Source of the DNA: a virus
Taxonomy: Duplodnaviria > Heunggongvirae > Uroviricota > Caudoviricetes
Length of the DNA stretch: 64,000 bases
Reading direction: 5' to 3' (one strand)
Virus record (IMG/VR): IMGVR_UViG_2778261375_000003
The notes below the pieces were generated by a model, which made no database searches, had not been told where the DNA came from, and saw only the letters and a list, made by a program, of their open reading frames with translations. The translations under genes were made by a program, and so were the position numbers. Below, piece after piece: positions 1 through 64,000 of this stretch. The number at the start of each line of letters is the position of its first letter. The first letter of the stretch is position 1.

Positions 1-342
1 ATGATGAAAAAAAGTATTCTGGCGTTTCTGTTACTCACCAGTTCTGCAGCGGCGCTGGCTGCACCGCAGGTGATTACCGTCAGCCGTTTTGAAGTGGGTA
101 AAGACAAATGGGCGTTTAATCGCGAAGAGGTGATGCTGACTTGCCGACCGGGTAATGCTTTGTATGTCATCAACCCAAGTACCCTCGTGCAGTATCCTTT
201 AAACGATATCGCACAAAAGGAAGTTGCCAGTGGGAAGACTAAAGCCCAACCCATTTCGGTGATTCAGATTGATGATCCTAACAATCCCGGCGAAAAAATG
301 AGTCTGGCACCGTTTATAGAACGAGCTGAAAAACTCTGTTAA
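1..342 (+). CDS. yebY: Periplasmic DUF2511-type protein, YebY-like (host gene)
   Basis: 113-aa ORF from base 1 with signal peptide [20 protein letters not shown]; matches my recollection of E. coli YebY; followed by a hairpin terminator. Confidence 0.6.
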
Positions 343-371
343 TTACCTAAACTAGCGTTTTGATTTCCAAT

Positions 372-413
372 AAAAAAACCGCCTCAGTTCTTTCACCAGA
401 ACGGGCGGTTTTT
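372..413. terminator. Bidirectional rho-independent terminator
   Basis: A-run, imperfect GC stem (ccgcc ... ggcgg), then T-run; reads as hairpin plus U-tract on both strands. Confidence 0.6.
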
Positions 414-500
414 AACATTTAAGCTGATGACCACCGCGCTTTTTATTGACCATTTTGCACGCAAACTGGAAAACCTGGCGTCGTCATCTATTCTTAAAGG

Positions 501-603
501 GCAAGGCAACTAAGCCTGCATTAATGCCAACTTTTAGCGCACGGCTCTCTCCCAAGAGCCATTTCCCTGGACCGAATACAGGAATCGTATTCGGTCTTTT
601 TTT
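501..603 (+). ncRNA. sdsR: SdsR/RyeB-like small RNA
   Basis: gcaaggcaacuaagccugcauuaaugcc... ending in hairpin 571-595 plus T-run 597-603 matches my memory of SdsR; possible -35 TTGACC at 446-451; known to lie next to yebY. Confidence 0.5.
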
Positions 604-734
604 AATTGTATTTAAAATCAATCAGTTGCAAGCGTCTCCCCGAAATTCCCCGAAATTTACTCGAATTTCTGTATTCCGGTCTTTTTTGGTTATATCACAA
701 CCAATATACATTTAACAATCCATTTACGTTAAAA

Positions 735-1811
735 TCAGAGCAGTAAGTACGTTTTTTCTCGCTCATCAAGATACATTTTTGTTGTCTTCTCCGATGTGTG
801 ACCAAGTAGGCGCTGGGCAAATTCTTCTCCACATGTTTCTTTGTACAATCGTCCAGCCAGACTTCTGATCTCGTGAAAAGTTGGTGGGTTTTCACTGAAC
901 TGGATACCTGTTAATTTTCTGGCTGCGACAAATTTTTTTGTCAGGCCATCCGGGTGAATGCTGCCGTCAGGGCTGTTTTTTCTAATCCCGGCACTGATTA
1001 GATAATCTCCCCGGCTTACCAGGCGGCATCGTTCAACTACTGTACCAAGCCGTAGACCAGCGACAGGAAGGCTGAGTGACAGGGGGATAGCAATCATCAT
1101 TCCTGTCTTAATTTGCCTGATGTGGAGACGATCATCATAAATATCACTGAACCGCATATTCGTTATGTCTTCGCGACGTTGTCCTGTTACAAGGGCTAAA
1201 TCCATAGCTAATGGGAACCATGCCGGAAGTTGATCTGCTGCCTCCCTGATGCAGTTGTATGTCTTTAGTTTCAGTCGTTCTCTTGTAACTACTATTTTCG
1301 GTGCTCTTGTTGGTGTTACTGGATTTTGAGATATACGTCCTTCAACAATGGCCTCGCGGAACATATCAGATAACACAGAACGCATTGATCCTGCCATCGT
1401 GTTTTTCCCTCCTTCAATCCACAAATCAAGAAACTCGGCAATATGGCGAGTGGTTATTTCTGTCAGTAAAACCCCTCCTAATTTTTCTTTTATTGTCTCC
1501 AGTTGATTTACCCGAATTTTATAAGTATTTCTGGACACTTTTCTCCTTATAAGAATCGTTTTGTAACGTTCAATCCAGTCTGCCATAGTAAATGAGTCGA
1601 ACCCTTTTAGTTTTTCAATTAAGGCAGCAGGAGAGTAGTTTTTGTATATATAATGATTTGCTTCAATTGCCTGCGCTACTGCATCTCTTCTTGAAATTTT
1701 ACCTAGTGTAAATTCTTCTTTCGTCAGAGGGTTGCGCCAGTAATATGCTTTGTCCCTCCTTCGATATGTTAAGTTTTTAGGCAAATTGGGATCGTATTTT
1801 TTCCGCTGCAT
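735..1811 (-). CDS. int: Tyrosine integrase, lambda Int family
   Basis: 358 aa; C-terminal catalytic region (...[11 protein letters not shown]...[17 protein letters not shown]) closely parallels lambda Int; overlaps xis as in lambda. Confidence 0.9.
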
Positions 1812-2064
1812 GTTTTAACTTCTCCAGTAACGGACTGTCTCTCCCTTGTCGCCCATTAGGCTGATGGTGTGTTATATCGGTATCAACCTTATTTGGGTTG
1901 ATATAGAAAGCTTCCGGAACCACCCTGTAACTCCTCCCGTGTAGTTCAGGTGCAGGATAAATGTTTCCATTCCTTGCCCATCGTCTCAGCGTTGATATTG
2001 ATGGTGGGTTATCCGGATATCTGAGTTTTCCCCACGTTTTGAGTGTCACAAGATTCATTGCCAT
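1777..2064 (-). CDS. xis: Excisionase (Xis-like)
   Basis: Small ORF directly upstream of and overlapping int; winged-helix-like TLRRWARNGNIYPAP resembles lambda Xis. Confidence 0.7.
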   Translation of the reverse strand: MAMNLVTLKTWGKLRYPDNPPSISTLRRWARNGNIYPAPELHGRSYRVVPEAFYINPNKVDTDITHHQPNGRQGRDSPLLEKLKHAAEKIRSQFA

Positions 2065-2164
2065 ACCTCTTACGATATGACCGCCAGTAAATATACAGAA
2101 TACTGGCGGGTGTGGTTGATTTTTAATAATCAGCTATGAAGTTATAATTTGTATATAATGCAAC

Positions 2165-2353
2165 TCACGAGGACAGAAGTTTCTCGCAATTAAAATTTAT
2201 CAGCTTTACTTTCTGCTCTCTGGACACGCCTGCTTCTTTTTTCCCTGAGAGCATTTTTTCGCATTCTGATTTCGTTAATTTAGATTTTGAATATCTTGTC
2301 CAGTTAGTAGGAGTGCCACCTTCTTTTTCAATAGTGGCAGTTATTTTATACAT
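2165..2353 (-). CDS. Hypothetical small protein (YdaC position in Rac)
   Basis: ORF between xis and lar; start chosen at internal Met to limit overlap with lar; start uncertain. Confidence 0.4.
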   Translation of the reverse strand: MYKITATIEKEGGTPTNWTRYSKSKLTKSECEKMLSGKKEAGVSREQKVKLINFNCEKLLSS

Positions 2354-2549
2354 GAACACCTCCATTATTATTTCCAGTAGTTCGTTTATTCCATCTTTCG
2401 AGTGCTTCTTTTTCACTTCCACCATAGCCAGTTCGGGATTCGCATTCGTTGCATTTTGCCCGGTAATACCCTGAAATTGCTTTCACCGTAACAGATGGAC
2501 AACCACAAAACGGACATGGTTTAACATCGTCATATCTCATAATTTTTGT
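2346..2549 (-). CDS. lar: Restriction alleviation protein, Lar/RalR family
   Basis: MTKIMRYDDVKPCPFCGC...CNECESRTGYGGSEKEALERWNKR zinc-ribbon signature of the Lar family; sits upstream of recT as in Rac. Confidence 0.8.
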   Translation of the reverse strand, partial: TKIMRYDDVKPCPFCGCPSVTVKAISGYYRAKCNECESRTGYGGSEKEALERWNKRTTGNNNGGVHV

Positions 2550-2596
2550 CATAAAAACTGTCTCACGTTGGCGGTGCATTACACCGCCAGGCTGAA

Positions 2597-3406
2597 TTAT
2601 TCTTCTGAATTATCGATTACACTGTATTCCCCGGTTAATACAGAGGAGTCTGCCGGATCGATTGTCAGTGGTTCCTTTTCATCCATTGATACTGCACGCT
2701 GGATTTCAATTGAGACAGGCAGGTATTTAAACAGGCGACGAATAGCCGTTTTTTTTGCCATTTCTTCCCAGTGAGTTACCCATGGCCCGTTATTACCAGC
2801 CTTACTCTGGCTGCGCACCAGTTCAATCTGTTTGCGCGTCATAACTTCAAACTGAGTCCCTCCGTCTTTCAGTCTTGCGACAGCATAGACGTGGGTCACT
2901 GGTGCATCTTCGTTTTCTCCCGGGCGGTGTATTAACTTTTCATCAAGGCCAAATTCAAAACTAAACTCGTCACCTTCACGGACAACACGGGCTGACAGGC
3001 TGGCGATTTGACCAGAACGGCGAGCCAGATCAATCATGCCGCGATAACCAATGATTAGCTGAACGTTCTTTTTACCGCTCTTTTCGTTTTTATTACCAAA
3101 AGGCAGTAAATATGCGTGGCCGAGGGCGCTACCTGGCTCAAGGCCGAGCTGTGAACACTGAACGATCGCACTGACAAAACTCATGGTGTCACAGTTTCCT
3201 AGCGCCGGAACCTTACGAATTTCTGTGGTGGCGATACGTATCATTCGTTCAGCCGTCATATGGCGTGGGAGAGCTGCTGCCAGTTGCTCTTTCATTGATG
3301 GCTGATTAATAAAGCTGATCACGTCGTTATTTTTTACTGCTGCTGGTGCACGGTTTCCCTGAGTTTTTTGCAGATCGGCTTTTGCGATTGGTGGTTGCTT
3401 AGTCAT
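2597..3406 (-). CDS. recT: RecT single-strand annealing recombinase
   Basis: 269 aa from [24 protein letters not shown]...; essentially the Rac RecT sequence as I recall it. Confidence 0.95.
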
Positions 3407-6053
3407 TTGCATATTCCTTAGCCCAGCGGGGCAGTGATAACGTCTTAATAGCTGGCCATTCATCGGTATTGAGGCAGTCAGCCAGGGTTCGCAGATTGCG
3501 GTGATATTCCAGCTGACCTGCCAGTTTTGCTTCTTCGCCCATCATGAAAATTTCAACCGGATAACGTCCGCATTCAATAGTTGTGCTGGCAACCAGAAAA
3601 ACGAAAGTTGGCTGCACTCCAAACTGTGCTTCATAACCGTCACTGTAGAATGCATCCTGAACGTGATAGCGGTAGTCGTAATAAGCGGTTTTGAATCGTT
3701 GAATATCCGCCGTAGTTTTCACGTCCATGATCCAGTGAAATTCAGGGATAATTTTGTCCGGACGGCACCGACACAAAATTCCTGTTTCAGGATCTTCCCA
3801 GTAAATTGATGATTCAGCGTGTCCGGCGCTTTCAACAAGCCATTGCCCCAGCGGCAAAGCCATAACGCTTTGATACATGAGTTCAATTTTCCGGCCTTCT
3901 TCCGCAGTGATAACCGTTTTTCCTGTGCTTGCGCATTCCATCAGAAACGCTTTCTCTTCTTCTTTTCCGGCGTTTGTACGGCGGTTAAATTCAGGTGCTA
4001 CGATAAAGCGGTTACTGAATTCTTCCGGTTCAAGTACCCGGCAGTGGAAAGCGGTTCCTAAATCGAGCGTTTTTGTCTTTGTGGTGTCCACGGGGGCATT
4101 TTTACGCCACAAATACAGTGCCGGAGTATCAGCAATGTCGTCGAGCTGAGACTTACTGACACCGGGACCCGCGTGGTAACTCTCATTCGAAATTCCGTAA
4201 TAAATACCTGGCTCTATGTCTTCTACGATTACGGGATCTGCGACTTCGCCAGTTTCATCACTGCAATCGCGATGCGGATCGCTGCCAGCATTCTCATTGT
4301 GCGGATGTTCAGCGCCTTCCATTTCCTCCGGATCATTTTCCTTAGCTTCAACCTGATTCTCTTCACCGAATGTTTCCTGGTATGTTGCGTCGCCCATCAC
4401 CGCACCACAGTCAGGGCAGTTATCCCCGCCAGTCTGACCGCAGGCATTGCAGACTATTTCCGGTTCCTGTTGCACTACTGGCTCAGGTTGTTTCACATCC
4501 GGGCTGGTTTTTTCCGTTTCTGGCGTGTTTTGTTCCGTTTCTGGCTGGTTCTGGTACACAGAATCGCGAGTCTGGATCCCCTTAACCCATTTCGGATCGT
4601 TCGGGTCGCTAATTCCGTCAACAAATTCACCACGTGATGCAGCAAGCAATTTATCGGCATCGACAGGATTTTTTGATGGAATGTTTTTCCGGGCTTCATG
4701 GAGTTCTGCCCGCAGTTCCTGATATTTCGCATCAACAGAATTTACCTGTGACTGAGCATCCAGCGGCTGCGTGTCCTGATGATGTTCAGTTGCGTCCGGT
4801 TCCATTGTTTCAGCCTCTCCCTGTTCATCTGCCGTTGTTCCAGTTGGTTGTGGTTTTTCTTCATCATCCTGTTTTCCTTCTTCTGTTACACGCTGCGGCA
4901 TCGGGGCAGAGGAGCGACCGCAGGCAATATCCACGATTTCCGGATCAGGGTTGGCATGATCGGTTTCAGTCAGTACTTTGTTCAGATATTCAGTGACGTG
5001 CGCGGGGATGACCTCGATCCCAATTGGTGCTTTTTTCACGGACGCAACCACGATGGCGCGTGAATAATCCAGCCCGCCAGGCATGGTGATGAATTTGTCG
5101 CGGAAAACAGAAAAGGGCGGTTTATTTTCAGCGATAATTTCCTCGACACGTTTAGCGTGTGCCGGATGAAGGTTATAAATGTCCACGTCCATTGAACGAG
5201 CCAGTACGCCAGTGGCTACGTCGCGCGCCAGTGACGTCAGATCGTGAACGAAACCTTCGCCGCGATCGGTGAGGTTCCCGCCGCCAGCATTAGCGCCGGA
5301 AGCCGTGCGCGTGATGCGTGAAACACGATTTCCTTTCATCCACTCTTTTGTCAGCAGACCGCGATCGGTGTAGTCTGCGTCCAGGTATGCTTCGAAAAAA
5401 GCAGTCATCAGCCCCAGGCTTGAATTGCCTGGATTAGGGAAAACTCTGTCAGTATCACGCACCAGTTTGTGGAGATCGCGAATTTCCAGCGGGTCGAGCA
5501 GGCTGGTTTTGTGGGAAACAGCCAGGGCAGTAACAGCTGGTAGTTCTTCAGCTCGTGCAATGTGTAATGCCTGGAGTTTGTCGCGTGAAACGTGCGTTAC
5601 CGGTTTTTCGCTGCCGTGTTGAGCAAGCCAGCGAATGGGCAGCTCCTGACCGGAAATCGGGAGTAGCATATTCTCCTCAATCTCCGTCATGTCTTCGCCA
5701 TTAACATTGGTATTGTCAGTGCTGGCTGGTTTGTCCTGCGCAGAGGATGAGGGCGCGATAAATACCATTGTGATGCCATCTTCCCCGCCTTTTTCGTAAC
5801 GGTTGCAGAATTCCGTATCAAATACGCCCTCTGGTGGAAGGTCATCAACAACGGGCAAATTGACGCGAACAGGTTTTTTAAAGTCATCTTCATCGTAGCC
5901 AGCATCGTCAATCGCAACAGCACCACGGGATATGGCAATGGATAATTTTTTCGCTTCAGCCCAGTAGAAACCGCCTTTAATACCGAGACGTTTTCTTACT
6001 TTGTCATTTTTTGCTTCGTAATACAGTGGGTAAACTTGTTTATCGGTGCTCAT
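3399..6053 (-). CDS. recE: RecE exonuclease VIII
   Basis: 884-aa ORF overlapping recT start; acidic low-complexity middle and C-terminal nuclease domain (...[22 protein letters not shown]...) as in Rac RecE. Confidence 0.9.
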
Positions 6054-6152
6054 TGTTTTTTAACCTCAACTCAGATTAAAATTAATGCGAGTGATGAATA
6101 AATGTCCCAGGTTCTTCACTCAGGCCTGCACAGTGTGCAGGCTTTCTTTTTT

Positions 6153-6428
6153 TCAGATTTCACCTTTTAATTTCATTGCAATCAGAGTTGCCAGAAATTC
6201 GGCTTTTTTTTCTGCGGGCAGATTCTTTCCTATGTGCACCAGACACATTTTTTTAACACCATCGTTAAGTGTTTTAACGTTGCCTGATGGACCGTCGATA
6301 TCAACCACAGTGAATGGGGTTTCTTTATTTTCTGTCTTAATCACGTAGCCAATACGCTTTCCTTCCAGGGTAACTTCGTGAACAATGTCATCAGTAGTAA
6401 CAACAGTGGCTTCATAACTGGTAATCAT
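6153..6428 (-). CDS. racC: RacC
   Basis: 91 aa from MITSYEATVVTTDDIVHEV...; matches recalled Rac RacC. Confidence 0.85.
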   Translation of the reverse strand: MITSYEATVVTTDDIVHEVTLEGKRIGYVIKTENKETPFTVVDIDGPSGNVKTLNDGVKKMCLVHIGKNLPAEKKAEFLATLIAMKLKGEI

Positions 6429-6502
6429 GTTTTTCTCCTTAATTAAGGTTGAGTGAATCCCTGCCATTGCTGGCATAAATTCAGTTTCGGATAGTCAGTT
6501 AA

Positions 6503-6673
6503 TTAAAGTTCGTGTGCCATCTGGTCTTTTTCGGCACAGATTTCACTACAATATTTTTTCATTTCCGTCGTTGGTATAACTCCACGCATGAAATGAAGTG
6601 GTCTTGTAATGATTTTGCTTTCTTCAATTTCTTTATTGCAAAGGTGATAAGCACATTTTATTTTCTTAGTCAT
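6503..6673 (-). CDS. ydaE: YdaE-like small zinc-binding protein
   Basis: Hand-translated 56-aa [22 protein letters not shown]...YCSEICAEKDQMAHEL, below the ORF-track size cutoff; start overlaps kilR stop (TAATG). Confidence 0.7.
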   Translation of the reverse strand: MTKKIKCAYHLCNKEIEESKIITRPLHFMRGVIPTTEMKKYCSEICAEKDQMAHEL

Positions 6674-6894
6674 TACCATGACTCCGCCTTTACAGGTAAA
6701 CCATCACGACCGAGGAAGACTTTAATCATGCAGTCAGAAATGCATGTTTTTGTAGTCAGGCTACGAATATAAAGTTTTCGCTTTTTAATATTGTTTGCCG
6801 AGGCGATATACGTCCGGCCTTCATGAAGAACATAATCGCCAGGGGTCACACACTGACGTGGTATTTCATCAGTTCCGAAGTGATGAGCAATCAT
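6673..6894 (-). CDS. kilR: KilR, FtsZ-inhibiting killing protein
   Basis: 73 aa [38 protein letters not shown]...; matches recalled Rac KilR. Confidence 0.85.
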
Positions 6895-7289
6895 AATTAT
6901 CTCCATTTTTACAAATGAATTTTGTCGATGCGGTGCCTGGTGCCTCCAGGTGACGTTAACCAGTTAACAATTAACGCCGGATAATCCACCCATAACACTG
7001 ATGCTTTTAACTGTTCCGCGTGCGCTTAGCCGCATTCACCGCATCACAAAATTCACTTTAAAAAGGGGCGGCAGGGCAGCCACGGAGTAGAACTGATGCC
7101 GCCAAAGACTAGACACAGCAATGTCGTTATTTACAACCGGAGGCGCACTCCCACCATTTAAATTTAACAGACAAGACCGACTCTTTATGAATACCGGAAA
7201 TGCGCCTTCGTGTTGTGCGCCTGTCTTTTTACCACTTCAGGCTCGGTGGTATACTGGAGTTCTCACACAACCAGTAATAAGGTATTCCG

Positions 7290-7484
7290 ATGGATAATAA
7301 AGACAAAGCCTGGCTACTTGCTTTAGCTTTCAGCATCAGATCGCAGCGAGAAACAACTCATCAAGAATTTTTCTCGGAAATCGAGAATGCTGAGAATGAG
7401 TTTTTGTCACTACTCAATGAACGTGATGCTAAAAAAAGCGCCGATTCACTTAAGGCTTGGGCGAAACTAGGCTCTTCAAAATAA
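7290..7484 (+). CDS. Hypothetical small protein
   Basis: 64-aa ORF with upstream -10-like tatact and purine-rich RBS region; no recognised family. Confidence 0.35.
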   Translation: MDNKDKAWLLALAFSIRSQRETTHQEFFSEIENAENEFLSLLNERDAKKSADSLKAWAKLGSSK

Positions 7485-7668
7485 TTGCTTCTGTAGCGGC
7501 ATGAACAACTGTTTTTGCCGCCTCTTCAACTTCCTTGTCTGGACGACCAGCCTTTACTTTTTCTGCAATGACCTCCAGCACAGTTGGAAGAACCTTGCTA
7601 ATAAGCATGGCTGCCACATCTTTGCTGCACAATTGACCGTTAATAACAACCAGATCTTCACCAACCAT
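7450..7668 (-). CDS. Hypothetical small protein
   Basis: 72-aa ORF with strong RBS (aagggg 8 nt upstream of ATG); convergent with and overlapping 7290-7484. Confidence 0.4.
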   Translation of the reverse strand: MVGEDLVVINGQLCSKDVAAMLISKVLPTVLEVIAEKVKAGRPDKEVEEAAKTVVHAATEAIILKSLVSPKP

Positions 7669-7859
7669 CTTTTTTCCCCTTAACGCCGGGTGGCGGAACT
7701 AAAACCTACAGCGCCGTGCTGTTCTTGATATAAATATTAGTAACACGGATATTTTAAGTCAACAGTATGGCGTATGATATTTTTGATTTAGTAACTATGT
7801 AAATGTTTTTTCAAGGGAAAAATATTAGTTATACAGCTGATTTGCAGAAGTTATGGCAC

Positions 7860-7890
7860 AAAAAAACCGACTAAGACGTCGGTTTTTTTG
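7860..7890. terminator. Bidirectional terminator downstream of racR
   Basis: aaaaaaccgac-taag-acgtcggttttttt hairpin flanked by A-run and T-run. Confidence 0.6.
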
Positions 7891-7915
7891 TTGTGGATGG
7901 GGTAGTGAGTGGTGG

Positions 7916-8377
7916 CTACTGGTTACGTTTCTTTAGTGCCAGCATGTTCTCGAAGGCTTCCTCGTAGAGCTTGTTTAGTCCACGTAGCTGGTTAAGGAGT
8001 TTGGCTTTTTCTGACGCAGGTAGAATCTCGAAGAGGTTAAGTAACTCAGCCTGTTCTTCATTGACCAGCCTCCATCCTTTGCCTGAAAAGCTATCATCAT
8101 AAGTATCTGATGATCTTACATAATTCATTAAGTCTTTAAGGTCTTCTCGAATGTCCTCTGGTTTTACCTTTAACAGAGCCGCAAATTTTAGCGCAGCGTC
8201 GGTATTTACCGGTATCTTGCCGTTCAGATACTGGCTAACGGTGCCTTGAGATTCGAATCCCAACAACTCAGCCGCCAGCTCTTGAGTCAGCTTCAGCTCT
8301 TTTTTTCTTGCATTCCATGCGGCTTTTAAATTCTTGCTCGCTTCTGGAGTTGCAATCACTTCGCGTGTTTTTTTCAT
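7916..8377 (-). CDS. racR: RacR-like HTH repressor
   Basis: 153 aa with XRE-type HTH (LTQELAAELLGFESQGTVSQYLNGK); divergent from a Cro-like gene; position equals RacR in Rac. Confidence 0.7.
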   Translation of the reverse strand: MKKTREVIATPEASKNLKAAWNARKKELKLTQELAAELLGFESQGTVSQYLNGKIPVNTDAALKFAALLKVKPEDIREDLKDLMNYVRSSDTYDDSFSGKGWRLVNEEQAELLNLFEILPASEKAKLLNQLRGLNKLYEEAFENMLALKKRNQ

Positions 8378-8425
8378 ACATAGAGTTTATTTGTTTTACC
8401 AATATTATCAAAGATAGTCTGACTG

Positions 8426-8454
8426 TTGATCTTTAAAATTAGTGGAGCTAATAT
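8426..8454 (+). promoter_or_regulatory. Candidate pR-like promoter for ydaS-ydaT
   Basis: TTGATC, 17-bp spacer, TAATAT, about 25 nt upstream of ydaS ATG, in the racR/ydaS divergent region. Confidence 0.4.
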
Positions 8455-8478
8455 TTGCTCGAGGCATAACGTAGAAGG

Positions 8479-8760
8479 TTGGCTATGAACTTAAGAGACT
8501 ATTTAAAAGAGAAACATATCACCCAGTTACAGTTTGGGAAGCTAACGGGTTTATCTCAGGTGCATGTAAGTCGAGTGCTGGGGGGCTATGAAAGATTCAG
8601 CCCTGAAAAAGCATTACGTGTTGCTGAAGTAACGAATTTCGAGGTTACACCTCATGAACTCCGGCCTGATATCTACCCGAATCCGACCGATGGTTTACCT
8701 GTTGGATGTAAGGCTAACACACAAAATGCACAGGAGTTGATTCATGAAAATCAGGCATGA
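8479..8760 (+). CDS. ydaS: YdaS-like Cro-type HTH protein
   Basis: 93 aa, HTH (LTGLSQVHVSRVL), divergent from repressor. Confidence 0.7.
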   Translation: MAMNLRDYLKEKHITQLQFGKLTGLSQVHVSRVLGGYERFSPEKALRVAEVTNFEVTPHELRPDIYPNPTDGLPVGCKANTQNAQELIHENQA

Positions 8761-9166
8761 GCACATCGAATCAGTGTTGTTAGCCCTAGCCGCTGAAAAA
8801 GGGCAGGCGTGGGTCGCTAACGCAATTACTGAAGAATATCTGCGCCAGGGGGGCGGCGAATTGCCCCTGGTACCAGGCAAGGACTGGAATAATCAGCAGA
8901 ACATCTATCACCGTTGGTTAAAAGGTGAAACGGAAGCGCAAAGGGAAAAAATTCAGAAACTGATCCCTGCAATTCTGGCAATCCTTCCGCGCGGGCTGCG
9001 TCACCGACTCTGCATCTTCGATACCCTGGAACGCCGTGCATTACTGGCGGCGCAGGAAGCGTTGAGTACGGCAATTGATGCGCATGATGATGCAGTCCAG
9101 GCCGTTTACCGGAAAGCACATTTCAGCGGTGGTGGGTCGCCCGGCGATTCTGTCGTAGTGCATTGA
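8744..9166 (+). CDS. ydaT: YdaT-like protein
   Basis: 140 aa, overlaps ydaS 3' end; length and position match Rac YdaT. Confidence 0.7.
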   Translation: MKIRHEHIESVLLALAAEKGQAWVANAITEEYLRQGGGELPLVPGKDWNNQQNIYHRWLKGETEAQREKIQKLIPAILAILPRGLRHRLCIFDTLERRALLAAQEALSTAIDAHDDAVQAVYRKAHFSGGGSPGDSVVVH

Positions 9167-9210
9167 TTGAAATTAATCGTGCCGGATTGTTTTGTTCGGT
9201 ATCAGTTAAA

Positions 9211-9630
9211 TGTAACGCTGCGAGCGTTACAAGGTGAAAACAAATGGCTTCAAACTGGATAAAGCTCGAGGTTATTACGCCGGATAAGCCGGAAATATTC
9301 AGGCTTGCTGAGATTCTGAATATTGATCCAGATGCCGCATTAGGGAAGGTTATTCGCTTCTGGGCATGGGCGGATCAACAAATGATAGACGGTAATGCAG
9401 ATTGTAACGCTCGCGGCGTTACAAAAAGTGCAATAGATCGCATCACTTTTATGGCTGGTTTTGCTGATGCGTTAATTCAGGTTGGATGGCTGGTCGAAAA
9501 TGACGGTGGGCTTTCTCTACCTAACTTTGAACGTCATAACGGGAAAAGCTCTAAAAAACGGGCGGTTACAAACGAGCGAGTTACAAAAATACGCGAACTG
9601 AAACGAAAAGGTAACGCTGGCAGCGTTACA
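9211..9630. repeat. Three copies of a GTAACGC(N)GCGTTAC palindrome plus one degenerate copy
   Basis: Perfect palindromes at 9211-9231, 9403-9423, 9611-9630 and a degenerate gttaca...gttaca at about 9565-9585; first overlaps the ydaU RBS region, others lie inside ydaU. Confidence 0.8.
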
Positions 9631-10032
9631 CAAATGGATCAAAAAGCGTTACCAGAGGAAGAGGAAGAGGAAGATATAAATACTGATCTCCCCCTAAATC
9701 CCCCTCGCCAAAAACGAGCGTCTAAAAAATTTGAGCCGGAGGCTATTGAGCTGCCCGATTGGTTGCCGGAAACACTCTGGCATGAGTGGGTCCGGTTCAG
9801 GCAGGCATTGCGAAAACCGATTCGAACGGAGCAGGGCGCTAACGGGGCGATACGGGAGCTGGAAAAATTCCGCCAGCAGGGTTTTACACCTGAGCAGGTG
9901 ATTCGACACAGCATCGCCAATGAATACCAGGGCCTGTTCGCGCCGAAAGGTGTTCGGCCTGAGACGTTGCTCCGACAGGTTAACACTGTCTCGTTGCCGG
10001 ACAGTGCGATCCCGCCAGGCTTCAGGGGGTAA
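9244..10032 (+). CDS. ydaU: YdaU-like replication initiation protein (lambda O analogue)
   Basis: 262 aa directly upstream of a DnaC-like gene; carries internal palindromic repeats. Confidence 0.65.
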   Translation: MASNWIKLEVITPDKPEIFRLAEILNIDPDAALGKVIRFWAWADQQMIDGNADCNARGVTKSAIDRITFMAGFADALIQVGWLVENDGGLSLPNFERHNGKSSKKRAVTNERVTKIRELKRKGNAGSVTQMDQKALPEEEEEEDINTDLPLNPPRQKRASKKFEPEAIELPDWLPETLWHEWVRFRQALRKPIRTEQGANGAIRELEKFRQQGFTPEQVIRHSIANEYQGLFAPKGVRPETLLRQVNTVSLPDSAIPPGFRG

Positions 10033-10038
10033 CGGACC

Positions 10039-10785
10039 ATGAAAAATATTGCGACAGGCGGCGTTCTGGAACGCATCCGCCGACTGACCCCGCCACATGT
10101 AACCGCCCCATTCAGAACGGTAGCGGAGTGGCGCGAGTGGCAACTTGCTGAAGGCCAGAAACGTTGTGAGGAGATCAACCGTCAGAATCGTCAGTTGCGG
10201 GTGGAAAAAATTCTGAATCGTTCAGGCATCCAGCCGTTGCACCGTAAATGCTCATTTGCGAATTACCAGGTGCAGAACGACGGCCAGCGATACGCGTTAA
10301 GCCAGGCGAAATCCATCGCCGATGAACTGATGACCGGGTGTACAAATTTTGCGTTCAGCGGAAAACCTGGTACCGGGAAGAATCACTTAGCGGCAGCTAT
10401 CGGGAATCGCCTGCTGAAAGACGGTCAGACAGTGATTGTGGTTACCGTGGCTGATGTTATGAGCGCCCTGCACGCCAGCTATGACGACGGGCAGTCAGGC
10501 GAAAAATTTTTGCGGGAGCTGTGCGAAGTGGATCTGCTGGTTCTTGATGAAATTGGCATTCAGCGCGAGACGAAAAACGAGCAGGTGGTGCTGCACCAGA
10601 TTGTTGATCGCCGGACAGCGTCGATGCGCAGCGTGGGGATGCTGACAAACCTGAACTATGAGGCCATGAAAACATTGCTCGGCGAGCGGATTATGGATCG
10701 CATGACCATGAACGGCGGGCGATGGGTGAATTTTAACTGGGAGAGCTGGCGTCCGAATGTCGTCCAGCCAGGAATTGCGAAGTGA
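10039..10785 (+). CDS. ydaV: YdaV-like DnaC/IstB-type helicase loader ATPase
   Basis: 248 aa, Walker [16 protein letters not shown], Walker B LLVLDEIG. Confidence 0.85.
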
Positions 10786-10807
10786 TTTTTACCGGGAGGA
10801 AATTTTA

Positions 10808-11569
10808 ATGGAGACTGTTTTTGACGCACTGAAAGCGATGGGAAAAGCCACGTCGGTAGAGCTGGCTGCGCGACTTGATATCAGTCGTGAAGAAGTACTG
10901 AACGAGCTGTGGGAACTGAAAAAGGCTGGCTTCGTTGATAAAAGCGTATACACCTGGCGTGTGGCTGATAACAACGTTCAGCAGGAACAGCCAGCGCCAG
11001 AAGAACAGCCGGAAGAAACCACCACGGCGACAGTAGCGAAAATCTCAGAGTGCGATTTAACCGCGACGATTGAACAACGCGGACCACAAACGGCGGATGA
11101 ACTGGCTACGCTGTTCGGTACAACATCCCGCAAAGTGGCTTCAACGCTGGCAATGGCAATCAGCAAAGGTCGTCTGATTCGCGTAAATCAGGGCGGTAAA
11201 TTTCGTTACTGCATACCGGGCGATAATTTACCAGCAGAGCCGAAAGCTGCATCGGTAGCGGAAACTGATGGTAAAGCCTTTCCTCAGCCTGCATGTGTTG
11301 CGTTACCAGTACAGGAGGCTGCAACACAGGAAGATATTAAAACAGAAACTGTGGCGGACATTGTGCAGTCGCTGCCATCGTTCACCGAAACGCGAGCGGA
11401 TGACCTGATTTTACCATCGCTGCATATGGCAAACCGCGAACTGCGTCGGGCGAAAAGTCATGTCCAGAAGTGGGCGCGAGTCTGCGCCGCGCTGCGGGAG
11501 CTGAACAAGCACCGGGATATTGTTCGACAGATTACTGATTCTTCCCGACGTGTTGTATCGGAAAAGTGA
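10808..11569 (+). CDS. Hypothetical phage protein (YdaW position)
   Basis: Start set at ATG 10808 behind gggagg RBS; acidic/proline-rich linker; no recognised motif. Confidence 0.5.
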
Positions 11570-11584
11570 TTGCCGGAGGCACTT

Positions 11585-12007
11585 ATGGCAAAAGTATTTA
11601 CACAAGAAGAGCGGGAAAAAATTAAAGGGCAGGTTGTTGAGCTAGTACGCCGGAGTGGGCGCGAGACGTTACGGCAACTGGAAGCCAAGACAGGTGCGAC
11701 AAGATATCTGATGAGCGTTCTCGCCAGAGAGCTTGTTGCCAGTGGCGATGTATACAACTCTGGTTACGGGTTATTTCCGTCTGAACAGGCCCGTAAGGAC
11801 TGGCAAAACGCCCGCAAAAAACTATCCAGGGCAAAGGTGAAAAAAACGGTTGTGGTTGATCCTGACCTTATCTGGTCATTACCAGACGGAGAAATACGCC
11901 GCTACGACAGGCGTCTGAACATAATCTGTCGCGAGTGCCGGAAGAGCGAAGCTATGCAGCGTGTACTGGCTTTCTATCAGGGTAATTTTCAGGAGGCGGT
12001 ACTGTGA
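11585..12007 (+). CDS. Hypothetical phage protein
   Basis: ATG 11585 behind ggagg RBS; 140 aa. Confidence 0.5.
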   Translation: MAKVFTQEEREKIKGQVVELVRRSGRETLRQLEAKTGATRYLMSVLARELVASGDVYNSGYGLFPSEQARKDWQNARKKLSRAKVKKTVVVDPDLIWSLPDGEIRRYDRRLNIICRECRKSEAMQRVLAFYQGNFQEAVL

Positions 12008-12064
12008 GTGAAATTAGCTATCAGGCTTCAATTGCCGCTGGCATTCGCATCAAAGGAGAGGAGC

Positions 12065-12421
12065 ATGGAAATAAAACCAGAAGATGAGTTAAGTAATATT
12101 GTTTTATTTCCGGTAAAAGAGGATGACCCACGTAATCAGGTTAATTTTCTTTATGAGCCATCGGAAAGACCATATTGTCATCACGCCTCTGTCCGGGTTG
12201 ACGAAAAAGAGCGTCAGGTCCGCTGTAAAATCTGCGGTGCAGTTGTGGAGCCATTTGACTGGATGCTCTCTGTGGCGAAAAGAGAAACCAGACTGGCAGA
12301 TGATGTAAGGCTATTGCGTCAGGAGGAACAGGAAAGGCGAAAAAATATAGAAAAGCTAATTCAGATTGAGCGTAACGCGAAAGCGCGGATAAGCAGGGTG
12401 ACAAAATCAAGAACTGAATAA
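12065..12421 (+). CDS. Hypothetical protein with C/H zinc-ribbon-like motif
   Basis: ATG 12065 behind aaaggagaggagc RBS; CHH...CKICG motif. Confidence 0.5.
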   Translation: MEIKPEDELSNIVLFPVKEDDPRNQVNFLYEPSERPYCHHASVRVDEKERQVRCKICGAVVEPFDWMLSVAKRETRLADDVRLLRQEEQERRKNIEKLIQIERNAKARISRVTKSRTE

Positions 12422-12514
12422 TTTAAATTTAGCACTGTTAAAAATTTAATCCTTAACCGGAGGGATTTCTGCACCCTCAGAACATCAGGAGTCCGCCCGA
12501 AAGGGCGGTAAGAA

Positions 12515-12733
12515 ATGACTACATTATTCAGAAAAGAATATCCGCGAAGAAGTAGAACGACAGAATTTTTGTTTCTCATTCTGTTTATCGTGTTGATGAC
12601 ACCGATATCCCCGCTAATTTTTGTCTGGGCAATCGGGAAAATAATTGAGCCAGTTATTGAATTGTATAACGACGTGGTATGGGCGTCGTTCAACACACTG
12701 CACAATAAAATTAATCCGTATAAGGAAAGCTGA
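12515..12733 (+). CDS. Small hydrophobic membrane protein
   Basis: 72 aa with one long hydrophobic helix (FLFLILFIVLMTPISPLIFVWAIG). Confidence 0.4.
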   Translation: MTTLFRKEYPRRSRTTEFLFLILFIVLMTPISPLIFVWAIGKIIEPVIELYNDVVWASFNTLHNKINPYKES

Positions 12734-12734
12734 T

Positions 12735-13166
12735 ATGACCACTATTACCACTATTACCAGAGAAAACGCGGAGATTAAATCATTCATCACTGGTTTCCTG
12801 AGCGACCCGGCGCACGATAACCAATCTTCAGACAGCCTGCTTGCCAATGTGTTTCGTATCGCGCTGGCTTCGCTGGAAGCAGAACCAGTTGCATGGACTG
12901 ATGATGAGGAACTGCGTGATGTCAAGCAGTATGGTCTCGGTGAGATATTTCAGTGCCCGCCAGATAAATACGCAGACTCGCGTCGTGTAATTCCGCTGTA
13001 TCGTGTGCCGCCAGCTTCCATGGTGCAGGCACAGGGCATAGAGATTGCAATAAACGAACTGGTGGCTCTGTCCCCACGCTTGGATAAACAGGCGGTGGAA
13101 ACTCTTTCTATGGCTGTGGAACATTTACGCAAACTGGTTAAGAAGCAGTTGCAGACTAAGGACTAA
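12735..13166 (+). CDS. Hypothetical phage protein, paralogue A
   Basis: ATG 12735 behind aaggaaag RBS; begins MTTIT and contains RIALASLEAEPVA, both shared with next gene. Confidence 0.55.
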   Translation: MTTITTITRENAEIKSFITGFLSDPAHDNQSSDSLLANVFRIALASLEAEPVAWTDDEELRDVKQYGLGEIFQCPPDKYADSRRVIPLYRVPPASMVQAQGIEIAINELVALSPRLDKQAVETLSMAVEHLRKLVKKQLQTKD

Positions 13167-13169
13167 CCC

Positions 13170-13865
13170 ATGACCACTATTACCAAAGAACGTATTGAAT
13201 TGTTCATTAAAAATCCGCTTGAAAACGGGCTTGCTCGTAGCGAACAAATGGAAGTGGCACGGATCGCTTTGGCATCGCTGGAAGCAGAGCCGGTGGCATA
13301 TCAGTATCGCCAGTGGGATGCAGAATATGATGAATGGGGAGAATGGGAAGATTGCGGGGAATGTGCTTTCGAAAGATTCGTTGAGGAAGAGAAATGCCAG
13401 GGGGCAGGTGTTCAGACCCGTAAGCTTTACACCGCCCCTCCAGTGCCGGTAGTGCCAGAGGAAATCAGCATGGCTTCAAAGTTGCCTCTCATGAGTGACC
13501 AGTTGATGTTAGTAGGTTATGTGAAGGGGTGGAACGCCTGCCGCGCAGCCATGCTTCAGTCCGGAAACTTTCGGGAAATCTCGGAAACGTCAACCAACTC
13601 TCCGATAACTCTGACTCCTTTGCCTGGTGGTTTCACCATTGAGGATGCGAAGGAGTTACATGAAGACCTGGTACGCAGCCACATAAGCCAGGCTTTAAGT
13701 GGCGAGAAGATGAAAAAGAAAGATCGTGATGCTGATTTGCTCTGGATTCATGGCGTTATAGTACAGGCAGCGTGGTTTGTGAAAGCCTCACTGGATGCGT
13801 TGCCTGAACCGCTGCGGGAGGAGAAGGGAGGAAGTCCAACTGAAGAAAGTGAAGCCGGACTGTAA
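13170..13865 (+). CDS. Hypothetical phage protein, paralogue B
   Basis: 231 aa; shares MTTIT N-terminus and ARIALASLEAEPVA block with previous gene. Confidence 0.55.
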   Translation: MTTITKERIELFIKNPLENGLARSEQMEVARIALASLEAEPVAYQYRQWDAEYDEWGEWEDCGECAFERFVEEEKCQGAGVQTRKLYTAPPVPVVPEEISMASKLPLMSDQLMLVGYVKGWNACRAAMLQSGNFREISETSTNSPITLTPLPGGFTIEDAKELHEDLVRSHISQALSGEKMKKKDRDADLLWIHGVIVQAAWFVKASLDALPEPLREEKGGSPTEESEAGL

Positions 13866-13931
13866 ATTACCGAGTAAGGCGATGGACTACCTGAAGCGAA
13901 ACGGGCTGACAAGCGTGGAGGATATTTTACG

Positions 13932-14015
13932 ATGACCTGGCCTGAGGCATTCACCACGGTAGGAATTGCAATGGCGGTGGCGCTGGTGGTGTATTCGATT
14001 TGCCGCTGGGGATAA
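13932..14015 (+). CDS. Possible 27-aa hydrophobic peptide
   Basis: Hand-found ORF MTWPEAFTTVGIAMAVALVVYSICRWG; below ORF-track cutoff; speculative. Confidence 0.25.
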   Translation: MTWPEAFTTVGIAMAVALVVYSICRWG

Positions 14016-14203
14016 AAACGGTTTGCGGGAAAAGGAGAGTTAAGTAGAATTGCAGCGGGTGCTTGAGGCTATCTGCCTCGGGCATGAACACCAACGGCAG
14101 ATAGATAAAAGCCCCACCCGACTATAAATCGAAGTGAGGCCCCTATATGCTCGTCACATATAGATTGCCTCTTACGGACCGAAAGGTCAAGGAGAAGCAG
14201 GCT

Positions 14204-14359
14204 ATGAAGCAGCAAAAGGCGATGTTAGTCGCCCTGATCGTCATCTGTTTAACCGTCATAGTGACGGCACTGGTAACGAGGAAAGACCTCTGCGAGGTAC
14301 GAATCCGAACCGGCCAGACGGAGGTCGCTGTCTTCGTAGACTACGAACCTGAGGAGTAA
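14204..14359 (+). CDS. hok: Hok/Gef-family type I toxin
   Basis: 51 aa MKQQKAMLVALIVICLTVIVTALVTRKDLCEVRIRTGQTEVAVFVDYEPEE, near-identical to recalled HokD/RelF; in-frame upstream ATG at 14147 could act as a mok-like leader. Confidence 0.9.
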   Translation: MKQQKAMLVALIVICLTVIVTALVTRKDLCEVRIRTGQTEVAVFVDYEPEE

Positions 14360-14427
14360 GAGACCCGGCGGGGGAGAAATCCCTCGCCACCTCTGATGTG
14401 TCAGGCATCCTCAACGCACCCGCACTT

Positions 14428-14450
14428 ACCCCGCTTCGGCGGGTTTTTTG
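14428..14450 (+). terminator. Rho-independent terminator of hok transcript
   Basis: ccccgcttcggcggg hairpin followed by tttttt. Confidence 0.7.
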
Positions 14451-14637
14451 TTGTTTATTTTCGGTGAGCATGATGCATCTGGTTGTACTGATGTGGCTGG
14501 CTGATTCTGTTATTCAGGTGGCTTATTGCTGTTGATTGGTATGTCTTCACGGCTAGAATCGAGGCTCTTAAGTAGCGCGCAGGGAGAAGAGGGATGGACC
14601 CCGAAGGGGAAGAGCTATTTATCTGGAAGGATTCTGA

Positions 14638-14813
14638 AGATGAAAATCGAAGAATTGCGTGAAATTTTTAGTGAAAATGGCCTCTATGCTGTGCGCGTTG
14701 AGAATGGGAAAGTTGTCTACACAACGTTAATCCCTGATGATCATGTAATTTTATCTATCGAGGCATTCATTGAATACCTTGAAAGGCTCGGTTTCAAGGT
14801 GGTTCGCGAATGA
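14638..14813 (+). CDS. Hypothetical small protein
   Basis: 58-aa ORF from MKIEELREIF; start chosen at internal ATG. Confidence 0.4.
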
Positions 14814-14872
14814 GTTATAATTCGTAAGCCAGCCTGAACAACTGGCAACCTACAGCGCCATTGGAGGCAGCA

Positions 14873-15472
14873 ATGGCGCATATACAACTGGTCAAACAAA
14901 CCTCTTCCGGATTACTTCTCCCGGCGACGCCGGAGAGTTGTGATTTTCTGCATCAAATCAAAATAGGTGAGTGGATACACGCAGACTTTAAGCGTGTGCG
15001 TAACTACGCGTTCCACAAGCGTTTTTTCAAACTCCTGCAACTGGGATTCGATTACTGGACTCCGAACGGTGGGGCGATCACGCCTCGCGAACGAGAACTG
15101 GTGTCCGGTTTCGTTGAGTATCTGTGCGAATCAGTTGGTCGGGAACACACTCCAGCCCTGAGCGAAGCCGCAGAGCAATATCTGAATGCCGTTGCGACAC
15201 GCAGAACCCGGGATACGGCATTGCTAAAGTCGTTTGACGCTTTCCGCGAGTGGGTAACCATTCAGGCCGGATTTTACACCGAGCATATTTATCCTGATGG
15301 TAGTCGTGGGCGCAGGGCAAAATCTATCGCATTTGCGAATATGGACGAAACCGAGTTTCAGCAGGTTTATAAATCTGTACTGAATGTGCTGTGGAACTGG
15401 ATCCTGTTCCGTAAATTTTCCTCTCCGGAGGAAGTCGAAAATGTGGCCGCACAGTTACTGGAGTTTGCGTAA
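14873..15472 (+). CDS. Nin-region protein, DUF1367-like
   Basis: ATG 14873 behind ggagg RBS; recalled as the family paired with DUF1364 upstream of Q in lambdoid prophages. Confidence 0.5.
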   Translation: MAHIQLVKQTSSGLLLPATPESCDFLHQIKIGEWIHADFKRVRNYAFHKRFFKLLQLGFDYWTPNGGAITPRERELVSGFVEYLCESVGREHTPALSEAAEQYLNAVATRRTRDTALLKSFDAFREWVTIQAGFYTEHIYPDGSRGRRAKSIAFANMDETEFQQVYKSVLNVLWNWILFRKFSSPEEVENVAAQLLEFA

Positions 15473-15762
15473 TGGTGGATTTACGTAAAGCGGCGCGGGG
15501 GCAGATGTGCACCGTCAGAATTCCTGGCTACTGCAATCACAATCCCGAAACTTCTGTGCTGGCGCATTACAGGCTGGCGGGGACGTGCGGAACAGCGACA
15601 AAACCACACGATATGCAGGCAGCGATTGCCTGTAGCTCATGCCACGATCTAATCGACGGGCGGGTAAAAACCAGCGATTACACCAAAGAAGAATTACGCC
15701 TGATGCATGCAGAAGGTGTTTTTCGCACACAAGAAATCTGGAGAAAGGAAGGTTATTTATGA
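15472..15762 (+). CDS. DUF1364 protein, YbcO-like
   Basis: MVDLRKAARGQMCTVRIPGYCNHNPETSVLAHYRL...CSSCHD resembles recalled YbcO; ATGG start overlaps previous stop. Confidence 0.7.
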   Translation: MVDLRKAARGQMCTVRIPGYCNHNPETSVLAHYRLAGTCGTATKPHDMQAAIACSSCHDLIDGRVKTSDYTKEELRLMHAEGVFRTQEIWRKEGYL

Positions 15763-16313
15763 TTTACCCAACAAATACAGGCAAAAGCGGGGAACACCTT
15801 CGTCTCACCACGCTGGAAAGTGTCTGGATTCAGGGAAAACTGCGCATGTGGGGGCGCTGGTCGTATATTGGCGGCGGTAAGACGGGAAATATGTTCAACC
15901 AGTTGCTGACCTCTAAAAAGCTGACAAAAACGGCAATTAACGAGGCGCTCCGGAGGATGAAAAAAGCAGGTCTGGACAAACCTGAACTTGAGGCTTTTTT
16001 GCGGGATATGATCAACGGCAAGCAAAAAAGCTGGCTGGTGCATTGTACTGATGCAGAGGCGTTATGCATTGATCGGGTGATTAGTGAAGTGCTGGCAGAA
16101 CACCCAGGATTGATTTGTATCCTCCGGCAACGATATGAAGGGAGGGGGATGACTAAGCGAAAAATGGCTGAGTTGCTGAATGATTCACACCCTGAGTGGT
16201 GTTACGCCACGTGCCGTAATCGCATAGATGCGTGGTTGAAAATGGCAGAGTTTATGCTCTATCTGCCGATGCGTGATGCATTCTCTTCCGGGGATCTAAA
16301 AACCGTCTGTTGA
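15759..16313 (+). CDS. Late-gene antiterminator, Q21-like
   Basis: 184 aa; blocks LRMWGRWSYIGG / CTDAEALCIDRVI / RIDAWLKMAEFMLYL parallel recalled phage-21-type Q; followed by promoter plus short terminated leader. Confidence 0.6.
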   Translation: MIYPTNTGKSGEHLRLTTLESVWIQGKLRMWGRWSYIGGGKTGNMFNQLLTSKKLTKTAINEALRRMKKAGLDKPELEAFLRDMINGKQKSWLVHCTDAEALCIDRVISEVLAEHPGLICILRQRYEGRGMTKRKMAELLNDSHPEWCYATCRNRIDAWLKMAEFMLYLPMRDAFSSGDLKTVC

Positions 16314-16339
16314 CTCAATCTGTTATCCGGGGCTATATT
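16310..16339 (+). promoter_or_regulatory. Candidate late promoter pR'
   Basis: TTGACT (16310-16315), 18-bp spacer, TATATT (16334-16339), overlapping the Q stop codon. Confidence 0.4.
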
Positions 16340-16400
16340 CCTCACGCGCCAGCAAAATCTGGCGTCGGGATTGGCGTCCTGGATAGAGACCGCGACAGAT

Positions 16401-16422
16401 ACACGCCGCGAGCGTGTTTTTT
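16401..16422 (+). terminator. Candidate tR' terminator of a short pR' leader RNA
   Basis: acacgccgcgagcgtgt hairpin plus tttttt, about 75 nt downstream of the predicted pR' start. Confidence 0.5.
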
Positions 16423-16583
16423 ATTGTCGTATGCACGCGCACATCTGAATTATGGTGGGCTGTGTGGGGGCGGAGAGATCCGCGCCGGTCGGTTTCCCGG
16501 TTACGCCAACCCTGCACAGTTCACCACCAGATGATTGGCGTCGTCGGTGGTGAGTTATTAAGAAACCACCAGAGGGCGTCATT

Positions 16584-17195
16584 ATGACAACTCAAATTTC
16601 TGTTGAAACTCTCTCCCCGATCACCCATAACCAGATTCCTGTTATTACCACCGAACTTTTGGCGCAGCTTTACGGCACTGAGCCGGTGCGCATTCGCCAG
16701 AATCATCATGAGAACAAAGTACGCTTCGTTGAAGGGAAACACTTTTTCAAAGTTGTTGGTAATGACCTTAAAGAATTGCGGGTAGCTTTAAACTACTCAC
16801 AAAATTTGCGGGTTACTTTAAGTAACTCACAAAATTTGCAACCATCTTTAAGAGGGTTACAAATTTCCCCGAAAGCCCGCTCCCTCATCCTCTGGACAGA
16901 ACGCGGAGCAGCCCGTCATGCCAAAATGCTCGAAACCGATCAGGCGTGGGATGTGTTCGAAAAGCTGGAAGACTGCTATTTCAGACAAAAGGATCCGTCA
17001 GCGCCAGCTTCATGCCAGAAAAGTTACGACACGCGAGTTCTCTGTTATCAGCGAGGCGGTGTCACTGTTTCCACAATTCAGTTGCGGGATGATGATATTG
17101 TTATTTCCCTTGAGTCATGGCTGGAACTGGCGAGAGCCAATGGTTGGTTTGTTGTTCGCAGAGATAAACTGGTGGAAAGGCTGATGCAGCTTTAA
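16584..17195 (+). CDS. ORF6N-domain protein (antirepressor-like), with internal 30-bp tandem repeat
   Basis: N-terminus PVITTELLAQLYGTEPVRIRQNHHENKVRFVEGKHFFKV fits remembered ORF6N pattern; 30-bp unit repeated about 2.5 times at 16776-16865. Confidence 0.55.
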   Translation: MTTQISVETLSPITHNQIPVITTELLAQLYGTEPVRIRQNHHENKVRFVEGKHFFKVVGNDLKELRVALNYSQNLRVTLSNSQNLQPSLRGLQISPKARSLILWTERGAARHAKMLETDQAWDVFEKLEDCYFRQKDPSAPASCQKSYDTRVLCYQRGGVTVSTIQLRDDDIVISLESWLELARANGWFVVRRDKLVERLMQL

Positions 17196-17290
17196 AAAAG
17201 TTCTTGCAATTTTAGCCATAAACTGCTTCAATTCCGTTACGCTTCGCAAAGCTGTATCGCGAGGCGAACCAAGCGCATGAACTTTACCAG

Positions 17291-17316
17291 AACCCGCCAT
17301 TGAGCGGGTTTTGTTG
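17291..17316 (+). terminator. Rho-independent terminator after ORF6N gene
   Basis: aacccgccattgagcgggtttt hairpin plus T-rich tract. Confidence 0.6.
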
Positions 17317-17332
17317 TTTCTGGAGAACACCC

Positions 17333-17605
17333 ATGAAATTTTATGAATTATCTTCTGAGTCCCGATCTCAGGCCAAAATCACACTGGGTCAGTTGATTGT
17401 GGCTCGGGCTAACACCGGGATGGATGATTTTGAAAATTTGGGGCATTGCATCGCTGCCGCGTTTATTGCGATGGAGCGCCATGAAAGCGCCCCTGAGGTT
17501 GGTGAGGGGCGTAGCGGGAACGGAATACCCGTTAATGGCGATCAAAAACTAGCATCCAACGTCGTGAACGTGATGATTCACTATCCGTGTGACTCTATAG
17601 CGTGA
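17333..17605 (+). CDS. Hypothetical cargo protein
   Basis: 90 aa from MKFYELSSESR; ggagaa RBS; no family recognised. Confidence 0.45.
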   Translation: MKFYELSSESRSQAKITLGQLIVARANTGMDDFENLGHCIAAAFIAMERHESAPEVGEGRSGNGIPVNGDQKLASNVVNVMIHYPCDSIA

Positions 17606-17661
17606 CAGCGACAGTAAATTGGGTAAAATTTTCTACGCTGCAATATGCGAAAGGGGATGAA

Positions 17662-18231
17662 ATGAACGATCTGCCCGATGACTACTTTCTTGATGCTGAC
17701 GATGATCTTGTCGATTTTCTTGAAAAACAGGGTGAAGACTGCATAGGTGAAATCTATCGGTCAAATTCAGTAAATAAAGAAAATGGCTATAAGCTGTTGA
17801 GCATCCTAATCGTCGGTATTGGATCTTCATTTTTGCTGTTAACGCAAAAGACGCAGATTGACTTTCTTAGCGCAGGCATTGCCGTTTTCACCGTGTACTG
17901 GTCAGTTTGTGCTATTTATCTTGTTATTAATGTGCTGACGGTTCACACATACGGACTTGTTTCCACATCACCTGCAGATTTGTATACCGAAGCTTATAAA
18001 GGGATTTGCGAGTCCGATTTCGAGAACCTTAAGGCAAGGGGTTTTGTCGGTAAAAATGACCGCCTTTCAGTGATGAGGCGGTACAGATTGAAAACGTTAT
18101 GTGTGACTGCTGATGAGTTGCTCCAGGTCAATGAAACCATAAGAACCAGACTGAAAAAAGCAAGGATAGCGACTATCCTTGCTCCTGTTTACGCGATTAT
18201 TATTTCAGCTATCACTTACCTTTTTTTCTGA
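17662..18231 (+). CDS. Hypothetical multi-pass membrane protein (cargo between Q and holin)
   Basis: ATG 17662 behind aaagggga RBS; acidic N-terminus then three hydrophobic helices. Confidence 0.5.
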   Translation: MNDLPDDYFLDADDDLVDFLEKQGEDCIGEIYRSNSVNKENGYKLLSILIVGIGSSFLLLTQKTQIDFLSAGIAVFTVYWSVCAIYLVINVLTVHTYGLVSTSPADLYTEAYKGICESDFENLKARGFVGKNDRLSVMRRYRLKTLCVTADELLQVNETIRTRLKKARIATILAPVYAIIISAITYLFF

Positions 18232-18452
18232 TTCCTTCAGCGGAATCACCAACGATCCTTCTACCGACTGAAAAACGGTCGGGTTGAACTGGGGCCGGTT
18301 TTTGCTGCTGTGTTGGCTGTGGCTTGCTTTCACCTGCCGGCTTGTTTGACTGGCTCATCTAATTCTCCATATTTGATAAGGTTATCTTTGGCGATTTAAC
18401 GATATCAAACACGAGGATATACCGCCAGAAGCTTAATCTGGCACTCCATCTG

Positions 18453-18477
18453 GCCCCGGCATGTCCCGGGGCTTTTT
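18453..18477 (+). terminator. Hairpin terminator upstream of lysis cassette
   Basis: gccccggcatgtcccggggc followed by ttttt. Confidence 0.5.
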
Positions 18478-18575
18478 CGTTGTTAGGCTCCGGAAACATC
18501 CTCGACTTCTTGTGAGCAAGCCTGAGAGCCTGAATCTTACACTTAGCACCATCCGAACTCTCGGAGGTGAGGCTT

Positions 18576-18917
18576 ATGAAAATGCACAATGCCCCTCATT
18601 CCTGGCCTGACTTACTGGAACTCTTACAAAGTTGGTGGCGTGGAGATACGCCGCTGGGCGCAGTGGTTATGTCAATTATTATGGCTGGTTTGCGCATTGC
18701 CTATTTTGGCGGTGGCGGCGGCTGGAAACGAAAAACGCTTGAGATTCTGCTTTGTGGTGCTCTGACGCTGACCTTTGCATCCGCGCTTGAGTATGTCGGA
18801 TGGCCTAAATCACTTTCTGTTGCCATTGGTGGTGGGGTGGGGCTGATTGGTGTTGATGCTATTCGTGGTGCGGCAATGAGGGTCATCGGTAACAAGTTCG
18901 GTGCCCATAAGGAGTAA
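18576..18917 (+). CDS. Holin, lambda S family, with dual-start motif
   Basis: MKMHNAPHS... (Met1-Lys-Met3 like lambda S); three hydrophobic segments, glycine-rich C-terminal region; ggaggtgagg RBS; directly upstream of endolysin. Confidence 0.8.
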   Translation: MKMHNAPHSWPDLLELLQSWWRGDTPLGAVVMSIIMAGLRIAYFGGGGGWKRKTLEILLCGALTLTFASALEYVGWPKSLSVAIGGGVGLIGVDAIRGAAMRVIGNKFGAHKE

Positions 18918-18920
18918 TTA

Positions 18921-19397
18921 ATGCAGACACTTAATTCCCAGCGTAAAGCTTTCCTTGATATGGTGGCATGGTCAGAAGGAACAGATAACGGACGGCAGAA
19001 AACCAGAAATCACGGTTATGATGTTATTGTCGGTGGCGAACTGTTCACTGATTACTCCGATCACCCCCGCAAACTTGTCACGCTAAATCCGAAACTCAAA
19101 TCAACAGCCGCCGGACGTTACCAGCTTCTTTCACGCTGGTGGGATGCCTACCGCAAGCAACTTGGTCTGAAAGATTTTTCTCCAGAAAGCCAGGATGCTG
19201 TAGCGCTGCAGCAGATTAAAGAGCGTGGCGCTTTACCGATGATTGACCGCGGCGATATTCGTCAGGCAATCGACCGTTGCAGCAATATCTGGGCTTCGTT
19301 GCCGGGCGCTGGTTACGGTCAGTATGAACATAGAATCGGTGACCTGATTGCCCGATTTAAAGAAGCTGGTGGGGGGGTAAATGAAGCTGAGATATAA
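18921..19397 (+). CDS. Endolysin, lambda R-type lytic transglycosylase
   Basis: 158 aa; ...NSQRKAFLDMVAWSEGTDNGRQKTRNHGYDVIVGGELFTDYSDHPRKLVTLNPKLKST... nearly identical to recalled lambda R. Confidence 0.95.
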   Translation: MQTLNSQRKAFLDMVAWSEGTDNGRQKTRNHGYDVIVGGELFTDYSDHPRKLVTLNPKLKSTAAGRYQLLSRWWDAYRKQLGLKDFSPESQDAVALQQIKERGALPMIDRGDIRQAIDRCSNIWASLPGAGYGQYEHRIGDLIARFKEAGGGVNEAEI

Positions 19398-19773
19398 GCT
19401 GGTTATTGTTGCCTTCTTTGTTACCGTCATCGGTTCTTTTATCTGGTCTGCCGGGCATTACTACAGCAAATATCAGCACGAAAAGGAGCGCGCTGATGAG
19501 GCTGTACGAAATGCTGAATCTGCAACAGCCATTACCAGTAACGTCCTGCAATCACTGCAAATCATCAATACAGTTATAGAGGCTAACCAGCATGCAAAAC
19601 AGCAGATCGCACTGGAGTCACAGAGAACCCAGGAAGATATCAAAGTGGCTGTTGCGGATGATGATTGCGCTGTTCGTGTTGTTCCTTCTGGCGCAGTTAA
19701 GCGGTTGCACGAATACGCGAACGGTATACGTGTCGGTGCCGGTCATTCCGTTACCAGCAAGTCTGACGGCTGA
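19381..19773 (+). CDS. Rz-like i-spanin
   Basis: 130 aa; N-terminal TM helix then coiled-coil periplasmic domain; immediately after endolysin. Confidence 0.7.
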   Translation: MKLRYKLVIVAFFVTVIGSFIWSAGHYYSKYQHEKERADEAVRNAESATAITSNVLQSLQIINTVIEANQHAKQQIALESQRTQEDIKVAVADDDCAVRVVPSGAVKRLHEYANGIRVGAGHSVTSKSDG

Positions 19774-19936
19774 AACACCCCAGCCAGATTTACCCGACCC
19801 GTTTACGTGGGGAGCCAGCCTTAACCTGAATGTTGCGTTGTTGTCAGCGTTAGCACAGTGCAACAGGGATAAGGCTGATATCAGGACTTTTGAGAAAAAC
19901 AGGGCAGCACAAACCAATGGCACGATTAAACGTTGA
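19658..19936 (+). CDS. Rz1-like o-spanin lipoprotein (overlapped architecture)
   Basis: +1-frame ORF starting inside Rz; lipobox LAQLSGC; proline-rich mature part; extends past the Rz stop. Confidence 0.6.
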   Translation: MMIALFVLFLLAQLSGCTNTRTVYVSVPVIPLPASLTAETPQPDLPDPFTWGASLNLNVALLSALAQCNRDKADIRTFEKNRAAQTNGTIKR

Positions 19937-20102
19937 AGTTATCCCACCAGACAGCGAAACGATGAACGGGATTTTTGCAGAGATTGAACGTAAATATGCG
20001 CATCAGCCGATGACGCCAAAAGTTATCGATGAAATGCAACGCGAAGCGGCGCGCCTTGTAAGGCGAGCGACAAACACGAAGGTTACGTTTGTTCGGGACT
20101 GA
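19917..20102 (+). CDS. Hypothetical small protein
   Basis: 61-aa ORF from MARLNVEV between spanins and terminase. Confidence 0.4.
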   Translation: MARLNVEVIPPDSETMNGIFAEIERKYAHQPMTPKVIDEMQREAARLVRRATNTKVTFVRD

Positions 20103-20159
20103 CATTACAGAAGCTCCTTTGATAAGGGGCTTCGATAATGTCACTAAGAGGAAAAATTC

Positions 20160-20909
20160 ATGGCAAAACCGGACTGGGAGGCCATCGAATCGGCATACCG
20201 GGCCGGAGTCCTTAGCCTCCGTGATATAGGTGAGAAATACGGCGTAACAGAAGGGGCTATCAGGAAGAGGGCTAAAAAGCTTGGTTGGGTACGCAGTGGC
20301 GGTACGCAGGTTTGCAAAAATGGTACGCAAAAAAGAAAAGTGCGTACCAGCAGAAAGCCTGCTATTACTGGCCCTACACAAAAAGGTACGCAACCAAAAA
20401 CAGAACCTACACCGGATACGAAACCGATACGCGGAATGCGTACCAATCCCCCGACTAACCCATTCCAGCCCGGTAACCAGCAGGCATTAAAACACGGTGG
20501 TTATGCCCGTCGCCTTCTGCTCAAAGATGAGGTGATAGAGGACGCTAAAGCGTTGACGCTCGAGGACGAATTATTTCGCCTTCGTGCTAACAACCTTGTC
20601 GCTGCAGAGAATATTGGTCGGTGGCTGGTGTCGCTGGAAGATGCTAATGGGGACCAGGAAAGGAAGATGCTGATGGAAAATATCAGCGCCGCCGAGAAAG
20701 CAATGATGCGCAATACAGTTCGTATTGAGTCCATCGTTGGCACGCTTGCGACGGTAGGAAAAATATTTGCTGATACAGCCTACCGCAAGGCCGCTACTGA
20801 TAAGGTGTCTCTGGAGGCTGATCGTCTTCGCCGTGATGCAGGTATTGATGATGGCAATGGAGAGCGTGACCTCAATGACTTCTACTCTGACATCCAAACC
20901 GACGCTTAA
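20160..20909 (+). CDS. Terminase small subunit (HTH type)
   Basis: N-terminal HTH (LSLRDIGEKYGVTEGAIRKRAKKLGW), basic low-complexity linker, directly upstream of terminase large subunit. Confidence 0.7.
   Translation: MAKPDWEAIESAYRAGVLSLRDIGEKYGVTEGAIRKRAKKLGWVRSGGTQVCKNGTQKRKVRTSRKPAITGPTQKGTQPKTEPTPDTKPIRGMRTNPPTNPFQPGNQQALKHGGYARRLLLKDEVIEDAKALTLEDELFRLRANNLVAAENIGRWLVSLEDANGDQERKMLMENISAAEKAMMRNTVRIESIVGTLATVGKIFADTAYRKAATDKVSLEADRLRRDAGIDDGNGERDLNDFYSDIQTDA
20288..20444. repeat. GGTACGCA / TGCGTACC octamer array inside small-terminase gene
   Basis: Direct copies at 20288, 20301, 20322, 20385; inverted copies at 20341, 20437; encode repeated GTQ tripeptides in the linker. Confidence 0.8.
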
Positions 20910-22278
20910 TCCGGCTTTACGTAGTTTCTGGACTACGCGGGCACGTAACAAAGTGCTTTATGGTGGCCGGTCATCGTCAAAATCATGGGATGCCGCTGGC
21001 ATTGCCATATTTCTGTCGAATAAATACACCCTGCGTTTTTGTTGTGCCCGTCAGATCCAGAATAAAATCGAAGAGTCGGTGTATACCCTGCTCAAAATTC
21101 AGATAGACAGGTTTGGCCTGCGGCACCGTTTCCGGATTCTGAACAACAAAATCATTAACCGGGTTACTGGCTCGGAATTTGTTTTTTATGGATTATGGCG
21201 CAACATCGAAGAAATTAAGTCACTGGAGGGGATCGATGTGTTGTGGCTGGAAGAAGCCCACGCACTGACGGAATACCAGTGGAAAATTCTGGAGCCAACG
21301 ATCCGTAAAGAGGGTTCGGAATGCTGGTTCATATTCAACCCCGGACTTGTTACTGATTTCGTCTGGCGCAACTTCGTTGTTGATCCGCCCGAAGGCACTC
21401 TCATCCGCAAAATTAACTATGACGAAAATCCGTTTCTGTCTGACACCATGCTTAAGGTTATCGACGCGGCGCGACGCCGTGATCCGGATGGTTTTAAACA
21501 TGTGTATGAGGGCGTTCCGGAGTCTGATGATGATGCGGCAATCATCAAACTGTCCTGGATAGAAGCCGCAGTGGATGCGCACAAAACGTTAAATTTCGAA
21601 CCCAGTGGAAGAAAGCGTATTGGCTTTGACGTGGCTGACAGTGGTACAGATAAGTGCGCTAACGTTTACCGTCACGGATCCGTTGTTTTCTGGGCCGACG
21701 AATGGAAGGCCAAAGAAGATGAATTACTGAAGAGCTGCCAGCGTACTTATCAGGCGGCGCTGGAGCGTGAAGCAGATATTGTTTACGACTCTATCGGTGT
21801 TGGTGCGTCTGCCGGTGCTAAATTCTCTGAAATTAACGCTGACCGGAAGAGCGAGAATGCATACGCGCGACGTGTGAATTACCAGAGGTTTAACGCCGGT
21901 GCTGGTGTGCATGAGCCAGATGACGAATACAACGGCATCCCCAACAAAGACTTTTTCGCAAATCTTAAGGCTCAGGCATGGTGGCTGGTGGCTGACCGTT
22001 TCAGAAATACGTTTAACGCCATTAACAACGGAGAACAGTATCCTGTGGATGAGCTGATCAGCATAGATTCTCGTTGTCCGTTGCTTGAAAAGCTGAAACT
22101 GGAACTGACAACACCTCATCGTGATTTCGACCGTAACGGACGTGTGATGGTCGAAAGTAAAAAAGACCTCGCAAAACGCGAGATACCGTCACCAAACGTT
22201 GCTGACGCATTCATTATGGCCTTCGCGCCAATTGATACATCGCTGGATATCTGGGAACAGCTGGGGAGACAGGCCTGA
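20848..22278 (+). CDS. Terminase large subunit
   Basis: About 475 aa, directly after the small subunit; ATPase-like N-terminal half and acidic nuclease-like C-terminal half; start (20848/20851/20857) uncertain. Confidence 0.8.
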   Translation: MMAMESVTSMTSTLTSKPTLNPALRSFWTTRARNKVLYGGRSSSKSWDAAGIAIFLSNKYTLRFCCARQIQNKIEESVYTLLKIQIDRFGLRHRFRILNNKIINRVTGSEFVFYGLWRNIEEIKSLEGIDVLWLEEAHALTEYQWKILEPTIRKEGSECWFIFNPGLVTDFVWRNFVVDPPEGTLIRKINYDENPFLSDTMLKVIDAARRRDPDGFKHVYEGVPESDDDAAIIKLSWIEAAVDAHKTLNFEPSGRKRIGFDVADSGTDKCANVYRHGSVVFWADEWKAKEDELLKSCQRTYQAALEREADIVYDSIGVGASAGAKFSEINADRKSENAYARRVNYQRFNAGAGVHEPDDEYNGIPNKDFFANLKAQAWWLVADRFRNTFNAINNGEQYPVDELISIDSRCPLLEKLKLELTTPHRDFDRNGRVMVESKKDLAKREIPSPNVADAFIMAFAPIDTSLDIWEQLGRQA

Positions 22279-23744
22279 TGGCACGAAACAAGCAAGCCCT
22301 GCGAAGAACTGCGCAGGCCACAGCTGATGGTTATGAGAATTTTATTGCCCGCGTAGGGATGCAGACACCTAACCAGCACTCAGCATCCACCTACCGGGCT
22401 AATTTCACCAGTCGTAACCGCATGCTGGTGGAATGGTCCTATCGTTCATCCTGGATCATCGGCGAAGCAGTCGATGCTATCCCGGATGATATGACCCGCA
22501 AAGGCATTCGCATCACTTCGGAAATTGATGCAAAAGATCGTGGCATTCTCGAATCACAACTGGATGAGTTGCAAATCTGGGATGCGCTGAATGACGTGCT
22601 GAAATGGTCGCGCCTCTACGGCGGCGCGGTGGGTTTCATCATGATTGAGGGGCAGGCACCAATGACCCCGCTGCGACCCGAAACCATCGGTAAGGGCAAG
22701 TTTAAGGGGATTCTCCCGCTCGACCGCTGGATGATTGACCCGGTACTGACCCGCCGCATTAAAGATATGGGGCCGGACCTGGGTAAACCTGAGTTTTACG
22801 ATGTGGTGACCACAGCAACGGGAATTCCTGCCTGGCGCATTCATCACAGTCGACTGATTCGCTTTGATGGCGTCACGCTGCCATTTCAGCAGAAGATGAC
22901 CGAGAACGAATGGGGAATGTCGGTTGTAGAGCGTATCTGGGATCGTCTTACCGCGTTCGACAGCGCTACTGTCGGCGCGGCGCAGCTGGTCTACAAAGCG
23001 CATTTGCGCACCTACAGCGTGGAGAAGCTACGCGAGCTTATCGCACTTGGTGGTCCTGCGTATGAAGCGTTGCTGAAGAATATTGACCTGATTCGACAGT
23101 TCCAGAGCAATGAAGGCATGACGCTCATGGACTCGCGGGATAAGTTTGAAACCCATCAGTACAGCTTCAGTGGTCTGGATGACATCCTTTCACAGTTTGC
23201 AGAACAGATTAGTGGCGCTGTTGGTATCCCACTGGTGCGGTTGTTCGGACAGTCCCCGAAGGGATTTTCTACCGGCGATGCAGACCTTGCCAACTATTAC
23301 GACCGGGTAAGCTCGTTACAGGAGAGGCGTTTACGTCTTCCGGTGCGGCGGATACTGGACATCATGCATCGTTCGGAGCTTGGCAAGCCGCTGCCGGACG
23401 ATTTCACGTTTGAGTTTAACCCGCTCTGGCAAATGTCTGATGTCGATCGCTCAACGGTGGCGTTAAACACTACCAACGCAATCAGTACGGCGCTGGGTGA
23501 TGGTCTGATGACACTGAAAGCCGCTATGACTGATTTGCGCGAAAATTCTGACGTAACCGGCATCGGGGCATCCATTACCGACGAGGACATCGAGAATGCC
23601 GAAGATGAAGCGCCGCCCGGCATCGGCGAACCTGATGACGAACCGCAGGAACCGTCAGGCGGAAATCCGCTATCGAACCAGCCTACGCAGGATAGCGCGG
23701 GCGGTCGGAGACATCGTAAATGGTCGCTACGATGGTTCAAATGA
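22278..23744 (+). CDS. Portal protein
   Basis: 488 aa after terminase large (ATGA overlap); acidic C-terminus. Confidence 0.75.
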   Translation: MARNKQALRRTAQATADGYENFIARVGMQTPNQHSASTYRANFTSRNRMLVEWSYRSSWIIGEAVDAIPDDMTRKGIRITSEIDAKDRGILESQLDELQIWDALNDVLKWSRLYGGAVGFIMIEGQAPMTPLRPETIGKGKFKGILPLDRWMIDPVLTRRIKDMGPDLGKPEFYDVVTTATGIPAWRIHHSRLIRFDGVTLPFQQKMTENEWGMSVVERIWDRLTAFDSATVGAAQLVYKAHLRTYSVEKLRELIALGGPAYEALLKNIDLIRQFQSNEGMTLMDSRDKFETHQYSFSGLDDILSQFAEQISGAVGIPLVRLFGQSPKGFSTGDADLANYYDRVSSLQERRLRLPVRRILDIMHRSELGKPLPDDFTFEFNPLWQMSDVDRSTVALNTTNAISTALGDGLMTLKAAMTDLRENSDVTGIGASITDEDIENAEDEAPPGIGEPDDEPQEPSGGNPLSNQPTQDSAGGRRHRKWSLRWFK

Positions 23745-24369
23745 CAGTATCACGGAAATTATTGAGGCGCTGGAACGCTACAGTGAAATCATCACCCCCT
23801 GGGCGACAAAGGTCGCGGAAAACTTTACCGCCGATATTGTGCGCAAGAATGATGAGCAGTGGCGTAAACACAGCAAAACCATCAGCCGTGAGCTACGCAA
23901 TCTGGTAAACAGTGCCCCGCCAGGGCAGGTGATGAAATCCATCGTTGCTGAACAGGTTAAGTACATTAAATCGCTACCCCTCGAGGCGGCTGACAGGGTG
24001 TACGACATCCAGAATCGGGCGATTGAAGCTGTTGTGACCGGTGGGAGAGCGGAACATTTTGCTAAAGAAATAGCCGCATCGGGTGATATAGCAAAGTCCA
24101 GAGCTGACCTGATTGCCCGTACTGAACTTGGACGTGCAACCGGCGCGCTGGATCAGGCGCGTGCGCTGGCAATTGGTTCGAATGGTTATATCTGGCGTAC
24201 AGCCGAAGATGGTGACGTCAGGCATTCTCATCGGGAAATGGAAGGTAAATTTGTCGAATGGGGCAAACCTCCAACGCTTGATGGCATGACCGGTCACGCT
24301 GGCGAGCTCCCGAATTGTCGCTGTTATAAAGAAATCGTTTTTCCCACCTCCCATTCTTATCCCGCCTGA
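23596..24369 (+). CDS. Head morphogenesis protein (Mu F / SPP1 gp7-like)
   Basis: Follows portal; C-terminal ...HSHREMEGKFVEWGKP...NCRCY typical of the family; annotated start overlaps portal by about 150 nt, true start uncertain. Confidence 0.6.
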   Translation: MPKMKRRPASANLMTNRRNRQAEIRYRTSLRRIARAVGDIVNGRYDGSNDSITEIIEALERYSEIITPWATKVAENFTADIVRKNDEQWRKHSKTISRELRNLVNSAPPGQVMKSIVAEQVKYIKSLPLEAADRVYDIQNRAIEAVVTGGRAEHFAKEIAASGDIAKSRADLIARTELGRATGALDQARALAIGSNGYIWRTAEDGDVRHSHREMEGKFVEWGKPPTLDGMTGHAGELPNCRCYKEIVFPTSHSYPA

Positions 24370-24383
24370 ATCGCAGGTAACAC

Positions 24384-25604
24384 ATGAAATATTTTTTCAA
24401 TACCCGGCTGGGGGAAACCCGCTATCAGCTGGCTGACGGCTCGTTGCTGTGCAAAGACGTGCCGATAGGACGAACAGGTAAGCAGCTCTATGGTGCTGAT
24501 GACCTGCCAAAACTGAAACCCGATAAGTTCGGTGAAATAGTCGTCACGCGTTCTCCTGAGCAGGTATTCCATCCCGCCACGCTTGCCTCATTCGAAGGAA
24601 TGAGTATCACGGTGTTGCATCCCGAGGATGAAAACGGGGATGTGCGGCTGGTGAATCCAGAGAACTGGAAAGAGCTCGCGGTCGGGCATCTTCAGAATGT
24701 CCGGCGCGGGACGGGTGTGCAGTCTGATTTGATGCTGGCTGACCTTATCGTCAAAGACGAAAACGCCATTCAGCTGATCGAAGATGGCCTGCGCGAAGTG
24801 TCGTGTGGCTATGACGCGGAATATAAGCAGACTGAGCCGGGTAAGGCTGAGCAGGTTGATATTACCGGAAACCATGTGGCTCTTGTCCCTAAAGGCAGAG
24901 CCGGAAATCGTTGTGCAATTGGAGACAGAGACACAATGGCAAATCAAAAGAAAAGCTGGTGGACCCGCATGCGCACGGCCATCAAAACGGGTGACGCTGA
25001 CACCATGAACGAACTGGTGGAGTCGGCTCCCGCATCGGTTACAGGAGATGATGGGGATTTGCCGCAGGGCGTTAATCTCAACATCAACCTGTCCCCGCAG
25101 CAACCACTACCGGACAAAGCACCAGAGATGGGTGGAGATCCAACCGGCGACAGTGATGATGACCTCAAAACATTACTGAAAGCCCTGCTGGCTAAGCTGG
25201 AAGGAAATGCGACGGGCGATAACGATAATAAGCCTGACGATAATCCGATCGGTGATGGCGAGGATGATGAAGAGGAAACCACGATTACTGGTGACTCAGC
25301 CTGGCGTGCCGAAGTTATCGTTCCGGGTATCGATCTGAGCCGTAAGATGAAACCGACCGCGTTCAAACGCGAGGTTCTGGCTTCCGCTGACAAAACGCTG
25401 GTTCGCCAGATAGTCGGTGATGCGGATATCCGCAAATTACCGAAACAATCGGTCAACATGGCGTTTAATGCCGTGTCTGAGATTGCCAAAGGGCGAAACA
25501 CCCGCGCCACCACCGGCGATGCACAGCGCCCAAATATGGGCATGACCAGTATCGCTTCCCTGAACAAACAAAACGCTGAATTCTGGGCAAACCGTAAAGG
25601 GTAA
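24384..25604 (+). CDS. Putative prohead protease/scaffold protein
   Basis: 406 aa between minor head protein and capsid; acidic low-complexity middle, helical C-terminus. Confidence 0.5.
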   Translation: MKYFFNTRLGETRYQLADGSLLCKDVPIGRTGKQLYGADDLPKLKPDKFGEIVVTRSPEQVFHPATLASFEGMSITVLHPEDENGDVRLVNPENWKELAVGHLQNVRRGTGVQSDLMLADLIVKDENAIQLIEDGLREVSCGYDAEYKQTEPGKAEQVDITGNHVALVPKGRAGNRCAIGDRDTMANQKKSWWTRMRTAIKTGDADTMNELVESAPASVTGDDGDLPQGVNLNINLSPQQPLPDKAPEMGGDPTGDSDDDLKTLLKALLAKLEGNATGDNDNKPDDNPIGDGEDDEEETTITGDSAWRAEVIVPGIDLSRKMKPTAFKREVLASADKTLVRQIVGDADIRKLPKQSVNMAFNAVSEIAKGRNTRATTGDAQRPNMGMTSIASLNKQNAEFWANRKG

Positions 25605-25607
25605 AAA

Positions 25608-26114
25608 ATGAATAATGTATTTCTGTACCGGATGCCTGTTGGCATTGCCGGGGCTGTCTCTCGTCCGCAGGACTTAACCGTCGAACCGGTGGTCCTTAAA
25701 TCCGATAACGCCTTTGCTGCCTATGGGCTGGCTGGTAAATACGATGATGACGGTTTTTTCGTGCCGCTGGCAGATGGTGATACCGCAGACAAGGTGAAGG
25801 GGATCTATGTGCGCCCTTATCCGACCACTTCGCAGCCGGACATGGTTCGCCAGGTGGGGAGTGGCAAGAACTTCCCTGGCGACGCCATGAAGCGTGGCTA
25901 CGTGACCGTTAATCTCGGTTCTGATTTTGATGCCAGCACCATCAAAAAAGGCGACCCGGTATACGTTGTCGTCTCCACTGATGAATCCATCAAAGTGCCG
26001 CTGGGTGGATTCATGTCCACGTCAGTCAGTGGCAAAAATGTGGTGCTGACCAACGCTGAATTCACAGGTGCCGGTGATGCTGACGGCAATGCAGAAATTT
26101 CCTGGAAGATTTAA
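25608..26114 (+). CDS. Head-associated hypothetical protein
   Basis: 168 aa immediately upstream of major capsid gene. Confidence 0.4.
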   Translation: MNNVFLYRMPVGIAGAVSRPQDLTVEPVVLKSDNAFAAYGLAGKYDDDGFFVPLADGDTADKVKGIYVRPYPTTSQPDMVRQVGSGKNFPGDAMKRGYVTVNLGSDFDASTIKKGDPVYVVVSTDESIKVPLGGFMSTSVSGKNVVLTNAEFTGAGDADGNAEISWKI

Positions 26115-26125
26115 GGAACAGACGA

Positions 26126-27067
26126 ATGATTACTTTTGATCAGGCAACCGTTGACAGCTCTGGTGCCTTTCTCATCGGAGAGCTGGAGCGACTCGACCAG
26201 ACGCTGAACCTGCCACTGGTGGGGTACACCTGGACCCGCGATATTCAGTTGCGTGAAGATGTCTCTATCGCAGATGACATTTCCAGCTGGACGAATACCA
26301 GCTTCGCCGCTGCGGGTACTGGTGCAAATCCGAATGGCAAAAACTGGGTAGGCAAAGACTCAACCGCTATTGCTGGCGTAAACGTGGATATCGGCAAATC
26401 CGGTAACCCGCTGAACCTGTGGGGGATGGAACTTGGCTGGACGGTCATAGAATTGCAGGCTGCTCAGCAGGTCGGACGCCCGATCGATACGCAGAAGTAT
26501 GACGGGATGCAACTGAAATGGCAGATGGATAACGATGAACAGGTATATGTTGGCGATTCCGCATTAAACCTGAAAGGCCTTGTTACCCTGGACGGCGTGC
26601 CTGTCAACAACGCTGCCAAAACGTGGGCAACCTCAACACCGGACGAAATCCGCGCAAGCATTAACCAGGTGCTGTCTGATGCGTGGGCCGCTTCTGGTTA
26701 CTCTGTGGTCCCGCGTGATTTGCTGATCCCGCCTGAGCAGTTTGCTCTGTTGTCCAGCATCATCGTTTCATCTGCGGGTAACCAGTCCCTGTTGACGTAT
26801 CTTCAGACCAACACCATCAGCTATCACCAGAACGGTGTTCCGCTGAATATCCGCGCGGTTAAATGGCTGAAAGGCCGTGGTGTGGGGGATAAGGATCGCA
26901 TGGTTGCGTACACCAACGACAAGAAATACGTGCGCTATCCGCTGGTGCCGTTGCAGAGCGTTCCTATCCAGTATCGTGGTCTGTATCAGATTGCGACCTA
27001 CTACGGCAAGCTGGGTGCGGTTGAGCCAGTGTACAAAGAAACCATTTCGTACGTTGATGGCATTTAA
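26126..27067 (+). CDS. Major capsid protein (Mu gpT-like size)
   Basis: 313 aa in head module, after scaffold-like gene. Confidence 0.65.
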   Translation: MITFDQATVDSSGAFLIGELERLDQTLNLPLVGYTWTRDIQLREDVSIADDISSWTNTSFAAAGTGANPNGKNWVGKDSTAIAGVNVDIGKSGNPLNLWGMELGWTVIELQAAQQVGRPIDTQKYDGMQLKWQMDNDEQVYVGDSALNLKGLVTLDGVPVNNAAKTWATSTPDEIRASINQVLSDAWAASGYSVVPRDLLIPPEQFALLSSIIVSSAGNQSLLTYLQTNTISYHQNGVPLNIRAVKWLKGRGVGDKDRMVAYTNDKKYVRYPLVPLQSVPIQYRGLYQIATYYGKLGAVEPVYKETISYVDGI

Positions 27068-27109
27068 CAGCCACATGGCCCCCTGGCGGGGGCCATTAAG
27101 GATGACCAG

Positions 27110-27331
27110 ATGGCAAAAAATAATGCAGTAATACACGTACATACCCCGTTTGTGCTCACGCTTCCCGACGGTTCACGGCGCGAGTTTGTTAAAGGCCGTC
27201 ATGCTGTGGAGGAAGACGTTGCCACGCACTGGTTCACTCGTGCGCACGCGGAAGTATCCGTTGGCAAAGCCACAGACGCGCGTAACGAGGTAAAAAATGC
27301 CAAAGAATCAAAGTCTGCCAGCGGTAAGTGA
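27110..27331 (+). CDS. Hypothetical small head-module protein
   Basis: 73-aa ORF after capsid gene. Confidence 0.4.
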
Positions 27332-27704
27332 TTTTCGCCGCGACTTCCCGCAGTTTGCTGACCCTGCCAAATATCCCGAAGCGCAAATCCAGTTTCGTCT
27401 GAATCTGGCCGATGAACTGCTGAGCGAAAACGTCACCGGAAAAAAGTTGTTTCCGTACTTTGCCGGGTTGTTCGTGGCTCACTACATGACGCTATGGGCG
27501 GCAGACAGCCGGGCGATGCTGGCTGGCGGGCCGGGCGGTTCAACCAATGGTGTTCAGTCCTCAAAGTCCGTGGATAAGGTAAGCGTCAGTTATGACACCA
27601 GCGCGACGCTGAATCCTGATGCAGGTTTCTGGAATAACACCCGATATGGCGCTGAATTTTATCAGTTGATCACGATGTTTGGTGCAGGCGGTCGCCAGCT
27701 ATGA
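27297..27704 (+). CDS. Head completion / connector protein (hypothetical)
   Basis: 135 aa in head-tail joining region. Confidence 0.45.
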
Positions 27705-28255
27705 GCTTCAAAAGCGGTGTAACAACGAGGGTGGATAACGCTCAGGCCATTCTGGATGCGCTCAGGTCGCTAACCAAAAAGGATGTGCTGGTCGGCATCC
27801 CTTCGGAAGACAGCGAGCGTGAAGATGTTCCGTTTGGTAATGCCGGGATCGGCTATGTCAACGAACACGGCTCACCAGCGCAAAACATCCCCCCACGCCC
27901 GCACCTGACCCCCGGCGTTAAATCGGTAGAGGGACAGACAGTGCCGCAGCTCAAAGCAGCTGCGCAGGCTGCGCTTGATGGTAATGCGTCGGGTGCGGAA
28001 AGAGCGCTCAACCGTGCCGGAACGCTGGCCGCTAATGGCGTCAGGCGTTACATGACTATTACCGGCTTTACGCCGCTTGCTGACAGCACTGTTGAAGCCC
28101 GTGCACGTCGAGGGCGCAAAGGGGCAAAAGCGGAACTTGCGCGGCGCGCTGCTGGTGAGTCTCCTGGAACCGATCTGGTGAAACCGCTAATTGACACCGG
28201 ACAGTACCGCAGAGCTATTACCCATGTAGTGAGGGATAAAGATGCCGACTCTTGA
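27701..28255 (+). CDS. Phage structural protein (hypothetical)
   Basis: 184 aa, ATGA-coupled to neighbours. Confidence 0.45.
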
Positions 28256-28631
28256 TGTAACAGACGTGCTTTTTGACCCCGATTTTTGCGACTTCAACCT
28301 GTGGGTAACGCGTCGCGTGCAAACGGTGGACGATGACGGGATCGGCAGTGACAGCGAAGTTAAAACGCAGTTTGCCGGAGTTGTTACCGTTGACCGCTCC
28401 CTGGAGAACCGCCGTATGCAGTCCGGGCAAGTTATCAGTGGCGCGATTCTTATCGTGACAACTGAGCGACTGACGCAGGGACAGACTGGCCGTGATGCAG
28501 ATATCGTGACGTATCAGGGCCGTGATTATCGTGTGACCTTCGTCGACCCGTATACAGCTTATGGGGCCGGATTCGTTCAGGCGCATTGTGAGTTGATGCC
28601 GTTTGATGGGGGAATTCCGGTTGAGCAATAA
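28242..28631 (+). CDS. Phage structural protein (hypothetical)
   Basis: 129 aa in head-tail joining region. Confidence 0.45.
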   Translation: MPTLDVTDVLFDPDFCDFNLWVTRRVQTVDDDGIGSDSEVKTQFAGVVTVDRSLENRRMQSGQVISGAILIVTTERLTQGQTGRDADIVTYQGRDYRVTFVDPYTAYGAGFVQAHCELMPFDGGIPVEQ

Positions 28632-29169
28632 CACCAGCACAGAGCGCGGATGGCTGATACCAACCAGTGGCGATCCGGATTATGACGAAGCACTCGACAG
28701 GCTGTTAAGCCAGTGGATGCGTAACGTTTCCGGTCTGTCTGCCGGGATGGTTCGCCCGCGCTGGCAGAAAGAGCAGCCGCCACTGCTACCGGTTGAAACG
28801 AACTGGTGTGCGTTTGGGGTTATCGGATGGTCAGGTGATGACAGTCCGGCATTCACCAGACAGACCGATGATGGCTCTCAGCTCTGGCGGCATGAAACGA
28901 TTGAGTGTATGGCTTCGTTTTATGGTCCGGCGGGGATGGTGTATGCGTCCCGGTTTCGTGACGGTATATCTGTACCGCAGAACAATGCAGCACTGAATGC
29001 GCTGGGGCTGTCTCTTGGCGATTACACAGGTCTGACTCCCTTCCCTGAACTTATTAATCAGCAATGGGTCCGCCGCTACGATATGACGGTGCGTCTGCGC
29101 CGGAAGGTTGTGCGCGAGTACGGTATTAAATCGCTGGTGGAAGCACCAGTCATCTTTTTCGGAGATTAA
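28621..29169 (+). CDS. Phage structural protein (hypothetical), probable TTG start
   Basis: ORF overlaps previous stop; TTG at 28621 gives MSNNTSTERGW... Confidence 0.4.
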   Translation: MSNNTSTERGWLIPTSGDPDYDEALDRLLSQWMRNVSGLSAGMVRPRWQKEQPPLLPVETNWCAFGVIGWSGDDSPAFTRQTDDGSQLWRHETIECMASFYGPAGMVYASRFRDGISVPQNNAALNALGLSLGDYTGLTPFPELINQQWVRRYDMTVRLRRKVVREYGIKSLVEAPVIFFGD

Positions 29170-29172
29170 GCT

Positions 29173-30318
29173 ATGGCACAGGGCTTGCCTGTATCAAACG
29201 TTGTTAATGTTGATGTGATCATGTCGCCGCGTGCAGCATCAGGGCGAAATTTTGGTGCATTACTCATTCTCGGCCCGTCCACAATCATTCCGGTAAGTGA
29301 GCGCATTCGTCGTTATTCTGCCGCGGAAGATATTGGAAAAGATTTTGGCGTGGAATCACCAGAATATAAGGCTGCGCAGGTGTTTTTCTCACAATCACCG
29401 AAACCTCAGGAGGTTTTTGTTGGTCGTTGGGTGAAAACGAAGGGAGACAGCGAACAGGCCACGACTGAGACGCTGGAGCAGGCTGTGAATGCCATGCTCG
29501 ATTATACTTCATGGTATGGGTTGGGGATTGCAGACGATGCAGATATTCCGGATGCAGACTGGCTGAAAGTGGCTGCGGCGATCGAATCCTCTTCTGTAAG
29601 CCGTATTCTGGCGATTACGACAAGCGATGAGAAATGCCTGCAGACTGCATCCAGCGATGATTTGGCATCAAAACTGAAAACCGCCGGATATTCACGCAGT
29701 TTTATTCAGTATTCATCGGGTAATAAATACGCTGCGTTATCTGCATTTGGCCGGGCATTCACGGTTAATTTCAATGGCAGTAATACCGCGATTACGCTCA
29801 AGTTTAAGCAGGAGCCGGGTGTCGGGTATGAAACACTGACAGTCAGTCAGGCATCGGCACTTGATGCAAAAAACTGCAATGTGTTCGTGTACTACCAGAA
29901 TGATACAGCTATCCTCCAGCAGGGAGTGATGGCTAACGGCGATTTCTTTGATGAACGCCACGGCCTGGACTGGTTACAGAATTATGTGCAGACCAACCTC
30001 TATAACCTGCTTTATACCAGCACCACGAAAGTTCCCCAGACTGAAGCCGGTATTACCCGACTGTTATCAAATGTTGAAAAATCACTGGATCAAGCCGTTC
30101 AGAATGGACTGATTGCTCCGGGCGTATGGAACGGGGGCGACCTTGGCCAGTTGTCATCAGGTGACACGCTGCCCAAAGGTTATTACGTATACGCCCAGCC
30201 GCTGGATGAACAGGCACAATCAGAACGTGAAGCCCGTAAGGCTCCGGTGATTCAGGCTGCAATAAAACTTGCAGGCGCGGTTCATTACGCTGACGTACAG
30301 ATTAACGTTGTTCGCTAA
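29173..30318 (+). CDS. Tail sheath protein (contractile tail)
   Basis: 381 aa immediately upstream of tube, chaperone and tape measure genes. Confidence 0.6.
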
Positions 30319-30328
30319 GGGGAAGTGA

Positions 30329-30769
30329 ATGTCTACCTATTCTTTTATGGATGTCACTGCGACGCTGACCGGCCCGACCGGTTCGATTGACCTCGGGTAC
30401 GGTTCTGCAAGTTCTGAAGAGGGGATTGTGGTTGCGATGGGCGGCCCTAAAAACACCATGACCATCGGTGCTGATGGCGAAGTGATGCACAGTCTCCATG
30501 CAGATAAAAGCGGGACGATTACCGTTAACCTTCTGAAGACATCACCGACAAATAAAAAATTGTCGCTGGCGTATAACGCACAGAGCCAGTCTTCTGCCAC
30601 ATGGGGGAATAACGTTATTGTGATCCGAAACAAGGTCAGCGGCGACATCATCACGGCACGTAGTGTTGCGTTCCAGAAACAACCGGATAATGCCAACGCT
30701 AAAACCGGTAATACGATGCCGTGGGTGTTTGACTGCGGCAAGATTGACCAGGTTCTCGGGGAGTTTTAA
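30329..30769 (+). CDS. Tail tube protein
   Basis: 146 aa following sheath gene. Confidence 0.6.
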   Translation: MSTYSFMDVTATLTGPTGSIDLGYGSASSEEGIVVAMGGPKNTMTIGADGEVMHSLHADKSGTITVNLLKTSPTNKKLSLAYNAQSQSSATWGNNVIVIRNKVSGDIITARSVAFQKQPDNANAKTGNTMPWVFDCGKIDQVLGEF

Positions 30770-30772
30770 TAC

Positions 30773-31225
30773 ATGGAATTCGAAATCAAAGGCGTGAAAT
30801 ATCGCGCGGCAAAACTCAGCGTTTTTGATCAGCTGAAAGTGACCCGCAAACTTCTGCCGGTGCTGGCAGGAATGATGTCAGATTTCGGGAGCATTCGCTC
30901 CCGTTTGCCTGCTGATGGCAAAATCGACACCGTGAAATTCGAGCAGTTAAAACCGGTGTTTGAAACCATGCTCCCGCGTATCGCTGAGGAACTGTCTTCC
31001 CTGACCGAAGATGACACCAGTGCGATTATTCATCCCTGTCTTGCGGTGGTATCGCGGCGTCATATGGACGGATGGGTTCCGGTATTTACCCAGGGCGAAC
31101 TGATGTTTGATGATATTGACTTGCTGGTCATGCTGCATCTGGTGGCGCGGGTGGTCGCCGATTCGCTGGGAAATTTTTTGCAAGGACTCCCTACCAAAGA
31201 GACGCCCATCCCGCCAGCGGAATAA
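30773..31225 (+). CDS. Tail assembly chaperone
   Basis: 150 aa between tube and tape measure; 177-bp gap before tape measure could hold a frameshift extension. Confidence 0.5.
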   Translation: MEFEIKGVKYRAAKLSVFDQLKVTRKLLPVLAGMMSDFGSIRSRLPADGKIDTVKFEQLKPVFETMLPRIAEELSSLTEDDTSAIIHPCLAVVSRRHMDGWVPVFTQGELMFDDIDLLVMLHLVARVVADSLGNFLQGLPTKETPIPPAE

Positions 31226-31402
31226 CCTTCAATAGCCTGCCGGGTGGTGAAGATTTTATTCTTCGTCCGGCGCTTGCCTTCCATATTGACCAGAAAGATC
31301 TTAACAGTGGTGCGGTAGATCTCTGTCGCATCGCGCTTCTTAATGACTACCTTGATATGTGCGAGGACAACGATGTCCGGGTAGAAAAATGGAGAGAGGA
31401 TA

Positions 31403-33388
31403 ATGAACGCCGAGACTATTAAAGATTTCCTCGTCTCGCTTGGCTTCAGTGTGGATGATGCAGGAGCGAAAAAGTTCGGTTCTGTCCTCGCCGGTACAAC
31501 TGCAAATGTCATCAAAATGGGGCTGGCCGTCGAAGGAGCTGCACTGTCCGTGGTGGCCTTCACGGCTAAGATCGCCTCCGGTCTGGATAATCTTTACTGG
31601 GCGTCACAGCGCACTGGCGCGACAGTCCAGGGAATTCAGTCTATTGGCTATGCGGTTTCGCAGGTTGGCGGCAGTGTGGACGCTGCGCGATCTTCTCTGG
31701 AAAGCCTCTCCCGGTTTATTCGTAACAATCCCGGAGCAGAAGGCTTTCTGAATCGCCTGGGCGTACAGACCCGTGATGCCAGCGGCAACATGCGTGACAT
31801 GGCCGCTATTTTTACAGGTGTAGGCCAGAAGCTCAGCGGTATGCCGTATTACCGGGCTAACCAGTATGCGCAGATGCTGGGCATTGACGAAAATACCCTG
31901 ATGGCCATGCGTCGTGGTGTGGGGCAGTTCAGCGCTCAGTATTCAGAAATGGTGAAAGCGATCGGATTTAATGCCGATCAGGCTGCCTTATCGTCAAACC
32001 GGTTTATGACCTCGCTGAAATCGCTCGGTGAAATGGCCGGGATGGCGCGGGACAAAATCGGATCGAATCTTGCGGACGGACTGGCGGGGCAGATTGATAA
32101 CCTGCGCAAAAAGATAATTGAAAATTTTCCCAAAATTGAAGTCACCATCACAAAGGTCATAAAGGGGATCCTCTGGCTGGGTGAGATAGTCGGGCGGGTA
32201 GCATTTCGGATAGTCGATGGTGTCGGAGATATCATCGAGTGGTGGGGGAAACTGGATGCCGAAACGAAAACCCTGATAGAGGTTATCGGCGGTCTGGTTG
32301 TCGCCATGCGGATACTTAACTCTACTTTCTGGATGTCACCTATAGGGCTGATTACCGGTCTGATCGTGGCTCTCGGTCTCTTGTGGGAAGACTACAAAAC
32401 ATGGAAAGAAGGCGGTAACAGTCTTATCGACTGGGAAAAATGGCAACCGGCAATAGATAAAGCGAAGGATGCGATCACCTGGCTTCGTGACCACCTTCTG
32501 GAACTAAAAGATGGTGTTGGCGGCTGGCAAAATGCACTGGAAATCCTTGGTACATTCATCGCGGGTGTCTGGGTATCCAGGGTTCTGGGGGCTTTCGGGA
32601 AAATATCAGGTTTGCCGGTCCCGCCGTGGTTAAAAGGCTGGATGGCTTATGCTGCGTATTTGTACTCTGATCGCGAAAATATTGGTGCCAGTGCGAAGTC
32701 ATCCTGGGATTACACGAAACAAAATATTGGAGATTCATTGCGCTGGCTTGGCATTGATACCGATTTTGGTCGTAATCCTCATACCGTAAAAGGCGCAAAT
32801 ATTCAGTCAGATATTCCAGGTGCTGAGCCGGAACAATATGCACAGGCTACGAAACGAGGAGAACGGAATAACAATCCGGGAAACCTTAATTTTGCTGGTC
32901 AGGCAGGGGCTTCTCTTGAACGCCCGGGCGGGCGATTTGCCAGATTTGAAACTGCCTTTGATGGATTACGGGCTCTTGCTCGTCAGTTAATGCTGTACGC
33001 CGGACGGGGAATAAACAGTGTGGAGAAAATTATCTCTACCTGGGCACCTGCGTCTGATAATAACAACACAACAGCGTATATCAGGGCTGTATCGCAACGA
33101 CTGGGAGTGGATCCCCGGGCTGCCCTGAATATGAGCGATCCGCAAACCATGTCAGCATTGATGAGCAGCATTATCCAGCATGAGAATGGAAGAAATATCT
33201 ATTCTCGAGAGCTGATTAATAAGGCTGCCGTGGCGGGAATTAGTGGCAAAGTGACAGAGGTTAACCAGCAAAATACCTACCACATTTACGGTGGCGGAGA
33301 TCCGCACGCTGTCGGTAATGAGGTTGCACGTCGGCAACAGTCTGCAAATGCTCAGGTCATGCGAAGTAATCAGGTGAGGGTGGGTTAG
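31403..33388 (+). CDS. Tail tape measure protein
   Basis: 661 aa, helical with central hydrophobic segment, after the chaperone. Confidence 0.75.
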   Translation: MNAETIKDFLVSLGFSVDDAGAKKFGSVLAGTTANVIKMGLAVEGAALSVVAFTAKIASGLDNLYWASQRTGATVQGIQSIGYAVSQVGGSVDAARSSLESLSRFIRNNPGAEGFLNRLGVQTRDASGNMRDMAAIFTGVGQKLSGMPYYRANQYAQMLGIDENTLMAMRRGVGQFSAQYSEMVKAIGFNADQAALSSNRFMTSLKSLGEMAGMARDKIGSNLADGLAGQIDNLRKKIIENFPKIEVTITKVIKGILWLGEIVGRVAFRIVDGVGDIIEWWGKLDAETKTLIEVIGGLVVAMRILNSTFWMSPIGLITGLIVALGLLWEDYKTWKEGGNSLIDWEKWQPAIDKAKDAITWLRDHLLELKDGVGGWQNALEILGTFIAGVWVSRVLGAFGKISGLPVPPWLKGWMAYAAYLYSDRENIGASAKSSWDYTKQNIGDSLRWLGIDTDFGRNPHTVKGANIQSDIPGAEPEQYAQATKRGERNNNPGNLNFAGQAGASLERPGGRFARFETAFDGLRALARQLMLYAGRGINSVEKIISTWAPASDNNNTTAYIRAVSQRLGVDPRAALNMSDPQTMSALMSSIIQHENGRNIYSRELINKAAVAGISGKVTEVNQQNTYHIYGGGDPHAVGNEVARRQQSANAQVMRSNQVRVG

Positions 33389-33975
33389 TGGATATTCTCT
33401 CTACACTTTTTCATCAGCAGAGCAGAAAAATAGGAATGATTGTTCCCAGTGTTGTTATTTCAGAGAAGCATACAGATATGCTTGAAATAACAGAGCATCC
33501 GGTAGAGGTCGGGGCCGCTGTCGCTGATCATGCCTATAAAAAACCGTCAGAAGTGGTGATGGAGGTTGGTTTCGCCGGTGGCGGCGCATTGCTGGATTTT
33601 GCCAGTAACCTGACGGCTACCAGCCTGCTCGGCCTGAGTCCTCAGCAGACGTATCAGGAGCTACTGGGTCTGCAGGAAAGCCGTATCCCCTTCGATGTGG
33701 TAACCGGTAAACGGCTGTACAGCAACATGTTGATCCGGGCGCTGGAAGTGACGACGGACAAGACAACCGAAAACGTCCTGTCCGCCGTCCTCACCCTGAG
33801 GGAGGTCATTATCTCCCGGACACAGCAGATTACCGTCGCGGATAAAACCAACATGAAGGAAGGGGCCAGCACGTCGGCGGTACAGAACAGCGGCAACAAA
33901 ACCACAAAGCCTCCAGATACTTCACTGCTGAAAAGCATCACGGGTAACGTGGCGTCATTACTGGGGGGCGGCTAA
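33388..33975 (+). CDS. Tail/baseplate protein (hypothetical), GTG start
   Basis: 195 aa; GTG start overlaps tape-measure stop. Confidence 0.5.
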   Translation: MDILSTLFHQQSRKIGMIVPSVVISEKHTDMLEITEHPVEVGAAVADHAYKKPSEVVMEVGFAGGGALLDFASNLTATSLLGLSPQQTYQELLGLQESRIPFDVVTGKRLYSNMLIRALEVTTDKTTENVLSAVLTLREVIISRTQQITVADKTNMKEGASTSAVQNSGNKTTKPPDTSLLKSITGNVASLLGGG

Positions 33976-34277
33976 TGACAATTCAGGAAATTCCGCTGAC
34001 AGCGGACAACCAGCAGTTCTGCATCGTCCTGGGTGGTGTCACCTGGCGGATTAGCATCATATGGCGCGATCTGTACTGGATTATGGACCTGCAGAACGAC
34101 AGAGGGGAGCCGGTAATCTCCGGTATTCCTCTCGTCACTGGTGCTGACCTGCTGGCGCAGTACGCCTGTATGGGGCTTGGTTTTAAGCTGGTGGTGGTCT
34201 GTGATGACAACACACAGGATTACCCCACAAAAACTGACCTGGGCGGTCGCAGCCATTTACTGGTATCAACGGAGTAA
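33975..34277 (+). CDS. Tail/baseplate protein (hypothetical)
   Basis: 100 aa, ATGA-coupled. Confidence 0.5.
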   Translation: MTIQEIPLTADNQQFCIVLGGVTWRISIIWRDLYWIMDLQNDRGEPVISGIPLVTGADLLAQYACMGLGFKLVVVCDDNTQDYPTKTDLGGRSHLLVSTE

Positions 34278-34279
34278 GC

Positions 34280-35347
34280 ATGTCACAGAACTGGATGAGA
34301 CATTTCGAGCTGCAGCTTGTGGACGGGAACGGTCAGGGAATTGAGCTAAGTGATTTCAAAGTCACCTTTACGATCGACTGGTTCAACATCAGCAGCGCGT
34401 CCCGGGTAGGGACTATCAAAATTTATAACCTCTCGGCAGATACTGTGAACCGAATTACCGGGCAAGAGTTTTCGAAAGTGCGTCTGATTGCCGGTTACGA
34501 CGGTATCGCGCCGGAGGTGTCAGCAAGCGACGTCGGGACAGTGCGGGAAGTTGACGCGGCGGACGTGGGCCAGAGTGATGGTCGCAACTACGGACTGATT
34601 TTCAGCGGTGAAATTCGCTACTCGGTTACAGGAAAAGACAGTCCGGTTGATTCCTACGTCCTGATTCAGGCAGCAGATACTGATCTGGCTTTTGCCACCA
34701 GTATAACCTCACAGACGCTGGCTGCCGGTTACACGGTCGCTGATGTAAACCGTGCGCTGATGAAAGACTTCGAAGCCAAAGGCGCGACCGAAGGCCTGAC
34801 GCCTGAAATGCCTGCTACTGTATTCCCCCGGGGGCGGGTACTCTTTGGCATGACGCGGCATCTAATGGATAACGTAGCCGGGCAATGTGGCGCAACATGG
34901 CAATTCGTGGATGGTCAGCGCCAGATGGTGGCGAATAACGAATATGTTCATGAAGCGATTGTGCTCAACAGCGCTACCGGGCTTATTGGCATGCCGCAGC
35001 AGACTATCGGTAACGGCGTAAACGTCCGCGCGCTTATTAATCCGAACATCCGGGTTAACGGACTTATTCAGCTGGATCAGGCTTCCGTGTATCGTACCGC
35101 CTTGTCGAACAACGATATCGCGATGGCCGGTGGGCAGATCACTGACCAGAACACGGACGGAAATATTACGCTAAGCGGCACCACATCGCAGCCTGCCAGC
35201 ATCGCAACGGATGGCGTTTATATTGTGCGCGGGATTATGTACACTGGCGACACAAGGGGCCAGGCGTGGTACATGGATATGATGTGCGAAGCGCGCGGTG
35301 CGGCGGATCTTCGTTCGGCGTCGTCTTTACAGCGTGAGGTAGGATAG
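34280..35347 (+). CDS. Baseplate hub-like protein
   Basis: 355 aa following tape measure and small tail proteins. Confidence 0.5.
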   Translation: MSQNWMRHFELQLVDGNGQGIELSDFKVTFTIDWFNISSASRVGTIKIYNLSADTVNRITGQEFSKVRLIAGYDGIAPEVSASDVGTVREVDAADVGQSDGRNYGLIFSGEIRYSVTGKDSPVDSYVLIQAADTDLAFATSITSQTLAAGYTVADVNRALMKDFEAKGATEGLTPEMPATVFPRGRVLFGMTRHLMDNVAGQCGATWQFVDGQRQMVANNEYVHEAIVLNSATGLIGMPQQTIGNGVNVRALINPNIRVNGLIQLDQASVYRTALSNNDIAMAGGQITDQNTDGNITLSGTTSQPASIATDGVYIVRGIMYTGDTRGQAWYMDMMCEARGAADLRSASSLQREVG

Positions 35348-35700
35348 TGAAAAAGTGGATTGTTATTGGACTCTGTTTCCTTCCGGGGTTCGCATTTGCT
35401 GCGAATCCTGGCGGTGTCACGCTTCAGTGTGGTGGCTACAAATTAGAGTTGATTCCTGATTCATTGTTCAGGATTAATGGTGAGACAGTTACCTCCCAGA
35501 AAATCAAAACGCTCGGCAACGGTAATGGAATGAAGGCGGATATGGGGCTTATGCCAGCCAAAGACGGTAACAATTACGGTTTCGAGTTCATTCGCCGTCC
35601 GGGTACCGAAACGCGATTCCTGAATGTCCAGCTTCTGCAGAACAGCATGGATGCGCCGAAAATCATCGGATCTTTCCCTTGTAAAAAAGTGGCTGGGTGA
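35347..35700 (+). CDS. Secreted small protein with signal peptide (probable moron)
   Basis: GTG start; MKKWIVIGLCFLPGFAFA signal peptide; two Cys; followed by weak hairpin/T-run about 35727-35765. Confidence 0.5.
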   Translation: MKKWIVIGLCFLPGFAFAANPGGVTLQCGGYKLELIPDSLFRINGETVTSQKIKTLGNGNGMKADMGLMPAKDGNNYGFEFIRRPGTETRFLNVQLLQNSMDAPKIIGSFPCKKVAG

Positions 35701-35849
35701 AGGTAACCTGAAATTCGTAACGCCTGAAAAACAACAAAATGTGCTCTAAAAACTGTTGTTTTTTGAGACGAGCGATTACACTGCACTGACTTTTTGATGG
35801 TGGATTGCCATCGATATGCTACTTCATTAAAGCCAGGAATAACTAAAAC

Positions 35850-36581
35850 ATGAGTTTAGCGCAGCCAAAATCAGGAGAACTGTTAGATCTTCTGACTCCT
35901 TCATTAACTAAGGGTGAAAACCTTCTGAGTGAGTTTGAAATCCATCGAATCATTCGTGAAGCGAAGAAACTACCTGAACGTTATCAGGGGCTATCAATTG
36001 AAGGCTTAGCTAAGCTTGTTCTTGGTGAAATAGATGAAGGATGTTCACTCTGTGAGCGGGGGTTGAGAATAGCGCCTAACGATCCAGTTTCTTTTTGTAA
36101 CTATACGATTGCGCTGCGTAACTTAGGTTTGCATGCTCGCCAGTATGTGATGATTCAGAAAGCATCTGATTCACTTAATCCAACGATATTGGCTGAGGTT
36201 GCTACAATTTCTGCATACTGGGTTGATATCGATTTGCTTGAAAAGGTGATGCCGATGCTAACTGCAATGGAAGTACCGCGCCCTGAAGATATGGGCAAAT
36301 GGTATGACACGCTCAATTATCTGCATACCCAAAAAGATCATGCTCAGGAGCTAAAAACTATTGGGCGGCTCATGATGAACGTTGCAGAAAAGTACCGCGC
36401 TCGTCTTGCTGGCGCTCATGCTTTTTATGTAATGTCAGAACTTGATACGCTGTTCGTTGAAGTCAAAACAGACGATCCAGTGCTTCTTTCGCAGATGAAT
36501 AATGCCTTGGCTGATGAGATTATTATTGCGGGGCTTGCGGATTCAGAATGCGTCGGATGCTTTGAAGCCGGGGAACTCTAA
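35850..36581 (+). CDS. Hypothetical helical protein, gene 1 of two-gene moron
   Basis: 243 aa; preceded by 150-bp AT-rich intergenic; stop overlaps next ATG (TAATG). Confidence 0.55.
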   Translation: MSLAQPKSGELLDLLTPSLTKGENLLSEFEIHRIIREAKKLPERYQGLSIEGLAKLVLGEIDEGCSLCERGLRIAPNDPVSFCNYTIALRNLGLHARQYVMIQKASDSLNPTILAEVATISAYWVDIDLLEKVMPMLTAMEVPRPEDMGKWYDTLNYLHTQKDHAQELKTIGRLMMNVAEKYRARLAGAHAFYVMSELDTLFVEVKTDDPVLLSQMNNALADEIIIAGLADSECVGCFEAGEL

Positions 36582-37009
36582 TGTCGGTTGAGCATACCTG
36601 TTTTCTTGAATTGGCTAAGCATTCCCTGGCTCTAAACGGTGAGATGTGGACGAGAAATGCTATTAGCCGAGCATACTATGGTATGTACCATTCCGCCTTA
36701 CGGATCACCAACAATCTGGTACCGACCGCTACACAAGATGGTGAAAAACTAAAAGGTGGAGTTCACATGCGAGTCTATACGGCCTTTTGTAGTGGTGAGG
36801 CAGCTGCACTTAACGATGTTGATGTTAACGCAGTAAAGAAAATCGGCGTTAAACTGAAAATGACGCATGCCCAACGTGTTAATTCTGATTACAAGCTTGA
36901 GCGGAAAATCAACCGGATTACCGCGAGAAGTGTAATTCTGGATGCGGAAGAGGTCGATGCAATCGTTAATCAATTACTGAAGATTGGTGATGACTCGTTA
37001 ACTGCATAA
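36581..37009 (+). CDS. HEPN-like protein, gene 2 of two-gene moron
   Basis: 142 aa; N-terminal helix pair FLELAKHSLALNGEMWTRNAISRAYYGMYHSALRI resembles the HEPN N-terminal pattern; assignment by pattern only. Confidence 0.45.
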   Translation: MSVEHTCFLELAKHSLALNGEMWTRNAISRAYYGMYHSALRITNNLVPTATQDGEKLKGGVHMRVYTAFCSGEAAALNDVDVNAVKKIGVKLKMTHAQRVNSDYKLERKINRITARSVILDAEEVDAIVNQLLKIGDDSLTA

Positions 37010-37030
37010 GCTGAAATTTCTCAAAATTCA

Positions 37031-37055
37031 AACCCGCCACTTGGCGGGTTTTTTG
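37031..37055 (+). terminator. Rho-independent terminator ending the moron cassette
   Basis: aacccgccacttggcgggtt hairpin plus tttttt. Confidence 0.75.
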
Positions 37056-37073
37056 CTTTCTGGAGCCTACTAA

Positions 37074-37826
37074 ATGGCAGTATCTGACCAGACCCGCAGC
37101 GGCGACCTTGCCGAAACATTTAAATCTGAACGGGAAACAACAAAGAACCAGATCCGTGTCGCCTTGCCTGGCATTGTTCAGTCATTCGCTCCTGATGCGG
37201 TGACGGCGGTTGTACAGCCTGCTATCCGTTACGTTGAAATTGATAACGACGGCAACCGCATTACCAAAAATTACCCATTGCTGGTGGATGTGCCAGTGGT
37301 ATTCCCGCGTGGCGGAGGCTGTACGCTAACGTTTCCAGTTAAAGCCGGTGATGAATGTTTGGTGATTTTTGCCGATCGTTGTATTGATTTCTGGTGGCAG
37401 AGTGGCGGGATACAGGAGCCGGTCGATGACAGAATGCATGATTTATCGGATGCGTTTTGTATTGTCGGTCCCCAGTCGCAGGCAAGGAAGATTAGCGGTA
37501 TTAATACCAGTGCCACACAGTTGCGTAGTGATGACGGCAGCACCTATTTTGAGCTTAATCCTGATACCAGGAAAATTAAAATTGTCGCTCCGGGGGGCCT
37601 TGATGTGGTTGCCCCTCTGGCTGATTTTTCTGAGAAAGTAACCATTCATGGCCTGTTAACCTGGATGGGAGGCATGGTGGGGTCTGTTGTTTCTGGTGTG
37701 GCTTCAAAAATCACTGGTGCTGTTGAGTTTTTGGGTAGCGTGAAGGCTAACGGCAAGCCAATCGATGATACGCACACTCATGGTGGTGTTCAGCGCGGTG
37801 GAAGCAATACCGACGGAGTAAAATGA
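37074..37826 (+). CDS. Baseplate central spike protein (gpV / Gp138-N-like)
   Basis: 250 aa, upstream of W- and J-like baseplate genes. Confidence 0.6.
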   Translation: MAVSDQTRSGDLAETFKSERETTKNQIRVALPGIVQSFAPDAVTAVVQPAIRYVEIDNDGNRITKNYPLLVDVPVVFPRGGGCTLTFPVKAGDECLVIFADRCIDFWWQSGGIQEPVDDRMHDLSDAFCIVGPQSQARKISGINTSATQLRSDDGSTYFELNPDTRKIKIVAPGGLDVVAPLADFSEKVTIHGLLTWMGGMVGSVVSGVASKITGAVEFLGSVKANGKPIDDTHTHGGVQRGGSNTDGVK

Positions 37827-38179
37827 TGCGATACAGACGTGAAGACGCCGATGGCGATTACACCTTTGGCAGCGGTGATGACACCTGGCTGATTAACTCA
37901 CCGGAGGCCGTGGCGCAGGCGGTAAAAACGCGATTCGAATTGTGGTATGGGCAATGGTTTCTCGACACCACCGAGGGGACTCCGTGGATCCAGTCCGTAC
38001 TCGGTAAGCAGAAGCCGGAAACCTACAACCTAGCGATCAGAAAACGCATTCTGGAAACGCAGGGCGTTAAATCAATCCTCTCTTTCAATACGACGGTGGA
38101 TACCACGACCCGACGTGTCATGTTTTCCGCTGAAATCGACACTCTCTATGGAATAACGACTGTTACATCGGAGGCGTAA
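37823..38179 (+). CDS. Baseplate protein (gpW-like)
   Basis: 118 aa, ATGA-coupled between spike and J-like gene. Confidence 0.55.
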   Translation: MMRYRREDADGDYTFGSGDDTWLINSPEAVAQAVKTRFELWYGQWFLDTTEGTPWIQSVLGKQKPETYNLAIRKRILETQGVKSILSFNTTVDTTTRRVMFSAEIDTLYGITTVTSEA

Positions 38180-39378
38180 TGGCTCTGAACCTTGATTCTC
38201 TCGGTTTATCTGCAAAGGTAACCGCGGAGGGGATCAGTGCGCCTGATTATCAGACGATACTCAGCACCCTGATTAGCTATTTTCAGCAGATTTATGGCAG
38301 TGATGCCTACCTCGAACCGGACAGCAAAGACGGCCAGATGGTGGCTCTGATGGCGCTGGCGATTCATGATGCCAATAATATGGCGATAACTGTCTACAAC
38401 TGTTTTTCACCGGCAACCGGCTATGGGGCTGCACTGACCAGTAACGTGAAAATAAATGGTATTTCACGTAAAGGCGCGACGAATTCTACGGTTGATTTGC
38501 TTCTTACAGGAACTGCCGGGGCAACCATCATTAATGGCAGCGTGAAAGACAGTAATAATGTGATATGGCGTTTGCCTGCTTCAGTGGTGGTCGGCGTGGA
38601 TGGTACAGTGATGGTGACCGCAACATGTTCCGTCAGTGGTGCAGTGGCGGCGCTGGCTGGAACTATCACTGAAATTAATACGCCAACCCGTGGCTGGATT
38701 TCGGTAACCAATCCTGCTGCAGCTACTGTAGGCACTCCAGCAGAAACTGATGCTGAGTTACGTATCCGCCAGTCGCAAAGTGTTGCGTTGCCATCAATAA
38801 CCCCATTTGAAGCACTGGATGGTGCTGTTTCTAATGTTGCCGGTGTAACCCGCCACAAACTCTATGAAAACGATACTGGTTCGGAGGACGGTAACGGGTT
38901 ACCGCCACACTCTGTTGCTGTAATTGTGGATGGTGGTGATGTGACGGATATTGCTCAGGCTATCAGAGGGAATAAAGGCCAGGGGACAGCCACTCACGGT
39001 ACAACATCCGTTACGGTTCTGGATAAATACGGCAATCCCCATGTAATCAAATTCTCGCGTTCCAGTGATGTACCTGTTTATGCCCGGATTAAATTAAAAG
39101 TTTTTACGGGTTATACCTCACAGATAGGGCAGCAGATCCAGCAGGCTATTTCCGACTATATCAATAGTCTGATGATTGGTGATTCGGTCCTTTTAAGTCG
39201 CATTTACTCACCGGCGAATCTTGGCGTGGTGAGTGGCGGGAATGCACGCTATTACGATATTCAGGAACTGACGATTGGGAAATCCCCGGGGGCTTTGTCG
39301 TCATCAAACATTGATATCAGATACAACGAATCTGCGTCCTGTACCCCGGAAAATATCGTTATAACGGTGGAGTCATGA
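38179..39378 (+). CDS. Baseplate J-like protein
   Basis: 399 aa in canonical position. Confidence 0.6.
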   Translation: MALNLDSLGLSAKVTAEGISAPDYQTILSTLISYFQQIYGSDAYLEPDSKDGQMVALMALAIHDANNMAITVYNCFSPATGYGAALTSNVKINGISRKGATNSTVDLLLTGTAGATIINGSVKDSNNVIWRLPASVVVGVDGTVMVTATCSVSGAVAALAGTITEINTPTRGWISVTNPAAATVGTPAETDAELRIRQSQSVALPSITPFEALDGAVSNVAGVTRHKLYENDTGSEDGNGLPPHSVAVIVDGGDVTDIAQAIRGNKGQGTATHGTTSVTVLDKYGNPHVIKFSRSSDVPVYARIKLKVFTGYTSQIGQQIQQAISDYINSLMIGDSVLLSRIYSPANLGVVSGGNARYYDIQELTIGKSPGALSSSNIDIRYNESASCTPENIVITVES

Positions 39379-40055
39379 GCAAATACACCGAACTAATCAC
39401 AAACTACCACGCCACCAAACCTAAATTTCTTGCACATGTTGATCTGATGACCCGGCCGCTTATTGATGTTGCGGCTGCCACCAGAGGGCTGATTACTGCA
39501 TTTGATATTGACTCTGCGGTTGGTGTGCAACTTGACATTCTGGGATTGTGGATCGGACGTAGCCGTGTTGTCAGCCAGCCTATCTCAGGTGTCTATTTCA
39601 GCTGGGATACCGACGGGCTTGGATATGATCAGGGGGTATGGCAGGGACCATACGATCCTGATTCCGGATACATGTACCTCAGCGATGAAACTTATCGTGT
39701 CATTCTTAAAGCGAAGATTGCGATTAATAACTGGGACGGACGGAATGATTCGCTTCCGGCAATTCTTGACGCTGCAACAGCAGGATCCGGGCTGCGAATG
39801 CAGATAGTCGATAACCAGGACATGACGATATCGGTCTGGGTCTTTCCTGATACTGATATTTCAGATGTATCGCGTGAGTTAATTGCGGCAATTAAACAGG
39901 GGTATCTCACAGTAAAAGTCGCCGGGGTATGGGCGGGTGGCATTGAAACACCTTCGGTGGAAACCCCATCGGAAGGCTCAAAATTTTTTGGTTTTGATAT
40001 GGATAACGAATTCATCAGTGGTTTTGATGTAGGAGCATGGGGAGTATTACTCTGA
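39375..40055 (+). CDS. Baseplate protein (gpI-like)
   Basis: 226 aa between J-like gene and tail fiber. Confidence 0.5.
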
Positions 40056-40828
40056 TGGCGAAAAATGACTTTAAAGCGTTTGCAACGGATCGAAATGCCA
40101 ATGTTATATCGCAGGAGGAATGGGAAGCGTTGCCCGCGCTTTTATCCGGATTTACAGCAGGGAAAGCCTCCAGTGCGCAAGTCAATAAGGTTATTCGGCA
40201 GGCCAGCTTTATTGCTGCAGCTCTGGCCCAGTTTGTAAGTGATAAAACGCAACGGGATGTGCTTGATAATGGTGATCTGCCCGGTTTTGTTGAATTGCTG
40301 GGATCGGGGTTTGCTGTTGAATACCTGAGCCGCAAGAATCCGTTTGGTGATATCAAATCGGATGGCACGGTGAAAACGGCTCTCGAAAACCTTGGTTTGG
40401 GAGAAGGTTCGGCATTACCCGTTGGTGTGCCTGTCCCGTGGCCTTCCGCCACTCCGCCAACAGGCTGGCTAAAATGCAATGGTGCGGCTTTTTCTGCTGA
40501 AGAATACCCGGAACTGGCAAAGGTTTATCCGACAAATAAATTGCCTGATTTACGCGGTGAATTTATTCGTGGATGGGATGATGGGCGTGGGGTGGATTCC
40601 TCTCGTGGTTTGTTGACATCTCAAGACCATTTATTTGCTTCTCATGGGCACTGGTTTGACAAGTACTATGCGCTAACAGGTTTTGATACAACGGGAGGTC
40701 GGTTCGTAGTTACGGCTGATGCTTTCGGGGAACTTATTAAGGCAAATTCAATTTCTACGGTATCGGTTGGTGGTTCTGAAACCCGGCCGCGCAACGTCGC
40801 ATTTAACTATATCGTGAGGGCAGCCTGA
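40055..40828 (+). CDS. Tail fiber protein (short, Stf-like C-terminus)
   Basis: C-terminus ...[10 protein letters not shown]...[12 protein letters not shown]...[11 protein letters not shown] parallels recalled lambda Stf C-terminus; ATGA overlap with previous gene. Confidence 0.7.
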
Positions 40829-41430
40829 TGAATAAAGCCGTATTAAATAACGAACTCATTGCCATAAAAGCGGGAGACATTACCATTTATAATTATGATG
40901 GTGAAACGCGGGAATATATTTCCACATCAACTGAATATCTTGCGGTTGGCGTCGGTATACCGGCATGCTCCTGTTTAGATGCTCCTGACTCATATAAAGC
41001 TGGTTATGCAATCTGCCGTTCTGCAGATTTTAACTCATGGGTATATGTGCCAGACCACCGTGGTGAAACGGTATATAGCACTGAAACAGGAGAATCAAAA
41101 GAAATCACAGCTCCGGGTGATTACCCTGAAAATACAACCACTATCGCCCCGTTAACGCCATTCGATAAATGGGATGGTGAGAAATGGGTGACCGATACTG
41201 AGGCACAGCATTGCGCCGCAGTAGACGCGGCAGAAGCACAGCGTCAGTCACTGATTGATACTGCAATGGCTTCCATCAGTCTGATTCAACTGAAATTGCA
41301 GGCCGGGCGGAAGCTGACGCAGGCAGAAACCACCCGACTTAACGCTGTGCTGGATTACATTGACGCGGTGACGGCAACAGATACCAGCACCGCGCCGGAT
41401 GTCATCTGGCCTGAACTGCCGGAGGCGTAG
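40828..41430 (+). CDS. Tail fiber assembly protein (Tfa)
   Basis: 200 aa after fiber gene; C-terminal ...LDYIDAVTATDTSTAPDVIWPELPEA. Confidence 0.75.
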   Translation: MNKAVLNNELIAIKAGDITIYNYDGETREYISTSTEYLAVGVGIPACSCLDAPDSYKAGYAICRSADFNSWVYVPDHRGETVYSTETGESKEITAPGDYPENTTTIAPLTPFDKWDGEKWVTDTEAQHCAAVDAAEAQRQSLIDTAMASISLIQLKLQAGRKLTQAETTRLNAVLDYIDAVTATDTSTAPDVIWPELPEA

Positions 41431-41842
41431 GCCATTCAATATCTGGCGCACCGGAAGTATCGACCAGTTCCAGTGCGTCCAGGTAATCCAGCCACAAATT
41501 ATATTGCGCCAGTTCGTCACCTTTCAGACGACCAATAGCCGCTTTACCAGGCCATTGTTTACTGTTCATATAATCGTTGGCCTGATTAATCAATTGCTGC
41601 TTCTCCAATTCGGCTGCAGCAATTTGTTCCTCATGTGTTGGTGGTGGAATTTCGGACCATGCAGGAAAACCATTTTCTCCAGCGATACGGATTTTTCCTT
41701 TCGGCGGTAATCCGGAAAACTCAATATACACTTGCTCATCAACTTCAACAGCATCATCTGGCCATGAGTCAGCTTGAGTGTAATCCTCTTTCATCCCCAG
41801 CGGATAGAAAGAGTTTGTAGTCGCGGAATATATGTAATTCAT
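41402..41842 (-). CDS. Tail fiber assembly protein (Tfa), second copy, convergent
   Basis: 146 aa; C-terminal ...LDYLDALELVDTSGAPDIEWPTPP; 3' end overlaps the plus-strand tfa by 29 bp. Confidence 0.75.
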   Translation of the reverse strand: MNYIYSATTNSFYPLGMKEDYTQADSWPDDAVEVDEQVYIEFSGLPPKGKIRIAGENGFPAWSEIPPPTHEEQIAAAELEKQQLINQANDYMNSKQWPGKAAIGRLKGDELAQYNLWLDYLDALELVDTSGAPDIEWPTPPAVQAR

Positions 41843-41863
41843 TTTTCACTCCATATAGCTAAA

Positions 41864-43798
41864 TTAACAGCCTAACGCTAAAAATGAAGCGCCGAGGCCA
41901 GGAGTACTGGCTCTGGATATAAATTTAACCGGGTCGGGACTAAAACCTGCACAGGCAATATAACCAACAGCCCCGCTATCTGGTGTGTAGTCTTGTGAGA
42001 CCAAAACACGCAGACATCTGTTTGGAAATGCAATCGGGAAATGGGTTACTACATCCTGTGCAATGCCTGGTGCGCCGATTGAGCCCCACTGAAGAATAAA
42101 ACCTGATGGTAATTTTTGATATCCAGTACCTGAAACAGAAAGCGTGAAGCTACCCATATCAGGTATCTGATTCGCCCCTGTCCCTACATTCCTTTTAGCC
42201 GCTTCTCCCAAACCAAGGTATTGGATAACGGCCAGTGTGCTTGTTTTAGCCAGAATATCGCGACCGACTGACGTTAAATCAGTCTGAGCTACCGTATCCT
42301 TACCAGTGAAATAAGGCAGTTTGTTTGCACCAGTCGCAAGGGCAGCGAGAGCGGTTAAAGTTGCATCCAGAGGCTGTTTGCCTGCCAGCGCATTTGTCAT
42401 TGTTGTCGCAAAGTTCGGGTCATTGCCAAGTGCTGCGGCAAGCTCATTCAGGGTATCAAGAGCTTCTGGTGATGAACCAACCAATGCGGATATGGCAGCT
42501 CTTACATAAGCGGTCGTAGCAATCTGCGTGTTATTCGTACCCTGTGCAGCGGTAGGCGCAGTAGGGACACCCGTTAATGCAGGGCTTGCCAAAGGCGCTT
42601 TGAGAGCCAAGGCATTGTTGATAGTTGTGCTGTAATTCGGGTCGTTATTGATCGCAGCAGCTATTTCTTTAAGCGTATCCAGTGTGCCAGGCGCACCGTT
42701 GATAAGTGCAGTTATAGCTGCCTTAACAAAGGCTGTATTTGCGATCTGCGTGTTATTCGTACCCTGTGCAGCGGTAGGCGCAGTAGGTATTCCCGTTAAT
42801 GCAGGACTTGCTAAAGGAGCTTTAAGAGCCAGAGCATTGTTGATAGTTGTGCTGAAATTCGGGTCGTTATTGATCGCAGCAGCTATTTCTTTAAGCGTAT
42901 CCAGTGTGCCAGGTGCACCGTTGATAAGTGCCGTTATAGCTGCCTTAACAAAGGCTGTATTTGCGATCTGCGTGCTATTTGTACCTTGCGCTGCCGTCGG
43001 CGCGGTTGGCGTTCCTGTCAGACTCGGGCTTTCTATTGGCGCTTTGGTATCAGCCAGATCTTTTATAGACTTAACAGCTTTAGGGGTAGCCGCCATTGTT
43101 TCGCTGTCGCTGTTAGTTGCGCTACTGAGCTGAACTAATCCCTTTTGCGTTGTGCTTGCATCCTGTGCCGTATACTTGCTTTTCGCCAGATCGTAGGCTT
43201 TTTTAACTGCCAGCGAACTTGCAGCAACATCACTTCTGGTACTGGTTACAGAGTCTGAAATATCAATGCCGATCGAGCGGTTGATACGCTCGGATGTATC
43301 AATCATCTCCTGGGTAATGGCAGATACACTAGCAGGGATATTCACCGTACAAACAAGCAGCTCCCCATCTCCTAACTGATATGAATCGGTATAGGTTCTG
43401 GCAACAAATTCAGCCGCATGAATATGTGACGCGGTATTCACCTGGTAGGTATCTTCTCCAAGGAGGTATCTTCCCTTCAGCACAATTGCATATTTCTTGC
43501 CTGCACTAAGTGCAAGAGAAATATCCTTACGTTGCTGAATAGTTACCTGGTAAAATTCACCAATATCCACCGACGCCGCGCCTGCGGTTTTATCACCATC
43601 CACTGAGGTAATTAACAGGTTCATCCCACCGCCAGGCTTAGGTAAGAAACCGGCATAAAATCCCGGGTCAACAATCCCCCTGAATTTTCGGTTTAGCGCG
43701 GCTGACAGATATGGTTCGTGGTATTGCACATCGGCCACCAGAGCCAACGACTCGGATGATGGGTAAGTAACCGATGTAACAACTGTAACGTCATTCAT
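41864..43798 (-). CDS. Side tail fiber protein (Stf-like) with internal tandem repeats
   Basis: Start set at MNDVTVVTS; contains ...[25 protein letters not shown]... and ...[35 protein letters not shown]... blocks shared with lambda Stf / P2 H as recalled. Confidence 0.8.
42540..43030. repeat. Tandem coding repeats (about 222-bp unit) within tail fiber gene
   Basis: Near-identical DNA at 42641-42660 and 42863-42882 and surrounding; encode repeated [57 protein letters not shown] units. Confidence 0.75.
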
Positions 43799-43809
43799 CA
43801 AGCATATCC

Positions 43810-44244
43810 TTATGCTGTAGTCGTGTTTATGGCCATAACTGCGGTATATGTTTTGCCCACATACAGCGAGTCTTCCTGGACACAAATAATGGCGATTGGC
43901 TTGTTCTCGTTATCCAGAACAACCAGAGTGTTGAATGGGTAGTTTTTCCCTTCCTGCAACTGGCTTTGATCAAGGTCCATTCGGACAGTAATTATCCCGC
44001 CTGAGTAGGTTGGGACGAGGTTGATGGTGCAAAATTGACTGGTCAGTTCTGCCAGTTCGAAAGCCTTTGGCAGTTCTCCAATCTCATAAGTGCCATCTCC
44101 TTTCTTAGTAACCAGCGAACTGGTACCGAAAACGGCCTTGCTGATTAAAAATCGAGAGCCTTTGTTAATGGACGATTCAGCGCGCCGCTGATAGTAATAG
44201 TCCAACAACTGACTCTTATAGAGGTTTGTTGAGACGTCAGACAT
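43810..44244 (-). CDS. Tail/baseplate-associated hypothetical protein
   Basis: 144 aa immediately upstream of minus-strand tail fiber. Confidence 0.45.
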
Positions 44245-44322
44245 GATTTTCCCTAATCAATGTTGTGAAGCCTCATTGTAAGATAAGTAACTTGTCACCC
44301 CGCCCTGCGGACGGGGTGATTA

Positions 44323-45162
44323 TCAGGCATCACTATCCAGCAGCAAATCATCTGCGCGGGTGCGATCAAACGTAGGCGTTGCTTTCACAATAGTGCCGCC
44401 CGGCGTTGCAGTGATCGGAGCGCTAATCGACGTAACTCCAGTAAGCGAAGTTGTATCCGAAGTTTCAAACCAGCAGTACGCTTTTTCGGTATCAGAAATC
44501 TCGTTCAAAGTGATCATGTCGGCGTGTTCATTTACAACAACCGACAAATAGAGCGTAAGCCCATCAAACACTATATGCAGTGGCAGTAGAGGCTTTACGA
44601 ACTGATTAAACTTTCTGAGAATTTCTTCTGTAATTGCGGACTGATCTATCGTGCCAGTAATCCCCATTGTCCGGGCCAGGTCGTTTATGGGAATACTGAT
44701 CATCCCTCTGGAAGTCAGAAACATCTCGCCGAATGTGCCGCCGGTAGTCTCCAGTGTGCTTTCAGGTATTAGAACCGTGCCATAGGGATGACGCTCAAGG
44801 TCCACCGGTGCATATATCGGATCCCATAAAACAGAAATACCGTTAAATTCGCGGTAAATTGTCTGGTTTATAGGGCGTTCAGTCCCCTTAAAGTGAATCT
44901 CATCAAGACGCTGTTGTAACAACATCGGAACGGAAGATGAGTTCGACGTTCTGATAGTAAAGAACTGGCCAAGTTCATTTGTCCTGGTCTCCAGATCCTC
45001 CTTGCTCATGGAAAAAATAGACTTCCGGTTGGTAATTCGCTCCAACCATGGGTCAACAAAGGTATCCATCATTGACTGAACCAAATCAGCCAATGATTTA
45101 TAGAGCAATGACTTTTGCTTAGCTGATGTAAGCCGGTTATTAAACCAGGAACGCTGCATCAC
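44323..45162 (-). CDS. Baseplate protein (gpI-like position)
   Basis: 279 aa between J-like gene and fiber region on minus strand. Confidence 0.45.
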   Translation of the reverse strand: MMQRSWFNNRLTSAKQKSLLYKSLADLVQSMMDTFVDPWLERITNRKSIFSMSKEDLETRTNELGQFFTIRTSNSSSVPMLLQQRLDEIHFKGTERPINQTIYREFNGISVLWDPIYAPVDLERHPYGTVLIPESTLETTGGTFGEMFLTSRGMISIPINDLARTMGITGTIDQSAITEEILRKFNQFVKPLLPLHIVFDGLTLYLSVVVNEHADMITLNEISDTEKAYCWFETSDTTSLTGVTSISAPITATPGGTIVKATPTFDRTRADDLLLDSDA

Positions 45163-46592
45163 TCCTCCTCATACGAAATATTAAAGGTGGAGTTTTCTGT
45201 ATCCAGATAAACGAAATCGTAAAAGCCGTTGGACTCATTCCACTCGACAAATTCCAGATAAAAGTCGCGGAAATAACCCAGCGTTTCGATAAATGCCCAA
45301 ACGTCTTTTTTCTTGATTAGGATGTACTTGCCAACACGGTTCGGATCAAAGAAAGTTGAGTCACGCCCAAATTTTGTTTCCAGTGCCGACTTCAGCTCAT
45401 CAGTCACGTTCTCAATGGTCAGGCTTGCCGATATCCGCCCGGTGATGGTGATCTTAAAGGGTAGTTTTCTGACCTCTTTATACGAGAATTTCTTGTTCAA
45501 CTCATTCGGCACCTTCTTAAAGGCAGCCAGGATCATTTCTTCAAGCTCTGACTGGCTTTTGTTTGGATGCCATCCTGAAATAAATATCTTATTGATATTC
45601 CGAACATTATAAGCACCATCTAATTTCTCTTGCTGGCCTTCGCCCCATGCCTTTACCCAGGACAGTCCCGGGATGTTACGCACCAGAAAATACGTATAGT
45701 CCCCGCCCCATACGACCTGATCATCATAGGCAAGGTAATATTGTGCACGATTACGTGTGATCTCCGTTGTTTCGGCATCGGTACCTGCGGTTATGGGTGT
45801 CATTGTCTTAACTGAAATCAAATTAGCTAAATTAGCCGCAGAATCGACAGGCGTCAGATTTTGGCCAGCAACCAAGGTTATATCTCCGTTGGTGCACCAT
45901 ACCTTAAGTGTAATGGTCGAGCCTTCTGGCGGTATTTGCCCAATTAGCCCATCACCGAATCGAACCCCCAACTGCTCGGATGGTTTATAAAACTCAACGT
46001 AGACCTGGCTTTTACTACCAGCTAACCGGAACATAGTGCTGGAAGACCACTGCGTGGTCTTACCATCGGTCGTCACGAATACTTCCAGCTTATAGCAGAC
46101 AGCAGTGAGAGCCTTTGATAACACGACTTCCAGAAATTCTTTGGCTGCCGTAACGGTATATGTCACCTCCTGGATTTCCAACTGTGCCACTTCTACCGTA
46201 CCGGTGCCGTCAACCAACCTGCATACATCCATAGTTATGTAAGGGTACTGGTCGTCAGATATTAAAGGCATGTTTTTGGGGATTACCGCTGGAGCATCTT
46301 CACTTGTGGCGGTGATCTCAATCATCCCCGATGACGGTGTTGGCTTGGTACCAACGTAACTATTCGTTTCTGCCGCTGCCAGGATAGAGGAACGCCGCGT
46401 CGCGGTCGATATAAAGCCTTCAGCCAGCGCCGCATCGGCATACTGAAAGCACCTGTAGACAATCTGGGTAATAAACAATGTCAGCATCGAGACAAATTGA
46501 GAGCCGACAAACTTCGACCAGAATGAATCTTTCTCGACAAGCTCTTCAAACTCTGCACGAATACTGTCTTTAGTCGGTGTTGTTTTACTCAT
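45159..46592 (-). CDS. Baseplate J-like protein
   Basis: 477 aa in canonical position of minus-strand tail module. Confidence 0.55.
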   Translation of the reverse strand: MSKTTPTKDSIRAEFEELVEKDSFWSKFVGSQFVSMLTLFITQIVYRCFQYADAALAEGFISTATRRSSILAAAETNSYVGTKPTPSSGMIEITATSEDAPAVIPKNMPLISDDQYPYITMDVCRLVDGTGTVEVAQLEIQEVTYTVTAAKEFLEVVLSKALTAVCYKLEVFVTTDGKTTQWSSSTMFRLAGSKSQVYVEFYKPSEQLGVRFGDGLIGQIPPEGSTITLKVWCTNGDITLVAGQNLTPVDSAANLANLISVKTMTPITAGTDAETTEITRNRAQYYLAYDDQVVWGGDYTYFLVRNIPGLSWVKAWGEGQQEKLDGAYNVRNINKIFISGWHPNKSQSELEEMILAAFKKVPNELNKKFSYKEVRKLPFKITITGRISASLTIENVTDELKSALETKFGRDSTFFDPNRVGKYILIKKKDVWAFIETLGYFRDFYLEFVEWNESNGFYDFVYLDTENSTFNISYEEE

Positions 46593-46948
46593 AGCACCAC
46601 GTCCTGTGTGATAGTTATATCCCTGATACGAATGGATATTTTCAACTTATCAAAAGCATCTCCCTCGGCTACTGACAAGCCAGAAATCGGTATGTCAGGT
46701 AAATCTACCGTCAGTTTTTGCAACAGCATTGCCTCAACCGCAATTTGAACATGCGACAAGTTGGTCGGTTCGTGTTTAAACTGCGGTAAAACATTGCCCC
46801 ATGACGGATCCCCGTATACCTCACCCTGATAAGTGTTTAGCCACTCATATAAACGAGCGCCCCAGGCCTCCTCCTGGGACTCATACGTTTTTACGCCGGA
46901 TAACTCCAGCGTCAGCAAAGGATCAATTTCGTTATTGTTGGCCATCAA
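46589..46948 (-). CDS. Baseplate wedge protein (gpW/gp25-like)
   Basis: 119 aa, coupled between tape-measure-like gene and J-like gene. Confidence 0.5.
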   Translation of the reverse strand: MMANNNEIDPLLTLELSGVKTYESQEEAWGARLYEWLNTYQGEVYGDPSWGNVLPQFKHEPTNLSHVQIAVEAMLLQKLTVDLPDIPISGLSVAEGDAFDKLKISIRIRDITITQDVVL

Positions 46949-49900
46949 TCAACTCTCGCGTAGTCATTCATCAACGGATCATCAATTGACAGTGGTACCG
47001 TGCGCATAACGCCCGGCTGAGGCGTGCTGACCTTTACGACAGTTCCCTGGCCTTTCGCCGAGTCTTTGGTGTGCTCTTCAATCCTGGCAAGCAATGAGGC
47101 CATCTGCGCAAACAGCCGCTTCGTTTCACCATCAAGTGAAACGGTATTATCAGCCAACTGCATTGTCGGCTTGGCACCGGAGCCGCCAAGGTCACTAATA
47201 ACCTGTCCGTCTATCTGCATACGACCGGTTGGTTGCTGCAAATCGTTGGCGGCAGTCGTCACCTTGGACGTGGAGGCTGGTTCAGGCGCATTATTTTTCC
47301 GCATCCCCGGCGAGTTGCGGAGTTTATCGAATAGTCCATCAATCTCCATTTGTGCGCCGAGTTGGTCAAAGTAACTTGAGTTGTTGGCCACCGGACGCGC
47401 CTCTTCAACTGGCATCGGAGTATCAACATACACATTGCCAGCTGCTGTTGCGGTCCCCTTCCCTCGTGCACGTTCTTCGAGCGTTCCCTGAACGACTTCC
47501 CGACGCATACCCCGGCCATTCATGAATTTGTTGACCAGATCGTTAACGCCAACAGCATTGCCGATTTTGTCTACCAGACCGCCTTTCTCAAACGGGCTAT
47601 CACCAGGGGTAAATGCCAGGCCAGTAGACTGATCGATAACAGCGTTATCAGGCAGTGGTCCCCTCACTCCATATTGCGCCCCACCCTGTGCTCCTGCTCC
47701 AGGTGTATAGATTTCACCACCTAAATAGCGAGCACGATGAGTATTGACCTTGATCGCGTACTCACGGTTTTCTTTGGATAAGTCACCTGTGCCTTTTTTC
47801 CACTTATTGATAGTGCCAAACCCAGCGTTATATGCAGTGATGGCCTCGTTTAAGTCTCCATTGGCTTGCTTCAGATACTTGCTCATGAGAAGAGCCGCAG
47901 CTTCTGCCGATTTCACAGGATCAAACGATTCACCTTCAGCTAAGCCAGTCTCTTCACGAGCAATCCCCGTGAACTGAAACATTCCCAGAGCACCGGTTTG
48001 GGATTTTGCATACGGATTACCACCAGATTCAGTTGCAGCAATCGCGTAAAGAGTGCCTTCTGGAAGACCGTATTTATTCTCTAGTTCGGCAAAATACGGA
48101 GCCAACTTATCGAGATTTGCCTTACCTTCAGCGCCAAGACTTCCGACTTTTACATCTAAGTTGCCATTGTTGTAAGTATCCGCAGCTTTCTGAATGTCAT
48201 TCCTGGTGCCAGTAGTATTAAGCGACGATGATGATGAGCTATTTTGACCAATAGCATTATCAATTTTCTGCAACGCGCTATTGCCCGTTTCTACGGCATT
48301 TGCATTGATAATCTGATTGGCAGTTTCTTTAACTGTTTTATTGCTATCTTTCGCCGTATCTAGGGATGCATTTACAACACGAGTGACAATATTAGCCTTT
48401 TTAGGGGTATATTCAGTCTTAGGAGCATTGTCCTCCTGACTTTCTTTAGCTGGTGTTTTTAATTCAGGTGTAACCTCTTTCGCATCCGCTTTGTTGACTA
48501 GCTTTGATGCAACCCAGGCCACAGGGGTGCTCTGAACAGCGGCATCTGCAACCTCACCTGAAAGCTCTTTTGCGGCACTCCATAGATTACTGCCAGCTTC
48601 TTTAATGTATTTCCCTGGGTTCTTAATGAAATCAATTGCACTATCAATTGCATCACTGAAAACCTGTTTCAGGTTATCGACAGTAAAGAAGTTTTTGATG
48701 GCGTCTAATTTTTCGTTCAGGTTCTTTGTTGTGTCACTGAACCATGCTGAAATAGCATCACCAATCTTTGCAGTATAATCACTAAATGTCGTGGATATAG
48801 TATCACCAAGGTTAGAAATATATGTTTCTAAATTGGTAATCCCACTATCAATGGCCTGGGCAATACTTTCCGTCGAAAATGATTGCAACATATTGCCGAT
48901 ATCCTCAAATCCAAGTGATTTGAGAACGCCGCCAATGGCACTGCTAATACCAGATACCAGTCCTCCCATATCGAGAACGTTAGCCAGTGTATAAGCCGCT
49001 TTTTGCTGAAAAGATGGATCTTCCCCATCCTTAAGCCCAAAGGTCCGACGTTGTGCTTCTGTATCATTCCAACCGGTTACCGCATCATAGATACCTCCAG
49101 CCACCGTGCCGACTAGCGGAATTGCGCGTAAAGCCCCCTTTGCAAGAGCCTTAACACCTAGTTTCCCCAATCCCTTAGTTGCAAGTTTTCCGGCACCGCG
49201 AGTAGCCAATTCGCCAGCTTCTTTGGCAGCAGCTTTTTTCCCACCAAAGCCCAATAAGCTTGCAACTTTTTTTATACCTAAAGCGCCTAGTGCCATCGAG
49301 CCAACTTTCTTTAGTACCCCACGGCCAAAAATAAGGGAAGCAATACCACCGGCCCCCTTCCCTAACAGGCTAAATAGTTTGGACAGCAAGCCGCCCTTCT
49401 TTTTCCCGGTGTTTTTGGCTATCTGATCAAGGGCGCTGAGAATCTTGTCATTGCCCTCTTTAATTTCGCTGGTCTGCTCCTGAAGTTCCTGAACCGTCCG
49501 TTTTTGGGTGTTAACCTGAACGACATCGGCACTATTTTGCGATTTACGCCTAAAAAAACCTTTTCTACGGCTGTTATCGTCATTGCCACGAATCACATCG
49601 GCAATAGACTTTCTGGCACCATTAAGCGATCCACCAACTTCTTTTGATATCCCGCCAAGCTCCTTCCCTGCTGCCCACAATGGACCAGCAACGGCATAAC
49701 CTAACGCATCGACGGCACGAGTCTCTGAAGGGTTACCTATGCCTTCAGCTACTTTTGACAGTTTTTTTAATAAACCTGATTCAGCATTTAGACGCTCATC
49801 ATCCTCTTTGCGCCTGGCCTTTTCAGCACGTTCAGCACGGGCATCTTCCGCTGCGGCCTTACTCCCTGACTTTCCAATAAAACGACCACGCGCATCGCGT

Positions 49901-50640
49901 TGGTTTTGGCTTTTTTGCGCACCGCCTTTTTGATCGAACATTTTGCGAGCGTGTTCGGCTGCTTCGGTCCGTTGTGCCTTTATATCCTCTGGTATAGCCT
50001 TCCTGCGTCGTTTTTTACCCTTTGGTGTAGTTGATTTGGCCTGCTGTTCCTGTTGAGCAATGCCCTCCTGAACTACACGAGAAACGTCCCCTAAATTAAG
50101 CCGTTTCATTGCATCAACAATAGGGTCTACTGATGGCGCATTGGCCACAAAGTCTGGCCGGGAATTTTCGATTGTTCGATTTAATGCCGACACACTGCGA
50201 GATACTGGGTCAACCGTTGCAACGCGTTCCCCTTTCAAATCACGATCGAGTTTGACCGTTTCTAACCGCTGTGCTTTAACATCCTCTGTTATTGCCTCTC
50301 TTCGTCTATTTGGGGGATTGTGCGCTGTTGGTGCAGCCTGCTGTTCACGGTTAGTGACTTTGTCCTCCCGTATACGAGAAACGTCCCCTAAATTAAGCCG
50401 TTTCATTGCGTCAACAATAGAGTCCACTGATGGCGCATTGGTCACAAAGTCAGGACGTGAATTTTCGATTGTGCGATTTAATGCCGACACACTGCGAGAG
50501 ACAGGATCAACAGTTGCAACTCGTTCCCCTTTCAAATCTTCAACAGCTTCCCGAATACCTGCAAGCTCTTCCAGCTCTTTCGCGCTGGCGGTTTCAACTG
50601 TCCTTATAACATCGTCAATATTGGCGTTTTTTCTTTCCAT
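46945..50640 (-). CDS. Tape-measure-like protein with lytic transglycosylase (SLT) domain
   Basis: 1231 aa; SLT-like block ...AIAATESGGNPYAKSQTGALGMFQF...AYNAG...; Gly/Ala-rich helical stretches; two copies of an N-terminal repeat of about 55 aa. Confidence 0.6.
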   Translation of the reverse strand: MERKNANIDDVIRTVETASAKELEELAGIREAVEDLKGERVATVDPVSRSVSALNRTIENSRPDFVTNAPSVDSIVDAMKRLNLGDVSRIREDKVTNREQQAAPTAHNPPNRRREAITEDVKAQRLETVKLDRDLKGERVATVDPVSRSVSALNRTIENSRPDFVANAPSVDPIVDAMKRLNLGDVSRVVQEGIAQQEQQAKSTTPKGKKRRRKAIPEDIKAQRTEAAEHARKMFDQKGGAQKSQNQRDARGRFIGKSGSKAAAEDARAERAEKARRKEDDERLNAESGLLKKLSKVAEGIGNPSETRAVDALGYAVAGPLWAAGKELGGISKEVGGSLNGARKSIADVIRGNDDNSRRKGFFRRKSQNSADVVQVNTQKRTVQELQEQTSEIKEGNDKILSALDQIAKNTGKKKGGLLSKLFSLLGKGAGGIASLIFGRGVLKKVGSMALGALGIKKVASLLGFGGKKAAAKEAGELATRGAGKLATKGLGKLGVKALAKGALRAIPLVGTVAGGIYDAVTGWNDTEAQRRTFGLKDGEDPSFQQKAAYTLANVLDMGGLVSGISSAIGGVLKSLGFEDIGNMLQSFSTESIAQAIDSGITNLETYISNLGDTISTTFSDYTAKIGDAISAWFSDTTKNLNEKLDAIKNFFTVDNLKQVFSDAIDSAIDFIKNPGKYIKEAGSNLWSAAKELSGEVADAAVQSTPVAWVASKLVNKADAKEVTPELKTPAKESQEDNAPKTEYTPKKANIVTRVVNASLDTAKDSNKTVKETANQIINANAVETGNSALQKIDNAIGQNSSSSSSLNTTGTRNDIQKAADTYNNGNLDVKVGSLGAEGKANLDKLAPYFAELENKYGLPEGTLYAIAATESGGNPYAKSQTGALGMFQFTGIAREETGLAEGESFDPVKSAEAAALLMSKYLKQANGDLNEAITAYNAGFGTINKWKKGTGDLSKENREYAIKVNTHRARYLGGEIYTPGAGAQGGAQYGVRGPLPDNAVIDQSTGLAFTPGDSPFEKGGLVDKIGNAVGVNDLVNKFMNGRGMRREVVQGTLEERARGKGTATAAGNVYVDTPMPVEEARPVANNSSYFDQLGAQMEIDGLFDKLRNSPGMRKNNAPEPASTSKVTTAANDLQQPTGRMQIDGQVISDLGGSGAKPTMQLADNTVSLDGETKRLFAQMASLLARIEEHTKDSAKGQGTVVKVSTPQPGVMRTVPLSIDDPLMNDYARVD

Positions 50641-50721
50641 GATCTTATCGCCTACCGTTTCGGTTTAAGTTTTTCTTCCAGTTTCTCCAACAGGAAAAAC
50701 GCATAGGATTCAGTAAGCCTT

Positions 50722-51603
50722 TCAGCGTCCTGAATCGGTATACCCCCATACAAAACCAGGTTGGACACTAAGGTCTGATAGCTTTTCAATCCCCACCTGT
50801 GGAATGAAGTCGGTAGCCCGAAAGGGCACCCACAGACGGGTATATGCACCCTCTGTGGACTCCTTTTTATCCTGATTTGGGCATTTATGCGGCGGGAGAC
50901 GAAGACGCATTTCACCTTTATCGATGTAGCACGGTAAACCATGTTCGAGCTTTTCATGAGCCAGTCGGATGTGTGCCGCCAGCTTCATAAATTCAGTATC
51001 AATGGCCATCCGTTTAATCGTTTCATAACGACGCTCAGCCTGATCTTCACGAGTACCGCTAACATCGTTATAAAGCTCACACTGATAAGCGAATTCCCAA
51101 AAACGCAAATCAACGATCGCTTCTTTGAATTCCGCGTCGTCTTCAGGTGGCAATGCTGCACGGCGCATCTCCAGCATTTCCATTGCCCAACCATCAAGCG
51201 GCACGATACGCCATTGATAAGGTACTCCCTCTACAGACACCTCAATATCGTCAATGAAAGGTTCCACTTCCAGGACCTGGATATCTTCAGCCAGAGCATT
51301 CATATCGCAATCGTAATAATGCTCTTTACCGCAATGTTTACAGGTGTAGGTGAATGTCTCGACCGGTGTTTCACGGGAGCCGGTAAATATCCACCATAAC
51401 GCGGTAATCCGGTCCTGCGCCGTCCATGTCAGGGGATCATGTTTCGCGGGTTCAGCAAGCAAGGCTTTTAAATACGCCGTTGTCTGTTGTTCTTGTTCCT
51501 CCGGTGTTATCGAGTTGAAACGCATCGCATCAGCAATATTTGGCTGACGGAACTGGATCAATTCAGTTGGCCGCGATGGTAGCGGGAAAAGAGGTAAAAG
51601 CAT
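50722..51603 (-). CDS. Phage tail-associated hypothetical protein (possible chaperone)
   Basis: 293 aa directly upstream of tape-measure-like gene. Confidence 0.4.
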   Translation of the reverse strand: MLLPLFPLPSRPTELIQFRQPNIADAMRFNSITPEEQEQQTTAYLKALLAEPAKHDPLTWTAQDRITALWWIFTGSRETPVETFTYTCKHCGKEHYYDCDMNALAEDIQVLEVEPFIDDIEVSVEGVPYQWRIVPLDGWAMEMLEMRRAALPPEDDAEFKEAIVDLRFWEFAYQCELYNDVSGTREDQAERRYETIKRMAIDTEFMKLAAHIRLAHEKLEHGLPCYIDKGEMRLRLPPHKCPNQDKKESTEGAYTRLWVPFRATDFIPQVGIEKLSDLSVQPGFVWGYTDSGR

Positions 51604-51617
51604 CCTTGCTCCTTAAT

Positions 51618-52229
51618 TCAAAGAGAAAAGCTAAAGCCCAGAAGGGAAGCCAAAGAACTTGAGGATTGGTTAAACGTGCTGTGCAATGCGAAGGTCATTG
51701 GGAATGACTTAAATTCAGTAACCTGATCTCGCGCATAGGTGACATCGCCGGTAGTGACCGGGAATACCGTCATCTCATTTTCCAGTTTGGTTAAGCCGGA
51801 AGACAGCAACCGATAAATACGCACATTGAGCAAATATTTAGACGGTATATTCCCGGTACCGTCCGGATTGATCACCCGACTTTTTGCCGTCTTAAACCAG
51901 TCCAAAACGAGGCCATCAACGGTATCCCTGACCATCATTGTTATCTGCCCAGGCGAACGCTCCGTTGGTTGAAGGATATTCCCTCCGCCGATTTTAATCG
52001 TTTCATATTCGATGCTGTAATCGTGGTAGGTAATGTCTTTGGCAAAGAAGTCTGCCCCCTCCAGTCCATCAACTTCGACAGAGAACTGCCATCCTTGCGC
52101 GAACAGCATTTTGTTCATGATGATTGACGTCAGCTTACCAACTTCCCGCTCACCAACGCCGGAGCCAAATAATGTCGTCGTTAATGCCGAAGATACATAA
52201 GACTTTACTGAAGCAACATTAAGCCCCAT
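51618..52229 (-). CDS. Phage structural hypothetical protein (possible tube)
   Basis: 203 aa in minus-strand tail module. Confidence 0.35.
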   Translation of the reverse strand: MGLNVASVKSYVSSALTTTLFGSGVGEREVGKLTSIIMNKMLFAQGWQFSVEVDGLEGADFFAKDITYHDYSIEYETIKIGGGNILQPTERSPGQITMMVRDTVDGLVLDWFKTAKSRVINPDGTGNIPSKYLLNVRIYRLLSSGLTKLENEMTVFPVTTGDVTYARDQVTEFKSFPMTFALHSTFNQSSSSLASLLGFSFSL

Positions 52230-52239
52230 ATCAGCCCCC

Positions 52240-52830
<591 letters not shown>

Positions 52831-52886
52831 TTAACAGATTCTACGAGTTGTCATTTGTGACAGTATGCTCGCAATCGTAGTGATTA

Positions 52887-53426
52887 CTACCACCAACTGC
52901 TAGCTTTCTTCTCTCTAGCTTTTCCTTCGCTTTGCAGTAAATCTTTACTTCCTGTAGAAATATTTCTATTTGCATCAGCCTCAGACTGAATTACATCTGT
53001 CTTAGCTGCTCTCTCCTTCAACTCCTGCTCTATAAAATCGTTTTCTCGCTGGACACGAGCCGCTTTTGCTTGCAGTTCGAGCTTCATGCTTTCGAGTTGC
53101 AGCTTGCGAAGCTCATCCTCATAAGCTTGATCTCGCTTCTTGTCATTTGCTAGCTCGGCTTCTCGTTTCGCTCTACGTTCATTTTCTGCAGCAACACGCT
53201 GTTTTTCGCGTGCAGCAGCGGCAGATGCTGCTTTTTCTCTTCTAATACGTTCAGCTTGTGCTTGTTGGCGAATAAGTTCTTTTCTGGCATCCTCAGCTTG
53301 CTGCTCTTTAGCTCGCCCTTCATTTTCCGCTTGAGCAATAGCAGCAATTTGACTTTGCAACGAGTTAGCCAAGGCAGTGCCTACACTAAACGTAGAAAAG
53401 ATTAGAAATAAAATAATTTTATTCAT
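52887..53426 (-). CDS. Secreted coiled-coil protein (Lys/Glu/Ala/Arg-rich)
   Basis: Signal peptide MNKIILFLIFSTFSVGTALA then long charged helical region; AT-rich codon usage. Confidence 0.55.
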   Translation of the reverse strand: MNKIILFLIFSTFSVGTALANSLQSQIAAIAQAENEGRAKEQQAEDARKELIRQQAQAERIRREKAASAAAAREKQRVAAENERRAKREAELANDKKRDQAYEDELRKLQLESMKLELQAKAARVQRENDFIEQELKERAAKTDVIQSEADANRNISTGSKDLLQSEGKAREKKASSWW

Positions 53427-53429
53427 AAA

Positions 53430-53951
53430 TTATTTCTTTTCTGGACAAGTAGCATTTGGCTGAATTCGAGTTTCATTATCTTTAGTTGAAATAAGCACAG
53501 CAAGCCCCGTTGTAAACTGGCATGCTTTACCAACTTGAGTTGAAGTGAACACCTTAGTTCCTTCTTTATAAGTCAGTGAAACACCTTCAACAATTGTTTT
53601 ATCACTAACCAAAGAACCAGCCGCTGCACCAAGAGCCGCACCACCAGTACCGCCAGCTACAGCACCCAGTGTCGATGTGCCTTTAACATTATAACCGGCA
53701 ACGCCCCCAGCAACAGCTCCCAGTACCGCACCAAATGTCTGTGCCGCTTCTTTATTAGCTTTATTATCAACTTTCACTTTAGCTGGAAGCACAGAGATAA
53801 TATTGACTGTCTTTGTTTCCTGCTTCGAATTCAATTGAGCGGTATCATAAACATCGGCAGCATAATCAGCACCGCTAGATTGACACCCAGAAAGAAGAAT
53901 TGCAGATACAACAAGAGCGCATAAAGTATACTTTTTAGACATAAGAATCAT
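53430..53951 (-). CDS. Lipoprotein with glycine-zipper domain (SlyB-like)
   Basis: Lipobox LLSGC; GAVLGAVAGGVAGYNV...GAVAGGTGGAALGAAAGS; start may be 53951 or 53942. Confidence 0.6.
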   Translation of the reverse strand: MILMSKKYTLCALVVSAILLSGCQSSGADYAADVYDTAQLNSKQETKTVNIISVLPAKVKVDNKANKEAAQTFGAVLGAVAGGVAGYNVKGTSTLGAVAGGTGGAALGAAAGSLVSDKTIVEGVSLTYKEGTKVFTSTQVGKACQFTTGLAVLISTKDNETRIQPNATCPEKK

Positions 53952-54563
53952 CCCAGAAAAACAAAAACCGGCGAGAAGTTACCACGAGAACGGAAAGTAA
54001 ACAAGAATACTCCCATTGACTTATATCAATTAATCAACTTTTTATAAGCTATCCCTAACTTATTGTGTATAGCTGAAAAGTCAGAGACAAGTTCACCATC
54101 TGCATTATTTCTTAAGTTAATAGTTTATTGCTAACTTAATTTATGTATCGACTATTGATATCCATCTTAAAGTTACAATATCCCTCTGCATTATTTTTCA
54201 TCACAAATAATATATCTATTGCACTACACTCACCTGCTCTAATAAATTTGTATTTTTAAGTCACAAATGCTATCTTTTCGCATCATATTGACCTTTTAAT
54301 CGTTCAGGCTTATAGTTCCGCCGTCGTAGCAAATTCTGCGACCGGGTTTAGCAGCCTGAATGATTGTGCGGACAGCCGCAGATATCCGATATTGCGGTAT
54401 TTTTGTGTCCGTAAAACCGTGTTACGCCCAAATTATGGTGGGGCGTGATGGGGAGGCTTCGGCCTGCTGGTTTCACAATCGCCAGTCTGCTAACCCCGTC
54501 ACGTCCTGCCACCTGTTTAGCAGCGGGTAGCAGGTTGTTAAACCTGATTGTGAGGCCGTAACT

Positions 54564-54785
54564 ATGGTTAATGCCAATCCTTGCGCACGCCAAGAATTCA
54601 TCTGGCGTTTCTATTCCTGTAAAAAACACCACTATCACTTCGTCATCGCAGCAACAGAAGACGAAGCACGCTCTCAATTGCCTGATGGCCCCTGCATTTT
54701 TACTGCCCGTTTTTCAACTAACTCGCGCAATTCACTTAGTTACTGGAACCTCCCCTTCTCTGCCGACGTTCAGGGGGATTTATGA
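54564..54785 (+). CDS. Icd-like small protein (putative cell division inhibitor family)
   Basis: 73 aa; EFIWRFYS...HFVIAATEDEARSQL...TARF fits remembered Icd-like pattern; gagg RBS; ATGA-coupled to antirepressor. Confidence 0.4.
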   Translation: MVNANPCARQEFIWRFYSCKKHHYHFVIAATEDEARSQLPDGPCIFTARFSTNSRNSLSYWNLPFSADVQGDL

Positions 54786-55825
54786 AAAAACCTCTCGTCA
54801 CCCGTAATGAAATAGCCGAAGCGATCGCCCTGCATACAACCTGTATGCCGACACGGGAGATCCCCGGCGCAATTGCCAACTATTTCATGATAACCAGACG
54901 TTTTTATACCCGAACAGATAAGGCTGTGATCAACAAGCTACTGATAGCCGAGATCAGGGATTATTTGATTGAACAAGGACGTCTACGTTACGCAACAGTG
55001 GCAGCAGAAATGAGAAAGGAGGCGCGCAGAATGACCGGTAATAATTTGAATGTTGAAAAACCAGCACCTGTTGCTTCAGCTACGCCATCACCAGCTGTGA
55101 ATGTTATCTCCAACACTGGAGACACAATCGACAGCCAGACACTGTTAAAGATGGTCAATGAAGCTCGTAAGTTATGTGGGGAACCAGAGGTTCGGAACAA
55201 CAAATTCATCGAAAAAATACTCGACGAATTAGAAGGTGAGGACGGTTACACAAAAAGTGCAACCGTGCCGCCAGGTGGCGGTACGCCTATGGTTGTCATA
55301 ACCATGACCTACAAACAAGCCCTGCGAGTCGCCGCACGCGAATCAAAAGCCGTCCGCCGTTCGCTGATCGACAAACTGGAAGAATTGCAGCAGGCAAACT
55401 CCCCTGCCCCATCGATCCCCCAAACATTACCAGAAGCTCTACGCCTGGCTGCCGAGTTGGCAGAACAGAAAATGCAGCTGGAACAACAGCTGGTGGCCGC
55501 CGCTCCTAAAGTCGATTTTGCCGACCGGGTATCAGTGGCTAATGGAATCCTGATCGGGAACTTTGCAAAGGTCGTTGGACTTAAGCAAAACGCCCTTTTC
55601 TCATGGTTGCGCCAGAACGGCATTCTCATGGCTTTTGGTGCGCGCAAAAACGTACCGCGCCAACAGTACATCAACGCCGGGTATTTCACGGTGAAAGAAG
55701 TGGTGCTGGATGATGAAAATGGCTACCAGATACGGCTGACGCCCCAATTAACGGGTAAAGGCCAGCAGTGGTTAACTCGCAAGCTACTTGATGCTGGTTT
55801 GTTAAAACCAGTAGCAATAGGTTAA
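54782..55825 (+). CDS. Phage antirepressor with KilA-C/ANT C-terminal domain
   Basis: C-terminal 130 aa (LPEALRLAAELAEQK...GYFTVKEVV...TGKGQQWL) match the ANT/KilA-C pattern and are paralogous to next gene. Confidence 0.7.
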   Translation: MKKPLVTRNEIAEAIALHTTCMPTREIPGAIANYFMITRRFYTRTDKAVINKLLIAEIRDYLIEQGRLRYATVAAEMRKEARRMTGNNLNVEKPAPVASATPSPAVNVISNTGDTIDSQTLLKMVNEARKLCGEPEVRNNKFIEKILDELEGEDGYTKSATVPPGGGTPMVVITMTYKQALRVAARESKAVRRSLIDKLEELQQANSPAPSIPQTLPEALRLAAELAEQKMQLEQQLVAAAPKVDFADRVSVANGILIGNFAKVVGLKQNALFSWLRQNGILMAFGARKNVPRQQYINAGYFTVKEVVLDDENGYQIRLTPQLTGKGQQWLTRKLLDAGLLKPVAIG

Positions 55826-55837
55826 CAAAAGAAAAAA

Positions 55838-55863
55838 ACCTGCCAGCAAACTGGCAGGTTTCT
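55838..55863 (+). terminator. Hairpin terminator after first antirepressor
   Basis: acctgccagcaaactggcaggt hairpin followed by ttct; weak U-tract. Confidence 0.45.
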
Positions 55864-55989
55864 GAGCAGATCGACCAACCCGATCTGGATCGAGTTAGAA
55901 AAATTTGCTCTAATAAATTTCGTTTTCTAAGTGCAAAGAATCACCATTTCGAGCTGGTGATTGAAGGTTGATGCAAATTTGGAGAAAAA

Positions 55990-56790
55990 ATGCAACAAAC
56001 ATTCAATGCGGATATGAATATATCAAACCTTCATCAAAATGTCGATCCTTCAACCACTCTGCCTGTTATTTGTGGTGTTGAAATTACGACCGACCGCGCT
56101 GGCCGTTACAACCTTAATGCTCTACACAGAGCGAGCGGACTCGGTGCCCATAAAGCGCCAGCTCAATGGCTAAGAACGCTGTCAGCCAAACAGCTCATCG
56201 AAGAGCTTGAAAAAGAAACTATGCAGAATTGCATAGTTTCGTTCGAAGGCCGTGGCGGCGGCACTTTTGCCCATGAATTGCTCGCTGTGGAGTACGCAGG
56301 CTGGATTTCTCCCGCATTTCGGCTGAAGGTAAACCAGACATTTATCGACTATCGAGCCGGAAGATTACAACCAGCTATTCCGCAGAGTCTCCCTGAAGCT
56401 CTCCGTTTGGCTGCCGACCTGGCAGAGCAAAAGCAACGGCTGGAGCAAAAAATGCTTATGGATGCACCTAAAGTCGAATTCGCCGAACGCGTTGCTACCG
56501 CTAGCGGGGTTCTAATCGGCAACTATGCCAAAGTGCTCGGCCTGGGCCAAAACTATCTCTTCACCTGGTTGCGTGATAACGGAATTCTGATCGCAACCGG
56601 TGAACGCAGGAACGTCCCCAAACAAGAATACATATCTCGTGGGTATTTCACCCTTAAAGAAACCGTGATCGATACAAGCAATGGAAGCAGGATTTCTTTC
56701 ACGACTCGTATAACCGGCAAAGGTCAGCAGTGGCTGATGAAGCGATTGCTTGATGCTGGTGTGCTGGTACCTGTCGCGGCAACGCGCTAA
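55990..56790 (+). CDS. Phage antirepressor, KilA-N plus KilA-C domains
   Basis: N-terminal KilA-N-like region (...NLNALHRASG...AQWLR...FEGRGGGTFAHELLAVEYAGWISP...); C-terminal ANT domain paralogous to previous gene; ggagaaaaa RBS. Confidence 0.75.
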   Translation: MQQTFNADMNISNLHQNVDPSTTLPVICGVEITTDRAGRYNLNALHRASGLGAHKAPAQWLRTLSAKQLIEELEKETMQNCIVSFEGRGGGTFAHELLAVEYAGWISPAFRLKVNQTFIDYRAGRLQPAIPQSLPEALRLAADLAEQKQRLEQKMLMDAPKVEFAERVATASGVLIGNYAKVLGLGQNYLFTWLRDNGILIATGERRNVPKQEYISRGYFTLKETVIDTSNGSRISFTTRITGKGQQWLMKRLLDAGVLVPVAATR

Positions 56791-56819
56791 CAGACGTAGT
56801 AAGAACCACCAGCATTGTA

Positions 56820-57665
56820 ATGCTGGCTAAAGTCACTTTCCTGAGCTGTATAACGATGAGCGATTTTACTTTTTCTGGCTATGAATTGGCCTGCTTTGTA
56901 ACACACTCCGGTCTATCCCGTAGCGCCGGGCATATCCTGTCGCAATGTGCAAATCTCGCGGCAACAACCAGTGAATACTTCATTCACAAGCCTCACCGCC
57001 TGATCGCGGCAGAAACTGGTTATAGCCAATCAACCGTCGTTCGTGCATTCCGTGAAGCTGTAAACAAAGGAATTCTGTCTGTAGAGATTGTTATCGGCGA
57101 TCACCGTGAACGTCGCGCTAACCTGTACCGGTTTACACCATCCTTTTTGGCCTTCGCACAACAAGCCAAAAATGCGCTGATAGAAAGCAAATTAAAGATC
57201 TCTTCAGCGGCAACCAAGGTTAAAGCTGTTCTCGCTAAGACATTGGCTTTATTTAATTTTTTATCCACACCCCCATGTCAAAATGATACCCCCTCCCCCT
57301 GTCAGGATGACGTGGCAATAAAGAATAAGAAGTCACAAGTTAAAAAAACAAAAAGATCAGTTTCCGGCGGTGCCGGAACGACCAGCCTCAAAAAATTGAC
57401 TTCATGGATCGCTAAGGCAAAAGCAAAGGCTGACAATCTGCGGTTATCCAAAAAACGCACTCAAAAACATGAGTTCAAGCAGAAAGTAGAGGCGGCTGCG
57501 CGGAAATATGCTTACCTGAAGAACAAGCGTTCGCCTGATATTGGCGGGATATCAAACTTCGATAACCTACCGCATTGCATGACGGTAAACGAAGCTCTTA
57601 ATGCGGTTTTAGCCAAAAATAAAGATAACGAACAATGGGGTATACCGGCAGGATTCAGAGGGTAA
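56820..57665 (+). CDS. Winged-HTH DNA-binding protein (possible replication/regulatory)
   Basis: HTH-like GYSQSTVVRAFREAVNKGIL; basic low-complexity middle; C-terminus ...WGIPAGFRG echoes YdaU C-terminus; start may be 56856. Confidence 0.45.
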   Translation: MLAKVTFLSCITMSDFTFSGYELACFVTHSGLSRSAGHILSQCANLAATTSEYFIHKPHRLIAAETGYSQSTVVRAFREAVNKGILSVEIVIGDHRERRANLYRFTPSFLAFAQQAKNALIESKLKISSAATKVKAVLAKTLALFNFLSTPPCQNDTPSPCQDDVAIKNKKSQVKKTKRSVSGGAGTTSLKKLTSWIAKAKAKADNLRLSKKRTQKHEFKQKVEAAARKYAYLKNKRSPDIGGISNFDNLPHCMTVNEALNAVLAKNKDNEQWGIPAGFRG

Positions 57666-57833
57666 TGAATTGCTCTAATTATAACCATGCATACTTTCAA
57701 CACCTCTAGTTTGCCATGAGGCAAACTCATAGGTGTCCTGGTAAGAGGACACTGTTGCCAAAACTGGACGCCCCATTATTGCAATTAATAAACAACTAAC
57801 GGACAATTCTACCTAACAATAAGTGGAGTTAAC

Positions 57834-58538
57834 ATGTTGAACCGAAGAACATTTAATGTATTCTGCGATGAATCCTGTCACCTACTAAATGATCATAATA
57901 AAGTCATGGTATTGGGTGCGCTTTGGTGTCCCGGCACTATCACAAAAAAAATTGCTAGAGACATCAAGGAATTAAAATTAAAACACAATCTAAAACCTGA
58001 TTTCGAAATCAAGTGGACTAAAGTATCTGCGTCCAAAGTTGAATTTTACTTAGATGTCGTAGATTACTTCTTCAGCAACCCTGCATTGCGCTTTAGAGGT
58101 GTTGTTGTTCCTGATAAAGAGCAACTGGACCATGCTCGATTCCATCAAGATCATAATACTTTCTATTATAAGATGTTTTTTTATGTCTTAAAAAACATAA
58201 TAGAAAGTAACAACACATACAATATCTACCTAGATATAAAAGATACTTTAGGTATTGAAAAAATTGAGAAATTAAGAGGGGTTCTTCACAATGATCGCTA
58301 TGATTACAATCATGAGTCGATAAACAGAATTCAACATATACGATCTCATGAAGTGCAGCAATTGCAGCTAACGGATCTTTTCATTGGCGCGTTAGGCTAC
58401 GTTCATCGAGGAATGAATAGCAACGCGGGAAAAATCCAAGTCATAAACAGAATAAAATCACATACAAACAGGGAGTTACTAAAAAGTACTCTTCCAACAG
58501 AAAGTAAATTTAATATTTTCGTGTGGGAGGCTCGCTGA
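57834..58538 (+). CDS. DUF3800-family protein, gene 1 of AT-rich two-gene cassette
   Basis: N-terminal FCDES motif typical of DUF3800; gtggag RBS; AT-rich codon usage; stop overlaps next start (ATGA). Confidence 0.6.
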   Translation: MLNRRTFNVFCDESCHLLNDHNKVMVLGALWCPGTITKKIARDIKELKLKHNLKPDFEIKWTKVSASKVEFYLDVVDYFFSNPALRFRGVVVPDKEQLDHARFHQDHNTFYYKMFFYVLKNIIESNNTYNIYLDIKDTLGIEKIEKLRGVLHNDRYDYNHESINRIQHIRSHEVQQLQLTDLFIGALGYVHRGMNSNAGKIQVINRIKSHTNRELLKSTLPTESKFNIFVWEAR

Positions 58539-59002
58539 TGCTTCAAATGCCAGATTTATTGTACTTCAATGGAAGTTGGCAAGAGTATATAGACGATGTA
58601 TATGATGTTGTTAGAGAAGATATTTTAATATCTAATATAACGTTTAAGGGTCTCCCTGTTCGATTACGTTATTCACCGGAATATAATGGGAAAGAATTCG
58701 GATTTTGGCATTTAGTATCAGAGGGAAAAATAGAAGAAGAACGTATACCCGATCTTGAACGGTGCAAGCGAATTCGCTGGATCGCGCACATGATAAGGAA
58801 TTATAACCATTGCGATATATCATGTTGGTCTGAAAGACGAGGACCAACTGAAGAGTGGGTAATCTGGAATGAGTGTGAAAACTACGTTGTTGTGCTATCC
58901 GCACGTAGAGACTATTGGCTTCTCAAAACAGCCTATGTTGTAACCTATGACAGTAAAATCAGAACACTCAAACAAAGCAGAAAAAGAGCACTTGGGACAT
59001 AA
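58538..59002 (+). CDS. Hypothetical protein with H/C cluster, gene 2 of cassette
   Basis: 154 aa from MLQMPDLLYF; gggagg RBS inside upstream gene; HMIRNYNHCDISCW cluster; no family recognised. Confidence 0.5.
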   Translation: MLQMPDLLYFNGSWQEYIDDVYDVVREDILISNITFKGLPVRLRYSPEYNGKEFGFWHLVSEGKIEEERIPDLERCKRIRWIAHMIRNYNHCDISCWSERRGPTEEWVIWNECENYVVVLSARRDYWLLKTAYVVTYDSKIRTLKQSRKRALGT

Positions 59003-59167
59003 AAAGCTGAACCCGACACATATTGCTATGTATCGGGTTCGATCGCTCTTTCTACACATGGTAGATGAGTAATGCAAATCTAACCGATCTACTTTAGCTT
59101 TTCAATAGCTAGCTATAACTTTCCGCACATATTCTTCTGATAATTCCGGGAGAGCGGTTGGGTTTTT

Positions 59168-59464
59168 TCATGCTTTTCTGCGCAGAGAAGCACACTTATT
59201 CAGCAATAATAAGTGCAATTCTTTGTTATCACTAAGTATTTCTACACACCAATATCGTAACGTGTTCACTTCAAGTGTAGCCAGCACCTTATGTCGAAAA
59301 GCCCCCTCCCCTACACATAACGATGGCTGACATTCTGCTAAGGCACATAACCATGTATTGGCATCATAGAGAATCCAATAATGCTCCTCGGAAATAGTTT
59401 TGCATCCAATTATTTCGAATCTTCGTTCTATCGTTTCAGGAGAGTATGAAAAATCAATTTCCAT
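59168..59464 (-). CDS. Hypothetical small protein (AT-rich island)
   Basis: 98-aa ORF convergent with DUF3800 cassette; several Cys. Confidence 0.4.
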   Translation of the reverse strand: MEIDFSYSPETIERRFEIIGCKTISEEHYWILYDANTWLCALAECQPSLCVGEGAFRHKVLATLEVNTLRYWCVEILSDNKELHLLLLNKCASLRRKA

Positions 59465-59504
59465 AATATGCTCAAAATTTCGCTATATTGACATGATTTA
59501 AGCA

Positions 59505-59530
59505 CAAAAAAGCTCCCGAAGGAGCTTTAA
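59505..59530 (-). terminator. Bidirectional terminator at end of minus-strand structural block
   Basis: aaaaaagctcccgaaggagcttt; on minus strand the hairpin is followed by tttttt; lies 20 nt after the stop at 59548. Confidence 0.7.
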
Positions 59531-59547
59531 AATACAAGGGATGACTC

Positions 59548-60057
59548 TTAATCCCACTCAATCCAGTTGTAGACGATACGAAGTGACGGGCGCACAGCGG
59601 CAGTCACATCTTCGGTACTAAAGTCGATTGCATCACTGTAGATTTTGCAGTCCAACATTTCAATTGTTGTAGCAGCTTTTGTCACAGCGTTAACCCCGGA
59701 AGATTTGGATTCAGGGGTCGCAGCCATCGTGATATCAACATAGTCCTTCGCCGCAATGCGATCTTTAATGAACTGAAGAATATCGCCTTCGATAGTCTCC
59801 ACGCACTGGACCTGGATTTCCCCAGAGTTTCGAATTGGACCGTGCTGGTTGAACTTCACACCATTCGGACCATAGTCCTCCACATCCTCGCGGGTCATTT
59901 CAGGAATTTGCGACGTGCGAACCAGTACGCTGATATCTTCATGGCCTGCAAAAGTGAGCTGGAATTCAGAAGATACCAGTCGTTCGCCTTTGGCCGCGTT
60001 GGCAGTATAGCGGCCCTTAATAAATTTACGGTTTCCCTTAGTGTTATTGTGCCCCAT
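59548..60057 (-). CDS. Phage structural protein (possible tail tube)
   Basis: 169 aa at the 3' end of a minus-strand structural operon. Confidence 0.35.
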   Translation of the reverse strand: MGHNNTKGNRKFIKGRYTANAAKGERLVSSEFQLTFAGHEDISVLVRTSQIPEMTREDVEDYGPNGVKFNQHGPIRNSGEIQVQCVETIEGDILQFIKDRIAAKDYVDITMAATPESKSSGVNAVTKAATTIEMLDCKIYSDAIDFSTEDVTAAVRPSLRIVYNWIEWD

Positions 60058-60068
60058 ATAAAATCCTT

Positions 60069-60650
60069 TTACTGGAACGCCCGAACAATATCGGAGCTGT
60101 TATATATCGAAGAACCGGTCAACTGGAGGTTGACGGTGTTTTTCAGGAAATGCCCATTGCTGTCCCTGGGCGCATCGAGATCGAAACTTATGTCCTGGAT
60201 AGCGACATCAATGATGTTGATCCGGCGACCAATGTTTAGCGTCACACGCTCCGGGATTCGACCACCAATGCTGGCATCTTTAAGTTCCGGGCTAATCATC
60301 GCTGACAATGCGGCGATAGCTCCTGAAACCTCAGTGAATGGGTCAAACAAAGCGATGAAAGTTACTGGCAGCGTGAAAGTCGGCGGTGTTCCCCCCTCCC
60401 AAACCATTAAGCTGTTCCAACGGGCCACCGACGTTGTTTCAGTACCAACCTGCGCAAAACCACTGAAAGCACCAGCAACAGACCCCATGGACATACCGGT
60501 AAACGGCGCTTCCCAATTCTGGGCCATGTTCATTGCTGCCCCCTGGCTGATATATCCGGTAACCTGGTACTGAGAGTTCGTTAAAGTAACTTTCAGAAAT
60601 GGCGATACACCGTCAGCCTGGCTGTAAACCCCATAAGGTATAGGTGCCAT
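60069..60650 (-). CDS. Phage structural hypothetical protein
   Basis: 193 aa, Gly/Ser/Ala-rich. Confidence 0.35.
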   Translation of the reverse strand: MAPIPYGVYSQADGVSPFLKVTLTNSQYQVTGYISQGAAMNMAQNWEAPFTGMSMGSVAGAFSGFAQVGTETTSVARWNSLMVWEGGTPPTFTLPVTFIALFDPFTEVSGAIAALSAMISPELKDASIGGRIPERVTLNIGRRINIIDVAIQDISFDLDAPRDSNGHFLKNTVNLQLTGSSIYNSSDIVRAFQ

Positions 60651-60685
60651 TCAAGTTAAAGGCCGGAGTTCTCCGGCCTCCTCCT

Positions 60686-61501
60686 TTAGCCAAGGCGCTT
60701 ACGGCGCAGTTTCATTGACTTTTTGCGGGCAAGTTTTGCCGCGCCGGTCTGGGCTTTTCGACGCGCTTTTTTCAGCGCCGATTTTTGAGCCGCAGTCAGA
60801 CGTTTTTTACGCAGGCGTTTACGGATGAGTTTGATCTCACCGTTACGAACAACCTTCTTAAATGCTTCAGTCAGCATTTCATCAGAAGTGCCAGCAACAA
60901 CAAACGCCGCTTCCAGTTCGTCGCGGTCGTCGCTATCTAAACCAGCGATAGAGGCACCAACATCAGCAGCTGCGTCGTCGTCTTCATCGTCAGCCAGTGC
61001 TTCGATCAGGTCATCATCTACACCGCATGCTGCGAGGAAGTCAGCAACATTTGCCCATGCTTCGTTATAGGCATCGTCCTGTTCTTCTGTAACTTCGGAG
61101 TCGTCGTCATCAGAGATACCAGCGATAGCCTGAACGAAACCATCAAGGGAGTCGAAAGTCAGATCACCGCTATCAGCCCAGGAGAAAACGGCGTCGGCCG
61201 CATCACTCAACGCATTCTGCATAGCACTTCGATTTGCAGCTTCCAGAATCATCTGGTGCGCCTGTTCGACGGTCCATTCTTTACCGTCTTTCCCTTCCAG
61301 GATTTGCTCTGGAGCCGGGGCAGATGGAACGTTATCGTTAGTCTGTGCCGCCGGTTCCGGATTATTATTAATAACCGGATCTGTTGGCGGTTCGGCGCTT
61401 GCTCGGGCAGACTCCATCAGCTGCACAGGATCAGAGTTCAAAGCGAAACGGGACAGTCCATTCCCCAAAAATGCCCCGGATTGAAAAAAGTTTTTGCTCA
61501 T
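60686..61501 (-). CDS. Acidic protein with highly basic C-terminal tail
   Basis: 271 aa; Asp/Glu-rich body then about 50-aa Lys/Arg-rich tail. Confidence 0.4.
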   Translation of the reverse strand: MSKNFFQSGAFLGNGLSRFALNSDPVQLMESARASAEPPTDPVINNNPEPAAQTNDNVPSAPAPEQILEGKDGKEWTVEQAHQMILEAANRSAMQNALSDAADAVFSWADSGDLTFDSLDGFVQAIAGISDDDDSEVTEEQDDAYNEAWANVADFLAACGVDDDLIEALADDEDDDAAADVGASIAGLDSDDRDELEAAFVVAGTSDEMLTEAFKKVVRNGEIKLIRKRLRKKRLTAAQKSALKKARRKAQTGAAKLARKKSMKLRRKRLG

Positions 61502-61510
61502 TGTATTCCC

Positions 61511-63100
61511 TTACTTAATAAGCAGCGGTACGCCCTGGATACGACGGGCTACGCCAGTCGGGCAGCAGGCCCAGACTACTTCCCATTTATCGAATTCCGC
61601 CTGCGTAACTTTCAGCACATACGGTTCTGTACCGTCAGCATCGGGATCACGAGGAGCCACCAGAGCGCCGGAGGCGACAAAGCGATCTAAAAGTTTGGTC
61701 ATCCCTTTAGTCAGGCCAGCCGCAGTAATACCGTCCGGGCTATGCTTCATCTGTCGGGCTAACTGGACAAAGAAACGGCTGATTGCATTCATCAGGGATG
61801 GGACGTGCTGGAAGTGCAGATAGTTATCCTGCGTGCAGCAAGTTAAAGCATCGTCGATGATCATCTGGCCAGAGGTGCCAACAGATACTTTATTGAGACG
61901 GCCCTTGACCATTGCTTCTTCGTCCGGGGTATCTTCCGGATACAGCGGTTGAATTGACGCACGAGCAATGACGGCACGTTCTTCACCAGCCGGTGAGTAA
62001 TGCCAACCGCCGACATCAGAGTTTTTCTTGACGCCACGAGCTTTCGCCGCATACGCCGCGCCAGACAGACCGAAGACCACACGGGATTGGGTCCATTTGT
62101 CTTTGCAGGAGAACGGGTAGTGATAGACAGAACAGCTTACATAATCGGTACCAAGTAAACCGGTACCCTCAACAGCTGTTAGTGCTTCTGCGTACCTTAA
62201 TGTCGGTTTGACATCAAAGAAGCCATCAATCAGGCGATCTGCACAGATTTTACCTAATGCGGTGATAGCCGCATTGTCATAGCAGCCCAGGCCAAGAACA
62301 GCGGTGTACATGTACGGCGCATTGTTCAGCACTTTCACCGCACGCAGGTACGCAGCGGTTGAGATTTTCGACTGATCACCGTTGGTACCACCAGTGAACG
62401 CCAACGATTTTTTGTTTGTTACTTTCGCTGTAGAAATCAGATCTTCATTAACAACCGCGCGCAGATATTTAGAACGAGCTTCCAGAGCCGTAGGCAGATA
62501 ACACAAGCGGCCCATGTCATCTTTCGCTTCTTCCGCCAAAGACACAGTGTGTGTCTCCAGGGTCGTTACCACGCCGAGCGAAGTCGTCTGGGTCAGTTTT
62601 AAGAGGAAGCGTTCATTACCCGCGCTGTCCGCTGTTGCCGTTTCGATGGTTAACTCTCGGGTAGGTGAAATACACGGATCACCATCATCAACGTAGATAG
62701 CAAAGGCTTCGCCACTATCAAGTTCAATTTCAGAACCGTATGGCAACGCACTGTAAGCCGGTTCGCCTGATTCATCGAACATAATAATCGGGAACTTCGC
62801 ATCATCCGGAACAGCGCGAACAACATAACCAGATGTTTGCTGAATAGCTTCGTATACATGGCGAATTGGTTCGAACTGTGAGCCGGAAGACGGCTTCAGC
62901 GGTTCGCCGAGAACATCTTCGTAATTGGACTCAGTAACCGCAAGAACAGTAAACGGCTTGCCACGCGCAAATACGCCAATACCAGCCCACAAGCTGCTAT
63001 TTAATGCAACACCGGTAGATAACGTCGCATCGGCATTGATCGGGCTAACCGCGACGCCGGATGCATTACCTAATGACTGTTGAATTGAATATTGAGACAT
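61511..63100 (-). CDS. Large phage structural protein (possible tail sheath)
   Basis: 529 aa; N-terminal region loosely resembles recalled P2 FI-type sheath N-termini; weak assignment. Confidence 0.35.
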   Translation of the reverse strand: MSQYSIQQSLGNASGVAVSPINADATLSTGVALNSSLWAGIGVFARGKPFTVLAVTESNYEDVLGEPLKPSSGSQFEPIRHVYEAIQQTSGYVVRAVPDDAKFPIIMFDESGEPAYSALPYGSEIELDSGEAFAIYVDDGDPCISPTRELTIETATADSAGNERFLLKLTQTTSLGVVTTLETHTVSLAEEAKDDMGRLCYLPTALEARSKYLRAVVNEDLISTAKVTNKKSLAFTGGTNGDQSKISTAAYLRAVKVLNNAPYMYTAVLGLGCYDNAAITALGKICADRLIDGFFDVKPTLRYAEALTAVEGTGLLGTDYVSCSVYHYPFSCKDKWTQSRVVFGLSGAAYAAKARGVKKNSDVGGWHYSPAGEERAVIARASIQPLYPEDTPDEEAMVKGRLNKVSVGTSGQMIIDDALTCCTQDNYLHFQHVPSLMNAISRFFVQLARQMKHSPDGITAAGLTKGMTKLLDRFVASGALVAPRDPDADGTEPYVLKVTQAEFDKWEVVWACCPTGVARRIQGVPLLIK

Positions 63101-63160
63101 AACTTTCCCTGTTATGCGCCCCGCACGGGGGCGCTATGTTAAACGGAGAACTTCCCCTGA

Positions 63161-63928
63161 TTACTCAGAGTCACCGGCATCAATCGTGTCGCCGCTAATG
63201 AAGTTAAGCCCGCCTTTTTTGGCCATTGTCAGCGTTACACGAGTGAAGTAATCAGCGCCGTTGCGTGGGTGCATATCGTTGATAGCCGAACCCCACAGTG
63301 TGGTACGGTTGACCAGCGCCGGAGTGGTCGGATGCTGGAACGGGATAGCCGGGACAGCATCACCAGTCACGAAGCCTGCTTTACCCGGATTTTCATCACG
63401 GACGTAGCACAGCACATCCATCGAGCTGAACTGAATGTTCTCTGTCGTTAAGTTCTTACAAATACCAGCAGGTACTTCGTACACTTTCACGTTACCGAAC
63501 AGGGTACCGATGTAGTGAACATACGGAGTCTGGATATAGTCTTCGGCTGGCTGGAAGAAATCCTTCGGCAACTGTTTGAAGAAAGATGCTGCATCAGCAC
63601 CAGCAAACATCCCCATCGCACCAGAAGATTTAACGCGCTCAATAATGTCGCGATATACAGTCTGGAATTTGCCACGAATGATGGTTGCCCATACATCAAA
63701 GGACTGGTTAACCGGCAGAGCGATGTCAAAGGTGTCGGTCGCAAGAGTACGCCAGATCATGATGCGAAGACGCAGCATATCCTGTTCATGAGACAGGTAT
63801 TCCTTCAGGGTGCGGAACTGTAGGGAACCCAGGTCCAGACCAAATTCACGCTGTGCTTCATACGCCGCCTGTACCGTGTGCTCAGCCGCGATAACGAACT
63901 GGCTTGGGAACAGGGTGTATTTCTTCAT
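63161..63928 (-). CDS. Phage structural hypothetical protein, frame open to window edge
   Basis: ORF from Met at 63928; same frame stays open up to base 64000 with no stop, so the protein may start beyond the window. Confidence 0.35.
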   Translation of the reverse strand: MKKYTLFPSQFVIAAEHTVQAAYEAQREFGLDLGSLQFRTLKEYLSHEQDMLRLRIMIWRTLATDTFDIALPVNQSFDVWATIIRGKFQTVYRDIIERVKSSGAMGMFAGADAASFFKQLPKDFFQPAEDYIQTPYVHYIGTLFGNVKVYEVPAGICKNLTTENIQFSSMDVLCYVRDENPGKAGFVTGDAVPAIPFQHPTTPALVNRTTLWGSAINDMHPRNGADYFTRVTLTMAKKGGLNFISGDTIDAGDSE

Positions 63929-64000
63929 TTCGTGGTTGATCAGCGGGATCAGCTCAGGAGCGGCTTCAATATTGATTTCCGTCTCAATTGCGATCTCAGT

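Follow-up and report, generated by a model that had tools for sequence, protein, structure and literature searches.

A diverged mobile copy of the Escherichia coli envelope gene pair yfgH-yfgI occupies the sim slot of a P1-family phage-plasmid

Introduction

The 64,000-nt stretch of DNA analyzed in this study (hereafter the window; IMG/VR record IMGVR_UViG_2778261375_000003) is, with near certainty on sequence grounds, part of a P1-family phage-plasmid, and two adjoining minus-strand genes in it, encoding a lipoprotein and a DUF5384 protein, correspond to upf50.5 and upf50.0 of phage P7. By homology, the two genes are almost certainly a mobile and diverged version of the E. coli envelope genes yfgH-yfgI. 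The pair is not a new system: upf50.5 (lipoprotein) and upf50.0 (DUF5384) are already annotated in the P7 GenBank record, and in practical terms this is a known, annotated pair. A literature search found no paper mentioning upf50.0, upf50.5, or DUF5384.

P1-family phage-plasmids occur widely in E. coli and Salmonella and disseminate resistance determinants, including mcr-1 and the genes for the extended-spectrum beta-lactamases SHV-2 and CTX-M-55. What a lysogen gains from such an element is decided by its accessory slots, and the pair resides in one of these. The description of YfgH as an outer-membrane stabilizer is very recent, and YfgI/DUF5384 is its constant partner. Two findings reported here offer leads for work on YfgH, namely that the lipoprotein gene and its partner belong to a single conserved module and that temperate elements have captured this module repeatedly.

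Results

Identity of the region and of the cassette

In a blast comparison, the region showed 99.5% nucleotide identity to phi456 and 99.3% to P7. Both minus-strand open reading frames listed in an earlier note on this DNA exist, i.e., 53,430 to 53,951 (173 aa) and 52,887 to 53,426 (179 aa), and they are separated by a spacer of 3 nt (TAA-TTT-ATG). Upf50.5 is 100% identical at the amino acid level in P7 and 10 other P1-like phage records (11 in total), and in 167 plasmid records the amino acid identity is 99% or higher.

When the region was aligned to P1 with blastn, homology stopped at 52,858 and restarted at 54,235, with flanks that are 96-97% identical. The 1.4 kb in between (52,859 to 54,234) form an exchangeable cassette without P1 homology, which stands in place of simC-simB-simA and their promoters. 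Its left boundary is the late promoter LPsit (52,838 to 52,857, minus strand), which drives pmgC/tubA-tub-pmgB-sit; the annotation was transferred at 99.3% (P7) and 96% (P1) identity, and the -10 element is read as TAGAAT. The right boundary is the C1 repressor operator Op(c4) (54,233 to 54,249, plus strand; P7 annotation), which reads TGCTCTAATAAATTT.

The earlier note had placed the pair at the head of the minus-strand tail module. This placement did not hold, as LPsit is located downstream of the pair, between upf50.0 and pmgC; the pair sits in a cassette that fills the simABC slot, bounded by LPsit and Op(c4), and therefore stands outside the tail operon. The same position of LPsit, together with the existence of P1 without the pair, contradicts the labels 'minor tail protein' and 'tail tip protein' that the phi456 GenBank record gives to the two genes. 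The label 'DNA methyltransferase' (RefSeq, PHROG 1277) for these frames is equally unsupported.

Flanking and regulatory elements

Between the upf50.0 stop and the pmgC start, RNA folding predicts a stable hairpin (52,813 to 52,847, minus strand). The minus strand of 52,800 to 52,890 folds at -30.3 kcal/mol (z = -6.1, with 0 of 200 shuffles as stable), and the hairpin overlaps the -10 element of LPsit, pairs with most of the pmgC ribosome-binding site, and lies within a block conserved with P1. It may insulate against, or terminate, read-through from the pair.

Beyond Op(c4) runs the divergent c4-icd-ant (immI) operon, with the c4 RNA at 54,431 to 54,516 (Rfam matches: C4, 69.6 bits; c4-a1b1, 55.5 bits). 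The divergent promoter region reported to adjoin the pair was thus recovered, holding Op(c4) and the c4 promoters, and the reported AT-richness was confirmed in part: the genes have a GC content of 42.7% against 48.3% for the window, a modest difference, and the strongly AT-rich upstream stretch (53,952 to 54,300, 30.7% GC) covers about 350 bp instead of 600 bp. In the AT-rich 5' region of the pair (53,943 to 54,234, minus strand; about 31% GC), composition and a consensus scan gave a candidate sigma-70 promoter at 54,218 to 54,190 (TAGATA-17-AATAAT), the score of which, 9/12, is no better than chance; the scan returned no more sites than were obtained in shuffles. A short block some 110-150 nt ahead of the start shows partial conservation with an allele of the pair at 84% identity, and the upstream alignment revealed no detectable similarity to the region upstream of host yfgH.

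Occupants of the sim slot

The sim region is a recognized variable region of P1-like elements and a low-GC recombination hot spot (PMC9603915). P1 does not need the sim genes for plating (PMC10695390), and references cited in PMC8546580 report that Sim confers superinfection exclusion by blocking DNA injection. Among ~506 P1-like plasmids, the slot is occupied by the pair in ~188, by sim in ~140, and by another cassette in ~84, so that the pair is the commonest occupant and is found in about a third of sequenced P1-like plasmids. Every cassette encountered in the slot encodes signal-peptide proteins, namely SimA/SimB/SimC, two Ro157c2YLVW proteins, or the pair.

BLASTP among the cassette proteins detected no similarity of the pair to SimA, SimB, or SimC at E ≤ 1e-3, and the proteins fall into different PHROGs. 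BLASTP also detected no similarity of the pair to Sit, and PADLOC-DB v2 held no defence model matching either protein at E ≤ 0.01. One alternative occupant of the slot does contain a Sit-like segment (E about 2e-7 to 6e-9; PHROG 2533); mimicry of Sit, a tape-measure/injection protein, had also been considered for Upf50.0 and was rejected (BLASTP E ≥ 0.9), although it holds for this other occupant. The Sit protein itself shows an internal duplication, and Tandem Repeats Finder found nothing in the 5' part of sit.

The lipoprotein Upf50.5

Based on its reading frame, homology, and lipobox, upf50.5 (53,430 to 53,942, minus strand) is assigned as the gene for a 170-aa, YfgH-like outer-membrane lipoprotein with the SlyB fold. 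Translation probably begins at the second ATG, at 53,942, and not the upstream ATG at 53,951 that opens the listed 173-aa frame, because homologues are 170-172 aa long and begin there. The signal peptide and lipobox were read by eye and with a regular expression: the lipobox is L-S-G-C (residues 20-23 of the 173-aa frame), and the residue at +2 is Gln, i.e., not Asp, consistent with sorting to the outer membrane. The lipobox Cys is invariant in 40 of 40 homologues, and two invariant Cys residues in the C-terminal domain are common to Upf50.5 and YfgH. Over its full length, Upf50.5 shares 69% amino acid identity with YfgH of K-12 (E = 5e-73).

The description of this protein as a SlyB-like glycine-zipper lipoprotein was upheld by the lipobox, the family profile, and structure comparison. 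The profile matches SlyB (PDB 7ojf_A) with E = 9.4e-10 over positions 9-162, which is nearly full length, and the best PDB match of the AF2 model in Foldseek is the same structure (E = 2.7e-6, TM 0.54/0.63). In the model, helices 61-85 and 91-111 lie between beta strands; because the model confidence is low (pLDDT 57), it is chiefly the sequence profile that supports the fold match. The Pfam glycine-zipper match remained under threshold (18.2 vs 24.2 bits), and at E ≤ 0.01 the Pfam scan gave matches to TraT, Rick_17kDa_Anti, and DUF6861 alone, with no sequence link to Cor, Llp, or Bor. An NCBIfam search of the pair gave nothing meaningful, and direct phmmer searches of Upf50.5 or Upf50.0 against the PDB gave nothing useful.

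The exported helical partner Upf50.0

The second gene, upf50.0 (52,887 to 53,426, minus strand), starts 3 nt past the stop of the lipoprotein gene and encodes a 179-aa exported, highly charged, all-helical, YfgI-like DUF5384 protein, as assigned from the reading frame, Pfam, and AF2. The match to PF17358 (DUF5384) scores 147.8 bits against a cut-off of 25 (E = 3e-43) and spans profile positions 4-145 of 145, and the full-length amino acid identity to YfgI of K-12 is 47%. The N-terminal signal peptide ends ALA|NS, and the P7 record annotates the same 20-residue signal peptide. Composition and heptad scans of the sequence showed that the mature protein is 41% charged and contains no Pro or Cys. 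AF2 models one helix, residues 3-178 (pLDDT 87), and the mature form is predicted to be a cleaved, ~159-residue helical rod. Conservation is confined to the C-terminal half, whereas the N-terminal half varies and has a high content of Glu, Arg, and Lys; TDVIQSEADANRN is a conserved segment within the Upf50.5/Upf50.0 pair.

The signal peptide and the single AF2 helix agree with the earlier claim of a secreted coiled-coil partner, here described as an exported helical protein. The same claim had called the charged partner unusual, which it is not: it is the canonical DUF5384/YfgI partner, encoded directly downstream of the lipoprotein in 77 of 80 species genomes.

A conserved two-gene module under purifying selection

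Of 5426 complete E. coli genomes, 5420 carry the host counterpart yfgH-yfgI. A genome scan with the lipoprotein alignment yielded 80 species-representative loci, both genes being present in 78 of these and the DUF5384 gene lying directly downstream in 77. The homology search for co-occurrence of the pair that had been suggested thus gave a positive answer, and the two genes were also adjacent in every mobile copy examined in which the downstream DNA was read. The lipoprotein and DUF5384 genes form one conserved module. The alternative raised beforehand, that this is a conserved host core-genome pair, holds for the family, which is a core pair of E. coli, but not for the copy in the window, which is a separate, phage-borne paralogue (69%/47% identity). 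The chromosomal orthologues had no phage markers in the flanks probed.

Comparison with a second allele from the same P1-like slot gave dN/dS values of 0.06 and 0.05 at dS > 1; diversifying selection left no trace (dN/dS about 0.05). Values this low indicate strong purifying selection on both genes, which are therefore not chance reading frames. Related pairs were found next to tail-fibre genes at the edges of prophages, as well as on other large plasmids, and at least three further types of mobile element have acquired the module independently. TL-2011b was considered as a second phage family with the pair and rejected: positions 1-3534 of its locus match the K-12 chromosome (pdeF-yfgG-yfgH-yfgI) at 99.2% identity, so its pair is host flank inside a prophage record. 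Many IMG/VR matches at 68-69% identity, located at contig ends, look like the same host-flank artefact.

Discussion

Proposed role as an outer-membrane module

On balance, and with some reserve, it is considered probable that the locus serves as an accessory envelope module, a mobile copy of yfgH-yfgI that stabilizes or remodels the outer membrane as YfgH does. The biochemical mode suggested by homology to YfgH and SlyB appears fairly likely. Following these homologues, Upf50.5 would be lipidated, sorted to the outer membrane, and insert a glycine-zipper helical hairpin, and it would form oligomeric rings that stabilize outer-membrane proteins and lipid patches. Upf50.0 would act together with it in the periplasm and might, speculatively, dock via its conserved C-terminal half. 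Judging from its position, the pair may have its own promoter in the AT-rich region, and it is probably expressed in the lysogen like other lysogenic-conversion genes ('morons'), since it lies outside the late operon and not obviously under a C1 operator. The prophage would then give its host an extra outer-membrane-bracing module, which would shield the lysogen, and hence the plasmid prophage, from envelope insults, possibly including the entry of other phages. The protective role resembling that of Cor, Llp, or Bor that the earlier note had proposed is plausible by analogy and is supported by the sim position.

For the host protein, outer-membrane localization has been shown, and oligomers are an AF3 prediction only; loss of YfgH leads to SDS/EDTA sensitivity, and cells with a knockdown of outer-membrane biogenesis genes are rescued when YfgH is overexpressed (preprint 10.64898/2025.12.22.696046). 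YfgH thus has experimental support as an outer-membrane stabilizer, whereas the corresponding role of Upf50.5 is proposed by analogy. The phage-borne proteins share no more than 69% and 47% identity with their host counterparts and may have changed in function. Curing of phi456 lowered acid and oxidative-stress survival as well as colonization, effects that belong to the whole prophage and are not gene-specific; the authors attributed those on acid and H2O2 survival to changes in rpoS, katE, and oxyR (PMC10967188). The curing phenotypes are not classic outer-membrane phenotypes and were counted against the bracing role. The E. coli host already carries yfgHI, which makes the benefit of a second copy less obvious.

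Alternative explanations

A possible, though clearly less probable, explanation is that the pair acts as a Sim-like superinfection exclusion system, a functional substitute for simABC that blocks, at the envelope and after adsorption, the entry of DNA from incoming P1-type (or other) phages, with any stabilization of the outer membrane being incidental. The pair occupies exactly the simABC slot, Sim is reported to prevent DNA injection (references cited in PMC8546580), and exported proteins are encoded by all slot cassettes encountered. The Sit-like segment in the alternative occupant suggests a slot given over to interference with entry. In other prophages, moreover, the pair adjoins tail-fibre genes, a position typical of Cor-type exclusion genes. 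Against this stand the lack of sequence similarity to SimA, SimB, SimC, or Sit, the lack of a PADLOC match, and the lack of diversifying selection, while the occurrence of the module as a core chromosomal pair in many bacteria without P1-like phage points to a general envelope role. In addition, P1 and P7 are heteroimmune and plate on each other's lysogens, which argues against strong exclusion at single copy. A further step, that the pair is a working replacement for Sim in the form of a two-component envelope exclusion device made of a SlyB-like ring and a helical rod, is somewhat more doubtful again; the Upf50.0 rod would measure ~23 nm if fully extended and could span much of the periplasm. 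If this were true, the LPsit-Op(c4) slot would be a swappable exclusion-cassette locus of P1-family phage-plasmids, its three main occupants (sim, the Sit-mimic cassette, and the yfgHI-like pair) would block DNA entry differently, and chromosomal yfgHI of E. coli would have an unrecognized role against phage or colicin entry.

That the pair is instead a neutral hitchhiker, i.e., host DNA recombined into a permissive, AT-rich variable region without any phage function, is improbable. The family is chromosomal in origin and the slot is a low-GC recombination hot spot (PMC9603915), but the frames are intact, amino acid conservation is complete in 11 phage records and at least 99% in 167 plasmid records, and dN/dS is about 0.05 between alleles saturated at synonymous sites. 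Neutral carriage also fits poorly with independent acquisition of the pair by at least three further types of mobile element and with the rank of the pair as the commonest slot occupant. A virion or late function, as a member of the tail-morphogenesis operon or as a lysis modulator, is very improbable and has been largely refuted: the pair does lie directly upstream of pmgC-tub-pmgB-sit on the same strand, and the phi456 record does label both frames as tail proteins, but LPsit is downstream of the pair, and P1 as well as at least 224 P1-like plasmids with other cassettes lack it, so that the tail cannot depend on it. The two proteins, furthermore, have Sec signals and chromosomal orthologues without phage markers in the flanks probed.

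Comparison with known systems

The proposed outer-membrane role is modeled on YfgH-YfgI (b2505-b2506, between guaA and yfgG), with which the phage pair shares gene order, spacing, lengths (170-172 aa and 179 aa), lipobox, glycine zipper, and the conserved C-terminal half of the DUF5384 partner. It differs from the host pair in its location in the sim slot, its other AT-rich upstream region, and its strong synonymous divergence. For yfgI, one nalidixic-acid sensitivity phenotype has been reported (PMC3536626), and the S. Typhi orthologues srgIL are regulated by SdiA (PMC11619404).

SlyB (PhoPQ-regulated; PDB 7OJF/7OJG) shows full-length profile homology to Upf50.5 at about 25% identity, with a matching fold order of lipid anchor, beta hairpin, glycine-zipper helical hairpin, and C-terminal beta domain. 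To our knowledge, slyB has no adjacent DUF5384 gene. Deletions of yfgH and slyB have different suppressors, i.e., clsA and the Mla pathway, respectively (preprint 10.64898/2025.12.22.696046).

P1 SimA/SimB/SimC share with the pair the identical LPsit-c4 operator slot, the orientation, the signal peptides, and the status of non-essential accessory genes. They are, however, not lipoproteins and have no sequence similarity to the pair, for which an exclusion phenotype would be assumed by analogy only.

TraT of F-like plasmids (surface exclusion, serum resistance; PDB 9FS5, 9FSM, 9E2V) is, like Upf50.5, an outer-membrane lipoprotein of a mobile element with a Gly/Ala-rich helical membrane segment. 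The Pfam match of Upf50.5 to TraT is weak (23.1 bits, E = 7e-5, residues 59-145; gathering score 31), and many Upf50.5 homologues carry a precomputed PF05818 match. Membership in the TraT family was rejected on this sub-threshold score, on a PDB search with the family profile that contained no TraT at E ≤ 10, and on a poor fold match, as Foldseek comparison with the TraT structures gave E values of 0.23-0.65 and TM ≤ 0.26.

Bor of lambda, Cor of phi80/N15, and Llp of T5 are small envelope proteins encoded from accessory positions that protect the lysogen, and their likeness to the pair is one of functional analogy only. The pair differs from them in having two components and a core chromosomal counterpart.

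The two genes, their products and their relatives

Two minus-strand ORFs, as the earlier note described, are located at 53430-53951 (upf50.5, encoding a lipoprotein of 173 aa) and 52887-53426 (upf50.0, encoding an exported helical protein of 179 aa with a DUF5384 domain), and the 3 nt between the upf50.5 stop and the upf50.0 ATG (TAA-TTT-ATG) make them one translationally close-packed unit. The N-terminus of Upf50.5 (MILMSKKYTLCALVVSAILLSGC) carries a canonical lipobox, L-S-G-C, followed by Gln; since its homologues have 170-172 aa and their alignment begins at the second Met, 53942 is the likely translation start. Upf50.0 has a typical Sec signal peptide (MNKIILFLIFSTFSVGTALA, then NS), and in its mature part (159 residues) charged residues make up 41% and Ala+Gln 29%, while Pro and Cys are absent. 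The AT-richness previously ascribed to the region is genuine for the genes but modest (42.7% GC vs 48.3% for the whole window); the upstream intergenic spacer (53952-54300) is AT-rich as well (30.7% GC), although it spans about 350 bp and not 600.

The 2.1 kb around the pair are 99.5% identical to Escherichia phage phi456, 99.3% to phage P7, and 98-99% to RCS47, JL22, SJ46 and other Punavirus records; P1 matches only the flanks of this stretch (35% coverage). The neighbouring sit gene is 100% identical to that of phi456. Both genes of the pair are already annotated in public records: in the P7 GenBank entry, upf50.5 is labelled an outer membrane lipoprotein of unknown function, similar to a putative E. 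coli outer membrane lipoprotein, and upf50.0 a membrane protein of unknown function with a signal peptide. A literature search for upf50.0, upf50.5 and DUF5384 found no mention of them. Elsewhere the upf50.5 product is called a 'DNA methyltransferase' (PHROG 1277; RefSeq phage records NC_050152, NC_042128, NC_031129) or a 'minor tail protein' (phi456, OR339795), with a 'tail tip protein' label likewise placed over the region in the phi456 record. None of these labels on the 53430-53951 region finds support in the sequence; they are annotation errors that spread between records.

Judged by sequence, the pair consists of a member of the YfgH/SlyB-like lipoprotein family and a member of the DUF5384/YfgI family. 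Over their full lengths (BLASTP), Upf50.5 is 69% identical to K-12 YfgH (E=5e-73) and Upf50.0 is 47% identical to K-12 YfgI (E=9e-46). The earlier suggestion of a SlyB-like protein holds: a profile built from 40 YfgH-like sequences matches the outer-membrane lipoprotein SlyB (PDB 7ojf_A) over positions 9-162 (E=9.4e-10), and SlyB is also the closest PDB structure to the AF2 model of Upf50.5 (E=2.7e-6, TM 0.54/0.63), a model of low overall confidence (pLDDT 57; beta domain 70-80). The modelled elements are, in order, a signal helix, a beta hairpin, helices 61-85 and 91-111 (the glycine zipper) and C-terminal strands. All Pfam matches of Upf50.5 are sub-threshold, namely TraT at 23.1 bits (cut-off 31) and glycine zipper at 18.2 bits (cut-off 24.2). 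As SlyB is the best match by both profile and structure, and TraT structures reach an E of only 0.23-0.65, membership of the TraT family was rejected. The Pfam scan at E<=0.01 gave no sequence link of the pair to Bor, Cor or Llp.

Upf50.0 matches Pfam DUF5384 (PF17358) at 147.8 bits and is predicted to form a single unbroken helix (residues 3-178, pLDDT 87), which would measure, by arithmetic, about 23 nm for 159 helical residues if fully extended. A good heptad pattern is limited to residues ~84-125; the N-terminal half is closer in appearance to a charged single helix. Across the family, the alignment varies in the N-terminal half and is conserved in the C-terminal half, TDVIQSEADANRN included.

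A conserved two-gene module

A match of ~69% identity to the pair is present in 5,420 of 5,426 complete E. coli genomes (blastn). The chromosomal matches listed all fall on yfgI-yfgH or yfgH alone, the one exception being a short match over an unnamed glycine-zipper gene. The version with ≥99% identity to the pair, found in 165 records of the same genome set, accounts for nearly all of the 192 plasmid-borne places. In K-12, yfgH-yfgI is located between guaA and yfgG, and the order guaA-yfgI-yfgH-yfgG-pdeF is found, whole or in part, in Escherichia, Shigella, Citrobacter, Pseudocitrobacter and three other Enterobacteriaceae genomes. Scanning one genome per species with the lipoprotein alignment yielded 80 loci, mostly in Enterobacterales, Pasteurellaceae, Pseudomonas and Aeromonadales/Vibrionales, with a few others. 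An HMM from the DUF5384 alignment detected the partner at 78 of these, in 77 cases directly downstream on the same strand (stop-to-stop 394-615 nt); the charged partner, regarded at first as unusual, is therefore the rule for YfgH-like lipoproteins. As far as we have found, neither the constancy of this pairing nor the frequency of its capture by temperate elements has been published.

YfgH fractionates with the outer membrane, its loss causes SDS/EDTA sensitivity and higher permeability, and its overexpression rescues knockdowns of outer-membrane biogenesis genes; SlyB-like rings of YfgH are a prediction of the same work (preprint 10.64898/2025.12.22.696046). For YfgI, one nalidixic-acid sensitivity phenotype is reported (PMC3536626), and the S. 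Typhi orthologues srgIL are regulated by SdiA (PMC11619404).

Position of the pair in the P1-like genome

Homology to P1 ends at 52858 (96.0% identity) and restarts at 54235 (96.7%), so that 1376 bp in the window replace the P1 segment with simC, simB, simA and their predicted promoters. The left edge of this cassette is formed by the late promoter LPsit (52838-52857, -10 TAGAAT), which drives pmgC-tub-pmgB-sit, and the right edge by the C1 operator Op(c4) (54233-54249). Past the operator come the divergent c4 promoters, the c4 antisense RNA at 54431-54516 (69.6 bits in Rfam) and icd-ant1/2-kilA. The late promoter thus lies downstream of the pair, which is not part of the late tail operon; rather than heading the tail module, as had been proposed, the pair fills the superimmunity-gene slot of P1. 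Its promoter must lie within 53952-54234, where the sole consensus hit, 9/12 at 54218-54190, does not exceed chance expectation and is at most a candidate.

A very stable hairpin at 52813-52847, between the upf50.0 stop and the pmgC start (-30.3 kcal/mol for a 91-nt stretch, z=-6.1), is conserved with P1, overlaps the LPsit -10 and base-pairs with most of GAGG, the ribosome-binding site of pmgC. Read-through transcripts from the pair would hold both arms and mask this site, whereas LPsit-started transcripts would hold only the 3' arm and leave it free; the hairpin may thus insulate late-gene translation from upstream transcription. The Salmonella sRNA IsrK has a sub-threshold Rfam hit (43.7 bits vs 50) at 54323-54404 (+), where the c4 a1/b1 target sites lie on one side and the c4 RNA on the other; this probably reflects common ancestry of immI-like regions.

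Alternative occupants, mobile copies and selection

Published work counts simABC among eight regions of P1-like elements that are hypervariable and low in GC (PMC9603915). PmgC at ≥95% identity is encoded by 506 PLSDB plasmids. SimC (≥95% identity) occurs in 140 plasmids, and the yfgH-like lipoprotein in about 188: 167 at ≥99% (the P7-type allele, also present at 100% amino-acid identity in 11 phage records), 1 at 95-99%, and 20 at 80-90%, with a P1-like slot confirmed for only one of these 20. A second allele (84% and 80% amino-acid identity) occupies the P1-like slot of other plasmids, e.g., pTetA_020022. There, a DUF559 gene follows (3880-5139 (+) of the pTetA_020022 locus); its 419-aa product combines a membrane segment at the N-terminus with proline-rich repeats and a domain of the DUF559 (Vsr-like endonuclease) type, and it could be a defence gene within the accessory slot.

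The third common cassette, that of phage vB_EcoM-Ro157c2YLVW, encodes a 215-aa signal-peptide protein (2194-2841 (-) of that locus), found at full length in 84 PLSDB plasmids. Its segment NSPGMRHQNVQGTLEERARGPGT resembles the C-terminal part of Sit, the injection/tape-measure protein (window 46945-50640 (-)): 47 aa align at 49% identity (BLASTP E=6e-9 to 2e-7), and Sit PHROG 2533 is matched as well (E=1e-7); the 215-aa protein may be a periplasmic decoy of Sit, i.e., act in exclusion by mimicry. Residues 10-50 of P1 SimA (3943-4101 (-) of the P1 locus, 52 aa) are 92.7% identical to the opening 41 residues of this 215-aa protein, and of the 267 plasmid records that match the 215-aa protein, ~180 do so at <80% coverage, the examples listed covering residues 1-48 only. 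simA therefore looks like a truncated remnant of an earlier cassette exchange and not a gene in its own right.

Alleles of 71-75% identity are located at the edges of chromosomal prophages of E. coli and Salmonella, at no fewer than three integration sites, adjoining tail-fibre and tail-fibre-assembly genes. Two further copies lie on contigs, one of 102 kb from Salmonella, where a Rep3 replication gene is adjacent, and one of 115 kb from Enterobacter, which also carries a gene for a Tad2-like protein. The DUF5384 gene is next in all these mobile copies except one locus (L096), where gene calling left that stretch empty. A dN/dS of 0.06 and 0.05 between the two alleles of the P1 slot shows strong purifying selection on the pair; as dS exceeds 1 yet the flanks are 96-99% identical, comparison of the alleles indicates that the cassettes were swapped by recombination and did not diverge in place.

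Proposed function

What the analysis shows directly for the pair are its export signals, its homology and fold, the conservation of the module, its accessory position and the selective constraint on it. We lean, with some reserve, towards an accessory module for outer-membrane robustness in the lysogen. The phage proteins would perform the same biochemistry as their YfgH-YfgI homologues, with Upf50.5 as outer-membrane ring-former and Upf50.0 as its helical partner in the periplasm; expressed in the lysogen from a promoter of their own, they would give the host of the plasmid-prophage a more robust outer membrane. Curing of phi456 lowers acid and H2O2 survival and colonisation (PMC10967188); this is a whole-prophage effect and is not assignable to the pair. 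Neutral hitchhiking is unlikely because the pair is under constraint and the module has been captured repeatedly. A role in the virion or late in infection is all but excluded, as LPsit lies downstream of the pair, which P1 and many relatives lack.

The main rival reading, in which the pair specifically benefits the phage by keeping out the DNA of incoming phages as Sim does, draws on the occupied sim slot, on the exported proteins encoded by every cassette there and on the Sit-like segment of one alternative occupant. However, the pair shows no similarity to Sim or Sit, no match to a PADLOC defence model and no diversifying selection, and it has a core chromosomal counterpart; relative to P1 Sim it is a positional analogue, not a homologue. 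We regard such exclusion as possible but rather improbable, and the bolder idea of a new kind of envelope exclusion device in a locus for swappable exclusion cassettes as doubtful. Envelope robustness and Sim-like exclusion are not mutually exclusive.

Prophage boundaries and Sit length

The 'complete genome' of TL-2011b (JQ011317, 41251-44784) contains terminal host DNA, pdeF'-yfgG-yfgH-yfgI, 99.2% identical to K-12, and dozens of IMG/VR prophage contigs (L031-L092) appear likewise to end in pdeF'-yfgG-yfgH-yfgI. These ends imply that a ~40-kb prophage family integrates directly adjoining yfgI, between it and guaA, with predicted boundaries that take in host genes.

Sit (46945-50640, -) has 1231 aa in the window and is identical in phi456; its P7 and P1 counterparts have 1130 and 1140 aa, and records of the P1/P7 type span just ~91% of the window sit. 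The extra length includes a second copy of the N-terminal block LKGERVATVDPVSRSVSALNRTIENSRPDFV.NAPSVD.IVDAMKRLNLGDVSR; this duplication, not reported by Tandem Repeats Finder on the 5' part of sit, is visible in translation and as a doubled alignment in blastn. Should Sit act as the tail ruler, its greater length might mean a longer tail.

Follow-up and report, generated by a model that had tools for sequence, protein, structure and literature searches.

The region at 53952–56790 of the window (the 64-kb stretch of viral DNA analysed here), taken with the sequence downstream of it, almost certainly comprises two successive operons of a P1/P7-like phage-plasmid, immI and then the lytic replicon, with immI specificity of the P7 type, as judged from alignment with the reference phages. 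The phage-plasmid that carries it was assigned to the genus Punavirus. Over 53400–57700 the window is 98% identical to phage P7, and the P1 reference aligns only from 54235 on, with 97% identity there. As the sequence consists of the long-studied immI operon and the beginning of the lytic replicon, the feature is an ordinary one that has been explained previously. The main regulator of the region is the c4 antisense RNA. The immI operon, c4, icd and the Ant–C1 interaction have been described for P1 (PMC8198154), immI and P1/P7 heteroimmunity are treated in PMC6906374, and P53/Op53 and kilA-repL are described in PMC9948254. All of these genes are non-essential for lytic growth (PMC10695390). 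The observations made from the sequence in the initial annotation were correct, and the system to which they belong was already known.

Results

The intergenic region (53952–54563; 612 bp) is flanked by a lipoprotein gene on the minus strand and by icd on the plus strand, and its G+C content is 30.7% in the first half (53952–54257) and 50.0% in the second. In the P1-like part of the window, where the mean is 46.7% G+C, equally AT-rich windows of 306 bp make up 0.56%. The divergent region of about 600 bp with an AT-rich first half that had been described from the letters alone is therefore real. The lipoprotein gene (53430–53951, minus strand) encodes an outer-membrane protein of the upf50.5 type, 100% identical to P7 Upf50.5 and with only weak, below cut-off Pfam matches (glycine zipper, TraT); it is the first gene of a leftward pair, upf50.5/upf50.0, that occupies the place of simABC in P1. 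The AT-rich spacer (53952–54232, 31% G+C) is of the P7 type, being about 99% identical to P7 and missing from the P1 reference. Within it are the two copies of a direct repeat, CC(A/C)TCTGCATTATTT, at 54096–54110 and 54182–54196, and a weak leftward promoter-like site at 54218–54190 in a promoter scan; the promoter from which the lipoprotein pair is transcribed leftward presumably lies in this spacer.

Immediately beyond the spacer lies the C1 repressor operator Op51 (Oc4), CCTGCTCTAATAAATTT (54233–54249, plus strand), which matches the C1 operator consensus at 15 of 17 positions and agrees in position with the operators annotated in the P1 and P7 genomes. Matches to this consensus occur only twice in the 64 kb (54233 and 55904), with 0.19 expected by chance. 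Op51 overlaps the upstream promoter P51a (P2c4; 54247–54276, plus strand), which was mapped from the P1 annotation via a three-way alignment with P1 and P7 and was not recovered by the promoter consensus scan. The second promoter of the immI layout, P51b (P1c4; 54288–54316, plus strand), follows; it consists of TTGACC, a 17-nt spacer and TATAGT, scores 10/12 in the same scan and coincides with the annotated P1c4. A 109-aa open reading frame on the minus strand (54348–54677) was treated as spurious because it overlaps c4 and icd.

The c4 gene (54437–54513, plus strand; P7 specificity type) sits between the promoters and icd, as it does in immI. The 77-nt RNA scores 69.6 bits against the Rfam C4 family (RF01695; gathering score 45) and folds at −44.9 kcal/mol (z −5.7), with b' (UUCACAAUC) in a hairpin loop and a' (CUGCUAA) unpaired. 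Its upstream targets (54348–54369, plus strand), a1 (TTAGCAG, 54348–54354) and b1 (GATTGTGC, 54362–54369), are recognized by RF03163 (c4-a1b1) at 55.5 bits against a gathering score of 46.7, and its downstream targets (54517–54553, plus strand), a2 (TTAGCAG, 54517–54523) and b2 (GATTGTGA, 54546–54553), were mapped from the P1 annotation. On direct reading, a1 and a2 are each complementary to a' at all 7 nt, and b2 is complementary to b' at all 8 nt; an exact-match scan of the c4 loops against the targets recovered the 8-nt b2, 7-nt b1 and 7-nt a1 matches, and a repeat search found a1/a2 and b1/b2 as direct repeats (D4 and D5). b2 adjoins the icd Shine–Dalgarno sequence GAGG, after which comes the icd ATG. 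The immI arrangement is present: two target pairs complementary to a' and b', and b2 located at the ribosome-binding site of icd. Wherever the two reference phages diverge within a', b' and the four targets (a1, b1, a2 and b2), the window carries the base of P7 and not that of P1; on this alignment the recognition loops are P7-type and not P1-type. Release of the 77-nt RNA by processing would be expected in this element as well. Transcript mapping for small RNAs had been suggested for the AT-rich half, which would miss the known c4 RNA, as this lies in the G+C-rich half. A permissive Rfam search of 53800–56200 found no known RNA in the AT-rich half; its matches were limited to C4, c4-a1b1, isrK below threshold and two chance microRNAs.

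The cell-division inhibitor gene icd (54564–54785, plus strand; 73 aa) matches NCBIfam phage_ICD_like at 52.7 bits (cut-off 25), and over its 73 residues the product has a single substitution (D72G) relative to P7 Icd and three relative to P1 Icd. The icd TGA stop overlaps the ant1 ATG (GATTT-ATGA-AAAAA, 54782–54785), which together with the family match upholds the earlier reading of an Icd-like gene overlapped with an antirepressor. Translation of icd is required for ant expression in P1/P7. The antirepressor gene ant1 (54782–55825, plus strand; 347 aa) encodes a protein with an ANT/KilAC domain (PF03374) at residues 234–336 (106.4 bits, cut-off 25.3) and a match to phrog_63, anti-repressor Ant, at an E-value of 2e-104. 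Following the annotation of P1 and P7, the nested gene ant2 starts in frame at Met84 of Ant1 (55031–55825, plus strand) behind a Shine–Dalgarno sequence, AAGGAGG, which gives the immI order of a 73-aa icd overlapping ant1 with ant2 nested within it. Ant1 has the length of P1 Ant1 and is identical to it in 327 of 349 alignment columns; against P7 Ant1 (348 aa) 37 of 352 columns differ, mostly at about residues 119–175. As a stretch at about residues 133–172 is unlike both P1 and P7, the properties of the protein could differ in detail. No KilA-N match was found in Ant1 in Pfam even at E-values up to 10. Residues 111–244 match phrog_1726 (E 3e-22; the N-terminal part alone, 7e-21), a family also matched by an ORF6N protein at 16584, and the N-terminal module of Ant is ORF6N-like.

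Just past the ant stop, a hairpin with a 13-bp G+C-rich stem and a T-rich tail (55834–55863, minus strand; terminator scan) is the probable terminator of the antisense RNA P53as. Promoter P53 (PkilA; 55886–55920, plus strand), mapped from the P1 annotation, is accompanied by Dam GATC sites at 55869, 55882 and 55888 and contains the second C1 operator, Op53, TTTGCTCTAATAAATTT (55904–55920, plus strand; 16/17 match). kilA follows (55990–56790, plus strand); its 266-aa product is identical to P7 KilA at all 266 residues, differs from P1 KilA by one substitution (A123T) and carries KilA-N (PF04383) at residues 27–123 (75.4 bits, cut-off 23.8) and ANT/KilAC (PF03374) at residues 152–254 (112.2 bits, cut-off 25.3). 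Inside kilA lies promoter P53as (PaskilA; 56017–56045, minus strand), with TCGACA, a 17-nt spacer and TATATT, an extended −10, a scan score of 10/12 and the position of the annotated P1 PaskilA; we infer that it drives an RNA antisense to P53 and the kilA 5' end. In the same operon and beyond 56790, repL (56820–57665, plus strand) encodes the lytic replication initiator, identical to P1 RepL at all 281 residues, and contains oriL. P53 with Op53, kilA, repL and a P53as within kilA together make up the P1 lytic replicon.

The C-terminal domains of Ant1 and KilA are paralogous and their N-termini differ, as was first proposed: BLASTP aligned the two proteins at 50% identity over 202 aa (E 7e-66), PF03374 is found in both and PF04383 in KilA only. 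Neither of the findings that had been named as fatal to the proposal was made, since the 347-aa and 266-aa frames are both intact and the C-terminal similarity aligned. The N-terminal parts showed no pairwise similarity (BLASTP E 0.54). Both N-modules, that of Ant2 and that of KilA, match one and the same region of phrog_63, a heterogeneous family; this is not evidence of homology because the family probably contains both proteins. Ant2 (264 aa) and KilA (266 aa) are two-module proteins of similar length that have a KilAC C-terminus in common. A structure database search found no solved structures of Ant1 or KilA.

At least 80% of this stretch is present in 415 of 5426 complete Escherichia coli genomes (about 8%), nearly always on plasmids, several of which hold identical 2.9-kb copies. 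Among the E. coli records listed, the RefSeq features under the match include no RNA genes or operators, and both large proteins are named 'phage antirepressor KilAC domain-containing protein'. We note separately that the initial annotation had missed the c4 RNA, a1/b1 and a2/b2, Op51, Op53, P51a, P51b, P53, the nested ant2 start and P53as.

Discussion

We propose that the region works as established for P1 and P7, to which it is nearly identical. P51a, repressed by C1 at Op51, and P51b would give one RNA comprising a1-b1, c4, a2-b2, icd and ant1/ant2, from which the 77-nt c4 RNA would be excised. At the ribosome-binding site of icd, the unpaired a' and b' of c4 would base-pair with a2 and b2, respectively, and block icd translation and, as ant1 is coupled to icd by the ATGA overlap, Ant synthesis would be prevented too. 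Once c4 control is overcome, Icd would stop cell division, and Ant1 with the nested Ant2 would bind C1 and derepress the lytic genes. One derepressed unit would be P53/Op53-kilA-repL, the next operon, in which RepL would start lytic replication at oriL, KilA would be a host-lethal, non-essential product and a countertranscript from P53as would damp P53. Rho-dependent polarity, RNase P processing and a P53as RNA of roughly 180 nt belong to the system in P1 and P7; here such an antisense RNA would run on the minus strand from about 56009 to about 55826. For c4 processing, coupling and polarity, Ant–C1 binding and KilA lethality in the present element, this scheme draws on the P1/P7 literature; with 90–94% protein identity to P1/P7, the Ant1/Ant2 complex would be expected to bind and inactivate C1 here. 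The C1 repressor gene lies outside the 64-kb window, and we assume that the element carries it.

The role of KilA is less settled. The initial annotation had called it a second antirepressor with KilA-N and KilA-C domains, of which the domains were confirmed and the function was not supported: kilA opens the kilA-repL operon, which C1 represses, and KilA is known to be host-lethal and dispensable for replication (PMC8201110; PMC9948254). That KilA binds and inactivates a phage repressor is a hypothesis, drawn from a database name that reflects its domains and from a personal communication in PMC8201110, which is the only form in which KilA is called a possible second antirepressor there. One possibility, which we hold tentatively, is that KilAC targets the host, affecting its growth, division or SOS response, and that the phage-specific function lies in the variable N-modules; the lethality of KilA and part of the effect of Ant would then arise through the same host target. 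The ANT/KilAC domain of Listeria AriS suppresses the SOS response by itself, while its N-domain regulates phage genes (PMC9043618), the KilA-C domain of Gp07 from the Staphylococcus aureus phage phi11 is enough on its own to inhibit the growth of E. coli and to make the cells filament (PMC5944126), and P1 KilA is lethal when expressed (PMC9948254). AriS and Gp07 resemble Ant and KilA in having a variable N-terminal regulatory module and a conserved C-terminal PF03374 (PMC9043618; PMC5944126). However, they are distant relatives from Firmicutes phages with N-modules of the AntA/AntB, Bro-N or pRha types, and their described activities, SOS inhibition and growth arrest, are an analogy only for P1 Ant and KilA; the P1 literature examined assigns division arrest to Icd and killing to KilA, and reports no Ant toxicity.

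We consider it unlikely that KilA acts, like Ant, as an antirepressor against the phage's own C1, made only after the first derepression so that positive feedback locks in lytic growth. In favour of this, Ant and KilA share 50% identity in their KilAC domains, kilA stands directly behind a C1 operator, and ant1 and kilA are the two top-expressed genes of P1vir in the study that mentions the hypothesis (PMC8201110). Against this, the P1 literature examined gives no binding or genetic evidence for a KilA–C1 interaction, and lytic growth is possible without kilA (PMC10695390). A shared KilAC need not mean a shared target, since C1 may be contacted by another part of Ant.

It was also suggested initially that the two antirepressors are aimed at different repressors, possibly for cross-talk between the co-resident prophages. 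A lambdoid prophage of RacR layout, at ryeA/ryeB, is indeed present in the window, KilAC is common to Ant and KilA while their N-modules differ, trans-acting antirepressors coordinate several prophages in Salmonella (Lemire et al. 2011, as relayed in PMC4825925), and the personal communication noted above allows that KilA may be a second antirepressor (PMC8201110). Even so, it is very improbable that Ant and KilA are modular antirepressors for different repressors, with at least one acting on that of a co-resident prophage such as the lambdoid one. The first protein is P1/P7 Ant1/Ant2, whose known target is the phage's own C1 (PMC8198154), the only Ant target named in the P1 literature examined, whereas the neighbour has a 153-aa HTH protein (7916–8377) as its repressor. 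kilA is part of the replication operon under C1 control, outside immI, and is known for lethality rather than induction (PMC9948254). The neighbour has a module of its own (16333–17195) with a c4-like RNA, whose recognition loops are unlike those of the immI c4, and an antirepressor of the ORF6N family instead of the KilAC family; it has no icd. Duplex energies of whole c4-type RNAs with each other's leaders were all large, and are uninformative because whole molecules unfold; pairing was judged by exact loop–target complementarity. There is no sequence evidence for a functional link between the two elements. Least probable of all, and barely credible, is that KilA and Ant form a two-member KilAC effector set whose N-modules direct them to different partners. 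As a separate observation, the P1-like element appears to be joined to the chromosomal lambdoid prophage at a DNA-invertase site (42203–42228), and the junction sequence had no match with one genome per species searched; the join may be a real integration or a mis-assembly across the invertible segment that both elements share.

We therefore retain the immI and lytic-replicon assignment. As it stands it matters little, being the re-identification of a classic case of antisense-RNA control and antirepression. It is of modest use in typing the element as P7-immune and not P1-immune, in revealing that RNA genes and operators are missing from the RefSeq annotation of the E. coli records listed, and in showing that any role assigned to KilA, or to KilAC domains more widely, is provisional.

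The closest known system is immI of phage P7 (AF503408: Op(c4), c4, icd, ant1/ant2, with upf50.5/upf50.0 upstream), which has the same gene order, operator, promoters and c4. All six of its specificity-determining short stretches are the same as here, its AT-rich spacer and both proteins of the lipoprotein pair are identical or nearly so, and it differs from the window at two operator-edge bases. P1 immI (NC_005856: Oc4/Op51, P2c4/P1c4, a1 b1, c4, a2 b2, icd, ant1/ant2) has the same architecture, with base-for-base coordinates from Op51 on, but its immunity specificity is another one, with a' CTGTCAA and b' TCACTAAC in place of CTGCTAA and TCACAATC and with targets that match accordingly; upstream it has simABC, where the lipoprotein pair and the AT-rich spacer are found here. 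In the lytic replicon, Op53, the three GATC sites, P53, kilA, P53as and repL of P1 are all at homologous positions, and there is no notable difference besides the one KilA substitution. More distantly, the IsrK-AnrP module of Salmonella Gifsy-1 and the lambdoid c4-like modules combine, like immI, a structured RNA of the c4 type with a leader in which targets are repeated and with an antirepressor encoded downstream, and the immI leader (a1/b1) gives a sub-threshold Rfam match to isrK (43.7 bits against 50); IsrK is described as activating anrP translation (PMC4825925), whereas c4 represses.

Gene layout and control elements of the immI-kilA-repL region

The features described at 53952-56790 in the initial annotation are all real, lie where they were placed, and none is a chance pattern. 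The ORF map has a leftward pair on the minus strand, a DUF5384 gene (52887-53426) and a lipoprotein gene with a signal peptide (53430-53951), followed by a 612 bp gap between 53951 and 54564 and then, on the plus strand, icd (73 aa, 54564-54785), ant1 (347 aa, 54782-55825), kilA (266 aa, 55990-56790) and repL (281 aa, 56820-57665). The divergent AT-rich region is confirmed by composition, as the G+C content of the gap is 30.7% in its first half, the AT-richest part of the surrounding 22 kb, and 50.0% in its second half, against a mean of 46.7% in those 22 kb. The proposed icd-antirepressor coupling is likewise present in the sequence, with the TGA stop of the 73-aa ORF lying inside the ATGA at which the 347-aa ORF begins. 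All proteins of the stretch (the icd, ant, kilA and repL products) are intact; neither larger protein is a pseudogene fragment.

Feature names were taken from annotated P7 and P1 records and moved to window coordinates by three-way alignment. This gives the order of the P1/P7 antirepressor operon, immI: the operator Op51/Oc4 with promoters P51a and P51b; a1 and b1; c4 RNA; a2 and b2; icd; and ant1 with nested ant2. Downstream follow P53 with Op53, kilA with the internal antisense promoter P53as, and repL containing oriL. The mapping is supported by independent scans for RNAs, operators, promoters, GATC sites and Shine-Dalgarno sequences. Rfam models matched C4 at 54431-54516 (69.6 bits) and the a1/b1 element at 54310-54362 (55.5 bits), both above gathering score, and a direct-repeat search picked up the a and b target sites as GTTTAGCAGC, present twice, and TGATTGTG(C/A)GG. 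For the 77 nt c4 RNA, the predicted fold has an energy of -44.9 kcal/mol (z -5.7); it places b' in a hairpin loop and leaves a' unpaired. The consensus operator of the repressor C1 has exactly two matches in 64 kb, at 54233 and 55904, where about 0.19 would be expected by chance. P51b and P53as were recovered at their annotated positions, and the same scan found a strong minus-strand terminator right after ant, placed to stop the P53as transcript. All three GATC sites of P53 are present, and ant2 has its ATG at 55031 with the Shine-Dalgarno sequence AAGGAGG. The leader carrying a1/b1 (54323-54404) also matches Rfam isrK at 43.7 bits, below the gathering score of 50; this sub-threshold match suggests that Salmonella IsrK may be its counterpart.

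Immunity type and proposed mechanism

Heteroimmunity between P1 and P7 stems from a small number of base differences within immI (PMC6906374). In the three-way alignment, the window has the P7 bases at all six short stretches that differ (a1, b1, b', a', a2 and b2). Its c4 recognition elements are CTGCTAA (a') and TCACAATC (b'), whereas those of P1 are CTGTCAA and TCACTAAC. The AT-rich spacer upstream and both genes of the lipoprotein pair are of P7 type as well.

The mechanism proposed for this element is the one established for P1/P7, as drawn from the literature (PMC8198154; PMC8201110; PMC9948254; PMC6906374) and from older work. C1 represses the operon at Op51, and full repression of ant needs c4 too (PMC8198154). 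We infer the biochemical steps for this element from its near-identity to P1 and P7; the sequence parts themselves are present here. Transcription left under C1 repression would originate at P51b. The operon transcript would carry c4, to be freed by processing (RNase P releases c4), and its a' and b' would then pair with the targets a2 and b2, which lie at the ribosome-binding site of icd. Translation of icd would be blocked and ant with it, the block reaching ant through translational coupling and transcriptional polarity. If produced, Ant1 and Ant2 would bind C1 and lift repression, and Icd would stop cell division. Relief from C1 at Op53 would switch on kilA-repL, with RepL firing oriL; KilA would be lethal to the host on expression and dispensable. 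A countertranscript from P53as, for which promoter and terminator were both seen in the scan, would restrain P53.

A second c4-type module in the neighbouring prophage

Chromosomal DNA makes up the left 42 kb of the window, with SdsR/RyeA at about 500 and, after it, a lambdoid prophage. This prophage carries RalA, DicF and sok, and its immunity region encodes an HTH repressor together with YdaS/YdaT. The known small RNAs lie at 463-607 (SraC/RyeA with SdsR/RyeB), 2169-2347 (RalA), 7066-7117 (DicF) and 14057-14206 (sok). This prophage has a c4-type module of its own (16333-17195), without an icd gene: a leader at 16333-16422 (Rfam c4-a1b1 50.5 bits, isrK 75.5 bits), a C4-family RNA at 16454-16528 by alignment to c4 (Rfam C4 match 16448-16531, 66.7 bits) and, directly 3' of it, a 203-aa ORF6N antirepressor (16584-17195). 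The prophage RNA folds in the same way as c4. Its unpaired elements are UCGGUUUC and GUUACGCC, against UUCACAAUC and CUGCUAA in immI c4, and those of each RNA match its own leader only; the two systems therefore look orthogonal at the RNA level. Antirepressor proteins reportedly act across elements in Salmonella (Lemire et al. 2011, cited in PMC4825925), which provides a precedent; nothing in the present sequence points to such action between these two elements.

Ant and KilA as modular proteins

Domain annotation bore out a shared C-terminal domain with different N-termini: Pfam ANT/KilAC occurs in both the 347-aa and 266-aa proteins and KilA-N in the latter only, and BLASTP aligned 202 residues of the two at 50% identity (E 7e-66). 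The N-terminal parts of Ant and KilA, aligned to each other alone, gave no alignment, and pairwise alignment did not establish a deeper kinship of the Ant2 and KilA N-modules. The middle part of Ant (aa 111-244) matches phrog_1726, as does the ORF6N antirepressor of the window, and Ant2 (264 aa) and KilA (266 aa) thus look like two-module proteins of common layout.

The description as two paralogous antirepressors holds in part. Ant is the classical C1 antirepressor; KilA is called an anti-repressor in RefSeq by domain only. The idea of KilA as an anti-repressor has been given as a personal communication (PMC8201110), and its function is elsewhere stated as not known (PMC9948254). In a CRISPRi screen, c4, icd, ant1, ant2, kilA and repL were non-essential for lytic growth (PMC10695390). 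The KilAC domain of Listeria AriS alone suppresses the SOS response while its N-domain regulates phage genes (PMC9043618), and the KilA-C domain of phi11 Gp07 alone blocks E. coli growth (PMC5944126). From this domain work, the modular architecture is real and already described, and these distant proteins suggest a division of labour other than the one first proposed, of factors aimed at different repressors.

Distribution and the junction with the prophage

Several E. coli plasmids (77-94 kb) and a single chromosome record carry copies 100% identical to 53900-56800. Of 5426 complete E. coli genomes, 415 have 80% or more of this stretch. Matching places number 1183 overall, 1158 on plasmids and 25 on chromosomes; given the latter, this window is not the only case of a P1-like element placed in a chromosome, or mis-scaffolded there. 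The E. coli 'chromosome' record NZ_CM148631.1 (4447822-4478722) has an identical immI-kilA-repL together with P1-type parA/parB/repA.

The P1-like DNA starts at 42203, within a 26 bp invertase recombination site (42203-42228), TTCTCCCAAACC-AA-GGTATTGGATAA. The outer half of this site matches the outer half of P7 cixR exactly, and the inner half and all sequence leftward match a chromosomal prophage. A partner 26 bp cix/pix-type site lies at 40387-40412, and between the two is an invertible tail-fibre segment (40413-42202) flanked by tail-fibre constant parts, that of the chromosomal prophage at left and the P1-type Sc part at right. No invertase gene was found at the 40387-42228 segment. From this arrangement, the point of fusion between the P1-like DNA and the chromosomal prophage appears to be the crossover dinucleotide itself (42215-42216). 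The layout would reflect either a Cin/Pin-type intermolecular crossover between plasmid and prophage (a cointegrate) or a mis-join across a shared segment of about 1.8 kb. P1-like plasmids bearing such a segment exist. Among the complete E. coli genomes of the collection none reads across the junction, and a search of one genome per species gave no match to its exact sequence.

Comparison with P7 and P1

By megablast, 53400-57700 falls in the Punavirus phages: identity to P7 is 98% over the full length, and the P1 reference aligns only from 54235, at 97% identity. KilA is identical to that of P7, RepL to that of P1, and Icd differs from P7 Icd at one residue. Ant1 has 327 of 349 identical columns with P1 and 315 of 352 with P7, the differences clustering at about aa 119-175. 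Within Ant1, a short hypervariable stretch at about aa 133-172 (55178-55297), with small indels, is unlike both P1 and P7 and resembles a variable loop set between conserved segments; other E. coli plasmids carry identical copies of it.

Within the AT-rich spacer, a direct repeat, CC(A/C)TCTGCATTATTT, occurs at 54096-54110 and 54182-54196, 86 bp apart; it is kept in P7 and showed no resemblance to the C1 operator. The lipoprotein has weak, sub-threshold matches to a glycine zipper and to TraT, and the PHROGs label for its family, 'DNA methyltransferase', looks like an annotation error. P7 likewise has the lipoprotein gene, the DUF5384 gene and the AT-rich spacer (52887-54232) in place of the P1 superimmunity genes simABC, its annotated upf50.0 and upf50.5 standing where P1 has simC, simB and simA. 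The spacer is about 99% identical to that of P7 and the proteins of the lipoprotein pair are 100% identical. In each respect tested, the locus corresponds to what has been described before.

Follow-up and report, generated by a model that had tools for sequence, protein, structure and literature searches.

We studied the repL gene and its surroundings in a 64,000-nucleotide stretch of viral DNA (IMG/VR record IMGVR_UViG_2778261375_000003; the whole stretch is called the window below). The ORF at 56820-57665 encodes a 281-aa product that was 100% identical to P1 RepL (NC_005856, 50726-51568) in a tblastn search against phages, and residues 1-281 matched PHROG 2418 (E 8.8e-157); the protein was named from these two comparisons. 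RepL homologues carry the precomputed Pfam family PF26868 (Phage_P1_RepL); the copy of Pfam searched here, without PF26868, gave no match at E<=0.01, and NCBIfam gave none either. The ORF product is phage P1 RepL, a member of the PF26868/PHROG 2418 family. The DNA around repL runs collinear with that of P1, and 11 mismatches were counted over 2100 nt. The locus is the P1 RepL/oriL lytic replicon itself, including kilA-repL, Op53 and AT2 inside repL, without any difference in make-up. As in P1, repL is the second gene of the C1-controlled kilA-repL operon. The features of the locus are as follows.

55886-55920, plus strand: PkilA (P53) promoter and C1 operator Op53, controlling the kilA-repL operon; placed by offset from the P1 annotation, the window reads TTTGCTCTAATAAATTT
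55990-56790, plus strand: kilA, which precedes repL in their shared operon (Pfam KilA-N and ANT domains; P1 annotation)
56820-57665, plus strand: repL, lytic replication initiator of the P1-like element, 281 aa (P1 identity, PHROG 2418)
56853-57254, plus strand: N-terminal winged-helix domain of RepL, residues ~12-145 (AlphaFold2 pLDDT ~85-94)
57270-57311, no strand assigned: C-rich imperfect repeats CCCCCATGTCAAAATGA / CCCCCTGTCAGGATGA inside repL, read directly from the sequence
57316-57358, no strand assigned: AT2, the A/T-rich element of oriL inside repL (43 nt, 77% A+T; 13-mer from PMC9948254)
57642-57662, plus strand: tail codons I-P-A-G-F-R-G of RepL, residues 275-281 (stop codon 57663-57665)

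A preliminary description of this DNA had called the product a wHTH protein, and the AlphaFold2 model agrees, with a confident winged helix at residues ~12-145 whose Foldseek matches were MarR-like, RPC62 and DnaD-N winged helices. This domain is the best conserved block of the RepL family alignment and is the presumed origin-binding module. The model further shows one long helix (190-236) and one short helix, with no three-helix bundle. The C-rich repeats encode a PPCQND..PSPCQDD stretch that is conserved across the RepL family yet predicted to be disordered, and we regard them as candidate RepL binding sites of oriL. An automated repeat search did not report them because the copies differ by an indel; a C/G-rich stretch before AT2 was noted by Huan et al. 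2023 (PMC9948254). The origin element AT2 lies within the gene; it is needed for RepL-driven replication (PMC9948254) and holds a 13-mer-like sequence, GATCTTTTTGTTT, on the minus strand at 57346-57358.

RepL ends in NEQWGIPAGFRG followed by the stop codon (WGIPAGFRG, with the tail codons starting at 57642), and the ORF at 9244-10032 ends in NTVSLPDSAIPPGFRG followed by its stop codon (SAIPPGFRG, from 10009). A six-frame scan found IPxGFRG followed by a stop codon exactly twice in the window, at these two C-termini, where the preliminary description had placed it. The chance that a random C-terminus reads IPxGFRG is ~3e-8, so two such ends among the ~130 window ORFs of at least 90 aa are not a chance occurrence. 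The two proteins had also been taken as otherwise unrelated, and we found that they belong to different PHROG families, neither has a Pfam match, and no similarity was detectable between them outside the tail. The second protein and its neighbour lie as follows.

9244-10032, plus strand: replication initiator of a Rac-like prophage, at the ydaU position, 262 aa (PHROG 2509; ydaS, ydaT and ydaV as neighbours)
10009-10029, plus strand: tail codons I-P-P-G-F-R-G of this initiator, the last seven residues being those of Escherichia coli DnaT
10039-10785, plus strand: ydaV, a DnaC-type helicase loader, beginning 6 nt past the initiator stop codon

The ydaU-position protein matched PHROG 2509, 'replication initiation protein' (2.5e-89), and YdaV matched Pfam IstB_IS21 (5e-20), NCBIfam PRK12377 (8e-154) and the DnaC model (4e-91). 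The former had been labelled YdaU, a name that holds for its place in the ydaS-ydaT-X-ydaV slot but not for its family: it gave no Pfam match to DUF1376, the family of K-12 YdaU, and its N-terminal type differs from that of the YdaU family. In RefSeq the protein is mostly a 'hypothetical protein', and 'YdaU family' in one genome. Its residues 170-262 matched DnaT in a phmmer search against the PDB (2ru8_A, E 9.9e-5; 9zbt_D, E 3.2e-4) and, by this sequence match, are homologous to the C-terminal domain and tail of DnaT (residues 92-179); the Pfam DnaT model fell short of E<=0.01 for the window's copy and reached this threshold in close relatives. Neither the identity of RepL nor the match to the host DnaT C-terminal tail had been recognized in the preliminary description.

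Conservation among homologues had been proposed as a check on the motif, and the motif stood up to it. RepL of D6, only 27% identical to the window's protein, ends WSIPAGFRG, and relatives at 31-36% identity end LPDGFRG, VPHGFRGA, IPEGWRGC and IPPGFRGNKG; the tail was absent in an Enterobacter plasmid group of RepL relatives, where it looks decayed, and in the most distant relatives. For the ydaU-position protein, the tail was present in 82 of its top 120 homologues and a near-variant in five more, and all 108 DnaT homologues, fetched without reference to the motif, had the tail or a near variant. The 20 residues preceding the tail vary among DnaT orthologues, and insect-symbiont DnaT keeps the tail despite divergence there. 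Three scans of viral contigs for the motif plus stop codon, split by Arg and stop codons (TAG stops and AGR+TGA were left out), gave 344 matches, 294 of them ending ORFs of at least 140 aa; since the scans were conditioned on the motif, their counts are no measure of loss frequency. The tail-bearing viral ORFs fell into 45 clusters in which the only invariant columns were I, P, G, F, R and G, the mean column identity being 15%. These clusters span at least six Pfam-distinct architectures (O-like, DnaD-like, 'primosomal', Phg_2220_C, HTH_36, DUF1376, DnaT and Phage_rep_O were the types recorded, DUF1376 in four of the 45), and their top PHROG or Pfam matches were all replication initiators, as were all tested representatives of the viral motif matches. 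Among 185,579 species genomes scanned, the carriers with a link to replication were DnaT orthologues and prophage initiators of Enterobacterales; matches outside this order were discarded as chance, comprising two real proteins (unrelated enzymes) and GC-rich shadow ORFs. The tail is restricted to initiators and DnaT. All synonymous codons are used in it, including six for Arg, four for Gly, four for Pro and three for Ile, and selection appears to act on the tail as protein and not as DNA.

The RepL tail lies after the last predicted helix, with residues 272-281 disordered (AlphaFold2 pLDDT ~48). With its disordered site and its conservation as an island on non-homologous proteins, the heptapeptide behaves as a short linear motif. 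Its C-terminus need not be free, because a C-terminal His6 tag left RepL-driven amplification unimpaired in preliminary data (PMC9948254); natural extensions of 1-3 residues after the tail (GFRGA, GFRGAK, GFRGNKG) agree with this. We found no PDB entry with the tail bound to a partner, and a literature search returned no description of the motif, the matches to the motif string being collagen or unrelated papers.

The preliminary description had suggested that the peptide recruits a partner, for example a helicase loader, and the comparison of gene neighbourhoods supports this proposal. Initiators encoded upstream of DnaC-type loaders carried the tail in 153 of 154 cases: 78/78 related viral loci with a tail-ending gene upstream of YdaV-like loaders, and 75/76, over 10 initiator clusters, upstream of loaders 60-66% identical to a divergent DnaC-type query that is itself ~52% identical to YdaV and DnaC. 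The tail was found in none of 77 initiators upstream of lambda P, all of which end TDWIYGV[DE]L, and in none of 75 upstream of P22 gp12-type helicases. The tail co-varies with loader type, in counts that refer to contigs rather than independent events. Loaders close to the query make up most of each set, and the association could therefore be inflated by a recombination module to which the tail belongs. In the host, dnaT ends IPPGFRG, 2 nt upstream of dnaC. Tails seem to be exchanged where domains meet. Lambda O shares 45% identity with a tail-bearing O-like protein as far as the start of the two tails, and the ydaU-position protein has relatives in Yersinia and Serratia with a different C-terminus, after which DUF3268 stands in place of the loader. 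The lack of an adjacent loader gene next to repL had been remarked upon as a difference from the ydaU position; RepL does lack one, but this is no oddity, since ~85% of the sampled tail carriers, RepL included, have no loader gene downstream. No DnaB-like gene was found downstream of the tail-bearing initiator among 235 loci.

The nearest known counterpart is the C-terminal tail of E. coli DnaT (~160-179), a flexible segment of ~20 residues by NMR (PMC5778457). The core heptapeptides are alike, IPPGFRG in DnaT and IPAGFRG in RepL, and both sit at flexible C-termini; the job of DnaT is bringing DnaB/DnaC to DNA, and by analogy RepL may do the same. The seven-residue core is common to both, whereas the longer N-x-[IV]-S-x-P-D-x-x prefix of DnaT is not found in RepL, nor are the DnaT N-terminal domain and three-helix ssDNA-binding domain (no PF17948 match). 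RepL also had no PDB sequence match at E<=10. Because there is neither a DnaT domain match nor a three-helix bundle in the model, RepL is not a member of the DnaT family, and its treatment as a DnaT homologue was rejected, the tail alone being common to both. Our literature search found no function assigned to the DnaT tail.

A common logic is seen in the lambda O/P system, where the C-terminal part of the origin-bound initiator specifies the loader. The C-domain of lambda O shares 45% identity with its counterpart in tail-bearing O-like proteins, but lambda O has the ending TDWIYGVDL and lambda P as its partner (77/77), whereas IPxGFRG pairs with a DnaC-type loader or with no phage loader; by this pairing, the extreme tail of lambda O would contact P. 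The only related remark that we found concerns a DnaT_C domain in an O-like protein (Brezellec 2017). The SSB tail (DDDIPF) and clamp-binding motifs are likewise short conserved peptides that end a disordered segment and serve as portable docking elements in replication; IPxGFRG differs from the SSB tail in sequence, in not requiring a terminal carboxylate and in its carriers, which are initiators and DnaT. Pockets for the SSB tail require the free carboxylate of the terminal Phe. This Phe is not terminal in IPxGFRG, and the tail was rejected as an SSB-Ct mimic. Some phage replication modules are 'initiator-solo', that is, they have an initiator without a loader or helicase gene. Most tail-bearing initiators, RepL too, adjoin no loader or helicase gene, and to such modules the tail adds a candidate element for capturing host DnaB-DnaC.

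The mechanism of RepL was called unknown in 2023, although RepL alone drives replication of plasmids bearing repL/AT2 in E. coli (PMC9948254); RepL must therefore engage host factors. A requirement of P1 lytic replication for host dnaE is credited to Hay & Cohen 1983 by a paper that cites them. P1 encodes Ban, a DnaB homologue, and has no loader gene. A dnaC requirement for P1 lytic replication has reportedly been described as well, and carries no weight in the present argument. On the comparative evidence above, we consider it probable that the tail docks a DnaC-type loader with its bound helicase. RepL would be a modular initiator whose N-terminal winged helix recognizes oriL in its own gene (the C-rich repeats and the AT2 unwinding element), whose long helix 190-236 probably oligomerizes the protein, and whose disordered IPAGFRG would bring a DnaC-type loader, together with its DnaB (or P1 Ban), to the opened origin. 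Since no loader gene is present in P1, the direct target of RepL would be the host DnaC-DnaB complex. The tail would have the identical job in host DnaT at restart forks and in many unrelated enterobacterial phage initiators. We infer physical binding, and DnaC rather than DnaB as the partner; co-variation does not clearly distinguish DnaC from a state of DnaB that is specific to DnaC. The DnaC substitution A84Y (dnaC1331) specifically blocks PriA/PriB/DnaT-dependent loading (PMC11087952), and A84 belongs to a Q-x-x-A-L-S-x-A face that DnaC, YdaV and a third loader of the DnaC type share without change. The DnaC surface around A84 is a candidate docking site for the tail.

How the PriA-PriB-DnaT preprimosome recruits DnaB/DnaC was still called unknown in a 2026 cryo-EM study, whose authors favour the DnaT N-terminal domain as the recruiter; the DnaT tail is unmodelled there because the model used DnaT 84-153. 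A broader reading, which we offer tentatively, joins these observations: IPxGFRG would be the missing element for PriA-PriB-DnaT capture of DnaB-DnaC, and enterobacterial phages would add it, as a general DnaC-docking peptide, to origin-binding modules of any kind (P1 RepL, O-like, DnaD-like, YdaU-type). Under the same reading, dnaT-dnaC would be a domesticated pair of phage initiator-tail and loader, and the tail would dock on the conserved surface of DnaC around A84. There would also be a modular tail code, with a cognate initiator tail for every class of loader or helicase (DnaC-type, lambda P, gp12-type, possibly DUF3268).

Other explanations of the tail fit these data less well. It is unlikely that the tail bypasses the loader and binds the replicative helicase, DnaB or P1 Ban, with DnaC only opening the ring. 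Such binding would agree with the direct contact of the canonical initiator DnaA with DnaB (PMC13377028), with the presence of the DnaB homologue Ban in P1 and with the many carriers that have no loader gene and need host DnaB anyway. A tail that binds DnaB should, however, also suit lambda P, which delivers host DnaB too, yet none of the 77 initiators beside lambda P has it; nor does it occur beside phage DnaB-like helicases (0/75), and no DnaB-like gene follows a tail-bearing initiator among the 235 loci.

It is more doubtful still that the tail signals degradation or regulation of its carrier, or targets another host factor (PriA, PriB, an SSB-tail-binding pocket, DnaG, RNA polymerase or a protease adaptor). 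PriA and PriB are partners of DnaT, but preprimosome structures account for the DnaT-PriA contact by the C-domain and for the DnaT-PriB contact by the linker without the tail. Initiators are often under proteolytic control, which would suit a degradation signal, but a generic degron would not follow loader type. The tail also bears a superficial likeness to the SSB C-terminus DDDIPF (acidic, I-P, then F; PMC4129139), whose pocket needs the terminal Phe carboxylate; here R-G follows the Phe and extensions are tolerated.

Quite improbable is a role of the tail in self-association or cooperative ssDNA binding of its carrier, with no docking of a partner. DnaT without residues 154-179 had an approximately doubled apparent Kd for dT30 and a lower Hill coefficient (PMC4132743), which speaks for such a role. 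Against it, the cryo-EM filament of the DnaT C-domain is built from residues 84-153 alone, and a common self-association surface is unlikely because the tail follows unrelated domains (RepL helices, Phg_2220_C, a lambda-O-type C-domain and the DnaT bundle); nor would such a role account for the strict co-variation between tail and loader type. That the tail has no function of its own, but travels with a recombination module or reflects a constraint on the DNA, for example translational coupling to the downstream loader gene, is hardly credible. Lambdoid replication genes are mosaic, and in carriers that do have a loader the tail codons adjoin its start codon (6 nt away in the window, 2 nt in dnaT-dnaC), but ~85% of the sampled carriers have no loader downstream, the amino acids are fixed though every synonymous codon is used, and the tail is kept both in insect-symbiont DnaT with diverged preceding residues and in RepL relatives of ~30% identity.

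RepL is widely used as a copy-number amplifier, and a candidate mechanism for it is what the present analysis adds. Both the start of RepL replication and the recruitment of DnaB/DnaC by the preprimosome become testable through a seven-residue target. If the tail is a DnaC-docking peptide, it would explain how many 'solo' phage initiators capture the host helicase and would point to a phage initiator-loader pair as the ancestor of dnaT-dnaC; it would also provide a portable tag to direct helicase loading and a peptide lead against replication restart in Enterobacterales.

In the window, all six frames together contained only two sites at which a stop codon follows the heptapeptide IPxGFRG: the ends of ORFs 56820-57665 and 9244-10032. 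This agrees with the preliminary description, which had noticed a common C-terminal motif on two otherwise unrelated DNA-binding proteins. These genes and their neighbours are:

9244-10032, + strand, ydaU-position initiator (262 aa, C-terminus …NTVSLPDSAIPPGFRG)
10039-10785, ydaV, DnaC-type loader, after the ydaU-position initiator
56820-57665, + strand, repL (281 aa, C-terminus …NEQWGIPAGFRG)
57270-57311, two C-rich imperfect repeats (CCCCCATGTCAAAATGA / CCCCCTGTCAGGATGA), just 5' of AT2
57316-57358, AT2, oriL unwinding element, inside repL
57669-57685, Op55, second C1 operator, between repL and rlfA/rlfB
57834-59002, rlfA (DUF3800, 234 aa) and rlfB (159 aa, without Pfam match), downstream of repL

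The product of ORF 56820-57665 matched phage P1 RepL with 100% identity, and the DNA around the gene was collinear with P1 (11 mismatches in 2100 nt), with kilA, the C1 operator Op53 and PkilA in P1-like surroundings and rlfA (DUF3800) and rlfB downstream; this locus is the already known P1 lytic replicon. Both downstream genes are annotated merely as 'possibly associated with lytic replication'. The ydaU-position protein, encoded between ydaT and the loader gene ydaV of a Rac-like prophage, is a member of PHROG 2509 ('replication initiation protein'). Its earlier label, YdaU, holds for that position; the protein lacks a DUF1376 domain and is therefore not of the K-12 YdaU type. As claimed, the two proteins are unrelated outside the tail.

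As a whole, the window consisted, from 1 to ~41 kb, of a Rac-like chromosomal prophage, with early genes and the tail module of a myovirus, joined to P1-like sequence (~41.8-64 kb). The joint lies near 41400-41900, within tail-fibre genes (region ~36000-47000), and the stretch ~36000-47000 had no place with ≥80% coverage in any of 5,426 complete E. coli genomes; the joint could stem from recombination via tail-fibre genes that both elements share or from chimeric assembly. The usual state of P1 is a plasmid. In E. coli PK-F-10122 (L003, NZ_CM148631.1 4407923-4452000), however, the annotation places a P1-like element, whose repL region is identical, on the chromosome, where it adjoins yqjC, beside a site-specific integrase.

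Sequence comparison identifies the motif as the tail of DnaT, whose C-terminus is …NTVSEPDSQIPPGFRG and whose gene ends 2 nt upstream of dnaC in E. coli. The C-terminal 19 residues of the ydaU-position protein aligned to the end of the NCBIfam DnaT model, and its residues 170-262 to DnaT 92-179 (2ru8, 9zbt and 6aep; E 1e-4 to 5e-2, phmmer against PDB); homology of the DnaT C-domain to phage O-like proteins was noted previously (Pfam DnaT domain; Brezellec 2017). In RepL, no DnaT domain was detectable with Pfam or a PDB sequence search, and the overlap with DnaT was limited to the heptapeptide.

Conservation in homologues, the check proposed earlier for the motif, was found among DnaT homologues and RepL relatives. 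A set of 108 DnaT homologues, collected independently of the motif, ended without exception in xPxGFRG or a near variant, varying at position 3 only (P, R, H), with an AK extension in a few and one GLRG. Among RepL relatives the tail is strongly, though not universally, kept: the phage D6 relative (27% identity to RepL) ends in DWSIPAGFRG, and others in YTVPKGFRG (P0006, 53%), ELPDGFRG (P0017, 36%), FVPHGFRGA (P0018, 36%), AIPEGWRGC (P0022, 36%), TTPKGFRTC (P0027, 32%) and WSIPPGFRGNKG (P0023, 31%). These relatives tolerate 1-3 additional residues after the tail, which agrees with the tolerated C-terminal His tag on RepL (PMC9948254). The tail was absent from the most distant relatives and from an Enterobacter plasmid group, where a homologue of 48% identity (L464:3001-3852) ends in …ARVRRFRSRE, apparently the decayed remains of an IPxGFRG tail; this gene lies on a 116-kb plasmid adjoining a Rep3-type initiator, not in the kilA-repL-rlfA context of P1.

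Three scans of IMG/VR with the pattern ATH-CCN-NNN-GGN-TTY-Arg-GGN-stop gave 104, at least 120 and at least 120 matches, which, being conditioned on the motif, reveal its occurrence and not its frequency of loss. Among the matches listed, 92, 106 and 96, respectively, closed ORFs of at least 140 aa, and these 294 ORFs formed 45 clusters at 70% identity, in whose alignment (mean column identity 15%) only the I, P, G, F, R and G columns were invariant. By PHROG and Pfam the clusters are replication-initiator families of several architectures (O-like, DnaD-like, 'primosomal', Phg_2220_C, HTH_36, DnaD_N, DUF1376, DnaT and Phage_rep_O). Many share the longer consensus N-x-[IV]-S-x-P-D-x-x-IPxGFRG, of which RepL has the core only. 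Every synonymous codon was used at each motif position among 149 distinct tail-coding sequences, so the constraint acts on the protein; the tail is a short linear motif that is selected at the protein level. When one genome per species was scanned (x not Pro, CGN, TAA), 114 matches came up, 93 of them noise in ORFs <90 aa; the replication-related long ORFs were Enterobacterales DnaT orthologues, including those of reduced insect symbionts, and two prophage initiators, and the only genuine proteins outside Enterobacterales were a sugar-nucleotidyltransferase-like enzyme and a histidine kinase.

In the AlphaFold2 model of RepL (19-sequence alignment, mean pLDDT 72), residues ~12-145 form a winged-helix domain, predicted with confidence and matched by Foldseek to MarR-like, RPC62 and DnaD-N folds, as the earlier wHTH call implied; it is followed by a disordered stretch (149-184), a long helix (190-236), a short helix (256-271) and a disordered end with the motif (272-281). 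Residues 149-184 are encoded by the C-rich repeats and AT2, an essential A/T-rich element mapped inside repL (PMC9948254). The repeats encode PPCQND..PSPCQDD, conserved across the RepL family and predicted disordered; given this overlap, its conservation may be a DNA-level constraint at oriL. The repeats may be RepL binding sites; the mechanism of RepL was called unknown in 2023 (PMC9948254).

Downstream sequence of 1.5 kb or more was available for 235 tail-bearing viral loci. In 36 of these a DnaC-type loader immediately followed the initiator, and in none a DnaB-like helicase; other neighbours were Ren-like or MarR-like small proteins, methylases and nucleases. Thus repL does lack the adjacent loader that ydaU has, but this is typical. 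The reverse test started at the loader or helicase gene and read the C-terminus of the upstream initiator. [IV]PxGFRG closed 78/78 initiators (260-378 aa) before YdaV-like loaders and 75/76 (10 initiator clusters; one other end) before divergent DnaC-type loaders (60-66% identical to the query), versus 0/77 before lambda P (L546-L625; all ending TDWIYGV[DE]L) and 0/75 before P22 gp12-type helicases (L711-L790; ending EGKFADRGI[AVS] or VLIAIREGTL); these counts are of contigs, with loaders near the query in each set, and are therefore not event-level statistics. Within each set initiator length and cluster differed and the tail was constant. The class-specific ends suggest that each loader or helicase class has its own initiator tail, a general 'tail code'. 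Lambda O (L465:87-986) and a tail-bearing O-like protein were 45% identical, with homology ceasing exactly at the tail start. In Yersinia and Serratia, proteins related to the ydaU-position initiator retain its DnaT-like domain and the ydaS-ydaT-initiator context, with a ~65-residue extension (…WRGYLxQAYxETGEQPYxG[DG]) in place of the tail; their next gene encodes not a DnaC-like loader but a 132-aa DUF3268 protein (L706:4452-4850 and L708:4437-4835), whose role may be that of a loader or adaptor not yet recognised as such.

Judged by this distribution, the tail is specific to proteins tasked with DnaB-type helicase loading and tracks the DnaC-type loader, a co-variation that supports the partner-recruitment peptide proposed earlier, for example for a helicase loader. 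We consider it probable that the tail docks a DnaC-type loader with bound helicase: in this simplest mechanism, it would bring DnaC or a DnaC-like loader of phage origin, presumably already in complex with the helicase, to the origin opened by the initiator or to the fork coated by DnaT. RepL needs no other P1 gene to function in E. coli (PMC9948254), so under this docking model it would capture host DnaB-DnaC directly. A possible docking surface, offered as a lead, is the DnaC face Q81-x-x-A84-L85-S86-x-A88 (residues 81-88), invariant in DnaC, YdaV and the L079 loader (alignment A4; ~50% identical loaders) amid varying flanking residues; it includes A84, the residue changed in dnaC1331 (A84Y), which specifically blocks the PriA/PriB/DnaT route (PMC11087952).

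The main rival, direct contact of the tail with DnaB, seems unlikely, because host DnaB is also what lambda P delivers, and the tail is never found on the initiators that go with lambda P. For DnaT, whose tail is a highly flexible ~20-residue segment (PMC5778457), the authors of the 2026 preprimosome cryo-EM state that DnaB/DnaC recruitment 'remains unknown' and propose the N-domain as the recruiter, which could act jointly with the tail; their models comprise DnaT 84-153, linker and N-domain, leaving the tail unmodelled (PMC13377028). A contribution of the tail to self-association or to the binding of ssDNA agrees with the modestly weaker cooperative ssDNA binding of DnaT without residues 154-179 (PMC4132743) and is at odds with the variety of domains preceding the tail, which makes it very improbable.

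In the literature searched, whose coverage is incomplete so that an earlier description is possible, we found neither the heptapeptide as a portable motif, nor its presence on RepL, nor its loader-specific distribution. The tail would belong with the known C-terminal docking peptides in replication, and it makes two points that published work calls unknown accessible to simple experiments.

Follow-up and report, generated by a model that had tools for sequence, protein, structure and literature searches.

The AT-rich two-gene cassette studied here is the rlfA-rlfB pair of phage P1. The pair is horizontally acquired, replaceable cargo, its two genes form an obligate unit, and a role of the cassette as a conflict module, in defence or abortive infection, is probable. 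The initial annotation had proposed an uncharacterised defence or addiction module on acquired accessory cargo. That interpretation is right, though it is not new, because the annotated P1 rlfA-rlfB locus and a family-level defence candidate (Payne et al. 2024, in the parts of that preprint covered here) were already published.

P1 is among the most used phages in genetics, and rlfA and rlfB have carried names given by position since 2004. If the pair is a defence or abortive-infection system, this would be the first function for DUF3800, a domain that also occurs in retrons, in Cas12a2/a3 loci and beside eleven orphan RNA motifs. The pair represents a large family, found in type I restriction-modification (R-M) operons in nearly half of the sampled genomes. 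The idea is already catalogued as a PADLOC candidate; the gain is thus a sharpened, testable hypothesis and not a discovery.

The rlfA-rlfB locus and its slot in P1

The window is the whole stretch of DNA that was analysed (64,000 nucleotides), and all positions refer to it. A query of positions 57600-59600 showed 100% identity over its length to Escherichia phage P1 (AF234172, NC_005856). The features of the locus are as follows.

57669-57685, plus strand: C1 repressor operator Orlf (former Op55), directly after the repL stop (P1 annotation AF234172)
57680-59505, no strand: exchangeable low-GC cargo segment lying between repL and the bplB terminator and comprising rlfA, rlfB and pmgF with the regions that control them
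57686-57833, plus strand: rlfA leader with two hairpins, PrlfA and a hairpin over the Shine-Dalgarno sequence
57779-57807, within the leader: PrlfA, annotated as a weak promoter in P1
57834-58538, plus strand: rlfA, 234 aa, a DUF3800 protein predicted to fold like RNase H2
58538-59002, plus strand: rlfB, 154-aa partner, translationally coupled to rlfA via TGATG
59009-59040, no strand: palindrome with a 14-bp stem (93% complementary) and a 4-nt loop, between the convergent rlfB and pmgF
59168-59464, minus strand: pmgF, 98 aa, without assigned function
59509-59528, minus strand: bplB terminator hairpin, right edge of the exchangeable segment

Much of the gene map had been anticipated. Both genes have their own ribosome-binding sites, GGAG 7 nt upstream of the rlfA ATG and GGGAGG 7 nt upstream of the rlfB ATG; the second protein has the expected 154 residues and carries HMIRNYNHCDISCW; and the convergent AT-rich small gene at 59168-59464 is pmgF on the minus strand. 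The genes had been called ATGA-coupled. Coupling and overlap hold, but the P1 junction is TGATG with a 1-nt overlap; ATGA is the most frequent rlfA-rlfB junction among homologues. The placement next to antirepressor genes was mistaken, since the immediate upstream gene, adjoining rlfA, is repL, which encodes the lytic replication initiator and contains oriL; ant1/ant2 and kilA lie farther upstream in the P1 annotation.

A sharp drop in base composition and codon usage relative to the flanks had been noticed by eye, and computation confirmed it. The GC content of rlfA-rlfB is 0.364, whereas 1170-nt windows over the 64 kb average 0.483 (sd 0.039; z = -3.05). This is the lowest value in the window, and only 0.3% of the 1170-nt windows are equally low. 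GC3 is 0.32-0.35 in the pair and 0.44-0.55 in kilA, repL, bplB, pmgG and gp22; the GC content of positions 57666-59547 is 0.374.

The proposed extent of the cassette, 57700-59100, had to be revised. Its nature as low-GC cargo stands, but the unit that is exchanged is 57680-59505 (1.8 kb) and includes pmgF. The edges of this segment are blastn breakpoints against MH422554, ON470615, RCS47 and SJ46. These four alternative alleles all retain ATTGCTCTAAT and then diverge, so that the left edge falls at 57679/57680 inside Orlf; homology picks up again at 59506. The segment is carried by 98 of 680 P1-like plasmids, and rlfAB is missing in about 85% of the P1-like plasmids that retain both flanks or the bplB flank. 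Among complete E. coli genomes, 121 of 5426 contain the pair.

Most of the sampled P1-like plasmids without rlfAB have a Hok toxin in the slot (Hok/Gef type I system, the commonest alternative). An Ail/Lom outer-membrane protein and an IS605 transposase also occur there, and PADLOC matched no protein of the alternative cargo. The slot, flanked by repL on one side and the tail/baseplate operon on the other, accepts accessory cargo in general; a dedicated defence hotspot was considered and rejected, since an outer-membrane protein and a transposase are among the cargo and PADLOC gave no match. The region of rlfAB had already been listed as the low-GC 'variable region 5' (PMC9603915), and a CRISPRi knock-down shows that rlfAB is dispensable for plaque formation (PMC10695390). 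Deviant GC content, sharp breakpoints, absence from about 85% of P1-like plasmids and dispensability together bear out the earlier view of horizontally acquired accessory cargo.

The third gene, pmgF, is exchanged along with rlfAB in P1-like elements and is absent from the rlfAB module elsewhere. It was rejected as a third component of the module, being restricted to P1-like loci among 125 loci. The N-terminal 65 aa of PmgF show 45% identity to longer proteins in the same position in RCS47, SJ46 and 673R5. PmgF had no Pfam or PADLOC match, it belongs to PHROG 7349 (function unknown), and an NCBIfam search with RlfA, RlfB and PmgF found no model for any of them.

The region upstream of rlfA (57666-57833) folds with -42.4 kcal/mol (z -3.49 versus shuffles), and PrlfA scores under the threshold in a consensus promoter scan. 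No plus-strand terminator was detected between repL and rlfA. The lack of a terminator after repL and the position of the C1 operator therefore make read-through from the kilA-repL operon probable. In P1vir infection the rlfA/B transcripts go up early, together with repL. Downstream, the imperfect palindrome that had been claimed after the stop is present at 59009-59040. Because its T-run is on the minus strand we assign it to pmgF as the probable terminator of that gene; for rlfB it would probably be a weak one. An Rfam scan of positions 56500-60200 at E ≤ 10 gave chance-level matches only and no DUF3800 motif, and an Rfam-type scan of 27 related loci gave one marginal DUF3800-V match. In P1 and these 27 loci, therefore, an accompanying non-coding RNA is not the rule.

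The two proteins and their genomic company

The first protein had been described as DUF3800-like with an N-terminal FCDES. An HMM search agrees: Pfam DUF3800 (PF12686) scores 54.2 bits in RlfA, where the gathering cut-off is 21, with E 3.5e-14 over profile positions 1-148 of 149, and FCDES occupies residues 10-14. The invariant residues of RlfA are D12 E13 S14 C15 H16, D134 K136 D137 and Q178 D181. In 24 sequences drawn from several phyla, D12-E13 and Q178-x-x-D181 never vary; they correspond to the N-terminal D-E and C-terminal QxxD motifs that define DUF3800 (PMC7736814). Homologues of RlfA are more than 50% identical across phyla.

The predicted model of RlfA has an RNase H fold with type 2 topology. 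Type 2 RNases H (RNase HII/H2A/HIII) have an active site of four carboxylates that meet in space, a neighbouring D-E in strand 1 and two further Asp. The residues of RlfA that are candidates for such a site (D12, E13, D134/D137, D181) are invariant in sequence. The Pfam RNase_HII and RNase H models did not match RlfA, and its profile found nothing relevant among PDB sequences. By its model, RlfA has an RNase H-like fold, yet it is outside the RNase HII family. No HTH, RHH or AbrB match was found in RlfA. DUF3800 has been described independently as an RNase H fold, as an effector of retron type VII and as a Cas12a2/a3 accessory; the statement that it has no established function holds in the papers mentioning DUF3800.

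RlfB, whose family comprises about 1,800 clusters at 50% identity, has no Pfam, NCBIfam or PDB-profile relative. Its model weakly resembles RNase toxins of the RelE/colicin D type (BECR); a Foldseek search with the model returned nothing at E < 0.06, so this likeness is not significant. The conserved residues are H58, R69, R75, R78, W57, W81 and W97. RlfB evolves faster than RlfA, since its mean pairwise identity is 41.5% as against 56.5%. RefSeq calls RlfB a 'replication protein' or an 'oxidoreductase', and PHROG also uses 'replication protein'; the RefSeq labels are without model support, because no NCBIfam model matches.

In five independent lineages, some of them from MAGs, an intact RlfA is accompanied by a broken or missing RlfB, and in two of the five stop codons fall at or beside the FWH motif. 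Decay of RlfB with RlfA kept is the pattern to be expected if RlfB is a toxic effector, as far as five cases allow. RlfB could equally be a non-catalytic adaptor or an inhibitor.

The association of the two genes is very tight. An RlfB homologue lies directly 3' of the RlfA homologue in 79 of 80 species-level genome loci from many phyla, and in every one of the 28 viral contigs that carry RlfB, RlfA precedes it. The genes overlap by 4 nt or 1 nt in 40 of the 79 pairs, and nearly all pairs are at most 20 nt apart. RlfA-RlfB fusions were rejected as evidence of interaction because the long RlfB-family proteins have unrelated N-termini; one apparent fusion (locus L124) is the remnant of an in-frame deletion.

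The neighbourhoods of homologues were surveyed, as had been proposed. Co-oriented hsdR, hsdM or hsdS genes occur in the flanks of 38 of the 80 species-level loci, which places these pairs in or beside type I R-M operons. The hsd genes are on both sides in 16 of the 80, and 15 of these 16 have the order hsdM/hsdS-[rlfAB]-hsdR; locus L066 has hsdR and hsdS upstream and hsdM downstream of the pair, and in some other loci the hsdS stop touches the rlfA start. Further copies adjoin integrases, in a guaA island and in a lambdoid prophage. The neighbouring genes also include TIR, PLD, RhuM and PD-(D/E)XK. The homologous pairs are mostly chromosomal, and about half of them are without an R-M neighbour. 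This includes the P1 copy, which is located between repL and bplB outside any hsd operon.

Function of the pair

In PADLOC, PDC-M04A and PDC-M04B match RlfA (1e-95) and RlfB (1.3e-51), and the two genes are adjacent with a 1-nt overlap; the pair is thus a PDC-M04 locus. None of the named defence systems in PADLOC matched, and besides PDC-M04 there was only a weak PDC-S51 match. In the parts of the preprint covered here, PDC-M04 is one of 145 predictions (Payne, Hughes, Fineran, Jackson 2024, bioRxiv 10.1101/2024.01.29.577857). It is a guilt-by-embedding candidate, and the PDCs were put into PADLOC for future functional studies (Payne et al. 2024). The idea of a defence candidate is already published there at the family level; the covered parts of the main text do not mention P1 rlfAB. 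The literature searched contained no paper on PDC-M04 and no functional test of the rlfA-rlfB pair. Context backs the plausibility of a defence or addiction module, namely the PDC-M04 match, the R-M operons (38/80) and the integrase neighbours.

We favour, with moderate confidence, the explanation that the pair is a portable conflict module of two proteins (defence/abortive infection) with nucleic acids as its target. We infer its nuclease activities, effector, trigger and anti-phage function as follows. RlfA, judging by its model, would be a metal-dependent RNase H2-like enzyme, and it may recognise or cut an RNA-DNA hybrid or junction of an invading replicon. RlfB would be a small growth-arresting RNase effector with a RelE/colicin D-like fold that acts on tRNA or mRNA. 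Many bacteria would co-transcribe the pair with type I restriction-modification, in the genomic position of PrrC, and use it as a second line after restriction. For P1 the probable route of expression is read-through from the kilA-repL operon, which C1 controls, upon induction or infection; lysogens would express rlfAB at most weakly, from PrlfA.

Some observations speak against a conflict module. PDC-M04 is, in the covered parts of the preprint, a prediction only; the fold match of RlfB is weak; and the decay argument consists of five cases, some of them MAGs. The P1 copy lies behind a C1 operator and is lytic-induced, a poor fit to a prophage defence expressed in the lysogen, and the slot also takes an outer-membrane protein and a transposase.

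A second explanation, which we consider unlikely, is a toxin-antitoxin or addiction module. Here RlfB would be a RelE-like toxin neutralised by RlfA, and post-segregational killing would stabilise the low-copy P1 plasmid prophage. In favour are the overlap and translational coupling of the two genes, the weak resemblance of the RlfB model to type II toxins, and the five lineages with orphan intact RlfA and broken RlfB. Furthermore, a Hok/Gef type I toxin is the commonest alternative in the same P1 slot, and P1 already employs phd-doc, a plasmid addiction system, likewise. However, type II systems have a small labile DNA-binding antitoxin, and the partner found here is a highly conserved, enzyme-like 234-aa protein of RNase H-like fold with intact motifs of a catalytic type. 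For the chromosomal copies in type I R-M operons there is no plasmid to be kept, and an autoregulatory operator is not evident.

As a separate observation, the addiction and conflict-module readings overlap, since many such modules also abort phage infection.

The conflict module can also be drawn more boldly, in a form that we regard as quite doubtful. RlfAB would then be a new widespread immune module in which an RNase H2-like sensor of RNA-DNA hybrids or junctions unleashes a divergent BECR-type RNase, acting as a PrrC-like guard of type I restriction. DUF3800 sensing would be common to retron type VII and the Cas12a2/a3 accessories, and the copy captured by P1 under C1 control would exclude rivals in the lytic phase.

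The C1 operator, the position immediately 3' of the early kilA-repL operon without an intervening terminator, and the early induction in P1vir infection could also mean that the pair benefits the phage in lytic growth, by host takeover, exclusion of co-infecting phages or counter-defence. An example would be an RNase H-like enzyme that destroys RNA-DNA hybrid immune molecules such as retron msDNA, and retrons as well as non-coding RNAs have been linked to DUF3800 proteins. This explanation is improbable: the pair is mostly chromosomal and found in host R-M operons, on the side of the other party to the conflict, plaque formation on the laboratory host does not need it (PMC10695390), and most P1-like elements are without rlfAB.

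The least probable explanation, to which we give very little credence, is the 'replication-linked function' of the name, in which RlfA would be an RNase H processing R-loops or primers at oriL for RepL lytic replication, with RlfB as an accessory; the pair does adjoin repL/oriL and is co-induced with repL, RlfA has a predicted RNase H2-like fold and RefSeq and PHROG call RlfB a 'replication protein', but position is the sole basis of the name ('possibly associated with lytic replication' in the annotation note), the RlfB label has no Pfam or NCBIfam support, knock-down leaves plating unchanged (PMC10695390), about 85% of P1-like plasmids keep repL without rlfAB, repL is beside the pair in none of the four non-P1 neighbourhoods with precomputed Pfam annotations, and it is outside the 25 commonest Pfam families among the genes immediately beside the pair in the genome loci. 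The name is probably a misnomer.

Comparison with known systems

Foldseek and sequence-profile searches gave no significant relationship of the RelE/ParE and colicin D/E5-type (BECR) toxins to RlfB, which is about 60 residues longer. RelE-type systems pair with a small antitoxin, whereas the upstream partner of RlfB is a large enzyme-like protein. The anti-T4 systems RnlA-RnlB and LsoA-LsoB are analogous in concept only, in that an endoribonuclease toxin is modulated by an RNase H protein; RNase HI modulates RnlA. No homology to RnlA was found, which appeared only as a 37-residue Foldseek fragment.

Retron type VII and the Cas12a2/a3-associated TPR-DUF3800 proteins share with RlfA the DUF3800 RNase H-like domain and its D-E and (Q)xxD motifs. 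There the domain serves immune systems working with RNA-DNA hybrids or guide RNAs, either as their effector or as an accessory. In P1, by contrast, rlfA is not adjoined by a reverse transcriptase, a non-coding RNA, a TPR domain or a CRISPR locus, and the partner is the protein RlfB.

PrrC and RloC are anticodon nucleases embedded in type I R-M operons. The rlfAB homologues follow the same genomic logic, being inserted between hsdS and hsdR or fused to the end of the operon, and a putative RNase effector would likewise stand in reserve when restriction fails. In PrrC one protein combines ABC-ATPase and nuclease, whereas rlfAB consists of an RNase H2-like protein and a small partner; the PADLOC scan revealed no sequence or domain homology of RlfA or RlfB to PrrC/RloC. 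PDC-M04, finally, is the same family as the P1 pair, and the embedding in R-M operons on which its prediction is based was reproduced by our survey of 80 loci.

Position and composition of the cassette

The 2-kb region around the cassette matches Escherichia phage P1 (AF234172, AF234173, NC_005856) with 100% identity and P7 with 97.4%. The P1 annotation gives the following order.

Genes and sites from the P1 annotation
54782-55825: ant1/ant2
55990-56790: kilA
56820-57665: repL, with the lytic origin oriL inside
57669-57685: C1 operator Orlf (formerly Op55)
57779-57807: PrlfA, a predicted weak promoter
57834-58538, + strand: rlfA
58538-59002, + strand: rlfB
59168-59464, opposite strand to rlfAB: pmgF
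beyond pmgF, opposite strand to rlfAB: bplB, pmgG, gp21 and sheath gene 22

The immediate upstream neighbor is repL and not an antirepressor gene, as the initial annotation had it. The drop in base composition and codon usage noted there was confirmed: the GC content of rlfA-rlfB is 0.364 against a mean of 0.483 (sd 0.039, z -3.05) for 1170-nt windows over the 64 kb, only 0.3% of which are as low, and GC3 is 0.32-0.35 compared with 0.44-0.55 in the flanking genes. The predicted FCDES (RlfA residues 10-14) and HMIRNYNHCDISCW (RlfB) motifs are present, RlfA matches Pfam DUF3800 with 54.2 bits (cut-off 21), and Shine-Dalgarno sequences precede both genes. The genes overlap as proposed, but the junction is TGATG (1-nt overlap) and not ATGA. 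The palindrome after rlfB also exists (59009-59040, 14-bp stem, 4-nt loop); since its T-run lies on the minus strand, it is best read as the terminator of pmgF.

Two further low-GC patches occur at about 1201-2700 and 53100-54500, where 1170-nt windows go down to 0.39; 400-nt windows fall to 0.34 near 53800-54400. The patch at 53100-54500 lies in the sim/c4 immunity region directly ahead of icd-ant, which has also been published as a variable region of P1-like elements.

The rlfA leader (57666-57833) folds with -42.4 kcal/mol (z -3.49 versus shuffles). Strong hairpins lie at about 57708-57729 and at about 57732-57773, and the Shine-Dalgarno region is paired in a third hairpin at about 57805-57830; the fold may serve translational control. 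The spacer in the related Enterobacter prophage copy is just 59 nt, so that the leader is not conserved there.

An exchangeable slot between repL and bplB

Four P1-like genomes (MH422554, ON470615, RCS47 and SJ46) are 97-99% identical to the window up to 57679 (SJ46: 57598) and again from 59506; between these breakpoints all four are unrelated to it. The left breakpoint (57679/57680) falls within Op55, whose first 11 nt, ATTGCTCTAAT, are kept by the four alleles with different cargo before divergence starts; the right one is the bplB terminator hairpin. As judged from these alignments, the exchangeable segment is 57680-59505 and includes pmgF. Because its left boundary lies inside the operator, any cargo in the slot may come under C1-dependent control or behind a C1 roadblock.

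The full segment is present in 98 of the 680 plasmid records matching the query. Of 5426 complete E. coli genomes, 121 have the P1-type allele, nearly always on plasmids. In the sampled records, the slot is most often filled instead by a Hok-family type I toxin. RCS47 carries an IS605-family transposase and a 198-aa protein, SJ46 an Ail/Lom-type outer-membrane protein and a 210-aa protein. The SJ46 gene J46_0018 (1821-2336 of its locus, - strand), annotated as "replication protein RepL", is in fact a mis-annotated Ail/Lom-type beta-barrel (PF13505, 2e-24; PF06316, 1e-22), a gene of the lysogenic-conversion type. None of the alternative slot proteins matched PADLOC; a defense-only hotspot was therefore rejected in favor of a general accessory site.

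Over its first ca. 65 residues, PmgF shares 45% identity with the N-terminal part of three longer proteins at the same position beside bplB.

PmgF-like N-termini (coordinates of the respective locus)
2572-3168, - strand: RCS47, 198 aa
698-1330, + strand: SJ46, 210 aa
2043-2558, - strand: vB_EcoM-673R5, 171 aa

Their differing C-termini gave no Pfam or PADLOC match. From their sequences, PmgF and these relatives look like a polymorphic family with a common N-terminal module, of which PmgF may be a short form. A 19-nt stretch inside pmgF (59206-59224) is 84% complementary to the Op55 region (57664-57682), and its other strand agrees with the consensus of C1 operators in about 11 of 17 positions; the annotation lists no operator there, and the likeness is probably due to chance.

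Two proteins that form one unit

Of 80 species-representative genome loci retrieved with an RlfA alignment, 79 have an RlfB homologue directly downstream on the same strand; conversely, all 28 viral contigs retrieved with an RlfB alignment have RlfA upstream. The pair is one unit. Almost all junctions measure ≤20 nt, with a 4-nt overlap in 24 pairs and a 1-nt overlap in 16.

Conservation of RlfA is unusually high, with homologues 50-65% identical in Bacteroidota, Chloroflexota, Planctomycetota, Verrucomicrobiota, Nitrospirota and many Proteobacteria. The residues invariant in a 24-sequence alignment (D12 E13 S14 C15 H16, D134 K136 D137, Q178 D181) agree with the RNase H fold published for DUF3800, the effector of retron type VII (PMC7736814); DUF3800 has also been published as a Cas12a2/Cas12a3 accessory. 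At the sequence level (Pfam; profile versus PDB sequences) RlfA does not belong to the RNase HII family. The DUF3800-V RNA motif (Rfam RF02964) was detected in one of 27 RlfAB loci scanned, about 430 nt downstream of the pair in a Candidatus Anammoxibacter MAG (11616-11711, - strand; 40.7 bits, gathering threshold 37.4), which links at least one of the Weinberg orphan DUF3800 RNA motifs to the RlfAB subtype.

RlfB belongs to a large, homogeneous family; a profile search gave 1784 clusters at 50% identity, nearly all of 150-180 aa. Conservation among 147 representatives is 100% for H58, 99% for R75, 98% for F56 and 93-96% for R78, W81, R69, W97 and W57. No relatives were found in Pfam, NCBIfam or PDB sequences, which leaves the RefSeq names "replication protein" (also used by PHROG) and "oxidoreductase" without support. 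The predicted structure is confident (pLDDT 92); a Foldseek search with it returned nothing significant (best E 0.06; HigB1 0.16; colicin D 0.47). A BECR/RelE-like RNase is a lead from this model, not a result.

RlfB diverges faster than RlfA: mean pairwise identity is 41.5% versus 56.5%, and in 98% of comparisons RlfA showed the higher similarity of the two. Five independent lineages have lost RlfB next to an intact RlfA.

Loss of RlfB
Methylomonas: premature stop at the tryptophan of the invariant FWH motif (allele also in an isolate genome and two other datasets)
Phycisphaerae MAG: stop two residues before the Methylomonas position
two E. coli islands: frameshift at residue 99
two P1-like contigs: truncation after about residue 73
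Sulfurimonas: RlfB absent altogether

The one example in the other direction is a deletion remnant, with RlfA residues 1-110 joined to RlfB. In this small sample the asymmetry is what would be expected if RlfB were a harmful effector and RlfA harmless alone.

Genomic contexts and proposed function

The initial annotation had considered a defense or addiction module plausible, and the genomic context of the homologues is in keeping with this. Type I R-M subunits predominate among the 142 immediate neighbors of the 79 pairs (HsdS 13-14, ResIII 16, SWI2_SNF2 12, HSDR_N 10); others include further methylases, RhuM, DUF1016, PD-(D/E)XK, TIR and PLD proteins. When the loci were searched one by one, 38 of 80 had co-oriented hsd genes in their flanks and 16 had hsd genes on both sides of the pair; these counts are lower bounds because only 44 loci have flanks of at least 3 kb on both sides. 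The typical order in the 16 is hsdM-hsdS-[rlfA-rlfB]-hsdR; in a second common layout, hsdR-hsdM-hsdS-[rlfA-rlfB], the rlfA start touches the hsdS stop.

Examples of pair contexts
Methylomonas: hsdS-rlfA-rlfB-hsdR
Algoriphagus: hsdMS-RT-rlfA-rlfB-hsdR-pAgo
E. coli: beside the integrase of a guaA island, which also holds a NACHT protein
Enterobacter ludwigii: integrase end of a lambdoid prophage

Both P1 proteins match the PADLOC models of the phage defense candidate PDC-M04 (1e-95 and 1.3e-51), and these contexts are of the kind from which PDC-M04 was derived. The 145 PDCs are described by Payne et al. 2024 (bioRxiv 10.1101/2024.01.29.577857) as predictions meant for future study.

We somewhat favor the view that RlfAB is a portable two-protein conflict module, and hold its mechanistic details with less confidence. 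RlfA, as an RNase H2-like enzyme, would recognize or cleave RNA-DNA hybrids or junctions of an invading replicon, and RlfB, a putative RNase effector, would arrest the cell; in bacteria the pair would act as a back-up to type I restriction.

The main oddity for a defense that protects lysogens is its lytic timing. No + strand terminator was found between repL and rlfA, the annotated C1 operator lies at their junction, and rlfA/B transcripts rise with repL during P1vir infection; hence most rlfAB expression probably comes from transcripts reading through from the early operon under C1 control, with PrlfA weak at most in lysogens. This timing, poorly suited to lysogen protection, keeps two other readings alive: an addiction role, which we consider unlikely, and a benefit to the phage during lytic growth, which is more doubtful still. 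CRISPRi knock-down of rlfA, rlfB or pmgF did not reduce P1 plating (PMC10695390). The original replication-linked function, suggested by the annotators' "possibly associated with lytic replication", a remark based on position only, is very improbable, since rlfAB is dispensable, most P1-like elements that keep repL are without it, and the homologues' contexts appear non-replicative, with no repL beside the pair in four Pfam-annotated neighborhoods outside P1 nor among the 25 commonest Pfam families of the immediate neighbors.

With its reference P1 sequence, named genes, Pfam domain, published defense candidate and published low-GC "variable region 5" (rlfA-rlfB-pmgF; PMC9603915), the locus is already known. 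Added here are the obligate-pair statistics and the extent of R-M linkage, the RlfB fold lead with its conserved His/Arg set, the asymmetry of RlfB decay, the exact cassette boundaries, one of them inside a C1 operator, and the arguments against naming RlfB a "replication" protein or an "oxidoreductase".

In Algoriphagus pacificus and a metagenome contig the pair lies in a compact island (4183-15617 of either locus) with all genes on the same strand: an hsdM-S fusion, a 502-aa reverse transcriptase (RVT_1), RlfA, RlfB, hsdR, a 325-aa protein and a Piwi-domain Argonaute. The reverse transcriptase directly upstream of a DUF3800 gene is reminiscent, by analogy, of retron type VII. The genomic position of rlfAB mirrors that of PrrC, which Payne et al. 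2024 (bioRxiv 10.1101/2024.01.29.577857) name as the system whose embedding is almost exclusively within type I R-M.
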